DNA of 60,010 nucleotides, taken from positions 1-60,010 of the IMG/VR virus record IMGVR_UViG_3300012000_000018; one strand, given 5' to 3'. A program made the position numbers and the translations under genes. The notes under the pieces were generated by a model, which made no database searches, was not told the DNA's origin, and saw only the letters and a program-made list of their open reading frames with translations. The DNA is from a virus (lineage: Duplodnaviria > Caudoviricetes). This document shows, in pieces, positions 1 through 60,010 of the stretch; positions within the stretch are counted from its first letter, which is position 1, and each line of letters begins with the position of its first letter.

Positions 1-704
<704 letters not shown>

Positions 705-712
705 ATTTACCC

Positions 713-1921
713 CTAGAGAAGGTCATACCAGCCGAGGGAAGACTTAACGTTTCCTGTTCCGCTGACTACTCTTACAGCAAGAACAAAGACATCACTTACT
801 GGAGTATCTGCATTTGTTCTTCCTAATTGAAAAGCAAAGTTTGCTGTATCTGCTCCACCAGAAGAAGTACTCTGGTTAGTAGCACCAAAGAATCCATCTA
901 ATAAATGCTCTCCGCCATCCATTGCAGTTCCAGAGATGTTGTATTCAACATTCTGACTTGCATGGGTAAGCCAAGAGCCGCCAGTAATTCTTGTTGGGTT
1001 CTTAATAAGTGCATACTCAAAATCGCCAGATGTAGTTGGAAATAGGTCAACTAGTCCTGGAACAATTACTGAATCTGTATGACCTGAAGCCATACGAATA
1101 GCAATAAGTGGGTAGTAGGTAGTTCCTACTGTGGCAGCACTTCTAATAACTGTCTTTGCATTGGTAGCCTTAAAATATCCTCCGTTAGAAATAACAGAGA
1201 CGCAGACTTGTTTCATTGTGCTTGAAGAAGCAGTTGTTCCTAAGTTTTCAATTTCATAGCGAACTGGAAGAGTTGCTGTAGTCATATAAACGCTGTCAAT
1301 GTGGTTAGCGTGGTCAAACTGATGACAGATAATAAAATATCCATCAATAGCAAAGCCCATTCGGACAGAGCCAACCCCTAGCCACTCGTACTCTGAAAAA
1401 AGAATCTGCGCCTTAGTAAGGTCTAAGACCATATCCGACATACCAGAGCCATCAAGTTTTTCAATATTCCACTCGGACTGAGGAACCTTAGTCTCAACAA
1501 CTTGACCAGTTATATAACTTCTCTTAACAAAGTAGATGTTGGTTCCATCTTGCTCTAGGTAGAAACCATTTTGACGACCAAAATACCCAGCACGCTGGCG
1601 CAGGTTGGTCTGAGGTGGGGCAAAGACAAAAGTCTGCATAACCTGTAAAGACTTGCCTGGTTGATAAGGAAATACTTTTTTGGTCTCTCGATACACCTTA
1701 GAACCAGAAGTTGTTGTGACGGTGAGAGCAGAACTGCTCTGATTTGCAATATGAGAGACCGTTGCTCCATTTGCTGTTATATCGCTGAAGTCACCATTTT
1801 CATTGTAGCGATGACTTGAATCAAAGAGGACATACCCGTCGGCTGTTTTGATGCGTCCGAACATATCGGTACGAAAAGAACCGTAACCGTTAGCCTTAAC
1901 ATTAGGGATTTTATCTCTCAT
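713..1921 (-). CDS. Phage hypothetical protein, probably virion structural (beta-rich)
   Basis: 402 aa ORF rich in G/T/S/V, directly upstream of the collagen-like gene. Confidence 0.6.
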
Positions 1922-1940
1922 GTAAGCAGTTTACAGTAAG

Positions 1941-1965
1941 AAAGGCCCCCTGAAGGGAGCCTTTC
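1941..1965. terminator. Intrinsic terminator-like hairpin
   Basis: AAAGGCCCCC-TGAA-GGGAGCCTTT imperfect inverted repeat. Confidence 0.5.
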
Positions 1966-1980
1966 TCGTTGACGGATGGA

Positions 1981-2157
1981 CTAAAGATTACGAATTAGTC
2001 GTGCTACATACCTAAGAACTTCATTAGGGCGCCACGATGAATCTACTTCAATCTGCTCTACTTGTGTAGCAATCGCTTCTTTTTGTTTGCGTAGCGCTTC
2101 TTCGTGACCCCAACCATATTTAGGTTCTAGTGTGTGTTCATTAGGATTGGAGGACAT
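1981..2157 (-). CDS. Small hypothetical protein (58 aa)
   Basis: Manual translation MSSNPNEHTLEPKYGWGHEEALRKQKEAIA...; overlaps the stop of the upstream gene. Confidence 0.55.
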   Translation of the reverse strand: MSSNPNEHTLEPKYGWGHEEALRKQKEAIATQVEQIEVDSSWRPNEVLRYVARLIRNL

Positions 2158-2722
2158 AGCGGTTCTTTTTCAAGATTGGCTTGTAGCAAGTGCTATCTGA
2201 GTTATGGTTCTTCAAATAGCCATAGCGTGCCAAACGGAATCGCAATGAGCCGTGTGTTACTCCAAGATGTCGAGCCAAATTGCTAAGGTTGACTTTCTCT
2301 ACAGTAATTGCATAATTAATTAGAGACGTGTATTCCTCTGCTTGCTTACGATACTTTGGAGAATGCGAACGAACTTTTTGAGCCTGTGGCTGAAGTTCTA
2401 GTAGTTTTGCAAGAGTCTTAGCAGATGGATTATTGACAACTCTTGGAGCCTTGACTGGCTTTAGAGGCGGCAATGGCATTGGAAGTCCAGCAATAGATGC
2501 TCGTGACTTATCTGCGTTCTCGTAGTCATTATTGATAATTTGTCGAACTCGCTCACGAGTCAGTCCACCTGCTGCATCAGCAATGGATTGAAGACTCCAC
2601 GAGTTTTTTCGCAAGGCTTTGATATATTCATTTCGCTTGATGACATCGTCATCAATCTTTTTAAATGCTGCAACTACATCCTTTGGTAGGGTGATGTTGC
2701 TCTTGTAATAAGGGCTAGTCAT
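2141..2722 (-). CDS. Dual helix-turn-helix DNA-binding protein (sigma-r4-like HTH), paralog 1
   Basis: WSLQSIADAAGGLTRERVRQI and LSNLARHLGVTHGSLRFRLARYGY; GAAAGGA RBS. Confidence 0.75.
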   Translation of the reverse strand: MTSPYYKSNITLPKDVVAAFKKIDDDVIKRNEYIKALRKNSWSLQSIADAAGGLTRERVRQIINNDYENADKSRASIAGLPMPLPPLKPVKAPRVVNNPSAKTLAKLLELQPQAQKVRSHSPKYRKQAEEYTSLINYAITVEKVNLSNLARHLGVTHGSLRFRLARYGYLKNHNSDSTCYKPILKKNRYVLQS

Positions 2723-2819
2723 TTTTTCTTTTCCTTTCGGGGAAGTGTGTCTTTCCGTCGTGTATGTATTACATCACATTTAGACATAGGGATGCAAGTT
2801 GTAAATTACTTACCTGACT

Positions 2820-3086
2820 TTAAGATAAGTTGTTGGGGTGTTGCTTGAGCGTAACTAGCCACTCACAAATGTTGTCTAGCCCGAAGCCTTGCATATCTTC
2901 AGCGCCTAAAAGTTCTTCTAATTTATGTAAATAAAAGGAAAGTTCTTTATGTGGGATTTCCGTCTTTTCTTGGATATATTTGTACATTCCCTCAAGAATT
3001 TCCTGAATAAAGACAGGGTCAGACGAGATAAAGCCATTGTCATAGACAATCTTCTTAAAGTTGCTATCTTCCTCCGCGGGGTCCAT
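2820..3086 (-). CDS. Hypothetical protein
   Basis: 88 aa ORF; TACACT -10 just upstream of the ATG (leaderless). Confidence 0.6.
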   Translation of the reverse strand: MDPAEEDSNFKKIVYDNGFISSDPVFIQEILEGMYKYIQEKTEIPHKELSFYLHKLEELLGAEDMQGFGLDNICEWLVTLKQHPNNLS

Positions 3087-3114
3087 ACTATAAGTGTAAT
3101 GGTAGAGTACAGAG

Positions 3115-3516
3115 ATGATAGTAGGTTATGAGCAAACACAGAGAATCTGGCAGCAGATTAATGAAGAACTCCAAGGGTCCCGTATTGAGAGTGTTGATAC
3201 GAGTACTGGCAATTTACATATTTATGTGGCTGGTCGGAAGAATGAGTGGGTATTAGTTATTGCTGGTCGGATGTCTATTGCATCTAACCCTGCTATGCCA
3301 GACGAGATGGGATTATCCCCAGAATTTTTTGTTAATCACTTTGTTAATCAATTATCTTCCACTTTTGCAGAACCAACATATTTTGATGTTGATAAAGAAA
3401 ATAAATTTGTAAGCATTGACAATGCAAGTATTGAATTATTGGGTCAGCAATTTTCTTTCATGCTCCAATGTGAAAAATTTGGCTTCTCGATGGTAAACGA
3501 CGACTCCGAAGAATAA
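3115..3516 (+). CDS. Hypothetical protein
   Basis: 133 aa ORF; TAGAGT -10 just before the ATG. Confidence 0.6.
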   Translation: MIVGYEQTQRIWQQINEELQGSRIESVDTSTGNLHIYVAGRKNEWVLVIAGRMSIASNPAMPDEMGLSPEFFVNHFVNQLSSTFAEPTYFDVDKENKFVSIDNASIELLGQQFSFMLQCEKFGFSMVNDDSEE

Positions 3517-3526
3517 GAAGTTCCTC

Positions 3527-4165
3527 ATGGGGTTTAAAGAGGAATATCAAGTTCTACCTATTTCATACCAGTTTGCTATGGGAATAGTTGTAGAAAAACA
3601 CTACTTACATCGTAAATGTCCAGTAAGTCATGCTTTTGGTTTATTTAAAGTAGGAGATGACAACGAGTGTTATGGGGTTGTTACTTATGGAGTCAGCCCC
3701 TCTTCAACTCTTCTTAAAGGAATTTGTGGTCCAGAGGAATATCAAAATGTTTATGAACTTAACCGTCTTTGGGTAGACGACAGTGTTCCTAAGAATGGGG
3801 AGAGTTACTTAGTCTCTAATAGTATGAAAACATTAAACAAAGAAATTATTGTCTCTTTTGCAGATACATCACAGGGGCACGTTGGCATTATTTATCAAGC
3901 CACAAACTTCTTGTATACAGGATTGTCGTCAAAGTTTCGTGACCCAAAGGTCAAAGGTAAGGAAAACCAACACCACGCTACATACGCTAATGGTTTAACA
4001 AATGCTCAAGTTATTGAAAAGTTTGGGGCCGACAATGTTTACTTTGTAGACCGTCCTCGTAAGCACCGATACATTTACTTCAATTGCAGTAAAACAAGGC
4101 GCAAAGAGTTGCTTAAGAAACTTCGGTATCAGGTTCTTCCATATCCAAAGGGTCCGCTGGAATAA
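3527..4165 (+). CDS. mom: Mom-like (GNAT-fold) adenine modification protein
   Basis: Motifs HYLHR, YELNRLW and SFADTSQGHVGIIYQATNFLYTG are typical of the phage Mu Mom family. Confidence 0.8.
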   Translation: MGFKEEYQVLPISYQFAMGIVVEKHYLHRKCPVSHAFGLFKVGDDNECYGVVTYGVSPSSTLLKGICGPEEYQNVYELNRLWVDDSVPKNGESYLVSNSMKTLNKEIIVSFADTSQGHVGIIYQATNFLYTGLSSKFRDPKVKGKENQHHATYANGLTNAQVIEKFGADNVYFVDRPRKHRYIYFNCSKTRRKELLKKLRYQVLPYPKGPLE

Positions 4166-4349
4166 CATCAGTCTCGTCAAAAATATCAGAGGCAATATCC
4201 ACTAAAGCAGACTCGTGCTCGTAGAAGTGATGACCGCAGAAATAAAGTTCACCTACCGATAAAAATACTAAAAACTTTGCCTGTGCAATACACCTATCGC
4301 AACGGTCTTTAGGGGATAAAACTTTTTCTTCTTGGATTGCAGCAACCAC
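4113..4349 (-). CDS. Conserved actinobacterial Zn-binding small protein
   Basis: DRCDRC...GELYFCGHH motif. Confidence 0.65.
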   Translation of the reverse strand: MVAAIQEEKVLSPKDRCDRCIAQAKFLVFLSVGELYFCGHHFYEHESALVDIASDIFDETDVIPADPLDMEEPDTEVS

Positions 4350-4585
4350 TATAGATTTCCCATCTTTTCATATTCTTCTTTGCAGAGTGGACAGATTGGA
4401 TATTTCTCGGGGTCACGGGACGGAACCCAGACTTTGCCACAGAGTGCGATAACTGGGTAACCATTTATCAACGCCTCTGTGACTTCGTCCTTATCAACGT
4501 AATGGGCAAAACGGTCATGGTCACCGCTATCTGTATCTATGCGAGTGTCTGTGTCGGTCTCATAGGCCATTTTGCTCATAGCCAA
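4349..4585 (-). CDS. DUF3039 family protein (host-like, Actinobacteria)
   Basis: GDHDRFAHYV...PVIALCGKVWVPSRDPEKYPICPLCKE. Confidence 0.85.
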   Translation of the reverse strand: MAMSKMAYETDTDTRIDTDSGDHDRFAHYVDKDEVTEALINGYPVIALCGKVWVPSRDPEKYPICPLCKEEYEKMGNL

Positions 4586-4587
4586 TT

Positions 4588-5532
4588 TTAATAGGTAATC
4601 GGTACTAGTGATTTGAGAACAAGTTCTTTAGGCATAAATGCTAGATGTGATGAAACATCTTTACTTCCATAAGAGATGACAAACTCTTTATCAGTTGATA
4701 CTATTCCAGCAGCAAACTCGACTCCTGGTTGAAAAAAGTGAAAGCCAGCAGAAAGCGCAATGATGTGACCTTTTTGATTGTATTGTGCAAAATGATGAGC
4801 ATAGTTTCTATGATGACTACTTACAGTGCTAAAAGTTTGACGTGAGAATAGATTCTCTGTTTTACCCCACATACGATGAACAACTGCTAGATATGTTCCG
4901 TCATCAAGTAAGAGAAGGTTGGTGTTACCACGCAAAGCAGAAATATCTGGATGGTCAGTCATCCATGTAGATAGCACCCCATCTTTAATAGTTGCGTTAG
5001 GCCCATAAATAAAATCAAAGTTTGGGTTTGGCTCTGGTGGTGCCATCCAGTTTTTCTCTGGGCGTTTTACATCAATGCCAGGAAACTTTTCTACTGAAAC
5101 AACTTTAGTTGCTTTCTTATCAAGATGACCTACAACCATGCGTGCCACAGGGGTATGCGCTTCCATCATCACGGCAGTAAATTTCCAGTGGTCTTTGTCC
5201 CAAAGAAGTTTAGGGTCTTCTAGACCACGAACAACAGCAACATCTAACTTAGAGGTATCAATTTGACGCAGGTCTTTTAAATTAAAGTTTTTATCTAAGT
5301 CAGCAAACCAAAAATGACTTTTAATAGTTCCTGTAGAAGTTGTTACTGTGTAGGCACCATCTGGAGTAATTACATAGTTACTTGAGCGAATTGCAAGAGC
5401 ATAGCCTTTACGACCAGCCTTACCTATTGAGGGGTTGGTGGCGGACCAGAACTTATCGTCTGGTTTAACAAAGCGACGAAGGTCTTTAATCCTTCCGCCA
5501 AGTTCTTCAAAGGTTGGGTATGTATGCTTCAT
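4588..5532 (-). CDS. Beta-propeller glycosidase-like protein (GH130/DUF377-like)
   Basis: NPSI, GLEDPKL, EKNW, VEFAAG and ISYG motifs. Confidence 0.6.
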   Translation of the reverse strand: MKHTYPTFEELGGRIKDLRRFVKPDDKFWSATNPSIGKAGRKGYALAIRSSNYVITPDGAYTVTTSTGTIKSHFWFADLDKNFNLKDLRQIDTSKLDVAVVRGLEDPKLLWDKDHWKFTAVMMEAHTPVARMVVGHLDKKATKVVSVEKFPGIDVKRPEKNWMAPPEPNPNFDFIYGPNATIKDGVLSTWMTDHPDISALRGNTNLLLLDDGTYLAVVHRMWGKTENLFSRQTFSTVSSHHRNYAHHFAQYNQKGHIIALSAGFHFFQPGVEFAAGIVSTDKEFVISYGSKDVSSHLAFMPKELVLKSLVPITY

Positions 5533-6320
5533 TAGTCTGCGTAAATCACTTTCGGGTGTCTATCAACTACGCCACTCTTCTTGTGAGCAACGGTAAATAT
5601 GTTATCGCCTGTATGAGTAAGTTGATAACCTGCTGCTTCCAACCTATGAATATCTGTGTAGTTTGGCTCTTCAAACGAGTTCTCTGTCCAAATAGTTCCG
5701 TCAAAACCTGCTGCTTTAATAACCTGCATAACGCTATGAATGCTGTATTCGTAGTTGTGCCTGTATAGGGAGCGGTCATGGCGATATTGCATATAAAAAT
5801 AAGGCTCTACACCTCTAAGCATTTTTGTAATAGACCAAGTGCTTACTGCGTTGGGGGTAGTGAGAATGAGGGTTCCTAAATCTTTGGTAACTCTATTTAC
5901 TTCTGAAAGCATATGCATTGGGTCAACCTCCATATGCTCAAGGACCTCTGTACAAAGAACAAAATCAAAATGCTCACTAACAAACATAAAACCTTGCTCT
6001 TCAATATTAATACGAGCCACTTGAACTTCTACTGATTGGTTATTAAGAGTAAAGGTGTCTACACCCATAGGAGGCTTTTCTAAATTAAAATCAGTAACAA
6101 TAACTTCTAAATCTGGGCAAAGTTTGGAAAGAGCAATTGGAATAAGACCAGTTGTTCCAATCTCAAGCAGTCTGCCCTTTGGTTGCATATCTATAAGAAT
6201 TTGTAGTGTTCTTGCCATACGACGCTTATGGTTGTTGTGGTAAGTATCGTCAGGAGATATAAGAGACTCTAATATCTCTTTAATCTCTGGAGAAATACTT
6301 GCGTATGGATTATTAATCAT
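5532..6320 (-). CDS. Class I SAM-dependent methyltransferase
   Basis: LLEIGT, FDFVLCTEVLEH, GTLILTTPN; leaderless TAGACT promoter. Confidence 0.85.
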   Translation of the reverse strand: MINNPYASISPEIKEILESLISPDDTYHNNHKRRMARTLQILIDMQPKGRLLEIGTTGLIPIALSKLCPDLEVIVTDFNLEKPPMGVDTFTLNNQSVEVQVARINIEEQGFMFVSEHFDFVLCTEVLEHMEVDPMHMLSEVNRVTKDLGTLILTTPNAVSTWSITKMLRGVEPYFYMQYRHDRSLYRHNYEYSIHSVMQVIKAAGFDGTIWTENSFEEPNYTDIHRLEAAGYQLTHTGDNIFTVAHKKSGVVDRHPKVIYAD

Positions 6321-6360
6321 GTTTGTAGTCTATGCGAGAACAAAGATAAAAGTGGCTGTG

Positions 6361-6431
6361 AGCGAGTGACCAGAATCGAACTGGCACTATCTGCTTGGAA
6401 GGCAGATGCACTACCATTATGCAACACTCGC
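6361..6431 (-). tRNA. trnG: tRNA-Gly (TCC)
   Basis: GCGAGTG/CACTCGC acceptor stem, anticodon arm TCTGC-CTTCCAA-GCAGA, GTTCGATT T-loop; CCA not encoded. Confidence 0.95.
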
Positions 6432-6526
6432 GTTGAAGCAGTTTTACGACTTGCTCAGGTCGTAAGGCTGAGGCACGTTTAGGGAAGAGGCCCCTATCGG
6501 AGGGGTTTCCCCCTCAGCACTTAAAC

Positions 6527-7000
6527 TTACCTTACAACAATTGTGCGAGGTTTTTTGTCTTCAGGAAGTTCTCTTTTAATCTTGACAGTGAGAATTCCAT
6601 CAGTAAATTTTGCTGATTCCACTTCAACATAATCTGCCAAAGCAAAAGTATGTTTAAAGTTTCTAGCAGCAATGCCTTTATGGACATAATGAGAGATGTC
6701 TTCTTTATCCTTTTTGCCTTCAATTGTTAGGGTCTGCTCCTGCTGGATGATTTCAATATCGTCCTTGGAGAACCCTGCAATAGCCATCTCGATGGTGTAA
6801 TCATCTTCGTCATTCTTGATGATGTTGTATGGCGGATAAGAAGTAGTTGAGATTGAGTTGTGGAAGTTATTCAAAATATCCCAGTGGCGGTCAAAACCGA
6901 TAGCCCAGTTGTTGATATTTGGAAGCCAAGTTGTATTGGCTGTTGTTGTTGTTGATGGGGATGTGATGTATGTCTGGTAATTGCTTACTTCTTTAGACAT
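6527..7000 (-). CDS. hsp20: Hsp20/alpha-crystallin small heat shock protein
   Basis: YPPYNI...IEMAIAGFSKDDIEI...HKGIAARNFKHTFALADYVEV..AKFTDGILTV. Confidence 0.95.
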   Translation of the reverse strand: MSKEVSNYQTYITSPSTTTTANTTWLPNINNWAIGFDRHWDILNNFHNSISTTSYPPYNIIKNDEDDYTIEMAIAGFSKDDIEIIQQEQTLTIEGKKDKEDISHYVHKGIAARNFKHTFALADYVEVESAKFTDGILTVKIKRELPEDKKPRTIVVR

Positions 7001-7104
7001 GGTTGTGCCTACTTTCTGCTATCCCGTTAGGCGATAGCGCTCTAATCCCACTCCGTTTGGCAGTGGTCCATCTAGTATAACAAAAAATAAGGTAGGATTA
7101 TTTC

Positions 7105-7263
7105 ATGGCTAAAGGAAACGCAGGTAAAAGCGCCCCAGCAAAAGTAATGACTGGGCAGAACCGTCCCAATGGGAAGGCTTATAAGAAGTTTATTAAGACT
7201 TTAGTATTTGACGAGCGCCGTGGTCGTCACAAGATGGTGCGTGTTCCAAACCCTAAAGGGTAA
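7105..7263 (+). CDS. Small basic hypothetical protein (52 aa)
   Basis: Manual translation MAKGNAGKSAPAKVMTGQNRPNGKAYKKFIK...; divergent from hsp20. Confidence 0.55.
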   Translation: MAKGNAGKSAPAKVMTGQNRPNGKAYKKFIKTLVFDERRGRHKMVRVPNPKG

Positions 7264-7270
7264 CAACTTG

Positions 7271-7343
7271 CTGACCTGGGAGGGCTCGAACCTCCGACTT
7301 AGGAATTAACAGTTCCTCACTCTGCCAACTGAGTTACAGGTCA
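7271..7343 (-). tRNA. trnN: tRNA-Asn (GTT)
   Basis: TGACCTG/CAGGTCA acceptor stem, AGGAA-CTGTTAA-TTCCT anticodon arm, GGTTCGAGCC T-arm. Confidence 0.95.
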
Positions 7344-7465
7344 TCGTTTTCTTCGTGCTTTGCTTCGCACTGGCGTGCTAAGTCTGGTACAACAAACATT
7401 TTCTGGCAATAAAAACACTGCCACCTTTTTAGGCGCTCGCGTTCTTTATCTTCGTAGTAGGACAA
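7334..7465 (-). CDS. Small Zn-finger-like protein (43 aa)
   Basis: TTG start; WQCFYCQKMFVVPDLARQCEAKH; the stop lies inside tRNA-Asn. Confidence 0.5.
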   Translation of the reverse strand: MSYYEDKERERLKRWQCFYCQKMFVVPDLARQCEAKHEENDDL

Positions 7466-7645
7466 CTATCCTCCAGTTGAGTAGAAACCACGACCCTTAA
7501 ACATTGCTGGAGGAGAGTTGTAGATGCGCTTTAAGTTGGCATTACATTCTGGAGCAGAACAACTAAAAATTGTTTGTTCTTCAGCCATAGGACGTTCTTG
7601 AATGTTGTAATGTCCTTCGTCACATTCGTACTCGTAAGTTGCCAT
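7466..7645 (-). CDS. FmdB family zinc-ribbon protein
   Basis: MATYEYECDEGH...CSAPEC...LKRIY..PPAMFKGRGFYST; start placed at internal ATG 7645. Confidence 0.8.
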   Translation of the reverse strand: MATYEYECDEGHYNIQERPMAEEQTIFSCSAPECNANLKRIYNSPPAMFKGRGFYSTGG

Positions 7646-7865
7646 TATTTTCCGTATTTCATCCAAATATACATAACTGTCATTCCGCAGCCCATACCCA
7701 TTAAAGGAAGGAATATGGCTAACCAACTATCGCTACACATAGGAGTAGGGTAGCACTTTAACTACTAGTCTTCCTTTGTAAAGAAGTAAATTGCTTCTCC
7801 TAGAAGATACCCTGCTAAGGCAACTGCGCCAATGTATTTTACAAACATAAGCAAAGAAGCAAGCA

Positions 7866-8186
7866 TTATTTTGGCTCCTCGTCTACTTTAGTTCCAGCAG
7901 CAGATGTTCCATTGAGCATAAAGCCAGAAATAACGCCTACAAGAAATGAAATAGTGGTAGAGAGAAGGCTAAAGAAAGCCTTATCGTTTTCAGATTGGAC
8001 TGCACCAAGAGGCTGAGTTACAAATGTAACTGCATAGATAATTGCCATCGTGGCAACAAACACTGTAGATGCCAGCATGATGCCAACAATAAAGCGAAGA
8101 CGAGTATTAAGTTCGTCTGTAGTGTAACGCTTTCTAGTTTTACTACTTCTTGGCAGTTGAGGCATCGTTATATTCCGTATCTTCAT
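7866..8186 (-). CDS. Two-TM membrane protein
   Basis: Two hydrophobic segments; true start may be downstream of 8186. Confidence 0.65.
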   Translation of the reverse strand: MKIRNITMPQLPRSSKTRKRYTTDELNTRLRFIVGIMLASTVFVATMAIIYAVTFVTQPLGAVQSENDKAFFSLLSTTISFLVGVISGFMLNGTSAAGTKVDEEPK

Positions 8187-8403
8187 CGTAGAGTGGTGTT
8201 CCTCTCATTACATCTTTGGTGCAAATGCCATAACCTTCGCAGTTAGGGTAGGTGCAATCTGGAGTTTCCCAATTAGCAGGGTCTTGACATGGATAGCGAT
8301 AGACCTCTTTGAAGTTATACTTACACCCAGTAAGACCTGTTAGGCATAGCCCGACCAAACCTACTACAAATAGTTTCTTAAACACAAACGTCCTCCCACC
8401 CAC
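8143..8403 (-). CDS. Putative lipoprotein
   Basis: Signal peptide with LTGC lipobox; YRYPCQDPANW Cys-rich body. Confidence 0.65.
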   Translation of the reverse strand: MGGRTFVFKKLFVVGLVGLCLTGLTGCKYNFKEVYRYPCQDPANWETPDCTYPNCEGYGICTKDVMRGTPLYDEDTEYNDASTAKK

Positions 8404-8439
8404 TATTTTACGGGTAGAAGGACGTGGTGAGATTCTGGT

Positions 8440-8823
8440 TTAGAGTTTGCCTTCTTCAAGCAGAACAAAGCCAAATTCACGGTTATATATACGATAATCG
8501 CCACCAATAACATTAAAGCGTTTGATTACCTTATCTAAGACTATTGACTTATCTAGAGGGCCGCAGGTGTAGAGGTCGAACTGAAGTTTTGCTGGCATAT
8601 TTTCATCCCAGATATGAAAAGCAATATGACTGGTTTCAATACCTACAATTGCAGTAACTCCTTGATTTCCTGGAGTTTTTACATAAGATGCTAGTGGACC
8701 CATCAACTTCTTCATTCCAATAGATTCAACAAGGTCATCAAGAAAATCAATTGCTTGTTGGTAAGTATCTAAAGGGTCAGTAATTTCTGCGTTGATAAGT
8801 ATGTGTTTATGCTCTATTGCCAT
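8440..8823 (-). CDS. speD: S-adenosylmethionine decarboxylase proenzyme
   Basis: GVTAIVGIETSHIAFHIWDE (TSH self-cleavage site), FDLYTCG. Confidence 0.85.
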   Translation of the reverse strand: MAIEHKHILINAEITDPLDTYQQAIDFLDDLVESIGMKKLMGPLASYVKTPGNQGVTAIVGIETSHIAFHIWDENMPAKLQFDLYTCGPLDKSIVLDKVIKRFNVIGGDYRIYNREFGFVLLEEGKL

Positions 8824-8837
8824 TGTCGAGGCTCTCC

Positions 8838-9140
8838 TTAATCCTTTTCTATGTCCTCAAGATACCACAATTGGTCTTTGAATAAGGAGTAGGGAACAAG
8901 ACCTTTGCCCTCTATTCCATGTTTACTTCTGTAAGCATCTCTTTCATTTTTAGTAGTCCCTGCCCACAGGCCAAAAACTGCATACTCTATAGAGTATTCA
9001 AAACACTCGTCCTTGGCTGGACAAGCCGCACACATCCTCTTTACTTGGTCTAGATGAAGATAATTGCTGTTCTCATCATCGGGAGTAAAGAATAGGTCTA
9101 TCTCAAGACCTAAGCATGATGGCGTATTTTTGAATAGCAT
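8838..9140 (-). CDS. whiB: WhiB family transcription factor
   Basis: C..DLFF..CAACPAKDEC..GLWAG four-Cys WhiB motif. Confidence 0.9.
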   Translation of the reverse strand: MLFKNTPSCLGLEIDLFFTPDDENSNYLHLDQVKRMCAACPAKDECFEYSIEYAVFGLWAGTTKNERDAYRSKHGIEGKGLVPYSLFKDQLWYLEDIEKD

Positions 9141-11189
9141 CTAGCCTTTCTGATTATCGGTGATTAGTTTAACTTCACACGCATCAGTTGTGCAATAGGC
9201 TTCACCGATTGCATCGGCAGCCATTCCTGCATAAACGCCAGAGAAGTCAATTGGGAACAACTTCATCACGCCTTCTTCCTCATAATCTGCCTCTGTGATT
9301 TGTGTGTAAGGCATTTGAGGATAAGTAAAGTTTCCTGAAGGTAAGAAAGAAACAGTCTTAAGTTGTCCGTCATAAAGATGAAGAACAGTTCCAACCGCTT
9401 CTGCTTCTGTCTCAGGGTTGAAAGAGATAGTTACTGATACAGAGTTATCTGACCAGTAGCGCTGTGCATATGCTGCTAACGCCATCTTTTCGTAGATTGA
9501 GACATCCTTCTCAGCCCTCTTGGACTCAGACTTGATTGGAAAATAAACAACCGATGTAGTGTCTGGTGATTCTGATGCTGGTTCAACTTTGTAGTTCGCC
9601 AACTTAAATAGCGGAAGCATAGGGTCCGAATTAGCAAAGCGAATGGTACGCATAAAATACTTACCGCCAGGAGTCCAATGGACGCCAGGGCTTTCACCAG
9701 CAAGAATAGAAACCGTGCCAGAAGGCTTAATGGTTGTAGTCTTGATTGATTCACGGATTCCGAGCCATTCAGAGTAAGTAGTGTCGTAATACTTAATTGT
9801 CTCGTATCCCTGGTCCATCCATTCACGCAACTTTGGAAGTCCACGGTTATCTGCAAAGTTTGCAACGCCAGACATTGAAGTTCCAATGCGACGATTACGC
9901 TGCATAATTGCATTTGTCTCTGCCCAGTGTGTAGGCAAAAGTGTCACAGTCTTTGCATAAAGATATGCAAACTTTAATGTGCGCTTGTAGTCCTCAAGAG
10001 TTTCGTGGCGGTTGAGGTAAGTTTCAACAAGTGTGCACATTTCATAAGACTCTAGTGATTGCTCGGCGCAAGGGTTGTAACCTTCAACTCGATAATCTTT
10101 ATTATTAGGTGGGTCAACCAAACGACCATATTGACGAGATACATCTAGCCAAATAACTCCTGGCTCTCCGTTACGAGCAATGCCATCAACAATAGGGTCA
10201 AGGTTTGCACCAACATGAGCCTCTACAGAGTTGTTAGACATCCAGGCCCAACCTGGATTTGCAGGGTCATAAGAGTTGCGCTCTGGGTAGACATCAGCGT
10301 TCTTGAGGTTAAGGAAGTCTGGGTCATCAATACGACCAATAAGAAGTTCAGCAGAGCGACGAACGTTGCCTGATACAACGCAAACGCCAATCATATTTCC
10401 AATGTCTGCAATGTCCTTGCGAGTTACTTTCTCTCCTGCACGACCTGTGAACAACTTAGTAATGTGATTTACAAGACGCTCTAACGGTTCTGGTCCTGCT
10501 GCTGTTCCGCCAAAAGTTTTAATTGGCGTTCCTGCTGGACGGACCTCTTTGTAATCAAATACTGGAGCCTTCGAATCTGGTCGTAAGTAAGCATTGATGA
10601 TGAGTTCAAGTGTTTTGACCCATCCTTCTCTGGTGTCTGGTACGACATATGTCTCTTCTCCTTGTGGTGCATAAATTGTGAAATCTTTGTCTGCACCTTT
10701 GTCATCAAAACCAACACCAACGCCAAGCATTGATGCTTCCATTAAAAATGTAAATGGTTTTGCAGGGTCATTTTTTGTCATTTCTTTTGTTGAAACAAAC
10801 GCACAGTTTTGTAGTGCTGCTGAGTTGCGTTGTGTATTTACAAGTGGTGTTCCCATAACCCAAAGTCCACGACCTGGGGGTGACCACTTCAATTCAAACA
10901 AACGCTCAAATGCTTCTTTAGCAGATGCTTGTGCACGAGAGTCATTCCAAGGAAGTCGCTGTGATTTAGCGTGGTCTTTTTGGATTGAATACATTCCGTT
11001 GATTACGCGCTCGCAAACATCGGTCCATGTTTCTTTTGTGCCATCTTCTTTTAAACGAGAGTATGTGCGAAGAAAAGTAATCTCTCCAACAGAGTTTCCT
11101 GCTGCATCTCTATAACCAAAAGGTGCTTTCTTATCCTTATACCCGCCTACGAATTCTTCAGAAAGTTTGAAAGAAAATGAGACAGACAT
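9141..11189 (-). CDS. nrdJ: Class II (B12-dependent) ribonucleotide reductase
   Basis: FLRTYSR, PPGRGLW, NCAF, GNVRRSAE, NPCAEQ, TTIKPSGTVS, C-terminal CTTDAC. Confidence 0.95.
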   Translation of the reverse strand: MSVSFSFKLSEEFVGGYKDKKAPFGYRDAAGNSVGEITFLRTYSRLKEDGTKETWTDVCERVINGMYSIQKDHAKSQRLPWNDSRAQASAKEAFERLFELKWSPPGRGLWVMGTPLVNTQRNSAALQNCAFVSTKEMTKNDPAKPFTFLMEASMLGVGVGFDDKGADKDFTIYAPQGEETYVVPDTREGWVKTLELIINAYLRPDSKAPVFDYKEVRPAGTPIKTFGGTAAGPEPLERLVNHITKLFTGRAGEKVTRKDIADIGNMIGVCVVSGNVRRSAELLIGRIDDPDFLNLKNADVYPERNSYDPANPGWAWMSNNSVEAHVGANLDPIVDGIARNGEPGVIWLDVSRQYGRLVDPPNNKDYRVEGYNPCAEQSLESYEMCTLVETYLNRHETLEDYKRTLKFAYLYAKTVTLLPTHWAETNAIMQRNRRIGTSMSGVANFADNRGLPKLREWMDQGYETIKYYDTTYSEWLGIRESIKTTTIKPSGTVSILAGESPGVHWTPGGKYFMRTIRFANSDPMLPLFKLANYKVEPASESPDTTSVVYFPIKSESKRAEKDVSIYEKMALAAYAQRYWSDNSVSVTISFNPETEAEAVGTVLHLYDGQLKTVSFLPSGNFTYPQMPYTQITEADYEEEGVMKLFPIDFSGVYAGMAADAIGEAYCTTDACEVKLITDNQKG

Positions 11190-11271
11190 ATAAAGACTCC
11201 CTTTAATAAATGATGAATAGTATGTACTTCGTCCTACGGTATTAAACCCTAGAAACTAATCTTACAGTAAC

Positions 11272-11502
11272 TTACAGGAGTGTAGGTTGGTCTGTCGCGT
11301 CGTTGTCTGAGGTATTCATATCTAACACAATTGTTTTTGCTATCTCAAGTCCAAATAACAAGTGTGGTGATAGGTTACTTTCACGAACAATATTAACTTT
11401 TCTTTGTATACCTTCAGCAATTTTAAGTCGCGTTTCATATTCAATCCTAGAGCGTTCTTGCTCGTAAGTGCTCCATTGAATAGATGTGTAATCGCTATCC
11501 AT
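11272..11502 (-). CDS. Hypothetical protein
   Basis: 76 aa ORF in a tightly packed operon. Confidence 0.55.
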   Translation of the reverse strand: MDSDYTSIQWSTYEQERSRIEYETRLKIAEGIQRKVNIVRESNLSPHLLFGLEIAKTIVLDMNTSDNDATDQPTLL

Positions 11503-11504
11503 TG

Positions 11505-11849
11505 CTAACCCCTTCTTGAATACTGCTCTGTTGAAGTGATGAACATATCATATGTAGTTACAGGTATTCCGCACGCTTGTGCAACCTCAACCTCTAGTTT
11601 AGCCCCAGACGAGTCTTGCCATCCTTCAAGCGTAACCACAAGGTCTGCTTCAAGAACCGCTTTAATATCCGTTTTCATATAAACTTCTTTAGGAAGATTC
11701 ATGTCACCATCAAAACATTCTGATGGGTCAAAAACTTTAAAACCGTAATCGCGTAAAACTTTTGCTGCTTTTCTAAATGCAGGATAATTAAACTCTGGAT
11801 AACCAGTCATAGGTCCTGACAAATAAATCATTTTGTCCTTAATGTACAA
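11505..11849 (-). CDS. DUF4406 / nucleoside deoxyribosyltransferase-like protein
   Basis: IYLSGPMTGYPEFNYPAF...LEGWQDSSGAKLEVEVA. Confidence 0.85.
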   Translation of the reverse strand: MYIKDKMIYLSGPMTGYPEFNYPAFRKAAKVLRDYGFKVFDPSECFDGDMNLPKEVYMKTDIKAVLEADLVVTLEGWQDSSGAKLEVEVAQACGIPVTTYDMFITSTEQYSRRG

Positions 11850-11900
11850 AGCAGTGGGTTGGAAAACTACTAAACCAACCCACCACTTTATAACTTTGTT

Positions 11901-12680
11901 TTACTTTAATTTGATAATAGCAGCCCAAGTTTTTGGACCAACAACGCCATCAGCATCACCAAGTTTTGGATTTGCTTTCTGGAATGCAACTACTGCTTTC
12001 TTAGTGACAGGACCGTAAACACCATCTGGCTTTGGAACACCAAGTTTTTGCTGAATGGTCTTAACATGAATACCTGATTCACCTGGGTCAATTGTTTCAC
12101 CTGGATATACAAGTGGGTCAGTGACAGGTGCCTTAGCAACCTTTGGTGCTACTGGGTTTGCAGTTGAACCTGCGTAGTCAGGACGACCCCAACCGACAAT
12201 TCCCATAAGAAGTTTCTTTGGATTGTTCTTACGGAATGCACGTTCTTTCTTGCAAGTTTCTCCGCCATTGCGCTGGTCTCCCTTTGGGTTTCCTGCGGTG
12301 TTTCCTTCAATAGTGATGCAGATACCTGACTTAGCATCTACCTTTGCAATAATTCCAACGTGACTAATTCTGTCAACACCGTCTCCTGGGAAATCAAAAT
12401 AAACAATATCTCCTGCTTCAGGAACATTCACTCCATCATTATCAAACCAACGCTTCTGCTTTTTAAATGCATCTGCACCTGCAACTGTTGAGACAGTGTT
12501 AGGAACTTTTACACCTGCTTCATTAGCGCACCACATAACAAAACTTCCGCACCAAGGCTGAAAGTTTACTTTTGTAAAAGCGCCATACTTTGTTTGATTA
12601 TCTTTCGGACCTTCAATAGTTCCGATTTCTGCTGTTGCAACCTCGATTAGACGGGCTGCGGTACCTTGAGCGGCGGCCAT
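11901..12680 (-). CDS. Endolysin: CHAP domain plus C-terminal peptidoglycan-binding domain
   Basis: PWCGSFVMWC, SHVGII, TIEGNT; DGVYGPVTKKAVVAFQ...DGVVGPKTW. Confidence 0.9.
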   Translation of the reverse strand: MAAAQGTAARLIEVATAEIGTIEGPKDNQTKYGAFTKVNFQPWCGSFVMWCANEAGVKVPNTVSTVAGADAFKKQKRWFDNDGVNVPEAGDIVYFDFPGDGVDRISHVGIIAKVDAKSGICITIEGNTAGNPKGDQRNGGETCKKERAFRKNNPKKLLMGIVGWGRPDYAGSTANPVAPKVAKAPVTDPLVYPGETIDPGESGIHVKTIQQKLGVPKPDGVYGPVTKKAVVAFQKANPKLGDADGVVGPKTWAAIIKLK

Positions 12681-12693
12681 ATATTCTCCTTAT

Positions 12694-12978
12694 TTAGTCT
12701 TCTGACTGAATTGCTAAGTCCATTGTACAGGTGTGAGCAACAACTAAAACATCTTTACCGCCGCACTCTAAGCACTCGATAGGCTCAACTTTATAGTGTT
12801 TTTCAATGACTTTGAGTATCTGCGCTACCTCGTCTTGCAGAATAGAAATCTGTGAGTCATCCCTACTCTTATCAAATTCAATGGGGTTGTCGTCAATATT
12901 CCAACCGTTAAGTGTCATTAACTCTTCAACAATTCCATCTAAGTCTGGAAACATTGGATTACTGCCTCCGTTACTCAT
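12694..12978 (-). CDS. Hypothetical protein
   Basis: 94 aa ORF with CLECG motif, overlapping its neighbour. Confidence 0.55.
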   Translation of the reverse strand: MSNGGSNPMFPDLDGIVEELMTLNGWNIDDNPIEFDKSRDDSQISILQDEVAQILKVIEKHYKVEPIECLECGGKDVLVVAHTCTMDLAIQSED

Positions 12979-13165
12979 CGGATGCCTTTCCTACTAATAC
13001 ATGACCGACAGGGAAATTGGCTGCCCAAAATGCAAGGCAGTCTGTCGCATAGAAGTAATAGACTTTTTTGGACCAAGTCAGTACAATTGTTCCGTTTCCA
13101 TTGACTTCTCTACGAAAATGACCAGGACAATTGTCCCAACTGCACTGTAGATTTAAGTCAAACAT
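12971..13165 (-). CDS. Hypothetical protein
   Basis: 64 aa ORF; leaderless TAAGAT promoter. Confidence 0.5.
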   Translation of the reverse strand: MFDLNLQCSWDNCPGHFRREVNGNGTIVLTWSKKVYYFYATDCLAFWAANFPVGHVLVGKASDE

Positions 13166-13202
13166 AAGAAAATCTTAACAGGTAGGGTAGGATAAAACGG
13201 CT

Positions 13203-13856
13203 ATGAGAAAACATTATGATGTAATTATTGCGACCCCTGGTCACTCGATGCACGCTTCTTATGTTGATAGTTTGGTGAGGACAGTCGAAATGTTGCACCG
13301 AGAAAACATTAGTTTTGTCTTGTCAAATGCTTACTCTAGTTATGTTCCCCATGCCCGTGAATTCACCGCTTTAGGTGAAGGCAGTCATGTTTGGGATTCC
13401 AACCAGATTTATAAGGGTGTCTCATATAACAAGATTTTCTGGATTGATTCAGATATGGGTTGGGACCCTGAGAACTTTCTAAAATTATACATAAGTGAGT
13501 TGGACATTGTTTCTGGCATCTACGCCACTGACCTTGCTGGAACCGTGGCAGTTTCCTACCCTAACGAGCAGGGGTTACCAACTAGGGTGAATAAGGTTGA
13601 GTTCATGCTACATACCTTGCCAGTTGAAGTTTCTGGTGTAGGATTCGGATTTGTGGCTATGAAGCAGGGAGTCTTTGAGAAGATTGACCGCCCTTGGTTT
13701 GGGGCTGAAAGTTTCGTGATGGAGAACGGAATGGTCGTCAATTATGGGGAAGACTACTCTTGGTGTGTTAAAGCGCAACGGGCTGGATTCAAAATTTGGG
13801 TAGACCCTCTGGTTCGAGTGGGCCATAATAAGCAAATTGTTTTCCGAGCCGACTAG
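13203..13856 (+). CDS. GT-A fold glycosyltransferase-like protein
   Basis: FWIDSD (DxD), GFGFVAM, GEDYSWC, IWVDPLVRVGH. Confidence 0.8.
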   Translation: MRKHYDVIIATPGHSMHASYVDSLVRTVEMLHRENISFVLSNAYSSYVPHAREFTALGEGSHVWDSNQIYKGVSYNKIFWIDSDMGWDPENFLKLYISELDIVSGIYATDLAGTVAVSYPNEQGLPTRVNKVEFMLHTLPVEVSGVGFGFVAMKQGVFEKIDRPWFGAESFVMENGMVVNYGEDYSWCVKAQRAGFKIWVDPLVRVGHNKQIVFRAD

Positions 13857-13861
13857 TTTTT

Positions 13862-14027
13862 TCTTGCTAGTATCTGCTAAAAAATCTTGCTAGTATCCTT
13901 AAATTTTCTTGCTAGTATCTGGGTTGCATTATCTCTAAAATGGTCTAAATTGGACGGCTAAAATATGAACTTATAGGATAGGTTGCTAACAGAGATTTTA
14001 TACTTTGAGGTAGATATTTCTTGCTAG
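13862..14027 (+). repeat. Iteron-like direct repeats TCTTGCTAGTATC
   Basis: Exact 13-mers at 13862, 13885 and 13907; partial copy at 14019; AT-rich tract follows. Confidence 0.8.
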
Positions 14028-14232
14028 GTCCACTAAAATACAATACATAAATATATTAAAACAAATTAATAAATACTACAGCGCGGAAAAAATTCACATA
14101 CGCGTCACGCATTATTAGTTTGTTTTTGTTGTATTGTGTATAGTGTTTAGTTATTAGTTATGTTATACTATTAAGGAATAGACAGATTAGATTCGAGGGT
14201 TATAGAATGAAGTCAAATGAAGGAGAGACGAT

Positions 14233-14466
14233 GTGACTGACGACTATCTTGATGCCAGAGGGATACCGACTTCTGTCTGTCCTAGATGTGGCTGTGATTG
14301 GTTGATGGCTCCAGTAAGACTTCACCCAGACACTTACACAATTGCAATGTGGGGAACAAAAGGATTTTGTTATTCATGCAAAGCAAAAGTAACTATAGGA
14401 ACTCCTCCAGATGTAATTGATGAATGGGCTCAAAGAATGGATAACGAAGGAGAGACGGATGACTGA
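14233..14466 (+). CDS. Zn-ribbon hypothetical protein
   Basis: CPRCG...CYSC; AGGAG RBS. Confidence 0.65.
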   Translation: MTDDYLDARGIPTSVCPRCGCDWLMAPVRLHPDTYTIAMWGTKGFCYSCKAKVTIGTPPDVIDEWAQRMDNEGETDD

Positions 14467-14677
14467 GTTAAAAGTTATTGAGGGAGAGAATTTTCCTGAA
14501 ACTTTAAAAAGAGATTTAGTTGAAGAAGGTGCCTACGCTCTAATGAAGAGATGGTTTCCAAACCGTTTGCCTACTGGTGACGACTACCTCAAGTGGGTTG
14601 AAATATCTGTGGCAGATTCCACCGCTGTGATTGAACATTTTATAAATGCAGGAATTCTAGCCGAGGAGAAGAAATGA
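14459..14677 (+). CDS. Hypothetical protein
   Basis: Start taken at MTELKVIE after GGAG RBS. Confidence 0.55.
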   Translation: MTELKVIEGENFPETLKRDLVEEGAYALMKRWFPNRLPTGDDYLKWVEISVADSTAVIEHFINAGILAEEKK

Positions 14678-14901
14678 CCTTAAAGGTTTCATTGACAGTT
14701 TTAGATTTCCTTTTAGTTTATTTGTTTGCAGTAGTTGGAACACTTAATGCTATATGGATTAGAAATTTTAAAGAACGACAAAAACGCAACGCCATGATTG
14801 AGATGTTCATAGACCATGTGTCTGAACAGATTAAGACCGAAGAAGATTTTAAAGATATAACCAAACGGTTAAGACGAGAGATGGGAGAGGACGATGAGTA
14901 A
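14674..14901 (+). CDS. Single-TM hypothetical protein
   Basis: N-terminal hydrophobic helix; ATGA overlap with upstream stop. Confidence 0.6.
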   Translation: MTLKVSLTVLDFLLVYLFAVVGTLNAIWIRNFKERQKRNAMIEMFIDHVSEQIKTEEDFKDITKRLRREMGEDDE

Positions 14902-15388
14902 TCCCCTAGAGAGAACGGGGTTAGACCTAAAGGAGTTGGCAGAACTAAATGCCGCCTTGAAGCAGACCCGACAGAAAAATGACAAAATCTGTATATGCGG
15001 TCATGCTAGCGGAAGACATACTTGGACCGAGGAGTTGCAAGCCCATACTTGCCAACCACCAAGATTCAACTGCGAGTGCAAGCGACTTGTTGAAGTTGTT
15101 AAGTCAACAGATACAAGACCATTTGTCCGAAAGACGATTGGTAATGGAAAGCGTCATGCCTTGATTCTTGGAATGCAAAGTGCCATAGAAAAGGGAGCCA
15201 CAGTAGAGTGGGTTGTTCCTAGCGTATGTGCTCGTTGTAAAGAAGAGGGTCCAACCGCTCCATGTGTTGTAAGCCCTGAAGGAATTATCTATGATGGAAT
15301 TCCAGAGCGTAGAAGTGGCGAACCGCCAAAGCCTATCTATCATGCGTTACTCTGCCAAGAGTGCCGAGAAGGAACTAAGGAGTTATGA
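14894..15388 (+). CDS. Cys/His-rich Zn-binding hypothetical protein
   Basis: CICGH, CEC, CARC, CQEC. Confidence 0.65.
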   Translation: MSNPLERTGLDLKELAELNAALKQTRQKNDKICICGHASGRHTWTEELQAHTCQPPRFNCECKRLVEVVKSTDTRPFVRKTIGNGKRHALILGMQSAIEKGATVEWVVPSVCARCKEEGPTAPCVVSPEGIIYDGIPERRSGEPPKPIYHALLCQECREGTKEL

Positions 15389-15714
15389 TGAATAGAAAAC
15401 AACTTAATGAAGTTATTGCCAACCAACTCCAGTCAATGATGATGGAACGAAGCATTGAACCTAATGCTGTCCCTGACTTAATGAATTTTATTGTAGAAGC
15501 AATTGATACTTGGCAAGAAGCCAAAGTCAATCAGTTGATGGAGAATGTCAAAAATTGGGAAGCAGCCTTTGATGGCACCAATGAAAACTTCTATAGTCTA
15601 GGACTTCGTCATGCTATAGATTCAATTCGAGAGACAAACCATATGCCTCTAGATGAAACCGACTATCGTGACATTGAAAGAAAAATTACCTCTGATGATT
15701 TCAAACAATCCTAG
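15385..15714 (+). CDS. Hypothetical protein
   Basis: 109 aa ORF; AAGGAG RBS. Confidence 0.65.
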   Translation: MMNRKQLNEVIANQLQSMMMERSIEPNAVPDLMNFIVEAIDTWQEAKVNQLMENVKNWEAAFDGTNENFYSLGLRHAIDSIRETNHMPLDETDYRDIERKITSDDFKQS

Positions 15715-16036
15715 AACTTGTTGTCGTTGTATGGTCACTAAGACCCCCGACAACTTTGTGATGCATGGAGTTATCTGCCACTCCTGTGCTGAAGAGTCCA
15801 AAGAAAACTATGAAAAGCACCTTTCAGAAAACACTTTTTTGGGCGTGTCGGAATAATATTTTCTATACAATAGAACTATAGTTTTACCTAGGATTTTACG
15901 CTCAAAATGGGTTCCTTGTTTATACAAGAGTGACTATGTAACACCGTTTCCCAAAAAATCTTTTGCCATCATATATGCTACATTGTGATGTAATGCGGAG
16001 TCCTTCCTAAAATCCTCCGCGAGGAGAAACACAAAG

Positions 16037-16327
16037 ATGAATAAAGCAATGATTGAGTCATACGTCAGAAACCTTGCTGGTCAAGTTATCGGCGCTGTGA
16101 TGATTGTCACACAGACTTCAGGAATTTCTAGCCCTCTAGACTTCGGTTCTAGTGAATGGCTTCTCGTAGCAAACGCTCTTTGGGCGTCCCTTGTACCAGT
16201 TGCATTGCGATATGTCAACAAGAAGGACCCAGCATTTGGCCGCATCGCTGAAGCAGCGGCAGCCGATGTATCGAAAAAAATTGTAAAGAAGGCAGCGGCA
16301 GCGAAGAAGACCGCGAAGAAGAAGTAA
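16037..16327 (+). CDS. Holin-like membrane protein
   Basis: Two hydrophobic segments, PVALRYVNKKDPAFG, Lys/Ala-rich tail; GAGGAG RBS. Confidence 0.6.
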   Translation: MNKAMIESYVRNLAGQVIGAVMIVTQTSGISSPLDFGSSEWLLVANALWASLVPVALRYVNKKDPAFGRIAEAAAADVSKKIVKKAAAAKKTAKKK

Positions 16328-16428
16328 ATAACTTCTTAAAGATGTGGCGACAGCCCTCAGATAAAAAATATATAAATATAATTTCTGAGGGCTGTTCGTC
16401 CTTAACCGAGAGTAAAAAGTAAAAAGTT

Positions 16429-17358
16429 ATGGCAACCGAGATTGACCTATTTGGCGAGCGCGAAGAGGAAGACCCAACCTCAAAACTTCCTGACCTCGAC
16501 ACCCCATACGACTACCGCCCCGACCTTTCGGCCCTTGGCCTACTTGAACATGAGCGCGGCATCGTTGAGGACACCGCCGACAACCGCAGAGCGCTTCGCG
16601 CCGCGGGCTTGCAATGGGATACGGTTTATGACCAACTGGGTCGCCCAACGGGCTTGATTGCAGGACGCTCACAGGAAGCACTGAAAGAGCGTCGCCTCCA
16701 AAGCCTTTCCGAAAAGCGAGCGCTTCTAACCGACCCAACTAAAAACAACTCAGATTTCTTAACGGGCCTTGACCTTCTTGTAGATGAGGCTGCCTGTAAG
16801 GTTACACCACCTTGGGTACTTGGCGCAACCCGTCTATTCGTTGACGAGGAAAACGGCAAGGTAGTAAAAAGTAAAAACCGTGCCCCTTCCAGTCTACCCC
16901 ACCGATGCCGAATTGTCAAGACCGACGGCATCCGCTGTATGCTCTGGTCATCAGGTCGCCCAAAGGATGACGGCTTGTGTCGCATCCACCTCCGCACCAA
17001 CCGTCGGCCAGGAGCAGATGTCGAGTGGGCACGCCAGAAGTTAAAGCAATCTGCGAGCGCAGCCGTTGATGTTCTTGAAGAGTTGATGGATAACGCCCAG
17101 TCCGAACCTGTCCGCCTCAAAGCCTCAACCGAGATACTTGACCGTGCTGGTGTTCGAGGGGGTGTGGAAGTTGATGTTGGCGGCCAGATTGAAGTTCGGC
17201 CCGCCAAGGACATCGTGGCTGAAAGATTGCAACGGCTCGCTGATGCTGCACAACGGAGAGCGGCCAGCCTCCCAGATGCAAAAGTTATTGAGGCTGAAGT
17301 AGTAGTTGAAGATTCAATTAACTCAAACGGCGAGGAGCCAACCGATGGAACAAAATAA
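16429..17358 (+). CDS. Putative terminase small subunit / DNA-binding protein
   Basis: C..DG.RC...CRIH Zn motif, then AVDVLEELM...VRLKASTEILDRAG, a helix pattern typical of TerS-like proteins. Confidence 0.55.
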   Translation: MATEIDLFGEREEEDPTSKLPDLDTPYDYRPDLSALGLLEHERGIVEDTADNRRALRAAGLQWDTVYDQLGRPTGLIAGRSQEALKERRLQSLSEKRALLTDPTKNNSDFLTGLDLLVDEAACKVTPPWVLGATRLFVDEENGKVVKSKNRAPSSLPHRCRIVKTDGIRCMLWSSGRPKDDGLCRIHLRTNRRPGADVEWARQKLKQSASAAVDVLEELMDNAQSEPVRLKASTEILDRAGVRGGVEVDVGGQIEVRPAKDIVAERLQRLADAAQRRAASLPDAKVIEAEVVVEDSINSNGEEPTDGTK

Positions 17359-17497
17359 CTTAGAGGAGTTAGCGGCCCGCCTGGCGGAAAGACTTCAAGA
17401 AGATGTTCAGTTGTCAAAGACCAGGGAAGAGCACGTCCGCGTAACGGCTCGCGCTAACGAAGCCCTTGAACTTCTTAACCGTATAAAAAGTAAATAG
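17345..17497 (+). CDS. Small helical hypothetical protein
   Basis: MEQNNLEELAARLAERLQEDV...; GAGGAG RBS. Confidence 0.6.
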   Translation: MEQNNLEELAARLAERLQEDVQLSKTREEHVRVTARANEALELLNRIKSK

Positions 17498-18388
17498 TTA
17501 TCTAAGTAGGCTTGGTAGTAACCTAGCCTACTAAGATAACGTAACCGTGTCAAATCGAACGACGGCGTGTCGTAAGAGTAAAAAGTAAAAAGTAGGGACT
17601 AAAGATGGAAACCGTATTAACCGATTGCTTCTGGTGCGGCGAGACGTATGACAAGTCATTAACCGTATGCCCCCAATGTGCAGTCAAAAAAGAAGAACGG
17701 CTTGCCGCTGAAGAGCGGCCTGTCTAGAGAAGTTGTTTGGAAGTTGACCGCTGCGCCGGTGCAGTAAGGTTCATATAACCGTATGATTCGTACACCCTTA
17801 GTTCTAACCGTATACACAAGCGGCCTGGAGGATAACCGTGCTTGATGTGATTAAACTTATAAGCGGCGTGACCGTAATGCTCGCTGCTGTTTATTACTTC
17901 GCCAAATTCCTAGGTTGAGTCAACCGCGAGTAAAAAGTAAAAAGTCGAGGGCGGCCTGGTAGATACAGACGCTGTATATATTTAACCGCTGCCTTCACAG
18001 TGCTGTAGTCAACCGTCGAAGTTGTTGGGATGGATGGGACAGAACCCTAGCGTGGACAAACCGTGATGCTGCCAGGTGAACCGTTAAAGTTGTTGATATC
18101 TGTAGGGACCAGACGTCTGAGTCAACCGCTGCTCCAGATGCTGCTGTGCATTAATAAGTTGTTGTGATGTCGGAGACCTGGCCAACCGTCTTCTGAGCCA
18201 CGCTCAAAATAACTTGACAACGGCCTGGACGAGGAGTAGACTGCTTTCGCATCTCCGATGCGAAAGTGAACTTCCAAATAACTTTTATACAGCGGCCCGC
18301 CGCCAGGACCGTCTCCGCCTCCACCACCCGAACCGCCACCAAAAAATAAAACTTGACAACGGCGAGCGCTGCTTGTAACGTTGCTGCC

Positions 18389-18676
18389 ATGGATACAAAA
18401 ATTATCGAAAGACTAAAACCAACCGCTGACTTCTATGCATGGCAAGAGCACGGCCTGTGTAGGGACGAAGACAGTGAATTATTTTTTCTGGACCCTGGTC
18501 AACGGGGACATGAGAAAGCGGCCCGCGAATCTAGAGCGCTCGCCATATGTGGGGCGTGTCCAGTGAAAACGGCGTGCCTAGAGCACGCACTAACCGTACC
18601 TGAACAGTATGGAGTCTGGGGCGGCATGACCGTTGAACAACGGCAAGCGCTAGTAGGTGCCCGATGGGCATACTAA
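18389..18676 (+). CDS. whiB: WhiB family transcription factor (WhiB3/WhiD-like), leaderless
   Basis: WQEHGLCRDEDSELFF...ICGACPVKTACLEHAL...YGVWGG; TTGACA(18353)-17-TAACGT, then ATG. Confidence 0.92.
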   Translation: MDTKIIERLKPTADFYAWQEHGLCRDEDSELFFLDPGQRGHEKAARESRALAICGACPVKTACLEHALTVPEQYGVWGGMTVEQRQALVGARWAY

Positions 18677-18915
18677 CGGCGTGGGTTGGATACGCGCTTC
18701 TCAAGCGTGAAGTACAAAAGGGGTACATACAAGTAACCGCTGATGTCGAGGAGTTATTGGAAAGACATCTTGTCGAAGAACCGCGACTCCAGATTGTGGA
18801 TGGAGAAATTATTGATGTAGTAACGGGTGAGATTGTGGACCTCCCGAAGACTACAGAAGTAACCGATGAGATGGAAGAGACTGCTAAAGCACGCCACGAT
18901 TTGACAACGGATTAA
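18664..18915 (+). CDS. Hypothetical protein
   Basis: 83 aa ORF with IDVVTGEI motif. Confidence 0.6.
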   Translation: MGILTAWVGYALLKREVQKGYIQVTADVEELLERHLVEEPRLQIVDGEIIDVVTGEIVDLPKTTEVTDEMEETAKARHDLTTD

Positions 18916-19099
18916 GACCGCTGTTACTTTGAGATTCGCAAAGCCGTTTAGGACATCTACCTTTCTCGTCTTAAACACTATGGCTTGGTTTGATGGGTTT
19001 CCCCGCCATCAGCGAACACGGGGACTTTTTTATTAAACACGACTTGACAAAATAAAGTCTATGCTTTATACTTGGTCTAACAACTACACAGGGGGGATT

Positions 19100-19270
19100 A
19101 TGGATACAGTCCAAAAAATCAGACTGCACTGGTCTGATGGCACCACCAACACTGTCTTCGAAGACGATGTTGTTGATTTACTTCTCGACCAAACTTTCAT
19201 TAATGATGAAAGCGGGAAGCGTCCAGTAACTGTCGTAAAGACAGAACGCGTTACAGTTGAACGCAAATAA
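19100..19270 (+). CDS. Hypothetical early protein
   Basis: MDTVQKIRLHW after GGGGGG RBS; own promoter and terminator. Confidence 0.6.
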   Translation: MDTVQKIRLHWSDGTTNTVFEDDVVDLLLDQTFINDESGKRPVTVVKTERVTVERK

Positions 19271-19457
19271 CTAAGGGAAGACCCCCGTCTAAACAGCGGG
19301 GGTTTTTCTTTGTGTCTTGACTTGACAAGTTGTTTTCCGTCTGTTTAAATACATCTTGTGTTCAGGGCAGACGCTGTTTGCTGTTGCTGAATAGGAATGA
19401 GGTCCTAGGCCAAAAAGTCCGTTCCCTGGGCACATCAATCAAATGAAAGGAAGTTGT

Positions 19458-19709
19458 ATGAAAGTCAAAGACCTGGTCCAAATGGTTACCACCAACTATG
19501 ACGCAGAAGATGAAGTTATTGTTTTAATTTATTCAAAGGACACATTCGATTATCCCGAGGATGACGAGATGGTTCTCACAGATGAGGGCTGGCTCAAGAT
19601 GGTTGAGGAGATGGAATCCTCTGGAGGACTCGACCCCCACGACCAACATCTTTCAAATGTTCTTAGCGAAATGTCCAGCGAGTATGCCGAACTGGTAGTT
19701 GACAAATAG
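19458..19709 (+). CDS. Acidic hypothetical protein (family X, copy 1)
   Basis: MKVKDLV...LTDEGW; GAAAGGA RBS. Confidence 0.65.
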   Translation: MKVKDLVQMVTTNYDAEDEVIVLIYSKDTFDYPEDDEMVLTDEGWLKMVEEMESSGGLDPHDQHLSNVLSEMSSEYAELVVDK

Positions 19710-19754
19710 AAATAAATCATTAGACTTGCACTACCAACTAGAGAAAGGAAAATA

Positions 19755-19931
19755 ATGCAAGACTACGAGTTCGTAATAAAACTCAATGGAGTTGTTTCTG
19801 CCGAAAGTGAAAAAGACGCGGTAGAAAAAATAAATGCACACCTAGACGACTTAGGAAAGATAGAGTCGAAACAGCACGACCTACATTGGCCTGACGCCGA
19901 GTGGGAAATCAATGAAAGGGAGATGGTATGA
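19755..19931 (+). CDS. Small hypothetical protein
   Basis: Manual translation MQDYEFVIKLNGVVSAESEKDAVEKI...; promoter and RBS present. Confidence 0.6.
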   Translation: MQDYEFVIKLNGVVSAESEKDAVEKINAHLDDLGKIESKQHDLHWPDAEWEINEREMV

Positions 19932-20185
19932 ATACAAAACCAAAGTGGGGAATCCTCGCTAGCGATTTGATTGAACTAATCAAAGGCGAGTATAAAGATG
20001 ATGAAGTTATTGGCTTTAGCATCTATGGCAAGTCAGACATCGAAATTGACTTGGATTACAAAGTTACAGATGAGCAATGGGAAAAGTTTCTTGAGGCTTT
20101 TGTAACAGACGACAATCTAAATGAAATTCGCGCTATGGCGTGGATGGATGCATTACAAATTATTCGTGATGAAGTAGAAGGGTAA
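19928..20185 (+). CDS. Acidic hypothetical protein (family X, copy 2)
   Basis: DLIELI...VTDEQW. Confidence 0.65.
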   Translation: MNTKPKWGILASDLIELIKGEYKDDEVIGFSIYGKSDIEIDLDYKVTDEQWEKFLEAFVTDDNLNEIRAMAWMDALQIIRDEVEG

Positions 20186-20189
20186 AGAA

Positions 20190-20612
20190 ATGGGTCAGTA
20201 TCACGTTTTAGTAAATTACGACAAGAAGGAAGTTGTAGTGCCACACGCACTCGGCTTGGGTCTTAAGCAATGGGAACACATTGGAGATTTCAATGGAAGT
20301 CTTTCGGATGCTCTCTATGTTCTAACAATGACATCGCCTAATCGCGGTGGGGGCGACTTGCCTCTTACTGCGGTGTCAGGGCGCTGGGCTGGCGACAGAT
20401 GTTTTGTCTATGGCGACTACACAGAGGACTCGGACTTGCCGAACATTCCAAACGCTGGCTCGCTCAACACAGAGGGCGAGGGCTGGACAGACATTAGCGA
20501 ACAGGTCGCGGATGCTCTCGGGCGTGTCTTTGATTTCAAAATGGTAGGCGATGGCTGGAAACAGAGAACGCCACATACTTACGAACCTGAAGTGCCATCG
20601 GAGTTATTGTAA
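20190..20612 (+). CDS. Conserved phage hypothetical protein
   Basis: MGQYHVLVNYDKKE...GRWAGDR...GDY. Confidence 0.7.
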   Translation: MGQYHVLVNYDKKEVVVPHALGLGLKQWEHIGDFNGSLSDALYVLTMTSPNRGGGDLPLTAVSGRWAGDRCFVYGDYTEDSDLPNIPNAGSLNTEGEGWTDISEQVADALGRVFDFKMVGDGWKQRTPHTYEPEVPSELL

Positions 20613-21101
20613 GATTACATCTATGAACCACTTATTCGTTGAGATACCCGATAGGGATGACGGCTTCGGGATGATTACCATTTGTTCCATCTGCGCTGTA
20701 AAGCAGGATGATTCAAACCTAGAGGAAGTCTGCCCCGATACCCTAGACTAATTCAAACGCAACAAACGGCGTGCCAATAATTTCGTGCGAGACACGGAGT
20801 TGGCACGCTTTTTCTTTTGTCTAACCGCTGAAGATTTCCGCCGCCAGGTAAGACATCTTGAAGTTGTTGGGAAGTCTGACTGAACACATTTGCTGCCAGC
20901 GCTGTATAAAGTTATTGGGAAGTTTGGATGACCAGTCAAAGACCGCTGAGTAAAAAGTAAAAACGGCGAGCGCTTATGCCGAACCGAGTAAAAAGTAAAA
21001 AGTCCTACAGCGCTGAGCCCCATCTAAAAAAGTTGTTGGGAAGTCGGCGTGTCTTCAGCAACGGGGCTTGACAAATCAACGGCAAGCGTTAGACTGGTGC
21101 T

Positions 21102-21254
21102 ATGAAAAAGAAAAACGCTCTTGACGGCTTGCTTCGCTTGCGAGGTCGCTTTGTGCTGAACCAAAAAGCACAGGTGTTTGCCGACAAGAGAAACAAACGA
21201 AACCGCACTCGTTCTGAAAACAAACGGCGTGCCTTAGAGGAACAGGGAGAATAA
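21102..21254 (+). CDS. Small basic leaderless protein (50 aa)
   Basis: TTGACA/TAGACT promoter, then MKKKNALDGLLRLRG...DKRNKRNRTRSENKRRALEE. Confidence 0.55.
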   Translation: MKKKNALDGLLRLRGRFVLNQKAQVFADKRNKRNRTRSENKRRALEEQGE

Positions 21255-21257
21255 ATA

Positions 21258-21524
21258 ATGACCGCTACAAAACAAGACACGATACAAGAACGCTGGAACG
21301 CTGGATACTACTCCGCACTCAACGGAGCAACTATTATCAAGTTCCTGCGAACCGATACAGACGAGTTCGGTGGGAAAGGGTTTCCTATGTTCCTCGTCAA
21401 ACTTGCCAACGGCAAACTAACAGAACTTGTTGTATCGCAAGACGAAGAGGGAAATGGCGGTGGGTTCTTGTTTGGACTTCCCGACTACACACTTCCCGAG
21501 TTTCGGCGCTTGACAGAAAAATAA
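21258..21524 (+). CDS. Hypothetical protein
   Basis: SQDEEGNGGGFLF motif. Confidence 0.65.
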   Translation: MTATKQDTIQERWNAGYYSALNGATIIKFLRTDTDEFGGKGFPMFLVKLANGKLTELVVSQDEEGNGGGFLFGLPDYTLPEFRRLTEK

Positions 21525-21564
21525 AAATCGTTAGACTTACACCAACCAACAGAAAGGAAGTCCA

Positions 21565-22245
21565 ATGCCCAACTGGGTCTATAACAATCTATCTATTGAA
21601 GGTTCAGAGGAAGCCATTGCGAAAGTAAAGGCTCAACTCAATAAGCCACTTGAAAAAAAGTATAGAAACCAAGAAAACACTACAACTTATTCAAATCCAG
21701 TATTTTCTTTTATGAACATTATTGCGCCACCTGACGACAAGTTAGATGAATACTTTGGAACTCACGGCTACGAAGGCGGTGTTGCTAAAGGAGATACTGA
21801 ATACAACTGGTATAACTTCAACAATACTAAGTGGGGAACTAAGTGGGATGTCGCAGTATCAGACGAAGAGAAGTTTCCTGAAACTGAAATAACTAATGAG
21901 TCTGCTACACACATTTCTTATCGCTTCAATACTGCGTGGTCGCCACCACTTCCAGTTATTGAGGAACTATCTGTTCAACACCCCGAACTAGAAATAACTT
22001 TAGAGTATGAAGAAGAACAAGGTTGGGGTGGAGAAATCTTTTGGGACTCAACTGGTTCAAGTATTGTTCGTGAGTGGGACATACCTGACTCACATAAAGA
22101 TTATGTTGATAGAGATAACGAAGAAGGTTGTCGTTGCTCTTGGGAAGAAGACCCTAAAGAGTGGTATAAAGATTGCCCAAACAATAACTCAAAGCCAATA
22201 GAACTTCACGAAGTTCGTGAGATAGAAATAGTAGGTGCTGAATAA
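21565..22245 (+). CDS. DUF1281/YubB-like ferredoxin-fold protein
   Basis: MPNWVYN, WYNFNNTKWGTKWD, FNTAWSPP. Confidence 0.8.
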   Translation: MPNWVYNNLSIEGSEEAIAKVKAQLNKPLEKKYRNQENTTTYSNPVFSFMNIIAPPDDKLDEYFGTHGYEGGVAKGDTEYNWYNFNNTKWGTKWDVAVSDEEKFPETEITNESATHISYRFNTAWSPPLPVIEELSVQHPELEITLEYEEEQGWGGEIFWDSTGSSIVREWDIPDSHKDYVDRDNEEGCRCSWEEDPKEWYKDCPNNNSKPIELHEVREIEIVGAE

Positions 22246-22466
22246 TGTCCGAAGAAATGCCACAACCAACAATCCATTACTTTGCTATGGACGGAAACTT
22301 TGGCAACGCAGATGGGATAGTCCTTGTCCAAACTCAAGATTGGACAGAGGCAGATTGGGAAGAAGTAGAGAACGCTTCCGACCACGAACGAGCCAATGTT
22401 GCGATTGAAGTATCCAAGCAGTATGGGGTTCAGTTGCTTGACATACCTGACCCTGACACGATTTGA
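22245..22466 (+). CDS. Acidic hypothetical protein
   Basis: 73 aa ORF, translationally coupled to the upstream gene. Confidence 0.6.
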   Translation: MSEEMPQPTIHYFAMDGNFGNADGIVLVQTQDWTEADWEEVENASDHERANVAIEVSKQYGVQLLDIPDPDTI

Positions 22467-22518
22467 CAATCGTTTATCCAACCTTTACACTTACACCAAC
22501 AACTAAGAAAGGGAAAAA

Positions 22519-22719
22519 ATGAAATCAAAATCATTTCTTGTTACTGTCTATTACGACAATAATCAAGATGAGTATTTCTGCGACCCCTCTATCGCAGAAG
22601 TAATACGCAACCACATAAATGAAACTAATGAAGATGTGAGAATTGTTGATGTTGCTATTGACACAGATTATTCTCGTATATTGGCAGTAACAAATAATCA
22701 AATAAATGACCCGCTATAA
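22519..22719 (+). CDS. Hypothetical protein
   Basis: Own promoter and AAAGGG RBS. Confidence 0.6.
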   Translation: MKSKSFLVTVYYDNNQDEYFCDPSIAEVIRNHINETNEDVRIVDVAIDTDYSRILAVTNNQINDPL

Positions 22720-22876
22720 ATCAACTTGACAGGAAAAAAGTAAAGCACTACAATTACACCACCCCCAAAGACAGGGAGAACTAGGGGGCGACACGCCGAA
22801 AGTCATAACTTGACAATCGGGAAGTGTTCGGTAATAATTCTCTTACCTAGCAAAACAAACGAAAGGAAACACCCAA

Positions 22877-23332
22877 GTGCTAAGTAAAGAAAAAGATGTT
22901 CAGGGAGTCGGAGTTTATGCCGAGTTCCGTAAGACAGGACAAGTAATGCAAGTCATTATTACTCCTGACGCTTACACAACAGCAGGAACTTTAGTTCCTA
23001 TGACCTTTGTTCGTAGAGTGATTACACCAAGCACTCCACGCAAACAATGGAAAACTTCTATTCTGCGCTCTAAGGAATTAGAGGAAATTGTAGATAGTGG
23101 TTCAACACTCCAAGATAGCGCAAAGGAGAACTTCACAGAACTTCGTATGCGCCACGCAACTTCATACTTTGATAGCGTGATTAGTCAAGGTTGGTCTTTA
23201 GAAAAAACTCCAATACTTGTAGAGGTATCTCGCGGAGACGCAGACGACCTTGCCAAAGGTAAGACACCTAATAAAATCCTTTATCGTGTTCATCTATCTC
23301 GGAAGGCTCTTGCCTTTCCTGAATTAGTATAA
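22877..23332 (+). CDS. Hypothetical protein, first gene of the AAA/vWA unit
   Basis: 151 aa ORF; GAAAGGA RBS. Confidence 0.7.
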   Translation: MLSKEKDVQGVGVYAEFRKTGQVMQVIITPDAYTTAGTLVPMTFVRRVITPSTPRKQWKTSILRSKELEEIVDSGSTLQDSAKENFTELRMRHATSYFDSVISQGWSLEKTPILVEVSRGDADDLAKGKTPNKILYRVHLSRKALAFPELV

Positions 23333-23357
23333 AAAAGAAAGACAGGGAAAATACAAA

Positions 23358-24407
23358 ATGACAACAATGAAAGAGCAGTATGCTCAACTAAGTCCAAATC
23401 TGACCCCAAGCCTTTGGGATACGATTATTGAAGTTGCCACACAGGGAGTAAATGAAAGTGCTACGACTACACTTAGCGCAAGTGTTCCCCCAAGTGGTCG
23501 CTATGTTGCTCGCGCAAGTGGCGCAGATAGAAAGCCAAGAAAACCTAAGATGAGTTCTTTACCAAGTATTGACGCTCTAGTTGGAGATGATGTTTATTTC
23601 CGACCTAATGGTTCTAAGTATGTTGCTCGTATGTGGGGAAGCCACCAAGATGTAATGGCTCTGCGTAATGCGAGAGAAGCAACTAAGCAAGCAGTTCTTA
23701 CAGGTGAAGGTTCGCCTTTGTTCCCAATGTTTTATGGCGCACCCGGCACAGGTAAAACTGCGTTGGTTGAAGCAACCTTCGGTGAGGGTATGCGAACACT
23801 CGTTGGACACGGAGACATTGAAGTTTCTGACTTGCTCGGAAACTTTATCCAAACACCAAGCGGAAACTTTGATTGGATTGACGGAGATTTAGTCAAGTGT
23901 ATGGAAAATGGTTGGGTCTATTTCGTAGATGAAATTGGTCTGATTGACCCAAAGGTTCTTTCAATCCTTTATGGTGCTATGGACGGACGCAGAGAAGTTG
24001 TTGTATCTGCTAATCCTGAACGCGGAGTTATCAAGGCTCACCCTGATTTCTTTGTGGTTAGTGCTACAAATCCAAACGCACCCGGAGTTCGTATCAGCGA
24101 AGCATTGAGTTCTCGTTTTACTCTCCAAGTTGAAATGACAACTGATTGGAACTTGGCTAAGAAACTTGGCGTTCCTGCTATGTTGATTACTGCTTCACAA
24201 AATCTTTCACGCAAGCAACTTTCTAACGAAGTTTCTTGGTGTCCTCAAATGCGTGAGTTGCTTGCGTTCCGCGACATTTCAACAACTTTCGGAACAGAGT
24301 TCGCAATCTCTAACTTGATTGCGAGCGCACCTGAAAATGACAGAGCAACTGTCGCAGATGTTCTCTCTCGCTCCTTCGGGGCAGAGTGTAAGACAGCCAA
24401 AATCTAG
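23358..24407 (+). CDS. MoxR/CbbQ/CobS-type AAA+ ATPase
   Basis: Walker A GAPGTGKT, Walker B YFVDE, IKAHPDFFVVSATNP, SEALSSRF. Confidence 0.9.
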   Translation: MTTMKEQYAQLSPNLTPSLWDTIIEVATQGVNESATTTLSASVPPSGRYVARASGADRKPRKPKMSSLPSIDALVGDDVYFRPNGSKYVARMWGSHQDVMALRNAREATKQAVLTGEGSPLFPMFYGAPGTGKTALVEATFGEGMRTLVGHGDIEVSDLLGNFIQTPSGNFDWIDGDLVKCMENGWVYFVDEIGLIDPKVLSILYGAMDGRREVVVSANPERGVIKAHPDFFVVSATNPNAPGVRISEALSSRFTLQVEMTTDWNLAKKLGVPAMLITASQNLSRKQLSNEVSWCPQMRELLAFRDISTTFGTEFAISNLIASAPENDRATVADVLSRSFGAECKTAKI

Positions 24408-24581
24408 CCCTTCCCTGTCGCTAGGTTTTGGTTCGGGTGGGGGTTTGAGCGAGCCTTCTTGGGTGCGCTCGCTCCCCCCACCCACCCCCAACACGCCAAA
24501 GACAGGATTTGACAAAAGGAAAATAAAAGAGGATACTAGGGTTATTAGGTCGGAAGCCTGATACTAACGAAGGGGAAAGAA

Positions 24582-26366
24582 ATGGCTCACATAAAGTTTG
24601 ACGATACACGAACAGCGCATACGCCTGTTGAGTGGTTATCAGTAGGACGCGACATAGGAACACTTGCTAACAAGTGGTCTAATCGCGGAGATTTAGTTGC
24701 TTATGTTGGAACAGGCGCAGGTGGTATTGCTCCTGCTTGCTACAACCCAACACTTGCGGAAGTTGAAGTAAATGTTGAAATCGCATTTGGAAAAGGAATT
24801 ACACCTGAACAAATTGGCGACCTAACTAATCGTTCAACTCACTATGAGTATCCAAAGGCGATAGGTGCTATTCAGCACGAAGCCTTCCACGCTCGCTTCT
24901 CACAATGGTCTATGCCAAAGGCTTATAGCGAACTAAAGCCTGACGAATACCAAGCACTTGTATTGCTAGAGGAAAGTCGCATTGAGTATCGCGGTCTAAC
25001 TGCTATGCCAAGTGCTAGACCTTTCCTTCGTGCTTGCGCTATGGAAATTGTTATTGGAGATGTAAAAGAGGGTGCGGAAAAAACAAGCACCACTCAATCA
25101 CTTACTAATCTTGTCGGTCTTGTTCATAGTCGCATTGACGCAGGTATTCTTGACGCAGATGAAGTTTCTACAATTACAGAAATGATTGAGAAGGAACTTG
25201 GTCTTGAAGTTGTTGAGAAGTTGCGCTCGCTTGCTCGTCAAGCACAACTCCACGAAAACGATACTGACCTTACAGACATTTATCCTATTGCGATTGAGTG
25301 GGCGAAAATTGTTCGTGAGTTAGCAAAAGAGCGTGGAGATGAAGGAACTCCCGAAGGCGGTTGCGGTTTTCCTATTCCTATGGAAATGCTAGAGGAAATC
25401 CTTGACGCTCTAAATGAGAGTGCTTCAACAGTAGAAGTGAATAACTTTGGCGAACTATCTGACGCAGAGCAAGCAGATGATTGGAAGCAAGAAGCACAAG
25501 CAAAGGCTAAGGAAAGTCAGGAACGCTTAGAGAATAAAGAAATCTCTACAGAAGTTTTTACGAAGTCGTCAGGTCCGGGTAAGAGCAGAACAGATAGCAA
25601 GTTGATTGAAACTCGCAACCCAACAGGTGCGGAGCGTTCTGCGTCAGTTCTTATTGGTCGCTGGTTAGAAAAGGCTAAGTATCGTGAGCGCGACATTGTT
25701 GAAAGGTCTAGTGAAGTTCCACCCGGACGCTTACGCACTCGCGCAATCGTTCAGCGTGAAGCACTACGCTCTCGCGGTATTCATACAAAGGTAGAACCTT
25801 TCCGAAAGAAAGTTCGTAAGCACACAGACGACCCAACTCTCAAAGTTGGAATAATGGTAGATATTTCAGGTTCAATGGGAAGTGCTATGAACCCAATGGC
25901 TACAACTGCGTGGGTAATGTCGTCAGCAGTAAATCGTATTCAAGGTGAGTGCGCTATGGTTTATTTCGGTAATGATGTGTTCCCTGTTCTAAAGTCAGGT
26001 CAGAAGTTAGACCAAGTAAATGTTTATTCAGCAGAGGACGGAACTGAAAAGTTTGAGCGAGCATACAAAGCACTAGAAGGTTCTCTCAACTTACTCAATG
26101 GAAGCGGAGCAAAGTTGCTCGTAATCGTTTCTGATGGTCTTTATTCAGGCAACGAACCTGCCAATGTTCGCAGGGCTATGGCTCAATGTGAGAAGGCTGG
26201 CGTTGCGGTTGTGTGGCTACCATTTAGCCACTCGCACAGAGCCAACGATTTGGGCGGTGGATACGCTAAAGTTGTTGAGGTTGCTAATCCTGCGGAAGCA
26301 AGTGAAGTAATCGGCAAGGCGTGTGCGGAAGCACTAACTAAAGTTGGACAGAGGGCGGTTGCCTAA
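24582..26366 (+). CDS. vWA (MIDAS) domain protein with N-terminal HEXXH zincin-like domain (CobT-like AAA partner)
   Basis: QHEAFH...LEESRIE; MVDISGSM; LVIVSDG. Confidence 0.85.
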   Translation: MAHIKFDDTRTAHTPVEWLSVGRDIGTLANKWSNRGDLVAYVGTGAGGIAPACYNPTLAEVEVNVEIAFGKGITPEQIGDLTNRSTHYEYPKAIGAIQHEAFHARFSQWSMPKAYSELKPDEYQALVLLEESRIEYRGLTAMPSARPFLRACAMEIVIGDVKEGAEKTSTTQSLTNLVGLVHSRIDAGILDADEVSTITEMIEKELGLEVVEKLRSLARQAQLHENDTDLTDIYPIAIEWAKIVRELAKERGDEGTPEGGCGFPIPMEMLEEILDALNESASTVEVNNFGELSDAEQADDWKQEAQAKAKESQERLENKEISTEVFTKSSGPGKSRTDSKLIETRNPTGAERSASVLIGRWLEKAKYRERDIVERSSEVPPGRLRTRAIVQREALRSRGIHTKVEPFRKKVRKHTDDPTLKVGIMVDISGSMGSAMNPMATTAWVMSSAVNRIQGECAMVYFGNDVFPVLKSGQKLDQVNVYSAEDGTEKFERAYKALEGSLNLLNGSGAKLLVIVSDGLYSGNEPANVRRAMAQCEKAGVAVVWLPFSHSHRANDLGGGYAKVVEVANPAEASEVIGKACAEALTKVGQRAVA

Positions 26367-26536
26367 TGTTCTAAAAGAAGTCTTGGTTCGTGTGGTGCGT
26401 CCTTCCAACGCAAGTCAGTTCCACCACAACTGAACCTACGAACCAAGACCCTAAGTAGGTGAAGCCCCCTTATCCCCTTTGTGGGGCTTCACTTACTACT
26501 TAGTAAAAAGTAAAAACCAATGACGAAAGGATAGAA

Positions 26537-26977
26537 GTGAAAACAATAAATGAATTACTTGAAGGCGCAGAAGTTGTTTGGGCTTCTATGTTTTCAGGAG
26601 TTGCTCCCGACTTAGAGAAACAAGACGACAGCCTTTGGTATGAAGGCGATGGATTTATCTGCCAAGTTTCTTACAAAGGTTTTGAAGTAGATGTTTATGC
26701 AGATGGAGAAGTTCGTGTAATCCACGAACCAACAGAAACAATACTTAGAACTGCGTCAGATTTTTATGGCTTAGGTATAAATTGTGATGAGGACTTGCGA
26801 CTTGCTAATGGTGAGAACGCATTGACTTGGGATAACAATAATTGGTTTGATTTGTATTGTCGGGGCGAACACATAGATTGGGTTTGCGACAGTATTTCAG
26901 AGGCTCTACAAAGTGCGAGTTCCTATGTAAAGGAACAGTATGAAAATGAACAGAAGTTGCTACTTGACTTTGCGTAA
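26537..26977 (+). CDS. Acidic hypothetical protein
   Basis: 146 aa ORF with RBS. Confidence 0.65.
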   Translation: MKTINELLEGAEVVWASMFSGVAPDLEKQDDSLWYEGDGFICQVSYKGFEVDVYADGEVRVIHEPTETILRTASDFYGLGINCDEDLRLANGENALTWDNNNWFDLYCRGEHIDWVCDSISEALQSASSYVKEQYENEQKLLLDFA

Positions 26978-27032
26978 GTAAAGTGGGATAATAGTTCTCA
27001 ACCAAGAACTAAAGAAAGGGTAAAAAGTAAAA

Positions 27033-27545
27033 ATGCACACTTGTCAGATTATGCTTGTCGAAGCAGATAGCGGAGATGAGGCTATTGACGAAGTCAAAGC
27101 ACAAATAACTTATTCAGAAACTCCATACCCTTCGTGGTCAGATTGGCACGAAGTGGGTGGGCGTTGGGAAGGTTTATTTGACGGCTGGGAGCAAACACGA
27201 AATGCTCTTTGCTATGCGGAAAATCCAAATCTTGCAGACGACATTATCAAAGAGTTTGTTGCGGTTCGTAAGAAAGAGTTAGAGCGAGCCTTAGAAGAAA
27301 TGTCTCAACCTGATTTTGACATTGAAGAAATGGTTTCTGCCTACAACCCAGACAAATACGATTTCAGTTATTCAATGAAGGCTTGGACTTTGGCTAGGGT
27401 AGGAAAACTTCTTAGCAACTCTTGGTGTTCAGATACAGGTGTCTTTGACTTGAAGGAAGCCTCTTGCAATCTTGAATACTTTTGGGGGCGAGTAGAGCAA
27501 GACCCGACACGCCAATACCTAGTGCCGATTGACTTTCACTTTTAG
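27033..27545 (+). CDS. Conserved phage hypothetical protein
   Basis: WSDWHEVGGRW...PIDFHF. Confidence 0.7.
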   Translation: MHTCQIMLVEADSGDEAIDEVKAQITYSETPYPSWSDWHEVGGRWEGLFDGWEQTRNALCYAENPNLADDIIKEFVAVRKKELERALEEMSQPDFDIEEMVSAYNPDKYDFSYSMKAWTLARVGKLLSNSWCSDTGVFDLKEASCNLEYFWGRVEQDPTRQYLVPIDFHF

Positions 27546-27584
27546 TTTTGTTATTATTAGCCAACCAATTAGAAAGGGAAACAA

Positions 27585-27824
27585 ATGGAAACAGAGTTCG
27601 GAAAGGTAGTTGCGGAAACAACTTACATAGTTGAAACGCCTATCTGCGGTATGTGTGGCAAGGGTGGAACAGTTGAAGTTCCTATGAAAGGTTTTCTTAT
27701 TCGCCAATTAGGCGGTGCTATTCAAGACGCTTACCCTGAAATGGATAAGGCGTTGCGTGAGCAAATGATTACAGGCACGCACCCAAGTTGTTGGGAAGTT
27801 ATGACGGGCGGGTGGCAAGAGTGA
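27585..27824 (+). CDS. Zn-binding hypothetical protein
   Basis: CGMCG...IQDAYP...REQMITGTHPSCW. Confidence 0.7.
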   Translation: METEFGKVVAETTYIVETPICGMCGKGGTVEVPMKGFLIRQLGGAIQDAYPEMDKALREQMITGTHPSCWEVMTGGWQE

Positions 27825-27986
27825 TTGTCTGTCGTAAATGTGGCTGGGAAGTAAAGCAAGATTTTGGTTTGTGGATAGATACATACAACGGCTCGGTTTG
27901 TGATTGGCGTGGAGATGTTCCACTACCGCACGAACCTAACCGACAACTAGCGAACGCCTAACCGAGAAAGGTAAAAAGTAAAAACT

Positions 27987-28232
27987 ATGCAAGTGAAAAA
28001 ACTAATAGAACAACTATCGGCATACTCACCTGAAACCGAGTTGCTTGTTGCATACTGGGATAAAGAGTGTGTTGAAGGATACTCATACGGCTTGACCTTG
28101 ACGGACGAACAATGGGGGCAAGTCTGCGACAAGTATGAAGACGGCGAGTGGTATTTCCAAAGTTCTGCTGCCGAAGACTTCGTTGATTTAGCAAAAGGCG
28201 TGGTTAGCGAAACGGAGAGTGCAGATGACTAA
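27987..28232 (+). CDS. Acidic hypothetical protein (family X, copy 3)
   Basis: MQVKKLIEQL...LTDEQW. Confidence 0.65.
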   Translation: MQVKKLIEQLSAYSPETELLVAYWDKECVEGYSYGLTLTDEQWGQVCDKYEDGEWYFQSSAAEDFVDLAKGVVSETESADD

Positions 28233-28382
28233 CCGCTGGAAAATAACTTTCGTGTCGCACTTTGGAACGGAAGTGAGTTCCGAAACGCAACGGGGTGCTG
28301 AAGCACAAGCCCGAGAGTGGTTGGAGAACGAATACGGACACGACCTCTCACGCTCAACCGAGATAGAAGTGGAGAAACTGGA

Positions 28383-28607
28383 TTGAAAGCAAAAAGTAAA
28401 AAGTGGATAGTGCGTGGATACTTTTCTGAAAATGAGAAAGAAACAAATGCTTATTACGAAGTAGAAGCCGAAACCGAGAAGGAAGCCGAGCGCATTGGAG
28501 AAGCAAGGGCTAGGGCTGACTTCCCTTATGACCTAATCAAAGGGGCTGACTTCATAGCAGAGCCATACACAAGGGAACGCTCTTGGGGTAAGTTGTGGTT
28601 GGTGTGA
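28383..28607 (+). CDS. Small hypothetical protein
   Basis: YYEVEAETEKEAERIG; start uncertain. Confidence 0.5.
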   Translation: MKAKSKKWIVRGYFSENEKETNAYYEVEAETEKEAERIGEARARADFPYDLIKGADFIAEPYTRERSWGKLWLV

Positions 28608-28746
28608 GCCAAATCACAAAAAATTTTTTGGCGACACGCTCATTTGGATTTGCTTATCGCTTGGCGAAAGGGTAAAGTTCTTTCTTGTCGGGGTCGGATA
28701 CCCCGATGAACTACCAACTACATAACGACGAAGGGAATTGGGCACT

Positions 28747-29133
28747 ATGCCTAGAACCAATGTTGAAACTGAAATTACCCGAAAGGTAATCACTTCAGTT
28801 AGCACCACCGAAGTTGCGCTAGACGCAACTAACGCAAGCACCTTGCTAGTTGAACTTTCAACTGTGAAAGACGCTATCAAGGCAAATCAAGACAAAGAGA
28901 AGGCTCTCAAGGCTGAACTCTATGCGCTACTCGGATACACACTTGTAAATGACGAGTGGGTAGGAACTGCGGAAGCAGGAACTATTGGCGGTAATGTTGT
29001 TGTTCGTGTAGCAACAGTAAATGCCACAAAACTTGATAAGGACAACCTTTTCAAGACACACCCAACTGTGGAGCAACTTCTCAAAGACTTCACAATTCCA
29101 GCCCCTTACAAGGCTCTCAAGACAGGCAAGTAA
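28747..29133 (+). CDS. Hypothetical coiled-coil protein
   Basis: ORF with promoter and strong terminator at ~29143-29175. Confidence 0.65.
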   Translation: MPRTNVETEITRKVITSVSTTEVALDATNASTLLVELSTVKDAIKANQDKEKALKAELYALLGYTLVNDEWVGTAEAGTIGGNVVVRVATVNATKLDKDNLFKTHPTVEQLLKDFTIPAPYKALKTGK

Positions 29134-29266
29134 TTGCGGAGAAGCCCCTCACCCGAAAGGGTGGGGGGTTTCTTACAAACAGGGAATAGTAAAAAGTAAA
29201 AACACAAAACGACACGCAGGGGAGAGATAAGTTGCAAATCCAAAAACTATTTGATAAGGTTGCACT

Positions 29267-29713
29267 ATGACCAACAAAAAGAAATACACACACAACCCAC
29301 TAACTAGCAGAGTTCTGCATAGTTACGAACCTATCTCAAAGAAAACTTCTGATGATGGTTACGAACTAATCATAGACAAAGACACACTTTGGCTACCAAC
29401 TTGTAAGACACAGGAAAAAGAAATCAAAGACAGCGACCTTATTCGCCACGAAGATTATGTCTATGCTCAAAAAATGTTAGAGCATAGGGCGTTGCGGACA
29501 AGAATTATTCTTGCCAAAATGGAAAGTGGTTTAGATGTTTCCATAGAAGAACTTCGCCACTTTGAGAAGTCTATGGAATACAAGAACTGCGAAGAGTGCC
29601 TAGTTCTTGACCTAACGCAAGACCTAGACCTCTTGGACTTTATGCCAGTAGAAGAAGTTGTTTATAAGTCTAAGGAAGACGAAGACACGGAAGAAGAAGA
29701 TTGGGACGACTAG
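29267..29713 (+). CDS. Hypothetical protein, leaderless, acidic tail
   Basis: TTGCAA-17-TAAGGT, then ATG. Confidence 0.65.
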   Translation: MTNKKKYTHNPLTSRVLHSYEPISKKTSDDGYELIIDKDTLWLPTCKTQEKEIKDSDLIRHEDYVYAQKMLEHRALRTRIILAKMESGLDVSIEELRHFEKSMEYKNCEECLVLDLTQDLDLLDFMPVEEVVYKSKEDEDTEEEDWDD

Positions 29714-29767
29714 GCTTGACTTTGGGGAAGAATAGTTTTATACTTAGGGTAAGAAAAGGGGAAACAA

Positions 29768-30943
29768 ATGCTAAAGCCTGACGAAACACTAACGCTACTC
29801 AACGACCTCAACCTGCGCCTAAAAGGGAACTTAGGTTATGTTCTAACTAATGTTCTTTCTTCTAAGTGTAGAGATGAAGAAGATGAAATTGTTAGACAGA
29901 TTTTTGATAGATACAAAACAGAAATTACAAAAAATCCTTTAGCCAATAAAGGTTCTTTATTTTTCTACGGACAAAAACTATTTTGCCTAAATAATGTGGC
30001 GCAGTATGGTTCTTCGGTTCATCTTGATACAGATAAACAGGCTTTATCTTTATCGGGAACTATGAGAATAGGTAAAACAAAACTTAGCCTTGCCGAAGGT
30101 ATGGTTCAAGAAATGCTAACTATTACTGAAAAGGCAGATGTCTTTTTAGTAAAAGATGAAATGACTGATGTTATTTCTTTTGCTTCTAATCAACTAGACG
30201 ACACAGATACTTTTGATTTCGACCTTGTTCCTAGTCCTCGCGGTTTTGCTTACTTCGAGAAGGGCGTAGAAACAAACGACATAGAAGGTAGCAAATACAT
30301 AATCCACGCCGTCCTTTGGGAAATGCACGATAATCAAATTGTTTATTACCTATTCAATAACTATGATGTAAAGGCTGACGACTCTATGCCTATGCTAGAA
30401 AGAACAGCAGAAGCAACAGGAAAGAGTGTTGCGGATTTTCGTAGAAATGTTGGTAAGTGGTTGCTATCTTCCGTAGAGAGCGCAGGACACGGAGAAAAGG
30501 TTGGCGGTAAAAAGCGACAAGAACAATTTGAGTTAGACTCTGATTATTGGAAAGAAAACTATCAACAAGAGTTTGTTGCTATGGATAACTTTCCACGATT
30601 TATGCACGCTTACTTCTTGATGATGTCGCAAACTATTGTGTCCTCTGAAAAGAAAACACCTCAACGCGGAATTAGAAAGTCTATGGAAAGAGCAAAACTT
30701 CCTAGCGAGTATGTTGTTGTTCAACTTCGCAAAACAGAATACACAACTAGCGACAAGGCTAATGAAGGTCGCTTTATAGATTGGTCGCACAGGTGGGTTG
30801 TGGGCGGTCATTGGCGTTGGCAACCTTACAAGGACGCTGAAAAGGGTTCTATCAAAAAGCGTATTTGGATTGCGCCGTATGTGAAGGGGCCGGACGACAA
30901 GCCTCTAGTAATGAAGGACAAAGTTTATGTCCTCGCAAAATAG
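29768..30943 (+). CDS. Conserved actinophage hypothetical protein
   Basis: C-terminal WSHRWVVGGHWRWQPY...IWIAPYVKGPDDKP. Confidence 0.75.
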   Translation: MLKPDETLTLLNDLNLRLKGNLGYVLTNVLSSKCRDEEDEIVRQIFDRYKTEITKNPLANKGSLFFYGQKLFCLNNVAQYGSSVHLDTDKQALSLSGTMRIGKTKLSLAEGMVQEMLTITEKADVFLVKDEMTDVISFASNQLDDTDTFDFDLVPSPRGFAYFEKGVETNDIEGSKYIIHAVLWEMHDNQIVYYLFNNYDVKADDSMPMLERTAEATGKSVADFRRNVGKWLLSSVESAGHGEKVGGKKRQEQFELDSDYWKENYQQEFVAMDNFPRFMHAYFLMMSQTIVSSEKKTPQRGIRKSMERAKLPSEYVVVQLRKTEYTTSDKANEGRFIDWSHRWVVGGHWRWQPYKDAEKGSIKKRIWIAPYVKGPDDKPLVMKDKVYVLAK

Positions 30944-31003
30944 GATTTGACTTTCCACTAGGGTAGTGGAATAATAAGTCAAAGAAAGAAAGGGAGAAAT
31001 AAA

Positions 31004-31804
31004 ATGGCTGAACACCATTTCATAGTGAAGTATGACGACGACCTAAACCATTGGTCGGTTGATGTTGAGAGTGAAGAAGTGCGGTTTCCTGATGGAACTA
31101 TTTGGGACGAGAAGACAGGCACTTGGACATACTCTTATCAAGGTAGTGAAAAGTTTTTCACTTTGCCTGATGGCTCAACCTCTGACGACCTTGACCAAAA
31201 GTTTGGCGAGTTTATAGACAGGTTGAATACCTGATGGACGAGATAACTCTTTCACGAACAGTAATGTTTGTTGGCGATTACTTTACGCTAATGACTACTA
31301 TTGTTCTTGATAACAACTTACGAAACGAAGGAGAGAGCGAACACGACTTTGCTATTCGTTGTGCCTCTATCTTCATAAACGAATACTATGGATTTGATGT
31401 TGCTAAGGCGTCTAACGACATTGGCGTTGTAGATGAAAATGGAGAGGAGATAGAAAATGACGACGACTAACTTAGACTTTGTTGTTTCACTTACAGACAA
31501 GATAGAGAGTGGAGAACTTGATAGCCACCTACAAATCTTGCGTCAAGCAGTTGATAAACGAATTGAGGAGAAGCGCGGTTCGCTAAAACTTTCTGACTTC
31601 CTAGTTGGCGACAAGGTTCGTATCAACGAGCGTTGTGGAACTAAATACCTTGTTGGCGAAACAGCACAAATTGTTGGCATTAGGCGAAGCAAGATTACTG
31701 TAATGCTAGACAACCCCACAGGGCGGTTCGCCCGAAAGTCGGGTAATGGCGAAACGATTTCTGCCGAAGTCGTTGTGCCCATAGCGATTGTGGATAAACT
31801 CTAA
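31004..31804 (+). CDS. Three small hypothetical proteins (31004-31234, 31234-31470, 31457-31804; the last is SH3-like)
   Basis: Coupled ORFs after a promoter; VGDKVRI in the third. Confidence 0.6.
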
Positions 31805-31855
31805 GTGCGGTTTGCGGAAGTAAAAAGTAAAAACTTCCGTGTAAAATAGAACCAC

Positions 31856-31955
31856 CTAGTGCGAGGCGTTCCCCTTTCTGCCTTGCCTAGATGAGAGCAG
31901 ACATACCCTTCTCTGCTCCGCCGACTTCCCCTTCCCCTGTCTTGTGGGAAGTCGG
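31856..31955 (+). ncRNA. Candidate three-hairpin small RNA with C-rich (anti-SD) loops
   Basis: Stems 31856-31890, 31895-31918 and 31921-31955; loops GTTCCCCTTTCT, CATACCCTTC and CTTCCCCTGTCTTGT; TAAAAT at 31842. Confidence 0.55.
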
Positions 31956-32024
31956 TGTGTATCTATTCTTGACTTTCTAAATTATTTTGTTATACTTGCT
32001 CTCACAAACAACTAAGGGGGACAA

Positions 32025-32273
32025 ATGGCAGTAAGCACTTACCAAGAAATTGCTAGACACTTCGGACACGAAATAAAAGTTGATGTTTGGGGCAACGAAG
32101 ACAACGCCTCTATCACTTGTGAAACTTGTTCTGAAATCTTGATTGACTTCGATAACAACAGCGAGATAGGCACTTGCGACGACTGCGAAACAACTTATGA
32201 TGTTGGCTCACAGATAGACCATTGCGCTGATTGCGGAACTTGCTGGGAGCATTGTAAGCGACACGCCGAGTAA
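32025..32273 (+). CDS. Cys-rich Zn-binding small protein
   Basis: CETC, CDDC, CADC, CWEHC. Confidence 0.65.
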   Translation: MAVSTYQEIARHFGHEIKVDVWGNEDNASITCETCSEILIDFDNNSEIGTCDDCETTYDVGSQIDHCADCGTCWEHCKRHAE

Positions 32274-32331
32274 GGTTCTTGACTTACCAAATCAAACGAG
32301 TAAAATTAGGGAAAAGAAAGGGGGAAACCAA

Positions 32332-32526
32332 ATGGCAAAATACAACGACATTACAGTCGTGCTAGGCAACAACGAAAACGCGGTTGCAATTATGGGACGA
32401 GTGGCTACGGCTCTACGCCGAGCAAGCGTTTCACAGGAAGAAATCAACCGCTTCCTTGACGAAAGTATGGCTAGCGATTACAGCAATGTAATCAACACGG
32501 CTAAGAAGTGGGTCGCTGTCGTCTAA
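32332..32526 (+). CDS. Conserved phage hypothetical protein
   Basis: NAVAIMGRVATALRRA...SDY. Confidence 0.7.
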   Translation: MAKYNDITVVLGNNENAVAIMGRVATALRRASVSQEEINRFLDESMASDYSNVINTAKKWVAVV

Positions 32527-32613
32527 CGGCAAACACTTAGGAAGCCCCTGTCCAACGGCAGGGGTTTCTTTTTGCCCAAATCACCCCTAAAAAATCCCCC
32601 TACTATTTTGGGT

Positions 32614-32859
32614 ATGGACATTATTGCTAAGGACTATCACGCTAACGGCTCTGGCGAGCCTTTCGTTGTTGCCATTGTAGATGACCCCTCTGACGGGGAT
32701 ACCAAACTTGTTATTATGTTTGGCGATACTGACTATACCGCCGTTCTTTCGCTAGACTATCTCATTAGAGATGAGGACATTTCTGCGAAATACAACGGGC
32801 ATCACGGCGACAAGTATGAACAACTTAGAGAAGAACTCTGGGACGGGTTCTGGAAGTAG
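32614..32859 (+). CDS. Hypothetical protein, probably leaderless
   Basis: TACTAT at 32601, ATG at 32614; YHANGSGEPFVV. Confidence 0.6.
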   Translation: MDIIAKDYHANGSGEPFVVAIVDDPSDGDTKLVIMFGDTDYTAVLSLDYLIRDEDISAKYNGHHGDKYEQLREELWDGFWK

Positions 32860-32897
32860 TAAAAAGTAAAAACTGAAGGGTAACGGAGAGAAAAAAG

Positions 32898-33473
32898 ATG
32901 ACGACTATTGCTGGCGTGCAAGGAGAGAACTGGGCTGTCGTCGGCTTTGACTCACGAGTAACCGAAGAAAACGAAAAGATTTATTCACTTCCAAAAGATA
33001 ACGGCAAGATGTTCAAAAATGGAAACTATCTTATTGGCGTGGCTGGAGATGTTAGAGCGATAAACCTCTTGTCCCACATATTCAAACCGCCCATTATCAA
33101 CCCATCAACCTATGGTGCAAGGTTAGATAAGTTTATGACCGCTTCCTTTATCCCCGAGATGAAGAAGTTGTTTGAGGAAAACTCATACTCTAAAGATGGC
33201 GACAACGATAGTAATGTGATGGTCGTAATCAACGGGACTATTTACGAAATAGGAAACGATTACTCTTGGGCTAGAGATGAGAGTGGGATTTACGCTATTG
33301 GTTCGGGTTCGGCTTATGCACTTGGTTCTTTACTTGGAACTATGGAAACCCGTAAAAGAACTTTATCTACGGCTAAGACTTTGGTTAGGCAAGCAATTAC
33401 TATCGCCACCAAACTTGACCCAAACTCTGCCCCACCGATTTACATAAATGTTCAGTATTACGGAGAGAAGTAA
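32898..33473 (+). CDS. Ntn-hydrolase protease (proteasome-beta/HslV-like)
   Basis: MTTIAG (catalytic Thr), DSRVT, AIGSGSAYALG. Confidence 0.85.
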   Translation: MTTIAGVQGENWAVVGFDSRVTEENEKIYSLPKDNGKMFKNGNYLIGVAGDVRAINLLSHIFKPPIINPSTYGARLDKFMTASFIPEMKKLFEENSYSKDGDNDSNVMVVINGTIYEIGNDYSWARDESGIYAIGSGSAYALGSLLGTMETRKRTLSTAKTLVRQAITIATKLDPNSAPPIYINVQYYGEK

Positions 33474-33928
33474 AAAGTAAAAACCTGCGCTCGCCGGCGT
33501 TCGCTGCGGGGGCAACTTCCAAATAACTTTGGCGTGTCTGCCTAGAAGACTTGACTTTTCTTGTCGTTCCGTTATACTTAGGGTATTCGGTAGGGGGAAA
33601 GTCGCTGGACACCTGAACGCCTATAACTTGCAAGGGGCGGAAACAATACGACTCCCCTACCGAACCTAATAAAGAAAAGGGAGAAAATATGAAAACTTAC
33701 GATGTAACTTTTCAAACTGCGGAATACACACTGCACACGCAAGGACAGGGAACAGATGAAGATAGCGCGGTTGATAACGCTAGCCAAAAGTTATTTCAAA
33801 CTCACGGCATTAACACTCTAAGTGCGAGTGTGATGGAAGTGGTAGAAATCACACAATAACGCTTGACTTTTGCTAGGGCAGGTATTATGCTTGCCCTAGC
33901 AAGACCAAACAGAAAAGGGGAAAATGAA

Positions 33929-34036
33929 ATGAAGATTTCAACAAAGGCAAAGTGTGTCGAGTGCTCGCGGGTATTCGATTTACTAGACGACAATGACGCT
34001 AATGAGTGGGCTTATGGCCACGACTGCGAGGCGTAA
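33929..34036 (+). CDS. 35-aa Zn-finger miniprotein
   Basis: Manual translation KCVECSRVFDLLDDNDANEWAYGHDCEA; promoter and RBS. Confidence 0.6.
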   Translation: MKISTKAKCVECSRVFDLLDDNDANEWAYGHDCEA

Positions 34037-34134
34037 GTAATGCTTTTCTTTACAGATGAACCTAATGAAGCATTAGATTACTTTGAAGAAATGGAACTTA
34101 TGGGGCTACTAGAAAAAGAAGAAGGGGAAGAAAA

Positions 34135-34727
34135 ATGAGCCTTGATAAAAGAGCGTTAGACGCTTGGATTACGCGGGAGCAAGAAATCTATGACGAGGAA
34201 GATGTTGTAGAAGAATATGTGCCGAAAGGTATTGTCGGACAATTCTCCGACTTTGAAGAAATGATGTTGTCGGGACTTGTAGATGAGTTTGCTTGCCACA
34301 AGGGTTGCGGTGAGTATTACACAATGTGCCGTTGCGAGTTTGGAAAGGAAAAGAAATGAGCGTTGATTTTACTTTGGTAGAAGAAAGAGTGAGCGAGGCT
34401 AAGGCTATCGCTTGGGATACTTGCCACAAGATTTACTTGCTAATGGACGATGAACAGGTTGCCCAAATGCGCGAGTATCGCTACGACAACTTAATAACTA
34501 GCGCGGACGCAACACCCGAAGAAATGCTAGAAACTCTAAAGGACTGGTATTACGAGTCTTGCTTCCTTAGATTTATTGACGCGGTAAGCACACACCCAAC
34601 AGACCCAAACTTAGGGTTTGAAACTCTAATCGGACAATTCGATGAAGAAGATGAGGACGAGGACGAGGAAGAAGACGACACGCCACAAGGCGCAACTATT
34701 ATTAACTTGACTTATAAGCCTAGATAG
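34135..34727 (+). CDS. Two small acidic hypothetical proteins (34135-34359, 34356-34727)
   Basis: ATGA-coupled ORFs; IAWDTCHKIY motif. Confidence 0.6.
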
Positions 34728-34762
34728 GTTTATACTAGGGTTAAGAAGAAAGGGGGAACACA

Positions 34763-34951
34763 ATGCGTGCTATCAAGAAGCAAGGCGAATACAGACTCTA
34801 TCGCGTAGAGAATCACCTTGAACTTTGGTATGGCGTGTTCGGTGGGGAGTATTCCTATCGTGCAGGTTATGTCGCAGACGCGGAAAACTTTGGATACGCA
34901 ATAGATGTTGCGGAAGAAGAAATGCGTTGTCTTAGGGCAGAAGCCATTTAG
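34763..34951 (+). CDS. Hypothetical protein
   Basis: Own promoter, RBS and terminator. Confidence 0.6.
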   Translation: MRAIKKQGEYRLYRVENHLELWYGVFGGEYSYRAGYVADAENFGYAIDVAEEEMRCLRAEAI

Positions 34952-35196
34952 CCTTAGAGAGAAGCCCCACCGAAAGGTGGGGTTTTTCTTTTGCGGTGTG
35001 AAAGTAAAAAGTAAAAACTTATACGCGGACTTACCCCTAGCCTTGTCCAACTTCCAAACAACTTGCGGACGCCTATTGGCTAAAACCCTTAGCAAAATAA
35101 ATGTTAAGTTTTTCGGGAACTTTTTATGTGATGTATCTCACACCTGCGGTTTATTAAATACTTGACTTACAAATAGAAAATAGTTATACTTCTGCA

Positions 35197-35638
35197 ATGA
35201 CCCAAACAAAAAACCTAAAAAACCCAACAACAAACAAAACCTATACTTACAAGGGATTCGTCCCACTTTCACGCCTTTCATATAACGCTTGCTCTATTGC
35301 GGAGCACAGCCTTTGCCTTTCTTCTCCACAACAACTTGCCGATGTATTCGGCTTCGACTTTGCGAAGGCAACTTGTTGCCTTTGCTCTTGCCACTTCACG
35401 GAAGGGGGTGAGTGATATGGAAGACGAGAGAACTTATTGCGAGCGTTGTTATGAAAACTTTGATGATGATGGTTTTGATTATCGTTTTGACTATCCCGTG
35501 TGTTTGGCGTGTGCGGAAAAGTATTGCGTCAATTGCCATAAAGGGGACAGCGAACCTGCAACCCACCAACTAATTCCACAAGGTCCAAAGTGTTGTGAGT
35601 GTGCGGAGTGTCCCGACTTGACTTGCGGTAGCAAGTAA
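35197..35638 (+). CDS. Two Cys-rich small proteins (35197-35415 leaderless; 35417-35638)
   Basis: TATACT at 35185 then ATG; multiple CxxC motifs. Confidence 0.55.
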
Positions 35639-35675
35639 GATACACTTACACCAACAACAAAGAGAAAGGGAGTAT

Positions 35676-36050
35676 ATGCAAAAACAAAAGGCAGTCGCTA
35701 TCAGCACAGATGGCGTAAAGTCCGTTGTTGAGTTTGACTTCAAAAACTCATACAACACACTAAGCAACGCAGTCGGTGGGTATATCGAGTGTGTTGGATT
35801 AGATGGCGCAGATATGTGGTGCAACGAGAATGGTATTGCGGAAGGCTTGCCACTCAATATGGTTGCTTCGGCTATCTACTATGAAGCGTTCAACGCAAGT
35901 AATCCGATTCTCGGTAATGTAATCATTACTGGCGGTGCGGATGAAGAAGGGGAAACACTCGGACTAACAGATGAGCAAGTGGCTCACTGGCTTGCATACG
36001 ACAAGCATATTATTCCGACAGCCTACCTACTGGGCGGGCTATACAACTAA
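35676..36050 (+). CDS. DUF3846 family protein
   Basis: LSNAVGGYIECV...MWCNENG...LPLNMVAS...ILGNVIITG. Confidence 0.8.
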   Translation: MQKQKAVAISTDGVKSVVEFDFKNSYNTLSNAVGGYIECVGLDGADMWCNENGIAEGLPLNMVASAIYYEAFNASNPILGNVIITGGADEEGETLGLTDEQVAHWLAYDKHIIPTAYLLGGLYN

Positions 36051-36566
36051 TCTTCCCCCCGAAGGAGAGGGTGCGGTTCCCCCCGCACTCTCTCTTTTTT
36101 TGCGGTAACAGTAAAAAGTAAAAACTTTCTTCAGCAACAGCAACCAAGTGCATTCGACTTCATAATAACTTTCGTGTCTGCCCTTGACTTATCTATAGTC
36201 AACTATTATACTTAGGCTACATTAGAGAAAGGGGGAAGTATGCAACACTCTAATTGCGACCTTGATACCTGCCAAGACTGCCGTATCAAGTTCAATATGA
36301 AAGAGATAGATTGGGAGACTTGGTCTTTCACGGATATCGAAGATATCTTTGAAGACGCCGACCCGATGAAGTATCTCTAAAGGTTGAAGCGGAAGCCCTC
36401 GCAATTATGCGGGGGCTTTTGCATCTCCGTATTAAAGTAAAAAGTAAAAACTTTTGTTCAGTCCGGACTGGTCCGGCGCGACACTTCCAAATAACTTTCT
36501 CGACTTGACTTGACTTTCTTCGTGATAGGTTGTTATACTTTGACTACCTAAAGAAAGGGGATTCAG

Positions 36567-37040
36567 GTGGATACACTTGAAACACAAGTAGTTACTCTCG
36601 AAAGTAACTGCAATTGCACTAATGAGGATGAAAGTCCTTCCGAAGAATGCTTCGGTTGTTACCAAGACTCTCTAGATAACTTAGATTATCTAAAGAAAGA
36701 ATGGACTAAGAGAGTCGGCAAAGACTTCTCTAAAGTAATCTCATACGGAAAAGGAATGGGATGGCGAAAGACAAGTGGGTCGGCAGAGTTTGATTACGAT
36801 AATCTTCATCGCGCCGTAACCTTGAATGGCGACTTCACAATTACTTTCACACTTGAAGGTAATGAATTGACTGCGGAGCGTTCATCGCACGATGAGCCTG
36901 TGGGTGGAGCAAGATTCCGATTCGTGCCTTACTACGAAACTGACTGCGCCGACTGCGGAGAAACTATTGGTTCAGAGGGTCAATTACTAATTCGTTGCGA
37001 TGACTGCCTACTAACTTTCATAAAGGAAAGTGGCAAGTAG
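36567..37040 (+). CDS. Hypothetical Zn-binding protein
   Basis: 157 aa; SHDEP motif, CxxC pairs. Confidence 0.65.
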   Translation: MDTLETQVVTLESNCNCTNEDESPSEECFGCYQDSLDNLDYLKKEWTKRVGKDFSKVISYGKGMGWRKTSGSAEFDYDNLHRAVTLNGDFTITFTLEGNELTAERSSHDEPVGGARFRFVPYYETDCADCGETIGSEGQLLIRCDDCLLTFIKESGK

Positions 37041-37443
37041 ATACAAATAACTTCCCTAAAAAGTCCCCTGCCGAGAGGTGGGGGACTTTTTATTGCGCTC
37101 GCGGGCAGGTTGTTGGGAAGTGGAGGCTCGGTGGGAAGTTTTTACTTTTTACACGCTCCGGCGTTCGCCTCGCCTCGACTTCCAAAAGTTATCCACAGGT
37201 TGTAATCGTGTGATGTAACTCACACCACGACACGCCGAGTATAAGTTGCGTTATGTTTGCCAAAACGCTACAATTCTCCTACAACAACTAAACAGGGTAG
37301 AAAAGTGAGGAACTAGGCGAAACCCCGCCACTAGGTAAAACTAACAACTTGACTTATCAAGAAAAAAGTTTTATACTTACACCAACAACTAAATAACAAC
37401 TAAATACAGAACAAAACACAACGACAACAAAAGGGGAAACAAA

Positions 37444-37707
37444 ATGTCAGTATCAACACTTTCAGCAACAAAGTGGGTTCTTGTAAAGGCTTCAGACGGA
37501 ACTCGCGGTCAGAATGGCAAGAAAAAGATTTACGAGATTACCCTAGAGGGTAATAAGGTCGTAATGGTTTGGGGAATGGCAGAGAAGCCACAACGCCAAA
37601 GCAAGACAATGTTTTTCGGAAGCACCCAAGAGGCTCGCTGGTTTGCTCTTGATAAGAAAAACGCAAAGGTTTGGGATAGAGGCTACACACTAGCCTACGA
37701 AGCCTAA
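37444..37707 (+). CDS. WGR-domain-like protein
   Basis: KKIYEITL..NKVVMVWG...EARWFA..KKNAK..RGY. Confidence 0.7.
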   Translation: MSVSTLSATKWVLVKASDGTRGQNGKKKIYEITLEGNKVVMVWGMAEKPQRQSKTMFFGSTQEARWFALDKKNAKVWDRGYTLAYEA

Positions 37708-37793
37708 GACACGCCGAGGTTGCCCTACTTGCTAAATTGTAGCGAGTAGGGTAATCTTTGCTCAACAACAAAGTTTCTAAAGGGGGAACTAAA

Positions 37794-38159
37794 ATGGAAG
37801 CAGAAGTTATTTACGAAGCAGGACAAGAAACTGCTAAGGGTCTAACTATTTACAATGATGATGAAACTACTTTGATGATTGATGATGTTCTTTATCAAGG
37901 TGGAGAGGGATTTACTGCCCTTGATGTTTTTATCGCTGATGTATTAGACCACCAAAATAACTACGGAATAAGCGGACAGATTTACAAGATTGAGGATTGG
38001 TCGGGAACTCTTTATGTTTATGCTCGCCAAGATAACTGCGATTGTATGTATGACTACAAAGGTGATGAAATAAAAGATACTTGCGATTGCGAGGGTTCTT
38101 ACACAATGTTCGACACCAAGTCCGTCAATGTAATCACAATGATAAAGAGGTGGCGATAA
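37794..38159 (+). CDS. Hypothetical protein
   Basis: MEAEVIYE after GGGGG RBS. Confidence 0.6.
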   Translation: MEAEVIYEAGQETAKGLTIYNDDETTLMIDDVLYQGGEGFTALDVFIADVLDHQNNYGISGQIYKIEDWSGTLYVYARQDNCDCMYDYKGDEIKDTCDCEGSYTMFDTKSVNVITMIKRWR

Positions 38160-38410
38160 TGCGGAAAGTAATGATTTATGTGGCTTGCTGGAAGTGCGGT
38201 AAGTCAATGCGAATAAACCAAGATGATTATTACAATGGATTGGTTTGCGGTAAGTGCTAAGCCCGAAAGGGTTTAGGGCTGGTAGTAAAAAGTAAAAACT
38301 TTCTATGCGCCCCCTAAACGACACGCTCTCTCCCCGAACCCCCTGATTTGACTTTCGGGGGGAGAGAGTGTTATACTTGGCTCAACAGGAAAAGAAAGGG
38401 GAAATACAAA

Positions 38411-38746
38411 ATGTATGGACTTCCTGATAGTGCGGTTCTAGGAACTGCCAAGCGTGTAAAAGGCGCGGTCAAGAAAAGCGCAAAAAAGGCAAAGGCAAAG
38501 GCAAAAGCAAAGTCAAAGTCTGAAACGCCTTATCGCTCTCCACGCTCAATTACTATCGTAGTTGAGGAAACACCTAAGCCTTATCGTTCAGAGGGGCAAG
38601 GTTTTGTTGAGGCTATGATTTATTTGGTAATGCCTATGATTTGGTTGGCAGAGCGTTATAACAAGAAGCGTGCTGAAAGCCAACCAAGAACAGAGCCTAA
38701 GCCAGTAATTTGGCGTGAAAAGAAAAGCGACACGCCAAAAGAATAA
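38411..38746 (+). CDS. Basic hypothetical protein
   Basis: MYGLPDS...KAKAKAKAK. Confidence 0.6.
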   Translation: MYGLPDSAVLGTAKRVKGAVKKSAKKAKAKAKAKSKSETPYRSPRSITIVVEETPKPYRSEGQGFVEAMIYLVMPMIWLAERYNKKRAESQPRTEPKPVIWREKKSDTPKE

Positions 38747-38841
38747 AAGGCAGGTAAGTTGCCTAAATAGGCAAAGTGTTGTATGCTTATCGTGTTGGTC
38801 AAGGGGACTAACACAAAGACAAAATGAAAAGGGGTAATGAA

Positions 38842-39027
38842 ATGAAAATGCTAATGGAAGCGAAATATATTCGCAGACGCCGTGTTGCTTTTGCGCTCGC
38901 CGTTATCGCTAGTGCGGTTTTGGTTTGGGCTGTTTATCAAGCAATGGGACATATTTGGTGGGTAGGCGACCACTATTGTTTTGATGATGTTGTTTCTTGC
39001 TACTTTCCTGAAGAGGGGGCAAAGTAA
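38842..39027 (+). CDS. Small membrane protein
   Basis: YIRRRRVAFALAVIA TM segment. Confidence 0.6.
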   Translation: MKMLMEAKYIRRRRVAFALAVIASAVLVWAVYQAMGHIWWVGDHYCFDDVVSCYFPEEGAK

Positions 39028-39342
39028 TGTCTAACACAAAGAAGTGCGCTAACCCAGTATGTAAAAGCACAGAACTTGTTTATTCGGGAGTAGATGCGTT
39101 TATGTTGGGAGTGCCAACAGAAACTTATTGCTACACCTGCGCTAATGCTATTGCTAGTTTTGAGGTGAAAATCTGATGACTGACAATACTGAACTAACAC
39201 CAGAGTTGGCAGATAAAATTCTAAAACTTGCGTTTGCCACAGATGAGCAAATGAAAGAGTGGGAAGCCCTACCAACACGGGAAGCAAGAAAGGCTTTTTG
39301 GGATACTCTCCCGCTACCGAAACTAAAGAGAAAGGGGAACTA

Positions 39343-39492
39343 ATGTATTTAGATACAGGAACACTTATAGGCTTGACTATCGCGCTCGCGGGTTCTTGCG
39401 CGGTTATGATTATCTCAATAATGTCCCACCGAAATCTCACACGAGAAAACTATCGTCTGAAGAAACTACTACGCGAAAGGAGTAAAAAGTAA
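39343..39492 (+). CDS. Small membrane protein
   Basis: MYLDTGTLIGLTIALAG; AAAGGGG RBS. Confidence 0.6.
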   Translation: MYLDTGTLIGLTIALAGSCAVMIISIMSHRNLTRENYRLKKLLRERSKK

Positions 39493-39661
39493 AAATGGAA
39501 ACGACACAAATCGTATCTGACGCTAATTGCAGTTTCACTTGCCAGTTTGAGTGGATTGAAGTATCTTCTAATTTCTTTAGCGTATCTGTCTATACCCCAG
39601 CACTAATTGTTGGACTGCTTGGTTATGGTATCTATCGAGTTATCAAAAAGAGGCGCGGATA

Positions 39662-40141
39662 ATGACTAAGCCAACTTGGGATAAGTTTGAAGAAGCAACT
39701 CCAGTTGTAAATGGGAAAAAGGTAGAACTTGAACCTAACCAAACAATTTGGAAGAACAGGTTTTATGTTGTCGTCAAGACAGTTTTAGAACCTGAACTTG
39801 GAGAAGCCAGTGGTCTTCACCTTTCAATTCGCCATAACGAACGAAAGGCTATTAGAGATTGGAGACACTTCCAGCGTATCAAGAACGAACTTGCGGGTGC
39901 TGAAAGAGAAGCCGTAGAAATCTTCCCACCTGAAAGCCAACTTGTTGATACTTCTAACCAGTATCACCTTTGGGTCTTACCTGAAGGCACAACTTCTTTC
40001 TTTACTTGGAACGAAGGAAGGCACGTTACAAGCAACGCACAAGACCCACAGACTGCTCAATGGTTGAGGGATAAAGGTTTAGACCCTGCGGTTATTCGCA
40101 ACGCGGTGCAACGACCTTTAGAGGAGGAAGCGTCTGCGTGA
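39662..40141 (+). CDS. Conserved phage hypothetical protein
   Basis: HLSIR...DWRHFQRIKNELAG.E.EAVEIFPPESQLVDTSNQYHLW. Confidence 0.75.
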   Translation: MTKPTWDKFEEATPVVNGKKVELEPNQTIWKNRFYVVVKTVLEPELGEASGLHLSIRHNERKAIRDWRHFQRIKNELAGAEREAVEIFPPESQLVDTSNQYHLWVLPEGTTSFFTWNEGRHVTSNAQDPQTAQWLRDKGLDPAVIRNAVQRPLEEEASA

Positions 40142-40344
40142 GAGTAGCAAAAAGTAAAAAGTTAGAAGCCAGCGCGAGTGCGTTGTATCGTGGTGGTCTT
40201 TCGATAGATGATGTGGCTAGAGAACTTGCCGTGTCCTATCGTTGCGCTCGCAAAGCAATTCAAGGTGGTGGGGCTGAAATTAGAAACCCCTCTGCTAGAA
40301 CTAAAGGACGCACAAGTCCTAAAGGAAAGAAGGGAAACAAATGA
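40138..40344 (+). CDS. Small HTH DNA-binding protein
   Basis: LYRGGLSIDDVARELAVSYRCAR. Confidence 0.7.
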   Translation: MRVAKSKKLEASASALYRGGLSIDDVARELAVSYRCARKAIQGGGAEIRNPSARTKGRTSPKGKKGNK

Positions 40345-40612
40345 ACAACTTGAATATAGTTTGGACTGCTGTCGGAACTGTCTTGTTTGGGTTGGCGTCT
40401 TTCGTGGCGTCTTGGCAAGGTAGTGTGGCGTGGTCTATTAGTTTGGGCTTGTCTGCGGTTGCATCTGCAACCCTAGCAAGTCGAGAGAAGTAGGCTAAAC
40501 CCCCTTTTCCCTACTTCTCCAAAAGTTAGGCTGTCGGTGGCTTCCCCCACTTACAGCCTTTCTTTTCGTCTGCTTGCTTGACTTTTCTTTTATTGTTTGT
40601 TATGATTAGCCT

Positions 40613-40864
40613 ATGCAAAATCCAAACTGCACTTTCGAAGTTGAAATCGAGGACGACTATGGTCGTTTTCGTATTCTCTTGCCTTATGCCGAGGCAACTA
40701 TTCGCGCCCAAAAGGCGTCTGAAGCGGGCGAACTGTCCGACTTCTATCACGCTTGCCTGTGTGATTTTGAGTCTATGACTTTTCCTCACACCTGCCCTTG
40801 CAACTGCGAGTGGTTTGATAAAGGTGCGGAGCCTGACCCCGCTGTTCCCCCTCTTTATATTTAG
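40613..40864 (+). CDS. Leaderless Cys-rich hypothetical protein
   Basis: TTGACT-17-TATGAT, then ATG. Confidence 0.6.
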   Translation: MQNPNCTFEVEIEDDYGRFRILLPYAEATIRAQKASEAGELSDFYHACLCDFESMTFPHTCPCNCEWFDKGAEPDPAVPPLYI

Positions 40865-40865
40865 G

Positions 40866-41203
40866 AGAAGCCCCGCCTTGTGCGGGGTTTCTTTTTGCGC
40901 TGTGGAGTTTTTACTTTTTATGCGTGAGTCCAAGCCTCGCTGTGGGCAACTTCTAAACAACTTATGCTTGACTTACTGCTTGACGACTGATATGTTATGT
41001 CTAACAAATTGAAAGGGGGCTTCCAATGTCTGTAAATATTGATAACAATGGTCTTGACTATGACCCTTGGGCTGAAGATGATGACGACACTCTTGCGGTT
41101 GAAGATGTCGTTGTTGTTGAAGACGCAGGTTTTGAGATGTGGTTAGGTCTTGAATAAATAACTTTGCCACGAAGAAGCCCCGCCTTGTGCGGGGTTTCTT
41201 TTT
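40866..41203 (+). repeat. Identical 31-bp terminator repeat at 40866 and 41173
   Basis: AGAAGCCCCGCCTTGTGCGGGGTTTCTTTTT present twice. Confidence 0.9.
41026..41157 (+). CDS. 43-aa highly acidic peptide
   Basis: Manual translation MSVNIDNNGLDYDPWAEDDDDTLAVEDVVVVEDAGFEMWLGLE; own promoter, RBS and terminator. Confidence 0.6.
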   Translation: MSVNIDNNGLDYDPWAEDDDDTLAVEDVVVVEDAGFEMWLGLE

Positions 41204-41358
41204 TGTGCGGGTAAGTTTTTACTTTTTATGCCTCTCCCCAAACCCTCGCGCTCGCCAGGTTCCACAACTTCCAAACAACTTCTCTCTGATTCCTCTCTAA
41301 CTGCCCTTGACTTCTACAATGGAGTGTTGTATGCTATGTCTTGAAAGGGGGGTATCAA

Positions 41359-41775
41359 ATGGATACTCAAGTTGCAACAAGATTGCCTTCTAAATCCGAA
41401 TGGGCGGAACTTTATGAGGCACTTTCTAAACTTCCTAAATCTAAATACGCTATCCCAACTTCCGAGATTATTTCGGATTTCTTAGCGGATAATATTCACG
41501 GCGACCTACTCTTTGTAGAGGTTCGTGAATACAAAAAGACCCCATACCTACGCAAGTTGTTGGGTTCTATGCCTTCTTTTACCCGTGTAAAGCCAAATGC
41601 GCTCGATACGCTTGCGTTTGTGCGTATTTTAACTACTGACCCTCACAAATACGCTCGTATCTTCGGTGAGCACTATCGTTGCTGTGCCAAGTGCGGTGCT
41701 GAACTCACTGATGAGCGTAGTCGTGAGTTATCTCTTGGACCAGAGTGCCGAAAGGCGTTTGGATACACCAAATAA
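41359..41775 (+). CDS. DUF6011-like Zn-finger protein
   Basis: CAKCGAELTDERSRELSLGPEC. Confidence 0.75.
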   Translation: MDTQVATRLPSKSEWAELYEALSKLPKSKYAIPTSEIISDFLADNIHGDLLFVEVREYKKTPYLRKLLGSMPSFTRVKPNALDTLAFVRILTTDPHKYARIFGEHYRCCAKCGAELTDERSRELSLGPECRKAFGYTK

Positions 41776-41965
41776 CTCTATGATGGAAGGTCGTTCCCGC
41801 CCCTGTGCGGGGGCGACTTTCCTGACTTTAGTGTGCTAAGGTGGTCTAGTAGAAATGATGCAAGACGCATTAGAAAGTAGGTCGCAACACCTATCTCCCC
41901 AGAGCGGGTGATACGGGTGGGCTAGTCCAGCCACCTTGTCCTGTCCCCTAACAAAGGAATAATCA

Positions 41966-42562
41966 ATGCAGAAACTCGAAAGCAAGACTATTGAACAAAT
42001 AGTAAGCGTGGCTATCTCTGTCGTGCTTCTATCGGTATTTTCTACTTTTGTTCAAAGTTCCAGAGCCGAGCAACAACCTATGCCAGTATCTATCGCTTCG
42101 GTAGAGGCTGAAATAGCAAAGAAGAATGAAGAAATCCGCTTGCTAGAACTCAAGAAGTTCTCCGAGCAAAAGACAACCCTGACTGATGAAGACCTAGTCC
42201 GACTGCTTCACGCCGTTGGTTTCAAGGGTAAAGCCTTGAGAACTGCTTGGGCTGTCGTCAAGAAGGAAAGTAATGGTCGCCCCCTAGCCTTCAATGGCAA
42301 TAGGAAGACAGGCGATTCGTCATACGGCATATTCCAAATCAATATGATTGGTGGGCTTGGCGTTACACGCCGAGAGAAGTTTGACCTCAATAGCAATGTT
42401 GAACTCTTTGACCCAGTAGTTAATGCTCAAGTCGCCTACCATATGAGCGGTGGCGGAGATGATTGGACTGCTTGGAAAATCTCAGGAACGCTAACAAATA
42501 GTGATGAGATTAGGTTCAAGGAGTGGTATGCCAAGTTCCCTGAAGGAGTTGTAAATGAGTGA
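41966..42562 (+). CDS. Secreted lysozyme-like lytic transglycosylase
   Basis: N-terminal TM/signal; KKESNG, DSSYGIFQINM, LFDPVVNA, WTAW. Confidence 0.85.
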   Translation: MQKLESKTIEQIVSVAISVVLLSVFSTFVQSSRAEQQPMPVSIASVEAEIAKKNEEIRLLELKKFSEQKTTLTDEDLVRLLHAVGFKGKALRTAWAVVKKESNGRPLAFNGNRKTGDSSYGIFQINMIGGLGVTRREKFDLNSNVELFDPVVNAQVAYHMSGGGDDWTAWKISGTLTNSDEIRFKEWYAKFPEGVVNE

Positions 42563-42968
42563 TGAAGACCTTTCCAGTATCTTTACCCCTGCGGTAGAGG
42601 CTGAGCCAGTAGTCGAGGCTGTGGCTGTGGTTGAAGAACCAAAGCCCGCTCCCGCTGTGGCTGTTGAACCTGAACCAGTAGTAAAAAGTAAAAAGTCCCC
42701 CGCTGTCGTTTCAACAACTGCGGGAGTTGTTTCGTTGTCTGCGCTTGGAAACAAGTTTGCTCACAACTCTGCGTCTGTGGCTTTAGTTCAAGAACAACTT
42801 ATTGCTCTTGGATTTGATGACGCGGGTTTTGATAATCGCGGACACCTAAGCGAAGGAACTAAGAAAGCCCTTGCTGACTTTTGTGGTTGTTCTACCCAAG
42901 AACTCATCGTAGATGAGAAACTTATTACTAAGTTATTCAAGAACACTGCGGTAGAAGTCGTAGCCTAA
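42555..42968 (+). CDS. Peptidoglycan-binding-domain-like protein
   Basis: SVALVQEQLIALGF...GHLSEGTKKALADF. Confidence 0.6.
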   Translation: MSDEDLSSIFTPAVEAEPVVEAVAVVEEPKPAPAVAVEPEPVVKSKKSPAVVSTTAGVVSLSALGNKFAHNSASVALVQEQLIALGFDDAGFDNRGHLSEGTKKALADFCGCSTQELIVDEKLITKLFKNTAVEVVA

Positions 42969-43074
42969 ACACCTTTTCAATAAATCAACGCTCGGTTGGT
43001 CATCTAAAATTGACTAGCCGAGCGTTGTTTTTACTTTTTACACGCTCTGTGCAGGACAAGGAAGGACGGCACAA

Positions 43075-43368
43075 ATGGCAAAATCAAAAGGAGAGGTTGA
43101 AGTAAGTCGGGACGACAAGACTATTGAGAAAGCAAAAATGCTCATTGGTCGTGTTATCGCTACTTTCGCTGCCTCGGGACTATCCGTAGTTGGAGCAGGT
43201 TCTTTGTTTGGTATTGAAGTATGGAAATCTATTGCCCTTGCGGGTGGTTTGGGTGTCGCTACTGTCGTAGAGGCTTTGTCCCGTGCCTACCTTGCTGACG
43301 GAAAATTGACTACATCTGAAATCAACGAAGCCTTTGCGCTTGTAGATAAGCGTAAGTCCGCCGAATAG
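43075..43368 (+). CDS. Holin-like membrane protein
   Basis: Two TM segments; DGKLTTSEINEAF. Confidence 0.6.
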   Translation: MAKSKGEVEVSRDDKTIEKAKMLIGRVIATFAASGLSVVGAGSLFGIEVWKSIALAGGLGVATVVEALSRAYLADGKLTTSEINEAFALVDKRKSAE

Positions 43369-43413
43369 TTCATAAATAAGAAGCCCCCTAGATTATTCGT
43401 CTAGGGGGTTTTC

Positions 43414-43596
43414 TTATGCTACTAGGCAGAGCCTTCGTTTGGAGTGAGCGTGAATCCATACTGTAACCCACCCGCGCTCGCGGTCATACACCTCTGCACC
43501 TTGTGTAAGTTGTTGGCACTTTGGACAAGTCCCGATGAACTCGTGGTCGTCTAACTCTTTCACTCTTTGTCCTTTTTCATTTCGATATAGTGGCAA
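43414..43596 (-). CDS. Small Zn-binding protein
   Basis: CPKC...H...C. Confidence 0.45.
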   Translation of the reverse strand: MPLYRNEKGQRVKELDDHEFIGTCPKCQQLTQGAEVYDRERGWVTVWIHAHSKRRLCLVA

Positions 43597-43671
43597 GGCT
43601 TACATAGCCCCTCTCCACCCCCGCCGAACTTAGGATTGAACCAAGTCTGACATTTGACACATTGTTGCGGT

Positions 43672-44283
43672 TTAGCCATTTCGGTTCTTCTCTAGGATTG
43701 GTTGGAAGCACTTACTTTTTCCTGTTGTTGTTCGGTAGCCGTATCGTGTCAAGCGGAATTGGATTGCACCAATAGTTACACCCAATATCTTTGCAAGACG
43801 ATATACGGAAATGCCTTGCGTTGTTATTGCTTGATTGAGAAGGTAGGTGTATTCATCTGCCTCTGCTCGATACATCTTGCCGTGTCCTCTTACCTGTTGG
43901 GCAAGTGGTTTGAGTTCTAATAGTCTGTCCAGCATTTCTTTTGGAAGTTCGGGATAAACTTTAGAATACTTTGTTTCTCGCGGTGGCTTTGGAATAGGTA
44001 AATCACCAATGAGAGAAGTGTCGCTCATTGTTTGTTGAGCAAGTTGTCTTACTCTTTCCCGTGAAATATCTACTGCCCTTGCAATCGCGGAATCTGTCCA
44101 GCCAGCCTCGCCCAATGCAATTATGTATTGGTTGCGTTGCTTTATATCGCTAATACCTTTGAAGATATCCAATACATCTTGCGGAAGTTCTTGCTTTCGC
44201 TTGATGATTTTTCCTTCTCCACTCGCCACAATTTTGTATGTAACGCGTTTAGGTTTAGTCGTTGTCGTTATCTCTTTCGTCAT
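43672..44283 (-). CDS. Dual HTH DNA-binding protein, paralog 2
   Basis: WTDSAIARAVDISRERVRQL; SVYRLAKILGVTIGAIQFRLTRYGY; aligns with 2141-2722 by eye. Confidence 0.8.
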   Translation of the reverse strand: MTKEITTTTKPKRVTYKIVASGEGKIIKRKQELPQDVLDIFKGISDIKQRNQYIIALGEAGWTDSAIARAVDISRERVRQLAQQTMSDTSLIGDLPIPKPPRETKYSKVYPELPKEMLDRLLELKPLAQQVRGHGKMYRAEADEYTYLLNQAITTQGISVYRLAKILGVTIGAIQFRLTRYGYRTTTGKSKCFQPILEKNRNG

Positions 44284-44350
44284 TTCTTCCTTTCGTAGTT
44301 TGTCTTATAGCAAGCATAACCCATAGGATTACTGATTGCAAGTTGAGAGG

Positions 44351-44644
44351 CTACCCCTTGCGGAGTGCCTCTTTTACCAGCGTTACTGCCTCGAAGTCAT
44401 TACCGCCAATGTTGTATTGGAATACCTCTGTGAGTGCAGGTCTTCCCATTTCGTAACGCTTCCAGTCATAGATTGTCGCTACTGTGCCGTTCTCGAAAAC
44501 AATAACCCACTCGACTGTTACTTTGTCGCCCTCTGCGAAGTATTCAGGTTCTCCGAAGGTTTCAATAAGTTGAGCAAGTGTTGAAGTTACATAGCCTTTG
44601 AGTGAAGTCCCGTAGGCTTGCTCAGGGTCTAATGTGAATTGCAT
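44351..44644 (-). CDS. Conserved phage hypothetical protein
   Basis: GTSLKGYV...FGEP...DKVTVEW...ATIYDWK...YNIGG. Confidence 0.7.
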   Translation of the reverse strand: MQFTLDPEQAYGTSLKGYVTSTLAQLIETFGEPEYFAEGDKVTVEWVIVFENGTVATIYDWKRYEMGRPALTEVFQYNIGGNDFEAVTLVKEALRKG

Positions 44645-44849
44645 TTTGTTTCCTTTCGTAGTTGGTAGATATAGTATATAAAACTTATTGCAACAATGCA
44701 AGCCCATTTCTCTCCACCCCCTGTGCGGTGTCTAAAAGTTGTTTGGAAGTTGCCAGCACCTAGCCACTAAGTTTTTACTTTTTACCCTAAATCAAAAAAT
44801 GAAATGCAAAAAAGAAACCCCCGATTTCTCGGGGGCTTCTTCATAACTT

Positions 44850-45074
44850 TTAGAAGAAGAGTTCTTCTACCGCTGAAGAGGCTAGAAAGCGTAACTTTAG
44901 ATTGAGGATACGGATTCCATATTCCTTTGCGAAGTTTTCTGCTTCTGCCTTTGTGTCTGCCTTGAATTGGTAAGCCTTGTTGCCTTCATAGACTGCCATA
45001 AAATGCTTCTTGCCGTTTGAGTTTGTGCCAGTCATTACTGCAATTAGTTCTGCGTCTGTTATTAGTTTAGACAT
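44850..45074 (-). CDS. Hypothetical protein (single-gene cassette)
   Basis: Promoter, AAAGGG RBS and terminator. Confidence 0.65.
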   Translation of the reverse strand: MSKLITDAELIAVMTGTNSNGKKHFMAVYEGNKAYQFKADTKAEAENFAKEYGIRILNLKLRFLASSAVEELFF

Positions 45075-45299
45075 TTGCTTCCCTTTGTTAGTTGCCTTGC
45101 CCCCTGTGGCTTGGCTTCTTGGTCTAAGTGTATCCGGTTAGGTGAGTAGTTGCAAGACCAAATGAGGAAATTGTTTAAATGTGCGGGTGTGAGTTGCATC
45201 ACATTTTTTGGCGCTCGCAAGTTTTTACTTTTTATATAGTTTTAATTTTTCCAGCAAAAAAGAAAACCCCCTCTTTCGAGGGGGCTTCCTTCCCAGACT

Positions 45300-45683
45300 T
45301 TAGAAGTGTGGGTCGTAGTATTCCATTCGAGCACCGACTAGGAGAACACCAGAATTAGTTGCGCCTTCACGCATATAGCGTCCGTCTTTGCGGAGTGTGT
45401 AGCGTTCTTGCTTTGCATTTGGGTTGGTAGTGAATTCGTAGTCTTGGCTCTCTGAATAGTAACCATTAGAATCCACACGCTTTGCGATATCGCGGGTGGC
45501 AATTACTGCCTTTACTTGTCCAGCCTTCTTGCCTGTTTTGTAGGTTTCAATTCCTACAACTGTGTAAGCGTAGCGGTCAGACCAGCCAATCTGTGTTGCG
45601 CCCATACCGATTTCAATTTCGGTAAGGGATTTGCTGTTGCCAGCAAGTAGATTATGAAATGAGCCGTAAGGCATTTCTATCAT
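45300..45683 (-). CDS. Conserved phage hypothetical protein
   Basis: GMGAT..WSDRYAYTV...YYDPHF. Confidence 0.7.
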   Translation of the reverse strand: MIEMPYGSFHNLLAGNSKSLTEIEIGMGATQIGWSDRYAYTVVGIETYKTGKKAGQVKAVIATRDIAKRVDSNGYYSESQDYEFTTNPNAKQERYTLRKDGRYMREGATNSGVLLVGARMEYYDPHF

Positions 45684-45839
45684 CTCCCCCTAGTATCCAT
45701 CGCCCCTTGCGATTTCCACTACCTAAATAATAAGGGTTGGCTACGGATAACGCAAGTTCATTTGGCAAAAAAGGTTAGAAATGTCGTGTGATTTACACCA
45801 CACATTTGCACCCCTGCGGAAGTTGTTGAGAAGTGAAAG

Positions 45840-45872
45840 TTATCCACAGGTTTATCCACAGGCTGTGGATAA
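45840..45872. promoter_or_regulatory. Cluster of three perfect DnaA boxes
   Basis: TTATCCACA at 45840 and 45852, TGTGGATAA at 45864; single copies also at 37189 and 31789. Confidence 0.8.
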
Positions 45873-45961
45873 CTTTTGCCCTGCGGGTTTTTACTTTTTA
45901 CCTGTCTTTTCTTTTTTCTGCAAGAGAAAACCCCCCTTGCGGGGGGCTTCCCTTTCCAGAC

Positions 45962-46183
45962 TTATTCTTCCCCGAGTTGCTTTAGGAAGTCATTTACTAT
46001 GTCTAAAGCCTTTTCACGACCCTTTAGACCTTTGCCAGTATCAATTCCTGTTAGACGCTTGAACGCCTTTAGGCTTGATTCCTTTGATAGTTGCATACGC
46101 AACTCTGTGCGGATTTCAAGTTCTAGACCCTGCTTCAAGATGAAGAGTTGAATTGGGCTTACTTGAATTTCAACTACGGACAT
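45962..46183 (-). CDS. Hypothetical protein (single-gene cassette)
   Basis: MSVVEIQ after AAAGGGGG RBS. Confidence 0.65.
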   Translation of the reverse strand: MSVVEIQVSPIQLFILKQGLELEIRTELRMQLSKESSLKAFKRLTGIDTGKGLKGREKALDIVNDFLKQLGEE

Positions 46184-46331
46184 TTTGTTTCCCCCTTTCT
46201 TTGTTAGCCTAAGCATAGAATACTTTTACGGGTAATGCAACTCTATTTGGATTTTGTGCCACATAATTCGTGTGAGTTGTACCACATAGAAAAACCCCCC
46301 ACATTTCTGCGGGGGGCTTCTCTTTAGTTCT

Positions 46332-46586
46332 TTAGGCTGATGTAGTTGCTAGGACTACGACCTCTTCTTCTTCTACCTCTGCGGGTGTTGGGTGATTGAG
46401 GACAAGGTAAAGGATTTCCTCTGCGGTCATCTCACGGTGAGGTTCTCCACGAGTTTCTTCTTGGATTACTACCTTCTCAATAGGTGCGGTTGCACCTAGT
46501 AGGAGTTCTCTTACCTGTGCCTTTGTGTCAATGATGTAGTAGTAAGTAGTTCCCTTGATTGTTACTGCTGTTCCATATGCTGACAT
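46332..46586 (-). CDS. Hypothetical protein (single-gene cassette)
   Basis: Promoter, AAAGGGG RBS and terminator. Confidence 0.65.
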   Translation of the reverse strand: MSAYGTAVTIKGTTYYYIIDTKAQVRELLLGATAPIEKVVIQEETRGEPHREMTAEEILYLVLNHPTPAEVEEEEVVVLATTSA

Positions 46587-47206
46587 TTGTTTCCCCTTTT
46601 TTCTTTTCTATTGAAGCCCTTTGCTTCAATAAGATAAAGGTATCTAATAGCACTAGGTAATGCAAGTCCATACACATATTTTCCCTATGAGTTACATCAC
46701 ACATATAAGACCTATGTTACTCGCCAGTATCTAAATTATTTCTAGACCACTCTTGTCTTGCTTTAGATATATCACTAGCAATCTTGGTCATCTTGACTTT
46801 GTAAAGTTATTTAGTTCTTCACAAGAATAACAAGCCTGTTAGTCATCAAGCCTGTGCCTAAGCCTAACATTGAGCCTTAGTATGTAAGAAAGTTGAGTCG
46901 CTTTGACTCAAGTTTGTTGATACACATTGCTTATACTAAAAGATAACTTTTTGTTATATAAATAAAATAAATCTATATGCCTTTGCTTTTTTGTAACAAA
47001 AAGTTATAAAACAACTTTTTTAATAACAAAATGTTATTTATCCGGAAACGATTTGGAAAAGCCCGCAAAATAAGCGGTACCTTCTCACAGGCCAAAAGCA
47101 TTTAATGGAAAGGTTCATACTTTCGATGCTTTCGTCCAAGAGTCTTTGCCCGCATAGTCTGATAACATTAGGCACAAGAAGTTTTCCCATATTTAAGGGA
47201 GTTTGA

Positions 47207-48304
47207 GTGAAGTTCGAGGGTTTCTTTCCACCGCACCCGTTGCAACCAACCCAGTATGGGATTTTGAGTGTTGCCCGTTTGTCGGAACTTGTTGAGAAAG
47301 AAACTGCTACAGACACAGAGGAACGCTGGGTTCGCGGCTACTCCCACATCTTTGAGACTAACCCAACTATTCGCCTTCTCCGTGGAAGTGGTGCAGTCGC
47401 ACATGAGATTAACGATGCAACAGGGGACCCACGCTATATTGATGTAAAGCCGTTTTTTATCGAGGTTGAGGATTACGCCACCACAATGAGCATGGGCGGG
47501 GAAGACCGTAAGGCAAAGATTGTCCGCCAACTTGAGGCAGGAACTCAAAAGTCAGTTGAGCATGAGTTCTATCACGGCTATTCAACTCGCTCCGACAATA
47601 GTGGTAATCAGTATCTAACTAAAGCAGAGACTATTACTATTGTTAATAATTCAACTTTGTATCAAATGCAAGAAGGTCTTGGTTTTCTTGAGTATGCCAT
47701 CGCCCAATCACCGCTTGGTGAGCAGGGCGTAATCCATATGACTCGTGATATGGCAGCCCTTTTAGGCAGCCAGTGGATTCTAGAACGCCCGGATGAAAAA
47801 GGCGTTCCACATCTTGAGACAACTAACGGCACTCCCGTTTGTGTTGGTTCTGGTTATGACGGCTCTGGTCCAAAGGCATCTATTGCAACAACTACTGTTT
47901 CAGGTGCAGGTCTTTGCACAATTACAACAGAAACACCTCATGGTTTGGCTCAAAATGATTTAGTAGTTATTGAGCAGGAAGTTGCTAGATTTAATGGGAC
48001 TTGGACAGTTACAAGCACTCCAACTCCAACAACATTTACTTTTACTATTACTGGCGCTTCTCAGGTAGAAACTGCTGGACAGGGTATTGCATTCTTCGGC
48101 CCAGACCAAGACCACAAGTGGATGTATGCGACAGGTCTTGTAGATGTTAACTTAGGCGCTATTGAAGTTGTTAATACTGAGCGTGGTCACGGATATAATG
48201 TTTCAGGAAATCAAAACGATATTAGACTCAAAGCAATTCGCCCAGCGGCAGTTCATCACGAACCTTCTGTCCATTGCGGAGTAAAGGTTCAAGTCCACCA
48301 GTAG
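47207..48304 (+). CDS. Capsid-like protein (resembles actinophage major capsid pentamer protein) with inserted beta domain
   Basis: GILSVA..RWVRG..PFFIEV..QKSVEHEF..GVIHM..TTNGTPVCVGSGY..WMYATG; insert TITTETPHGL...FNGTWTVTSTPTPTTFTF. Confidence 0.6.
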   Translation: MKFEGFFPPHPLQPTQYGILSVARLSELVEKETATDTEERWVRGYSHIFETNPTIRLLRGSGAVAHEINDATGDPRYIDVKPFFIEVEDYATTMSMGGEDRKAKIVRQLEAGTQKSVEHEFYHGYSTRSDNSGNQYLTKAETITIVNNSTLYQMQEGLGFLEYAIAQSPLGEQGVIHMTRDMAALLGSQWILERPDEKGVPHLETTNGTPVCVGSGYDGSGPKASIATTTVSGAGLCTITTETPHGLAQNDLVVIEQEVARFNGTWTVTSTPTPTTFTFTITGASQVETAGQGIAFFGPDQDHKWMYATGLVDVNLGAIEVVNTERGHGYNVSGNQNDIRLKAIRPAAVHHEPSVHCGVKVQVHQ

Positions 48305-48342
48305 TCTCTGTACGGCTTTGAAAAATGCTGTACAATAGACCA

Positions 48343-48843
48343 ATGAAACAGAAGATAAAACTCCCCGATGACGAGGTTAGGTTTATCTCTGCTCTTGAAC
48401 CCGCTCTAGTTCCTTCCCGTCTTCGAGCGTTATGGGAAGCAGGTTGGTCTTTAGGAATTATTGCTTCTTCAATAAAACCATCTAAGCCAAAATCAACCGT
48501 GCATTTTTGGGTAAAGAATGCTCCCTCTATAGAACAGCGTCGCCAAGTACCAATGCCACCACCAAAGTCTTTGACGGTCTCTGCTCCTATTTTAGGAACT
48601 CCTAGAACCCGCTCCATCTCTCCTACGGTGCCTCCAGAATTAAAGCCACGCTTACAGGAACTTTCAGCGCTGGCAAAGCGCTACCGTGCCAAGACTTCTG
48701 ATGATAGCCCGCTAGCCCAAGCGAACAGGGAACTAACAGAACTATCGCTTACACTCTATCACAGAGGCGTACCTGCTGCTGATATTGCAAAAGCGGCTGG
48801 AGTTACCTATCGTGCAATGGCTCGGCGGTTGAGCAATGGCTAG
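48343..48843 (+). CDS. Dual HTH DNA-binding protein, paralog 3 (divergent), leaderless
   Basis: LRALWEAGWSLGIIA; GVPAADIAKAAGVTYRAMARRL; TACAAT at 48331. Confidence 0.7.
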   Translation: MKQKIKLPDDEVRFISALEPALVPSRLRALWEAGWSLGIIASSIKPSKPKSTVHFWVKNAPSIEQRRQVPMPPPKSLTVSAPILGTPRTRSISPTVPPELKPRLQELSALAKRYRAKTSDDSPLAQANRELTELSLTLYHRGVPAADIAKAAGVTYRAMARRLSNG

Positions 48844-49183
48844 GTTATACAAAACCGCATCTGGGACATACTCTGAATCAGAGTTAGTTGTTGCTGTTTG
48901 GGTCAATCCAAATCGTAAAAAAGGACGCTCTCAGGCGAGACTTCTTGAAACACTTACAACAGATAATTCCAGCATTCCTATTGCATTTCCTTTAGAGACA
49001 CTTCAGAAGATTCAGTCTTGGATGTTTTGTCCCGTGGCCCACGACCCATCGGATTTAGACCTATGGCTAGTCTTAGAAAACGGAGCAACAAGAGAGAAGC
49101 CTCTTTTAGTTCCGCTGACTATTGCTAAAAAGGCTTTAGGCTGGCAAGATTTCCATATCCCTTCAGAATATACGGAGAAATAA
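48836..49183 (+). CDS. Hypothetical protein
   Basis: 115 aa coupled ORF. Confidence 0.6.
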   Translation: MARLYKTASGTYSESELVVAVWVNPNRKKGRSQARLLETLTTDNSSIPIAFPLETLQKIQSWMFCPVAHDPSDLDLWLVLENGATREKPLLVPLTIAKKALGWQDFHIPSEYTEK

Positions 49184-49551
49184 TGAAAGTTCAGGCAGAT
49201 GTCTTTCCAGCAGTGATTGCTCTTGCCGAACCTGGCTCCCTTGAAGATTATATGGAGTTGACCCCAAGAGGTGCTGCTCCTGAAGGCACTCGGCGTCTAG
49301 ACCGTTGCCGCATAGTAGTTTTCAACGATACCTTGATGGTTGCTGTTGACTCTCCAGAAGGACCAAAACTGGTATTCCGCGAAACGTGCCACTCCTATAT
49401 TAAAGATGACCAAAAGATTCATAGAGCAATTACCGAGAGCGGAAAGATTGTTTCTTTTCGCAAAGACGATAATTGTGGCTGTGGCTCTAGACTCAGGACA
49501 TGGAATCCCTATGGACACATACTGATGGTTACGGATGGCGAAAATGACTGA
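49183..49551 (+). CDS. Hypothetical protein
   Basis: NCGCGSRLRTWNP motif. Confidence 0.65.
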   Translation: MKVQADVFPAVIALAEPGSLEDYMELTPRGAAPEGTRRLDRCRIVVFNDTLMVAVDSPEGPKLVFRETCHSYIKDDQKIHRAITESGKIVSFRKDDNCGCGSRLRTWNPYGHILMVTDGEND

Positions 49552-49834
49552 ACCACTTACCTTTGTAATAGCAGCGCTAGCCGTTTATAGGGTTTCTAGA
49601 TTTATTACTACAGATACCCTTTTTAACCCGATACGAGATAGAATATGGAAGAGGTTTCCACCAGAGACTTCAAAGTTTGGATACTGGTTTACTTGCACTT
49701 GGTGTACGTCCATTTGGGTCGCATCACTATCTGAAATATCCCGTATCATTAATCCCAGCATCACATTGGGCATCCAAACAGTGTTCGCACTGTCTGCCCT
49801 TGCGGGGCTGTTAACTGCATACGAGGAAAAGTAA
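49544..49834 (+). CDS. DUF1360-like membrane protein
   Basis: LAVYRVSRFITTD..F.PIR...FTCTWCTSIW. Confidence 0.75.
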   Translation: MTEPLTFVIAALAVYRVSRFITTDTLFNPIRDRIWKRFPPETSKFGYWFTCTWCTSIWVASLSEISRIINPSITLGIQTVFALSALAGLLTAYEEK

Positions 49835-49872
49835 TGTCCTCAGTATTCCGTAACAAAGACGAGGAGTTTTAA

Positions 49873-51624
49873 GTGGGCGTTTTTAAGCGCGATGAACAGG
49901 GCGAATCCGCCGAAGTTGTTCCTACTCCCGTCACCCCTAAAGCAAGTTCACAGAAGCGCACTAACAAATCAAAACAAACAGGTCGCTCTCGTCAAGTAGT
50001 TCTAAAGCAGACACCAAAAGTAACTGGTGCAGCATCAGTATTTCTATCTCAACCAAACGCAGCACAGTCTGCTAATTACTCAACACCACGCACACTTACT
50101 GCCGCAGCAGCCCAAGTAAAGATTAATGACAAGGGCGAGTTCGAACAGTTTAAGCATCGTCGGACTGCTGCATCATCAGCATGGCAAGCAGAGGCTTGGG
50201 AGTATTACGATGCAATTGGTGAAATCAAATATGCATTTAACTTAGTTGCATCTGTTGTTTCTCGTATTCGTATCTACTCTGCTGTTATTGAGAACGCACA
50301 TGAGACCCCAGTTGCAGTTAAGTCATCTACACAGATTGACCCACGACTAGGTGCAGCAGCAGAGCGTGCACTTGCTCGTCTTGATTCTGCATACGGCGGA
50401 CAGGCTGGTCTTCTTAAAGATGCAGCACTTAATCTTTCAGTTGCTGGAGAGTGCTACTTAGTACAGATGCCAGCACGCCCAGGTTCAGGTTTGCCTGAGT
50501 CTTGGGATATTCGTTCTGTTGATGAAGTTATGGCAGATGCTCGTGGTGGGTTTAACATCATTGGTCGCCGTGAGCAATCAACTGGTGGACAAAATCAAAA
50601 CAATTCAACAAATCGTCTTTCAAAGAATGCATTTGTAGGACGCATCTGGCGTTCACACCCACGCTACTCAGATGAAGCAGATTCATCACTTCGTGGTTTG
50701 CTTGATATGTGTGCAGAACTACTTCTTCTTAACCGCACATTCCGTGCTACTGCACGTTCTCGCTTAAACGCTGGCGCACTCTATCTTCCAGATGGTCTTT
50801 CAGTTGCTGCACAAGGCGACCCAGACCAGCCATACGATTCAGATAACGAATTGAATCCAAACTTTACTGCCGAGGAGGCAGAGGACGAGTTTGAAGAGCA
50901 GTTGATTGATGCTATGACAACTCCAATTCGTGATGAGGAGTCAGCATCAGCAGTTGTTCCACTTATTATTCGTGGTCCAGCAGAACTTGGCGACAAGATT
51001 AAGCAGTTTAAGTTTGAGCGTTCATTCGACCCATCACTTGCAGAGCGTTCAGACCGCGTTCTAGAGCGCATCTTGCAGGGACTTGATGTTCCAAAGGATG
51101 TTGTTACTGGTCTTGCAAATGTTAAGTACTCAAATGCTCTACAAATTGATGAAGCACTCTACAAGGCACACATTGAACCAATGATGTTGCTTATCTGTGA
51201 TGCTCTTACAGTTGTTTATCTTCGTCCATACCTTGTTGCACAGGGCTACAGCCAAACAGATGTTGAAAAAATTGTTATTTGGTATGACCCATCAGCAGTT
51301 GCAACACGCAATGACCGTGCAGCAGATGCAGATTCAGGTCTTGACCGTGGCGCAATCTCTCTAGATACATGGCGCCGTGCTCATGGCTTCTCATCAGCAG
51401 ATGCACCTACTTCAAATGAAATGGCGCTTCGTCTTTTGTCTGAGCGTGGAGCAATTACACCTGAACTTACTGAAGCAATGCTTCAAGCACTTGCTCCAGA
51501 GATTATGGATGCTGTTAAGCAAGCACAACAGGCTTCGTCTGTTGCACCTATTCCACCAGATGTCCAGCAAATTCTTGAACAAGCAACTGGTGAACAAGCA
51601 CCAGCACCAGAAGGAGAGCAGTAA
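49873..51624 (+). CDS. Portal protein
   Basis: WQAEAWEYYDAIGEIKYA, NLSVAGECYL, WRSHPR..EADS, ARSRLNAG, SAVVPLII; size and context fit an actinophage portal. Confidence 0.8.
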   Translation: MGVFKRDEQGESAEVVPTPVTPKASSQKRTNKSKQTGRSRQVVLKQTPKVTGAASVFLSQPNAAQSANYSTPRTLTAAAAQVKINDKGEFEQFKHRRTAASSAWQAEAWEYYDAIGEIKYAFNLVASVVSRIRIYSAVIENAHETPVAVKSSTQIDPRLGAAAERALARLDSAYGGQAGLLKDAALNLSVAGECYLVQMPARPGSGLPESWDIRSVDEVMADARGGFNIIGRREQSTGGQNQNNSTNRLSKNAFVGRIWRSHPRYSDEADSSLRGLLDMCAELLLLNRTFRATARSRLNAGALYLPDGLSVAAQGDPDQPYDSDNELNPNFTAEEAEDEFEEQLIDAMTTPIRDEESASAVVPLIIRGPAELGDKIKQFKFERSFDPSLAERSDRVLERILQGLDVPKDVVTGLANVKYSNALQIDEALYKAHIEPMMLLICDALTVVYLRPYLVAQGYSQTDVEKIVIWYDPSAVATRNDRAADADSGLDRGAISLDTWRRAHGFSSADAPTSNEMALRLLSERGAITPELTEAMLQALAPEIMDAVKQAQQASSVAPIPPDVQQILEQATGEQAPAPEGEQ

Positions 51625-52097
51625 TGAACGTAGAGAAGCCAGAAGTTGTAAATGGGCTTGCTAATTCACTTAGCAACGCTGTTGTAATGTATTTCAAGGC
51701 ACATGGACACCACTGGAACGTTGTTGGCAACGACTTCTCACAGTTCCATGACTTCTTTGCATCAATTTACGAAGATGTATACGGTTCTCTAGACCCACTT
51801 GCAGAAAATATTCGCAAGATGGGCGCTGTTGCTCCATACCGTCTTGTTGAGTTTGCTCGTATGGCTGATATTCAGGATAAAGAAGTTGGCCAGAACGCTA
51901 TGGCAATGTGCAAAGACCTTTACGATGCTAATGACACAATGCTTATATCTCTTAACAATGCTTTTTCTGCTGCAAACGCTTCTAATGAGCAGGGAATTGC
52001 AAACTTCCTTGCAGAGCGTATTGATATGCACCAGAAGTGGCGCTGGCAGTTGAACGCATTTCTCACAGCAGAAGATTCAGTAGAACAAGGATTCTAA
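51624..52097 (+). CDS. dps: Dps / ferritin-like DNA protection protein
   Basis: KAHGHHWNVVG..FSQFHDFF..IY....DPLAENIR; HQKWRWQL. Confidence 0.92.
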   Translation: MNVEKPEVVNGLANSLSNAVVMYFKAHGHHWNVVGNDFSQFHDFFASIYEDVYGSLDPLAENIRKMGAVAPYRLVEFARMADIQDKEVGQNAMAMCKDLYDANDTMLISLNNAFSAANASNEQGIANFLAERIDMHQKWRWQLNAFLTAEDSVEQGF

Positions 52098-52098
52098 A

Positions 52099-52917
52099 AT
52101 GCCTCAAAAGTGGATTGACGATATAGATAACGCAGTAATTACTGCTGCCTCTAATAACGGTCCTTGCTGGGATGGCTATAAGCAAGTGGGAATGAAAGAA
52201 AAAGATGGAAAAATGGTTCCTAACTGCGTTCCAATTAGCGCTTCTGCTGAATCTGAAGATTCTGAATTTGCTGCTGGTTCTAAACCTGCTCCAAAGAAAG
52301 ACCAGATTAAAGGCTCAGACAAAAACTCAAAGGGTTCTGCCTCTGGTTCTAAGAAAGTTGTATTTAGCAAAGCAACAGAAGCATCTTTGGCTGAAAAAGT
52401 TAAGGCTCACAATGCAAAAGCACCTGAAGGTCGCAAAGCAACACTTGGAATGCTTAAGGCTGTTTATCGTCGTGGGGCTGGAGCGTTCTCTACATCACAT
52501 CGCCCAGGTATGAATCGTAACCAATGGGCTATGGGTCGCGTTAATGCTTTTCTTAAACTATTAAAGTCTGGTAAGCCATCAAACTCTGCATACAAGACAG
52601 ATAATGATTTACTTCCAGCATCGCACCCAAAGAGTTCACGAGGTGTTAAGGCTTCTGCTGTAGATTCAGATTACGATGAAGAATTGTTAGTTACACTAGG
52701 AACAAAAGAAGATTATCAATATCCAGAAGAAGCAATCATTGCAATGGCTGAATATTCTGGTTATGGATACGAAGCAGAGGCTGCTATTCGTGCATCTTGG
52801 CTTCGTGCAGTGCGTAATGGGGATGACCCATTTTTAAGAGCAGGGATGCTTGCAGTGATGGGCAAAGACAGTCTTGATGGAAATTTACTTCCAATCCTTG
52901 AGGAGGACGGCGAATAA
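52099..52917 (+). CDS. Head-module protein with CWDGY...PNCVP and VYRRGAGA...QWAMGRVNAF domains
   Basis: Both motifs recur in phage head-morphogenesis regions. Confidence 0.65.
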   Translation: MPQKWIDDIDNAVITAASNNGPCWDGYKQVGMKEKDGKMVPNCVPISASAESEDSEFAAGSKPAPKKDQIKGSDKNSKGSASGSKKVVFSKATEASLAEKVKAHNAKAPEGRKATLGMLKAVYRRGAGAFSTSHRPGMNRNQWAMGRVNAFLKLLKSGKPSNSAYKTDNDLLPASHPKSSRGVKASAVDSDYDEELLVTLGTKEDYQYPEEAIIAMAEYSGYGYEAEAAIRASWLRAVRNGDDPFLRAGMLAVMGKDSLDGNLLPILEEDGE

Positions 52918-55900
52918 TGAGTAGAGTAGTGCGTCGCTTTGGTTATGCCATCTCTCCTAATGGAGCACAGGCAAGTACATTTAAACAGGCTGCCTATTTG
53001 CGCGAGAAGGTTATTGAATTCATTGACTCTACCAACGCTGAAGCATCTACATCTCGTCGCTTAACTCGTGGCGCTGCATTTGCAGTTGTTCACCGCTCGC
53101 TTGTTGCCACAAAGGATTTACCATTCTCAATCCGCGAGCACATTGCGATGAAAGAACTTTCACAGTATGTGACTCTTCTTCAGAACAACAAAGTTGCTGC
53201 GATTAAGCCAAGCCATACTGACCTTCTTCCTGTAGCACACCCACGCTCAACAAAGATGCATACACTGACAGCATCTGCTCTTCTTTCAGCACGAGCAAAC
53301 TGGTATGCCGATGATTCACGCATCACCGACGAAAAAGTTAAGTCAATTGTTGCTTCTGCATACACAGCAACTCCTGGTTCTGTAGAACACTCTTATTACT
53401 CAACAATGCTTGCATCACTTCCACAGGGCTCAATTCCACAGGACATTCTTGTATCTCTTACTGCCGATGGAAACTCGTCTGCTGAAAAGAGTCTTCGTGC
53501 TCGCCTACAGCGCCGTGACCGTTTTGGTCGCTTTGCTTTTATGGGTGGCGGTATGCGTGCTCTTATTCGTAAAGCAAACGGAAATGTTTACAGTCTTACA
53601 GGTCGTCCTGTTCAAGATTCAATGATATCTGGCGATAATATTGACGTAGAACTTCCTAATGGAAAGATTGTTGAAATCCCTGCATCTAAGGGTGAGTTTA
53701 TCTCTGCAATTATTAATCCTACAAAAGATGGTTTCTCACCAGTTCCTGCAAAGGTTTCTTCAGAAGATAATGATGTCATTATTAATGAAGCAGATTTAAA
53801 CTTTGTTGACTCTCCATTTGGCTGGGAAAAAGTTGACGACACTAGATTTACTAATGGAAAATGGACTGCAAAGAAATTAGAAGGTGGCGGTTTCGAGGTA
53901 TCTAAGCCTAATGGTAAAGGTGGCTCAATCAAACTTCCATCTAATGCTTCCGACTGGGAAGATATTCTTGATGGCATTGCAGAATTTGAAGATAAGGGCG
54001 ATGCAAAAGCAGAACTTCCTACTGAAGATGTAACTCCTGAACAAAAAGCAGAACTTCCTAAGAAGACTGGTGGAGATGGTGAGGGTCCACAAGGGCCTAA
54101 GCAGTTTGAGTTTAAGTATCCAGAAGGTGCTTACAAGATTTCAAAAAATCCTGATGCAGATATTGAAGAGTCATACGAAGACCCTACAAGAATTGCACAG
54201 GACTCAGATGAGCGCGACCTTATTGCTGCTTTGGAAGAAGGACTTCTTCCTAAGAAGGAAGGCCAGAATGCTACTGGCTACGGAAGCATTAATACTTACG
54301 ATGGAGAACAACTAGTTCCTGTCGAGAATCTTTATCTTGCATTGCAAGAAATGGGCGGAGACCCGGAGTTAGAAGTTGCTCGTATTTACGACAAGCAACT
54401 TGGAACATCTGAAAACGAAGATAACCTTCTAGACTCACGCAAGCAAGAAACTCTTTCAGAGCCAACTCCTGAACTTGATAAAGCATTTATCCGTGAGACA
54501 AAAGAACTTGGCCCAGATATTGAGCCAGCAACAGAAGAACCTGCTTTTGATGCAGAGAAGTTTGATACTGCCCCACTGCCTCCACTTCTAGAAGGTCTTT
54601 CAGAGACTGAACTTGCTCGCTTTATGGAATCAGAGGACCACACTCCTTATCTTCCAAAGAACGAACAGATTGAAATGCCTATTGGCTACGCATCCCTTAG
54701 CCCAGAGCCATACGCTGCATGGAAGAAAGTAACAGCAGAAAATCCAGACCCTAACCTTCCAGAAGGATTTAGCGATAACCCTGTATTTATTGCACAAAAT
54801 ATTCCTACACCAGAACTTGAAAAAGAATTCCGTCGCTCACTTGAGCCAGGCAATGACATTCCAGGAACTGCAAAGATTTCACTTAAGACAGACTCTGGTG
54901 AAGAGTTTGTTGCAGATGTTCCAGGTGAAGCAGTTCGTGATGCACTTCAACTACAAGGCGTAGATACAAACGCTCTTACCAAGAAGATTGCAGATGAAGG
55001 CTTTGAAGGACAGAAGCAAGAGATTGTTACTGAAGAGCAGCCTGTTGCAAAGATTACATCTGTAGAAGATGCAATCCGAGCAGATGAAGAGTATGTCCTT
55101 AAGATGCGAAACCTTATGGGCTATGACCGTAATAAGGCTTTAAGAGACTACAAGCAGCAAGGTCCTCACGACCCTCTAGACCCTGCTTACAAGGACGAGT
55201 TTGCTAAAGAGTTTGAAGATTATCTATACGAAGATGGAACACCTAATGGTGAATTCAATGACCTACTTCGTAGTAACCCAGACTTTGCTCGTCTTTTTGC
55301 ATGGCATCAGTTTGACCAGATGGGAAGTCCTATCCACGCAGACTGGATGCCAAGTGATGATGACATCCGTGAGCAATTCCCTGACGGAGCAGAAGACGCT
55401 AAGCACGCATTCATTGATGGTCTTTATGATGCAGCACCAACTCCTGCAACTGCAATTGGTGCAGGTCTTGACATCCTCATGTCGCCAAACTATTTTTATG
55501 GCTCAAGAAATCGTGAAGATAGATTAAGTATGCTTAAAGATGCACTTCGTGCATTTAAAGACGAAGATATGCGATTTGATATTAGAGATGATAAAGAAGA
55601 ACTTGCTGCGGTTGAGTCTGTAACTAAAACTCTTGAAGATGAGATTGCAAAACTTCAGACTACACCTGCTGCTCCAGTAGAGACTCCAGCAACAGATATT
55701 CCAGAAGAAGAACAAGGCGAGCGAAAGACTCCAGCAAAACTTAAAATTGGAGAAGAAGTTTATATTCCTGGCGAAGGCTGGAGAAAAGTAACAAACATTC
55801 GTAAGCGTGCAAGTAAATCTTCTTACGCTGGTCGTAAAGACACCATTTTCTGGGATGTTACCTATGTAGATGAAAATGGGAATGAAGGTACTTGGACTAC

Positions 55901-58900
55901 AAAACCATTTGGTGGTGGATTTGGTCAAGAAAAAACTGATAATAAACTTGCTACTCGTCCTGGAGCAAAGACAGTTGAAGCACCAAACGATGATTTTGAA
56001 GTCTCATCTGAACAAGAAATTCCAGATGGCATTGAAGCAGAACCTAAATCTCCAAACCTAGAACCAGATAATGCAACTGGTCCATATCGTATTGTCACTA
56101 AGGTTTCAGATTTACAACCTGGCGACATCACTGCTGATGACCACTTTGTTATTGAATCTGTTGGTGGTCCATACGATAAAGACCCAAATAAATTAGAAAT
56201 TTCTGGCTACTACCCAGGTCACGTTACACAGAACACAAAGAAGTGGAATGCTTCTACAGAAATTACTGTTATTCGTGGCGCACAGGCTCCTGAAAAGGGA
56301 GATTTGCCAGAACTTAGCAAGCCATTTGCAAGAGACTTTGGTCCTGTTTATAAGGGCAAAGATGGCAAGTGGGCTATGTCTAAGCCAGAAGACCAAGCAA
56401 AACTTGATGCAGCGTGGGAAGAATACAACGCAAGAAAAGCAGAAGCGATTGCTCGTTTTACTGACCCAACAAATAAGGACAATACAAAGGCTCCACATCA
56501 AGTTCGTGTTAAGGCCGCTGACCTACAACCAGGTGATATCTCTGCTAAGCCAGAGAAGGGTCACTTTGTTATCGAGCGCACATTTACTGATGAAACAACA
56601 AAGCCAGGATTTGTTAGCGTTGAAGGCTACTACCCAGGACACGTTTCACAGCGTAAGGAATGGAAAGTCGGAACTGACATTGATGTAATTCGCAATGTTG
56701 AAGCACCTGCAAAGGGAGACCTTCCAGAAATTCATCAGCCATCTAAGACAAACGCTAAGGGCAACTGGGTTCCAGATAAGGACCCTGCTAAGCGTGCAGA
56801 GTATGAAAAAGAAATTGCTGATGTTGCATCTAAGTGGGAAGTTCCAAAAGACCTTCCAGTAATTGAATCATCTGCATCTGATTCAGATGCCGCAGATGCT
56901 GCTGCAACTAAGCCAGTAGTTGTAAAGGCACCAAAGGCTCCTCGCACACCAACAATGCCAGCGTTCCAAGGCGAGTTTGCTGCAATTGCTCGTGAAGCAG
57001 GTGGCGATTGGGATAAGTTCCGTGAACTTATTAAAGACCGAGAGATTATCTTCTTTGACTACGAAACAACTGGTGTAGATGCTGCTGATGGTAATGAGCC
57101 ATGGCAGTTAGGCGCTGTAAAAGTTGTTAACGGAAAAGTTGTTGACCGCTTCAATGTATTTATGAACCCAGGCCGTTCTATTGAAGGAACATATGCTTCA
57201 AGAGATGGCAAAGATGGAACTCCAAATGCTGTAAATGGCGATGGAGAAAAACTTACTGATGAGTTCCTAGCATCACAGCCAGACCAAAAGACTGCACATG
57301 AGCAGTTTGCTGCTTGGGCTGGAGAGAATCCTCTTCTTGCTGCACATAACATGGTCTTTGATGACGAGGTTGCTCGTCGTATGGCAGATAAGCATGGCAC
57401 ACCATACTCACCTGCTGGTTTGATGGACACTCTTCCTATTGCACGAGATGTGCTTAAGGATGATGCTTCATCACCTACCTATGCATATAACGGTGAGAAG
57501 GACAATAGACTTACAAGTCTTGCAGAGCACTTTGGAATTAAGTTAGACAGAGCACACTCTGCTGACTATGACTCAGAAGCAACTGCTGAACTCTTTACAA
57601 AACTTGCTGACCAAGCAGGTAAGGATAAGACTGGAGCAGACCTCTTTGATGTAGATGCTCGTCAGGCTGATTGGGAAAACGCTCAGACACAGTTTGAAAC
57701 TGATTTTGCTGAGTATGAGCAGAAGAAGGCTGACTATGCTGCTGCAAAGGCAATGCAAGATGCTCTTGCTGGAAAGAAAGTTGATTTAGATAAAGTTATT
57801 GCTGATGCAAAGGGTGCTGCAAAGCCTAACCCAGATGGACAGCAAGAATCTGAAAAGAGCGAAACATCTACAGAGCCAGCAGTTATTGACTTTGAAAGTG
57901 CTGGAGCATACCCACAAGGCAAGATGAAGTTGATGCCTCGTGAATGGGCAGCAGATGATGCAAATACAACACTACTTCCTCGTGAAGATATTCGTATGAA
58001 GGACCTTCTACCAGGTGACTTTATGACATCTGCTAGCGGCGACCCTAAGTATTAAAACCGTGCCGTTCCCCCCGGGGGAGAATTTTGGTTCCCAGCCGGA
58101 AAGGTTCGTGCATATCGTGCAGACCTTGAGAATGGCGAAATCCACATGATTGAGTACTGGGCACCAACGAAGTTAGATGGGGTTCGTCGTCCTAAGAATC
58201 CAGATGACCTACTTCTCCCAGAGGACACAACAGACTTTGTTGTTAATGATGATGTCCGCGATAGCGATACATCTAATGAGCATATTCCAGTTCCTACAGG
58301 AAGTGCAACTGTTAAGGTCGAGCCATCAGAAGATGGTAAGTACAAGATGGTTGCTACATTCTTTGATGACAATGGAGATGTTGCTTATCAGGTAGAAGAT
58401 TCATACCGCACTCGTGAAGGCGCTGAGGCTGAAGGTAAGGCTCTTATTCAAGAGCACGTCAAGGCACTTGAAAGCCAGAAGGCAAAAGAGCAAGGAGAAG
58501 AGCCTACTAAGCAAGAAGATTCTCCTGTATCTCGCGGAACAGTTCCTACTGGTGCAGATAGCGCTCCACAAATTATTGAGGTCACTGATTTGCCTGGTGG
58601 ATTTAAGGGAGATATTCAAATTACTCCTTCTGCACCAGATGCAGCAAAGCCTGAATACACAACAGATGCGTCTCTTGTTGATTCAGACGGAGACATCATT
58701 GATAACCAGACAACAACTCACCCATCTCGCAGCGAGGCAGAATCAACTGGACGCGACTTTGTTAGCCGTTCAGCAGAGGCATACTCTTCTGGAGAAATGC
58801 CAGAAGGACTTGAGAAGAAGTCATCTAAGCCACGCAAGGTTAGTGAGCAAGAACTTGCAGACCGTGAGAGTACTCGTCTAAGTAATCAAGAAGTTATTGA

Positions 58901-60010
58901 AAAAACTGGTCTTCTTCCAAATACACGAGCAGACAAACTAGAAGTTGGCGACTTTGTTCGCTGGCGTGGACGTAGTTCTGGTGCTCTTTACGAAGAGATT
59001 ATTGCAATCTACCCACATCCAGATAACAAGAAATGGCTCATCTTTGCTACAAGAGACCCACGCACTGGTACTGAGTATGCACGTCGCTTTGCAAAGGCTT
59101 CACCACTTACAGACCCACGTCGTCCTGGAATTGAAAACCAAGTAGAGCCAGAGATGAATCGTCGTACTGGTGGACCAAAGGAATCTCCTACAAAGCAGAA
59201 GCGTCGTGGTCCAGCAGCAGTTAGCCCACGCCACAAAGAGCGTGTAGTTGTTGATGCTGCTCGTTCACTTAACCCACAGGCTCGTTCTGATGCAGGACTA
59301 TTCCTTTCTCGTGACAAGGTTGCGCTTGAGTCTGGTGATGTAGTTGTTCATACATCTGAAGGTATGCGTATTAAGCATGGAGTTAAGGCTAAAGTTCTTC
59401 GCCGTATTGGTGATAAGAAGGCTGGCGGCTCTAAGCGTGGGGATAATCAGTATCTTGATTATGTTTGGATTGAATACGAAGACCAGCCAGGTATTGAATA
59501 TATGATTCAAGCAAACAACTTGATGCCAGTTGGTCCTAATGGAGAAATCCCTAAGCCAATTCAAGGCCGTGACCCACGAGTTAATGAAGCAGATAAGTAT
59601 TTTGCTCCTGGAACAGAACCTGATTACACAGAGGCTCGTAAAACAACTAAAGGTGTAAAGATTGCTCCAAAGCCTGAAGCACAAGAGCGTCGTCTAAATC
59701 AAGCATTCCCAGAGGAATCAGAAACTGCTCCAGCAGCAGAGACACCTAAGAAGACTAAATTCTCCGATGAGGATAAGAAAGATTGGAAAGATAAAAAAGT
59801 TGAAGAGATTAAGGAAACCTTAATTGCTTCAATCTTGGCAGACCTTGAAAACGGAGTTCTCCCATGGGAGGCAAAGTGGAAGGGAATGCTTGGGTTCTTC
59901 CCATTCAATCCATCAACTCGTAAGCAATACAACGGTATCAACTTGTTCATCTTGAAGTATGCACAGGACCGCAATGGCTACACATCTAACCCCCGGGTGG
60001 GGAAAAAACA
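52917..60010 (+). CDS. Giant polyvalent head-associated protein (DEDDh exonuclease, repeats, ArdC-N-like); single in-frame TAA at 58053; truncated by window end
   Basis: 1712 aa ORF; the same frame reads on past the TAA to the window end. DEDDh motifs FFDYETTG..AHNMVFD..MDTL..AHSADYD at ~57045-57590; ArdC-like ILADLENGVLPW..W...PFNPSTRKQYNGIN at ~59810-59990. Confidence 0.8.

Follow-up and report, generated by a model that had tools for sequence, protein, structure and literature searches.

A conserved three-hairpin RNA family in putative actinophages, with anti-Shine-Dalgarno-like loops and a possible role in translational control

RESULTS

The locus and its phage background

The DNA analysed here, referred to hereafter as the window, is a stretch of 60,010 bases from a viral record estimated to be 45% complete. 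Its portal protein shares 74% identity with that of DSL-LC01, an Actinomycetia phage from lake water, and 58-62% with the portals of large Microbacterium phages. On account of these portal similarities, the presence of a WhiB-family regulator in the annotation of DSL-LC01 and its own G+C content (~43%), the window is treated as part of a large lytic-type phage of freshwater Actinobacteria. The region around the element described below (31000-33500) gave no match by blastn against 50,697 phage records.

The element (Table 1) lies downstream of a gene encoding a 115-aa protein. The AlphaFold model of this protein (pLDDT 89.2) consists of a helical hairpin and a KOW/SH3-like barrel, and its structural matches include Spt5 KOW6-7 (Z 10.2) and NusG KOW (Z ~8); an NGN-like domain is absent from the model, two helices being found in its place. 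A weak hairpin separates the stop codon of the gene from a -10-like hexamer, and its loop contains Box A (AAAAAGTAAAA), a motif of which the window has 28 exact copies against 0.3 expected. As had been noted in the original prediction, Box A (31822-31832) is located in the loop of a GGAAGT/ACTTCC stem (31816-31839), and in the nearest relatives this stem is altered on both sides to CGAAGT/ACTTCG. Box A is found upstream of the RNA in some relatives only.

The hexamer is followed by three consecutive hairpins (H1, H2 and H3), H3 being stacked on H2 with its first base adjoining the last H2 pair. The region 31800-31985 folds at -63.1 kcal/mol, compared with -38.5 ± 3.7 kcal/mol for shuffled sequences (n = 200; z -6.65; none of the 200 as good), in line with the earlier description of a run of hairpins devoid of coding sequence. 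The only ORF is a 29-aa frame (31891-31980), for which a small-protein reading was rejected, the ATG being missing in several relatives and indels breaking the frame. A retron, a ToxI-like repeat and a tRNA-like identity were also discarded: no reverse transcriptase gene adjoins the element, the hairpins do not repeat one another, and the only tRNAs that ARAGORN identified in the window are two at 6.4-7.3 kb.

Table 1. Positions of the RNA, its flanking signals and its candidate target sites in the window
Feature	Position	Strand	Remarks
115-aa gene	31457..31804	+	Usual neighbour, not always present
Weak stem-loop around Box A (AAAAAGTAAAA)	31814..31840	+	Window fold
-10-like hexamer TAAAAT	31842..31847	+	8 nt before first paired base; no -35
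Whole RNA, covariance-model match	31850..31962	+	R1 146.8 bits, R2 119.3 bits
Hairpin 1 (H1)	31856..31890	+	Loop 31869-31878, TTCCCCTTTC, containing CCCCTTTC
Hairpin 2 (H2)	31895..31918	+	Loop 31902-31911, CATACCCTTC, containing ATACCCTT
Hairpin 3 (H3)	31919..31957	+	Loop 31932-31943, TTCCCCTGTCTT, C-rich
Sigma-70-type promoter TTGACT-N16-TATACT of next gene (32025-32273)	31969..31996	+	10/12 consensus positions
AGAAAGGGG candidate target site	32315..32323	+	Gene 32332-32526; promoter TTGACT..TAAAAT 53 nt before ATG
AGAAAGGGG site	34747..34755	+	Before ATG 34763
AGAAAGGGG site	36226..36234	+	Before ATG 36240
AGAAAGGGG site	36552..36560	+	Before GTG 36567
AGAAAGGGG site	38393..38401	+	Before ATG 38411
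AGAAAGGGG site	39329..39337	+	Before ATG 39343
AGAAAGGGG site	46192..46200	-	Before ATG 46183

Distribution and covariation of the RNA family

Relatives of the 115-aa gene were found at 55 loci (12 viral and 43 from metagenomes), several of which are one record present in two collections. The window and two copies nearly identical to it, given the three-hairpin structure by hand, served to build a first covariance model (R1), the matches of which in turn yielded a second (R2); alignment of nine sequences with MAFFT followed by RNAalifold misaligned H1 and H2 and recovered H3 only, and the models with a given structure were used instead. With the second model, the window and 36 of the 55 loci were found to carry the element on the + strand, directly 3' of the 115-aa gene or its homologue, and three further weak matches elsewhere (E 0.006-0.03) were taken as chance. 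Among the 19 loci without the element, six run out of sequence less than 100 nt past the gene (one of them showing the start of the element), seven have another structured spacer, which contains Box A in inverted form, and six have one strong hairpin followed immediately by an HslV-like gene. In DSL-LC01 the homologue of the 115-aa gene leads straight to HslV, and the model has no match across the 129 kb of this genome.

When viral contigs were scanned with a pattern, independently of the neighbouring protein, 20 stretches were returned, of which 10 pass the model, five of them on new contigs. All members of the family are carried by viral or phage-like metagenome contigs, and the window and the relatives G001 and G002 have one copy of the RNA per genome. 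No match was obtained in 151 sampled Actinomycetia genomes, nor in a smaller set of four, and in a pattern scan of bacterial and archaeal genomes none of the 120 stretches among the matches listed passes the model.

In the alignment of 34 matches (23 distinct rows), 93.3% of the 668 cells form standard pairs. Shuffling lowered this proportion to 70.2%, with none of 500 shuffles reaching the observed value, and sliding the partners lowered it to 35-53%. Changes on both sides were seen in 28 of the 31 pairs (12/12 in H1, 6/7 in H2 and 10/12 in H3), the three pairs that never vary being the closing G-C of H2 and a C-G and a G-U at the base of H3. This base is made up of C-G, G-U and C-G pairs, and its G-U is invariant in 23/23 rows. 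As this alignment had been fitted to the model, distinct rows were also folded singly as a model-free check, and 25 of 26 gave the three-hairpin form, its loops containing the C-rich motifs; only a truncated row did not. Covariation across related phages, one of the checks proposed with the initial prediction, was thus observed, and the loops are conserved and predicted to be single-stranded.

The opposite strand of the same stretch folds nearly as well (z -5.14), so that folding energy alone cannot assign the strand. However, there are 68 G-U cells against 9 A-C cells, and the + strand is therefore the one that is folded. We conclude that the element is a genuine conserved structured non-coding RNA family.

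No Rfam model covers this family. The comparison with Rfam that had been proposed alongside the initial prediction was run in three ways, none of which assigned the element to a family. With gathering scores, cmscan of the complete window returned two tRNAs only; the region 31700-32100 at E ≤ 10 returned only one chance-level match to a lncRNA; and nine diverse relatives at E ≤ 1 returned nothing at the element. Nor was a description of such an RNA in actinophages found in the literature searched.

The loops are conserved and loop 1 resembles the 16S rRNA tail

The loops are the most conserved part of the RNA, whereas the stems change freely. Nearly all of the 23 distinct rows have YCCCC(C)UUUC(U) in loop 1 (consensus YCCCCUUUCU), the variants being CCCCUUC, CCCCUUUU and ACCCUUUC; the loop 1 motif CCCCUUUC, and the motif CCCCTTTC of the window, are kept while the stems change. 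The core of loop 2, ACCCUU (ACCCTT in DNA), is likewise conserved (consensus AYACCCUU) and is extended in one clade to ACCCUUUCU, where it resembles loop 1. Loop 3 reads YCCUGUCU in most rows and is replaced in several clades. Conserved C-runs of 3-7 are present in all three loops.

In two Actinomycetia genomes the 16S gene ends in ...CACCTCCTTT followed by CT or, in a longer reading of the same two genes, in ...GGATCACCTCCTTT followed by CTAAGG. Loop 1 of the window (TCCCCTTTCT) differs from this 3' tail by one letter, a C for U in the core, and the canonical core of the 16S tail is absent from loop 1 in every row. Judged by their sequence, then, the hairpin loops are anti-Shine-Dalgarno (anti-SD)-like. 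Any C/U-rich loop fits an SD-like sequence to some extent.

Signals flanking the RNA

Of the 28 distinct members whose sequence extends upstream of H1, 25 have a TAnnnT hexamer (TAAAAT, TAAAGT, TAAACT or TAGAAT) ending 8-11 nt before H1, and in the remaining three the distance is 21 nt; this bears out the initial placing of the hairpins ~8 nt after a -10-like element. The hexamer occurs in three contexts, that is, behind the Box A spacer, within the last codons of the 115-aa gene, and, in L099, L102 and L110, behind unrelated sequence as TGTTAAAGT. L099 and L110 lack the 115-aa gene but retain TGTTAAAGT, and their upstream ORFs of at least 50 aa are on the opposite strand, save for one 59-aa TTG frame, which was taken as spurious. 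The presence of the hexamer at a fixed distance in three upstream contexts argues for a small transcription unit belonging to the RNA itself; where the hexamer falls within the final codons of the gene (GAT AAA ATn), as it does in some relatives, it could be explained by coding. No -35 element was found for the putative promoter of the RNA. Box A was considered for this role and rejected, its distance to the hexamer being variable (5-15 nt) and the motif being absent from two of the three contexts.

On the 3' side, H3 is a possible terminator of the RNA. It has a 12-pair GC-rich stem, as compared with an intrinsic terminator, but its loop is 12-15 nt long and a U-rich tail is present in some members only. 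The U-tract after H3 is not conserved among relatives, and H3 was not called by a consensus terminator scan. A promoter of the form TTGAC[AT]-N16/17-TAnnnT starts 9-10 nt past a conserved G(G/A)TGT in 21 of the 28 distinct members. Our reading of these signals is that the RNA may form a small unit with a weak or factor-dependent promoter of its own, which would end at H3 and abut the next strong promoter. The predicted transcript would extend from ~31853-31856 to ~31958-31966, giving a length of ~105-112 nt.

Four metatranscriptome runs of one study share words with the stretch (0.91, 0.36, 0.17 and 0.15). One metatranscriptome contig of 513 nt covers 31807-32319 and another stops at 31832, both being assembled, strandless contigs that may stem from DNA carry-over. 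The contig breaks coincide with the repeated words of Box A and of the ribosome-binding sites, and the depth is ~8-10 on either side.

The same flanks could belong to a plain transcript-end module, one that terminates the upstream mRNA, protects its 3' end and insulates the strong promoter of the next gene, and that has no role in trans. Nine of the 23 distinct rows (L052, L040, L065, L055, L039, L024, L061, L023 and L074) have the RNA starting at the stop codon of the 115-aa gene or within ~15 nt of it, and the spacing of the RNA to the next -35 is constant at 9-10 nt; hairpins also occur between Box A and a promoter in other cassette gaps of the window, and in more distant relatives (L067-L073) a single strong hairpin occupies the same slot. 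A terminator, however, needs neither three hairpins nor constant loops on changing stems, L099 and L110 have no co-directional upstream gene to terminate, and the -10-like hexamer holds its distance in three contexts. We regard such a module as an improbable explanation.

A second possibility is a cis-acting transcription element, namely a put-like processive antiterminator that, perhaps with the KOW-like protein, would allow transcripts from upstream to read through the many terminator-like hairpins that separate the downstream cassettes. The RNA would begin almost at its own promoter, it consists of stacked hairpins, it stands first in a series of cassettes of the same orientation that have terminator-like hairpins (family D10), and its neighbour has a KOW barrel of the NusG/Spt5 type. 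Moreover, 7 of the 28 members have no following promoter, so that the next gene must be transcribed from upstream. These seven members, on the other hand, have the most U-rich tails after H3, resembling better termination, and the near-consensus promoter that follows the RNA in the other 21 makes the downstream genes independent of RNA-bearing transcripts. In addition, the neighbouring protein lacks an NGN-like domain, and the anti-SD likeness of the loops would have to be coincidental. A role in antitermination thus appears quite unlikely.

Finally, the element could act as single-stranded DNA, e.g. as a priming or replication signal, as some single-strand initiation signals use hairpins with conserved loops, and G-T pairs form in DNA too. 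Against this, transcription signals on the same strand flank the element at fixed distances, G-U pairs are frequent and one of them is invariant, no replication genes adjoin the element, and no change in skew was found at this point of the window. We consider a function at the DNA level highly improbable.

Candidate target sites

The original prediction held that the loops are complementary to the ribosome-binding sites (RBSs) used by the phage itself, and this proved to apply to loop 1 and not to loops 2 and 3. In the window, the 9-mer perfectly complementary to loop 1, AGAAAGGGG, is present in 8 copies against 0.52 expected; one copy is the RNA gene itself, and each of the other seven lies 8-13 nt before a start codon (Table 1). 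The seven genes concerned are small and promoter-proximal and are located at 32-46 kb. The shorter form GAAAGGGG is present in 10 copies against 1.9 expected, one being again the RNA gene. By contrast, no enrichment was seen for the complement of loop 2 (48 copies against 43.2 expected) or for AGACAGGG with one mismatch allowed (47 against 39.4), and the complement of loop 3 is not enriched at the start sites of the window. AAGGGTA was found in 3 of the 127 start regions of the window and GACAGGG, which had been put forward as a widely used RBS form, in only one; both are absent from the start regions of four relatives. Thus only loop 1, plus C-runs generally, mirrors a common RBS form.

The RBS forms differ by region: the structural genes and the genes at 14-16 kb have GGAG-type sites, those at 19-31 kb GAAAGGA or GAAAGGG, and those at 32-46 kb (A)GAAAGGGG(G). 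Many of those at 32-46 kb lie 52-63 nt behind a promoter of the TTGAC type, with a short CA-rich leader, and this group of genes looks like an early-gene cassette, as judged only by promoter shape and gene size. The duplex energy of loop 1 with the 14 start regions that follow a TTGAC promoter is -14.2 kcal/mol, against -9.0 kcal/mol for the other 100 (p 7.5e-5), and the preference of loop 1 for promoter-proximal starts is also seen relative to the 16S tail (p 0.0016).

Similar sites are used in other phages that carry the RNA. AAAGGGG was found in 8/127 start regions in the window, 5/176 in G001, 16/135 in G002, 10/109 in G003 and 10/63 in G004, and in none of the 171 of DSL-LC01, a single genome of higher G+C that is without the RNA; the gene calls behind all of these counts are heuristic and include some spurious frames. 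More broadly, the share of GGGG-type sites is 5.7-30% in the five RNA-bearing phages, compared with 3.5% in DSL-LC01; in G001 the RNA is present, yet such sites number only 10/176.

Other calculations did not single out the proposed targets. When the whole RNA was cofolded with 47-nt leaders, the mean net energy was -4.1 kcal/mol both for 10 early-type and for 10 control leaders, and the best energies belonged to two control leaders. Across five phages there was no signal of co-evolution between loop and target and no specificity for self over other. For example, the start regions of G002 match the 7-mer complement of its own loop 1 variant (CCCCTTC) at 2.2 per 100, and match loop 1 of the window at 15.6 per 100.

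The lack of preference in cofolding would be compatible with a protein-binding decoy or scaffold, in which the loops are recognised by a host factor (of the 16S 3' tail, or a handler of C-rich RNA) or by the KOW-like neighbour, which the RNA would titrate or recruit. Consistent with this, three loops are conserved while an enriched start-site complement exists for loop 1 only, the sequence of loop 1 is almost that of the 16S tail, and the KOW/SH3-like barrel of the neighbour is a fold that often binds RNA or ribosomal and termination factors. L099 and L110, however, carry the RNA without an adjoining KOW-like gene, SH3-like barrels are common and the sharing of a fold proves no function, and the loops that provide the precedents (6C, cuckoo and RsaE-type) work by base pairing. 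A decoy therefore seems unlikely.

DISCUSSION

A probable regulator of translation with C-rich loops

The explanation that we favour, and to which we would give about an even chance, is that the RNA is a phage-encoded regulator of translation with C-rich loops, resembling 6C and cuckoo RNAs, that acts in trans on G-rich RBS regions. According to this explanation, host RNA polymerase would start ~7 nt after TAAAAT, used as a -10-only promoter, and transcription would stop at the GC-rich H3, or the RNA would be trimmed back to H3. The stems would merely keep the shape of the molecule, the single-stranded C-rich loops being its working parts. These would pair in trans with G-rich SD regions, chiefly the (A)GAAAGGGG(G) of the small promoter-proximal, and probably early, genes of the phage itself, and perhaps also with host mRNAs. 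Pairing would keep the 30S subunit off the leaders, and would do so without Hfq, as in the case of the 6C sRNA. The structure with its strand and conservation, the constancy of the loops, the promoter-like hexamer and the enrichment of the loop 1 complement at start sites are established here; a discrete transcript, its pairing with these leaders and the resulting repression of translation are inferred.

Several known RNAs offer partial parallels. The 6C sRNA (Rfam RF01066) has two stem-loops. It is named for the six conserved cytosines in these stem-loops, and the C-rich loops of this actinobacterial RNA (B11 in mycobacteria) are described in PMC6486639 as pairing with G-rich mRNA with no involvement of Hfq or ProQ. 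The RNA described here is similarly small, occurs in phages of the same host phylum and has C-runs in its hairpin loops. However, 6C is chromosomal, whereas the present RNA is phage-borne, with three hairpins, other loop motifs and no match in Rfam.

Cuckoo RNAs were the analogue originally suggested, and the likeness extends to the architecture as a hairpin array but not to a shared loop motif. They consist of 2-4 adjacent hairpins with variable stems, each with an anti-SD-like loop, and are often co-transcribed with a small gene that lies upstream (PMC4615179), whose product, CcaF1, binds RNA (PMC8034643). As in CcsR1-4/RSs0680 and the three-hairpin forms of alpha-proteobacteria, the hairpins of the present RNA are adjacent and without a multiloop, both in the consensus and in 25/26 single folds, and a small upstream gene adjoins it in the window and at 36 of the 55 loci found through that gene, but not in L099 or L110. 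On the other hand, every cuckoo loop carries CCUCCUCCC (PMC4615179), a motif found in no row of our alignment, where the loops are unlike each other. Cuckoo RNAs belong to hosts among the Alphaproteobacteria, the present RNA to actinophages, and the latter again has no Rfam match.

The C-rich sRNAs of Firmicutes (RsaE/RoxS and RNAIII) likewise have loops with C-runs, but they are chromosomal, of other architecture and without sequence relation to the present RNA, which has no match to them in Rfam. In RsaE/RoxS the exposed C-runs of the loops cover ribosome-binding sites. The UCCC loop motif of RNAIII is cited in PMC4615179 as doing the same. Among RNAs encoded by phages, the c4 antisense RNA of P1 and P7 has loops that pair around the RBS of an mRNA of the phage itself and block its translation (PMC12197685). 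While c4 is also a small phage-encoded RNA, it has one target (ant) and serves the immunity of a temperate phage, whereas the present RNA would be directed at a generic SD form common to many genes. A shut-off of early genes has its counterpart in T4, in which the endoribonuclease RegB switches off early mRNAs at the Shine-Dalgarno GGAG (PMC1702504). The logic is that of the shut-off proposed here, but RegB is a protein nuclease and there is no homology.

A more specific idea is that of a private Shine-Dalgarno code, with the RNA as an RNA-only timer of phage early genes. Here the early leaders, (A)GAAAGGGG(G), would be readable by the host 16S tail only through G-U wobble, and the RNA loop would be equivalent to the 16S tail with a C for that U. 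Since loop 1 has a C where the 16S tail has a U, the RNA would out-compete ribosomes on early mRNAs, and late and host messages of the GGAG type would be left alone. The function of RegB would thereby be achieved by an RNA mimic of the docking tail of the ribosome, and the KOW-like neighbour might help as an RNA partner supplied by the phage, Hfq being absent from the phylum. We put this idea forward tentatively and hold it to be rather doubtful.

Regulatory RNAs of lytic phages are few, and the papers searched describe none from phages of Actinobacteria. The family described here is well supported by covariation and widespread in lake viromes. Covariance model R2 can be used to annotate an unrecognised gene in metagenomic phage genomes. 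If the RNA, as a regulator of translation, masks a phage-specific form of the RBS, it would show that the early genes of a phage can be timed by RNA only, that pairing through C-rich loops can operate without a chaperone, and it would explain why the unusual GGGG-type Shine-Dalgarno sequence is retained.

Gene context of the three-hairpin RNA

The gene situated directly upstream of the predicted three-hairpin small RNA encodes a 115-aa protein that had no match in Pfam or PHROG. Its predicted structure (pLDDT 89.2) consists of two N-terminal helices followed by a five-strand barrel, and the folds closest to this barrel were the KOW domains of Spt5 (Z 10.2) and NusG (Z ~8), along with ribosomal eL21. 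The 115-aa protein is a candidate for an RNA- or factor-binding partner of the three-hairpin RNA. On the 3′ side, the usual order is the three-hairpin RNA with its promoter, then a conserved ~80-aa gene, then an HslV-like peptidase gene. The product of the ~80-aa gene carries the motif M-x-I-[IV]-A-K-D-Y-H..., and the leader of the gene is pyrimidine-rich (CTCTTTTTGG) and lacks a Shine-Dalgarno sequence.

A related phage, represented by a 6.2-kb contig in metatranscriptome run X1, reached a word depth of ~137-fold, versus ~8-10 for the window phage in the same run. Downstream of the stop codon of its 115-aa gene, this contig resembles the form of the three-hairpin RNA found in related loci L039/L065. 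In seven other related loci (L043, L046, L048, L054, L057, L058 and L060) the three-hairpin RNA is replaced by a different structured spacer of ~150 nt, located directly 3′ of the 115-aa gene homologue. That spacer contains an inverted copy of the short repeated word Box A and has a TTGACT promoter at its end; it may constitute a second RNA family.

Features of the window and their coordinates
Feature	Position	Strand	Remark
Collagen-like repeat run	3-704	-	
tRNA-Gly(TCC)	6360-6431	-	phage tRNA gene
tRNA-Asn(GTT)	7270-7343	-	phage tRNA gene
115-aa gene	31457-31804	+	
Three-hairpin RNA	31850-31962	+	predicted
~80-aa gene	32614-32859	+	homologues in relatives, e.g. L110 8101-8343
HslV-like peptidase gene	32898-33473		
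Box A (examples)	31822-31832, 35006-35016, 36439-36449		exact core match
Identical pair, 31 nt	40866-40896, 41173-41203		terminator-like hairpin
Identical pair, 21 nt	37138-37158, 43027-43047		word with inverted Box A inside

At one edge of the window, repeats with a 9-nt period form an extended run that encodes collagen-like Gly-X-Y triplets on the minus strand and continues past the window end; the product is probably a fibre protein.

Box A repeats and promoter cassettes

The Box A core AAAAAGTAAAA occurs in 28 exact copies in the window, against 0.3 expected, and every copy falls within 16.4-45.9 kb (16414-45899). Its orientation follows the gene strand in most cases. It often lies 3′ of a terminator-like hairpin and 35-60 nt upstream of a TTGACT-type promoter, and some copies are within an ORF or adjoin a start codon (27022, 39484). 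Box A is also found in relatives, and it may serve as a regulator site, as part of a middle promoter or as a recombination word.

Regulatory cassettes recur across 29700-46600, as they do in the RNA-bearing related phage genomes G001, G002, G003 and G004. Each combines a promoter (TTGAC[TA]-N16/17-TAnnnT, 52-63 nt 5′ of the ATG) with a short, CA-rich leader whose ribosome-binding site is (A)GAAAGGGG(G), and the genes behind them are small and without assigned function. The plastic regions of T4-type phages contain promoter/stem-loop cassettes, which the repeated cassettes of the window resemble.
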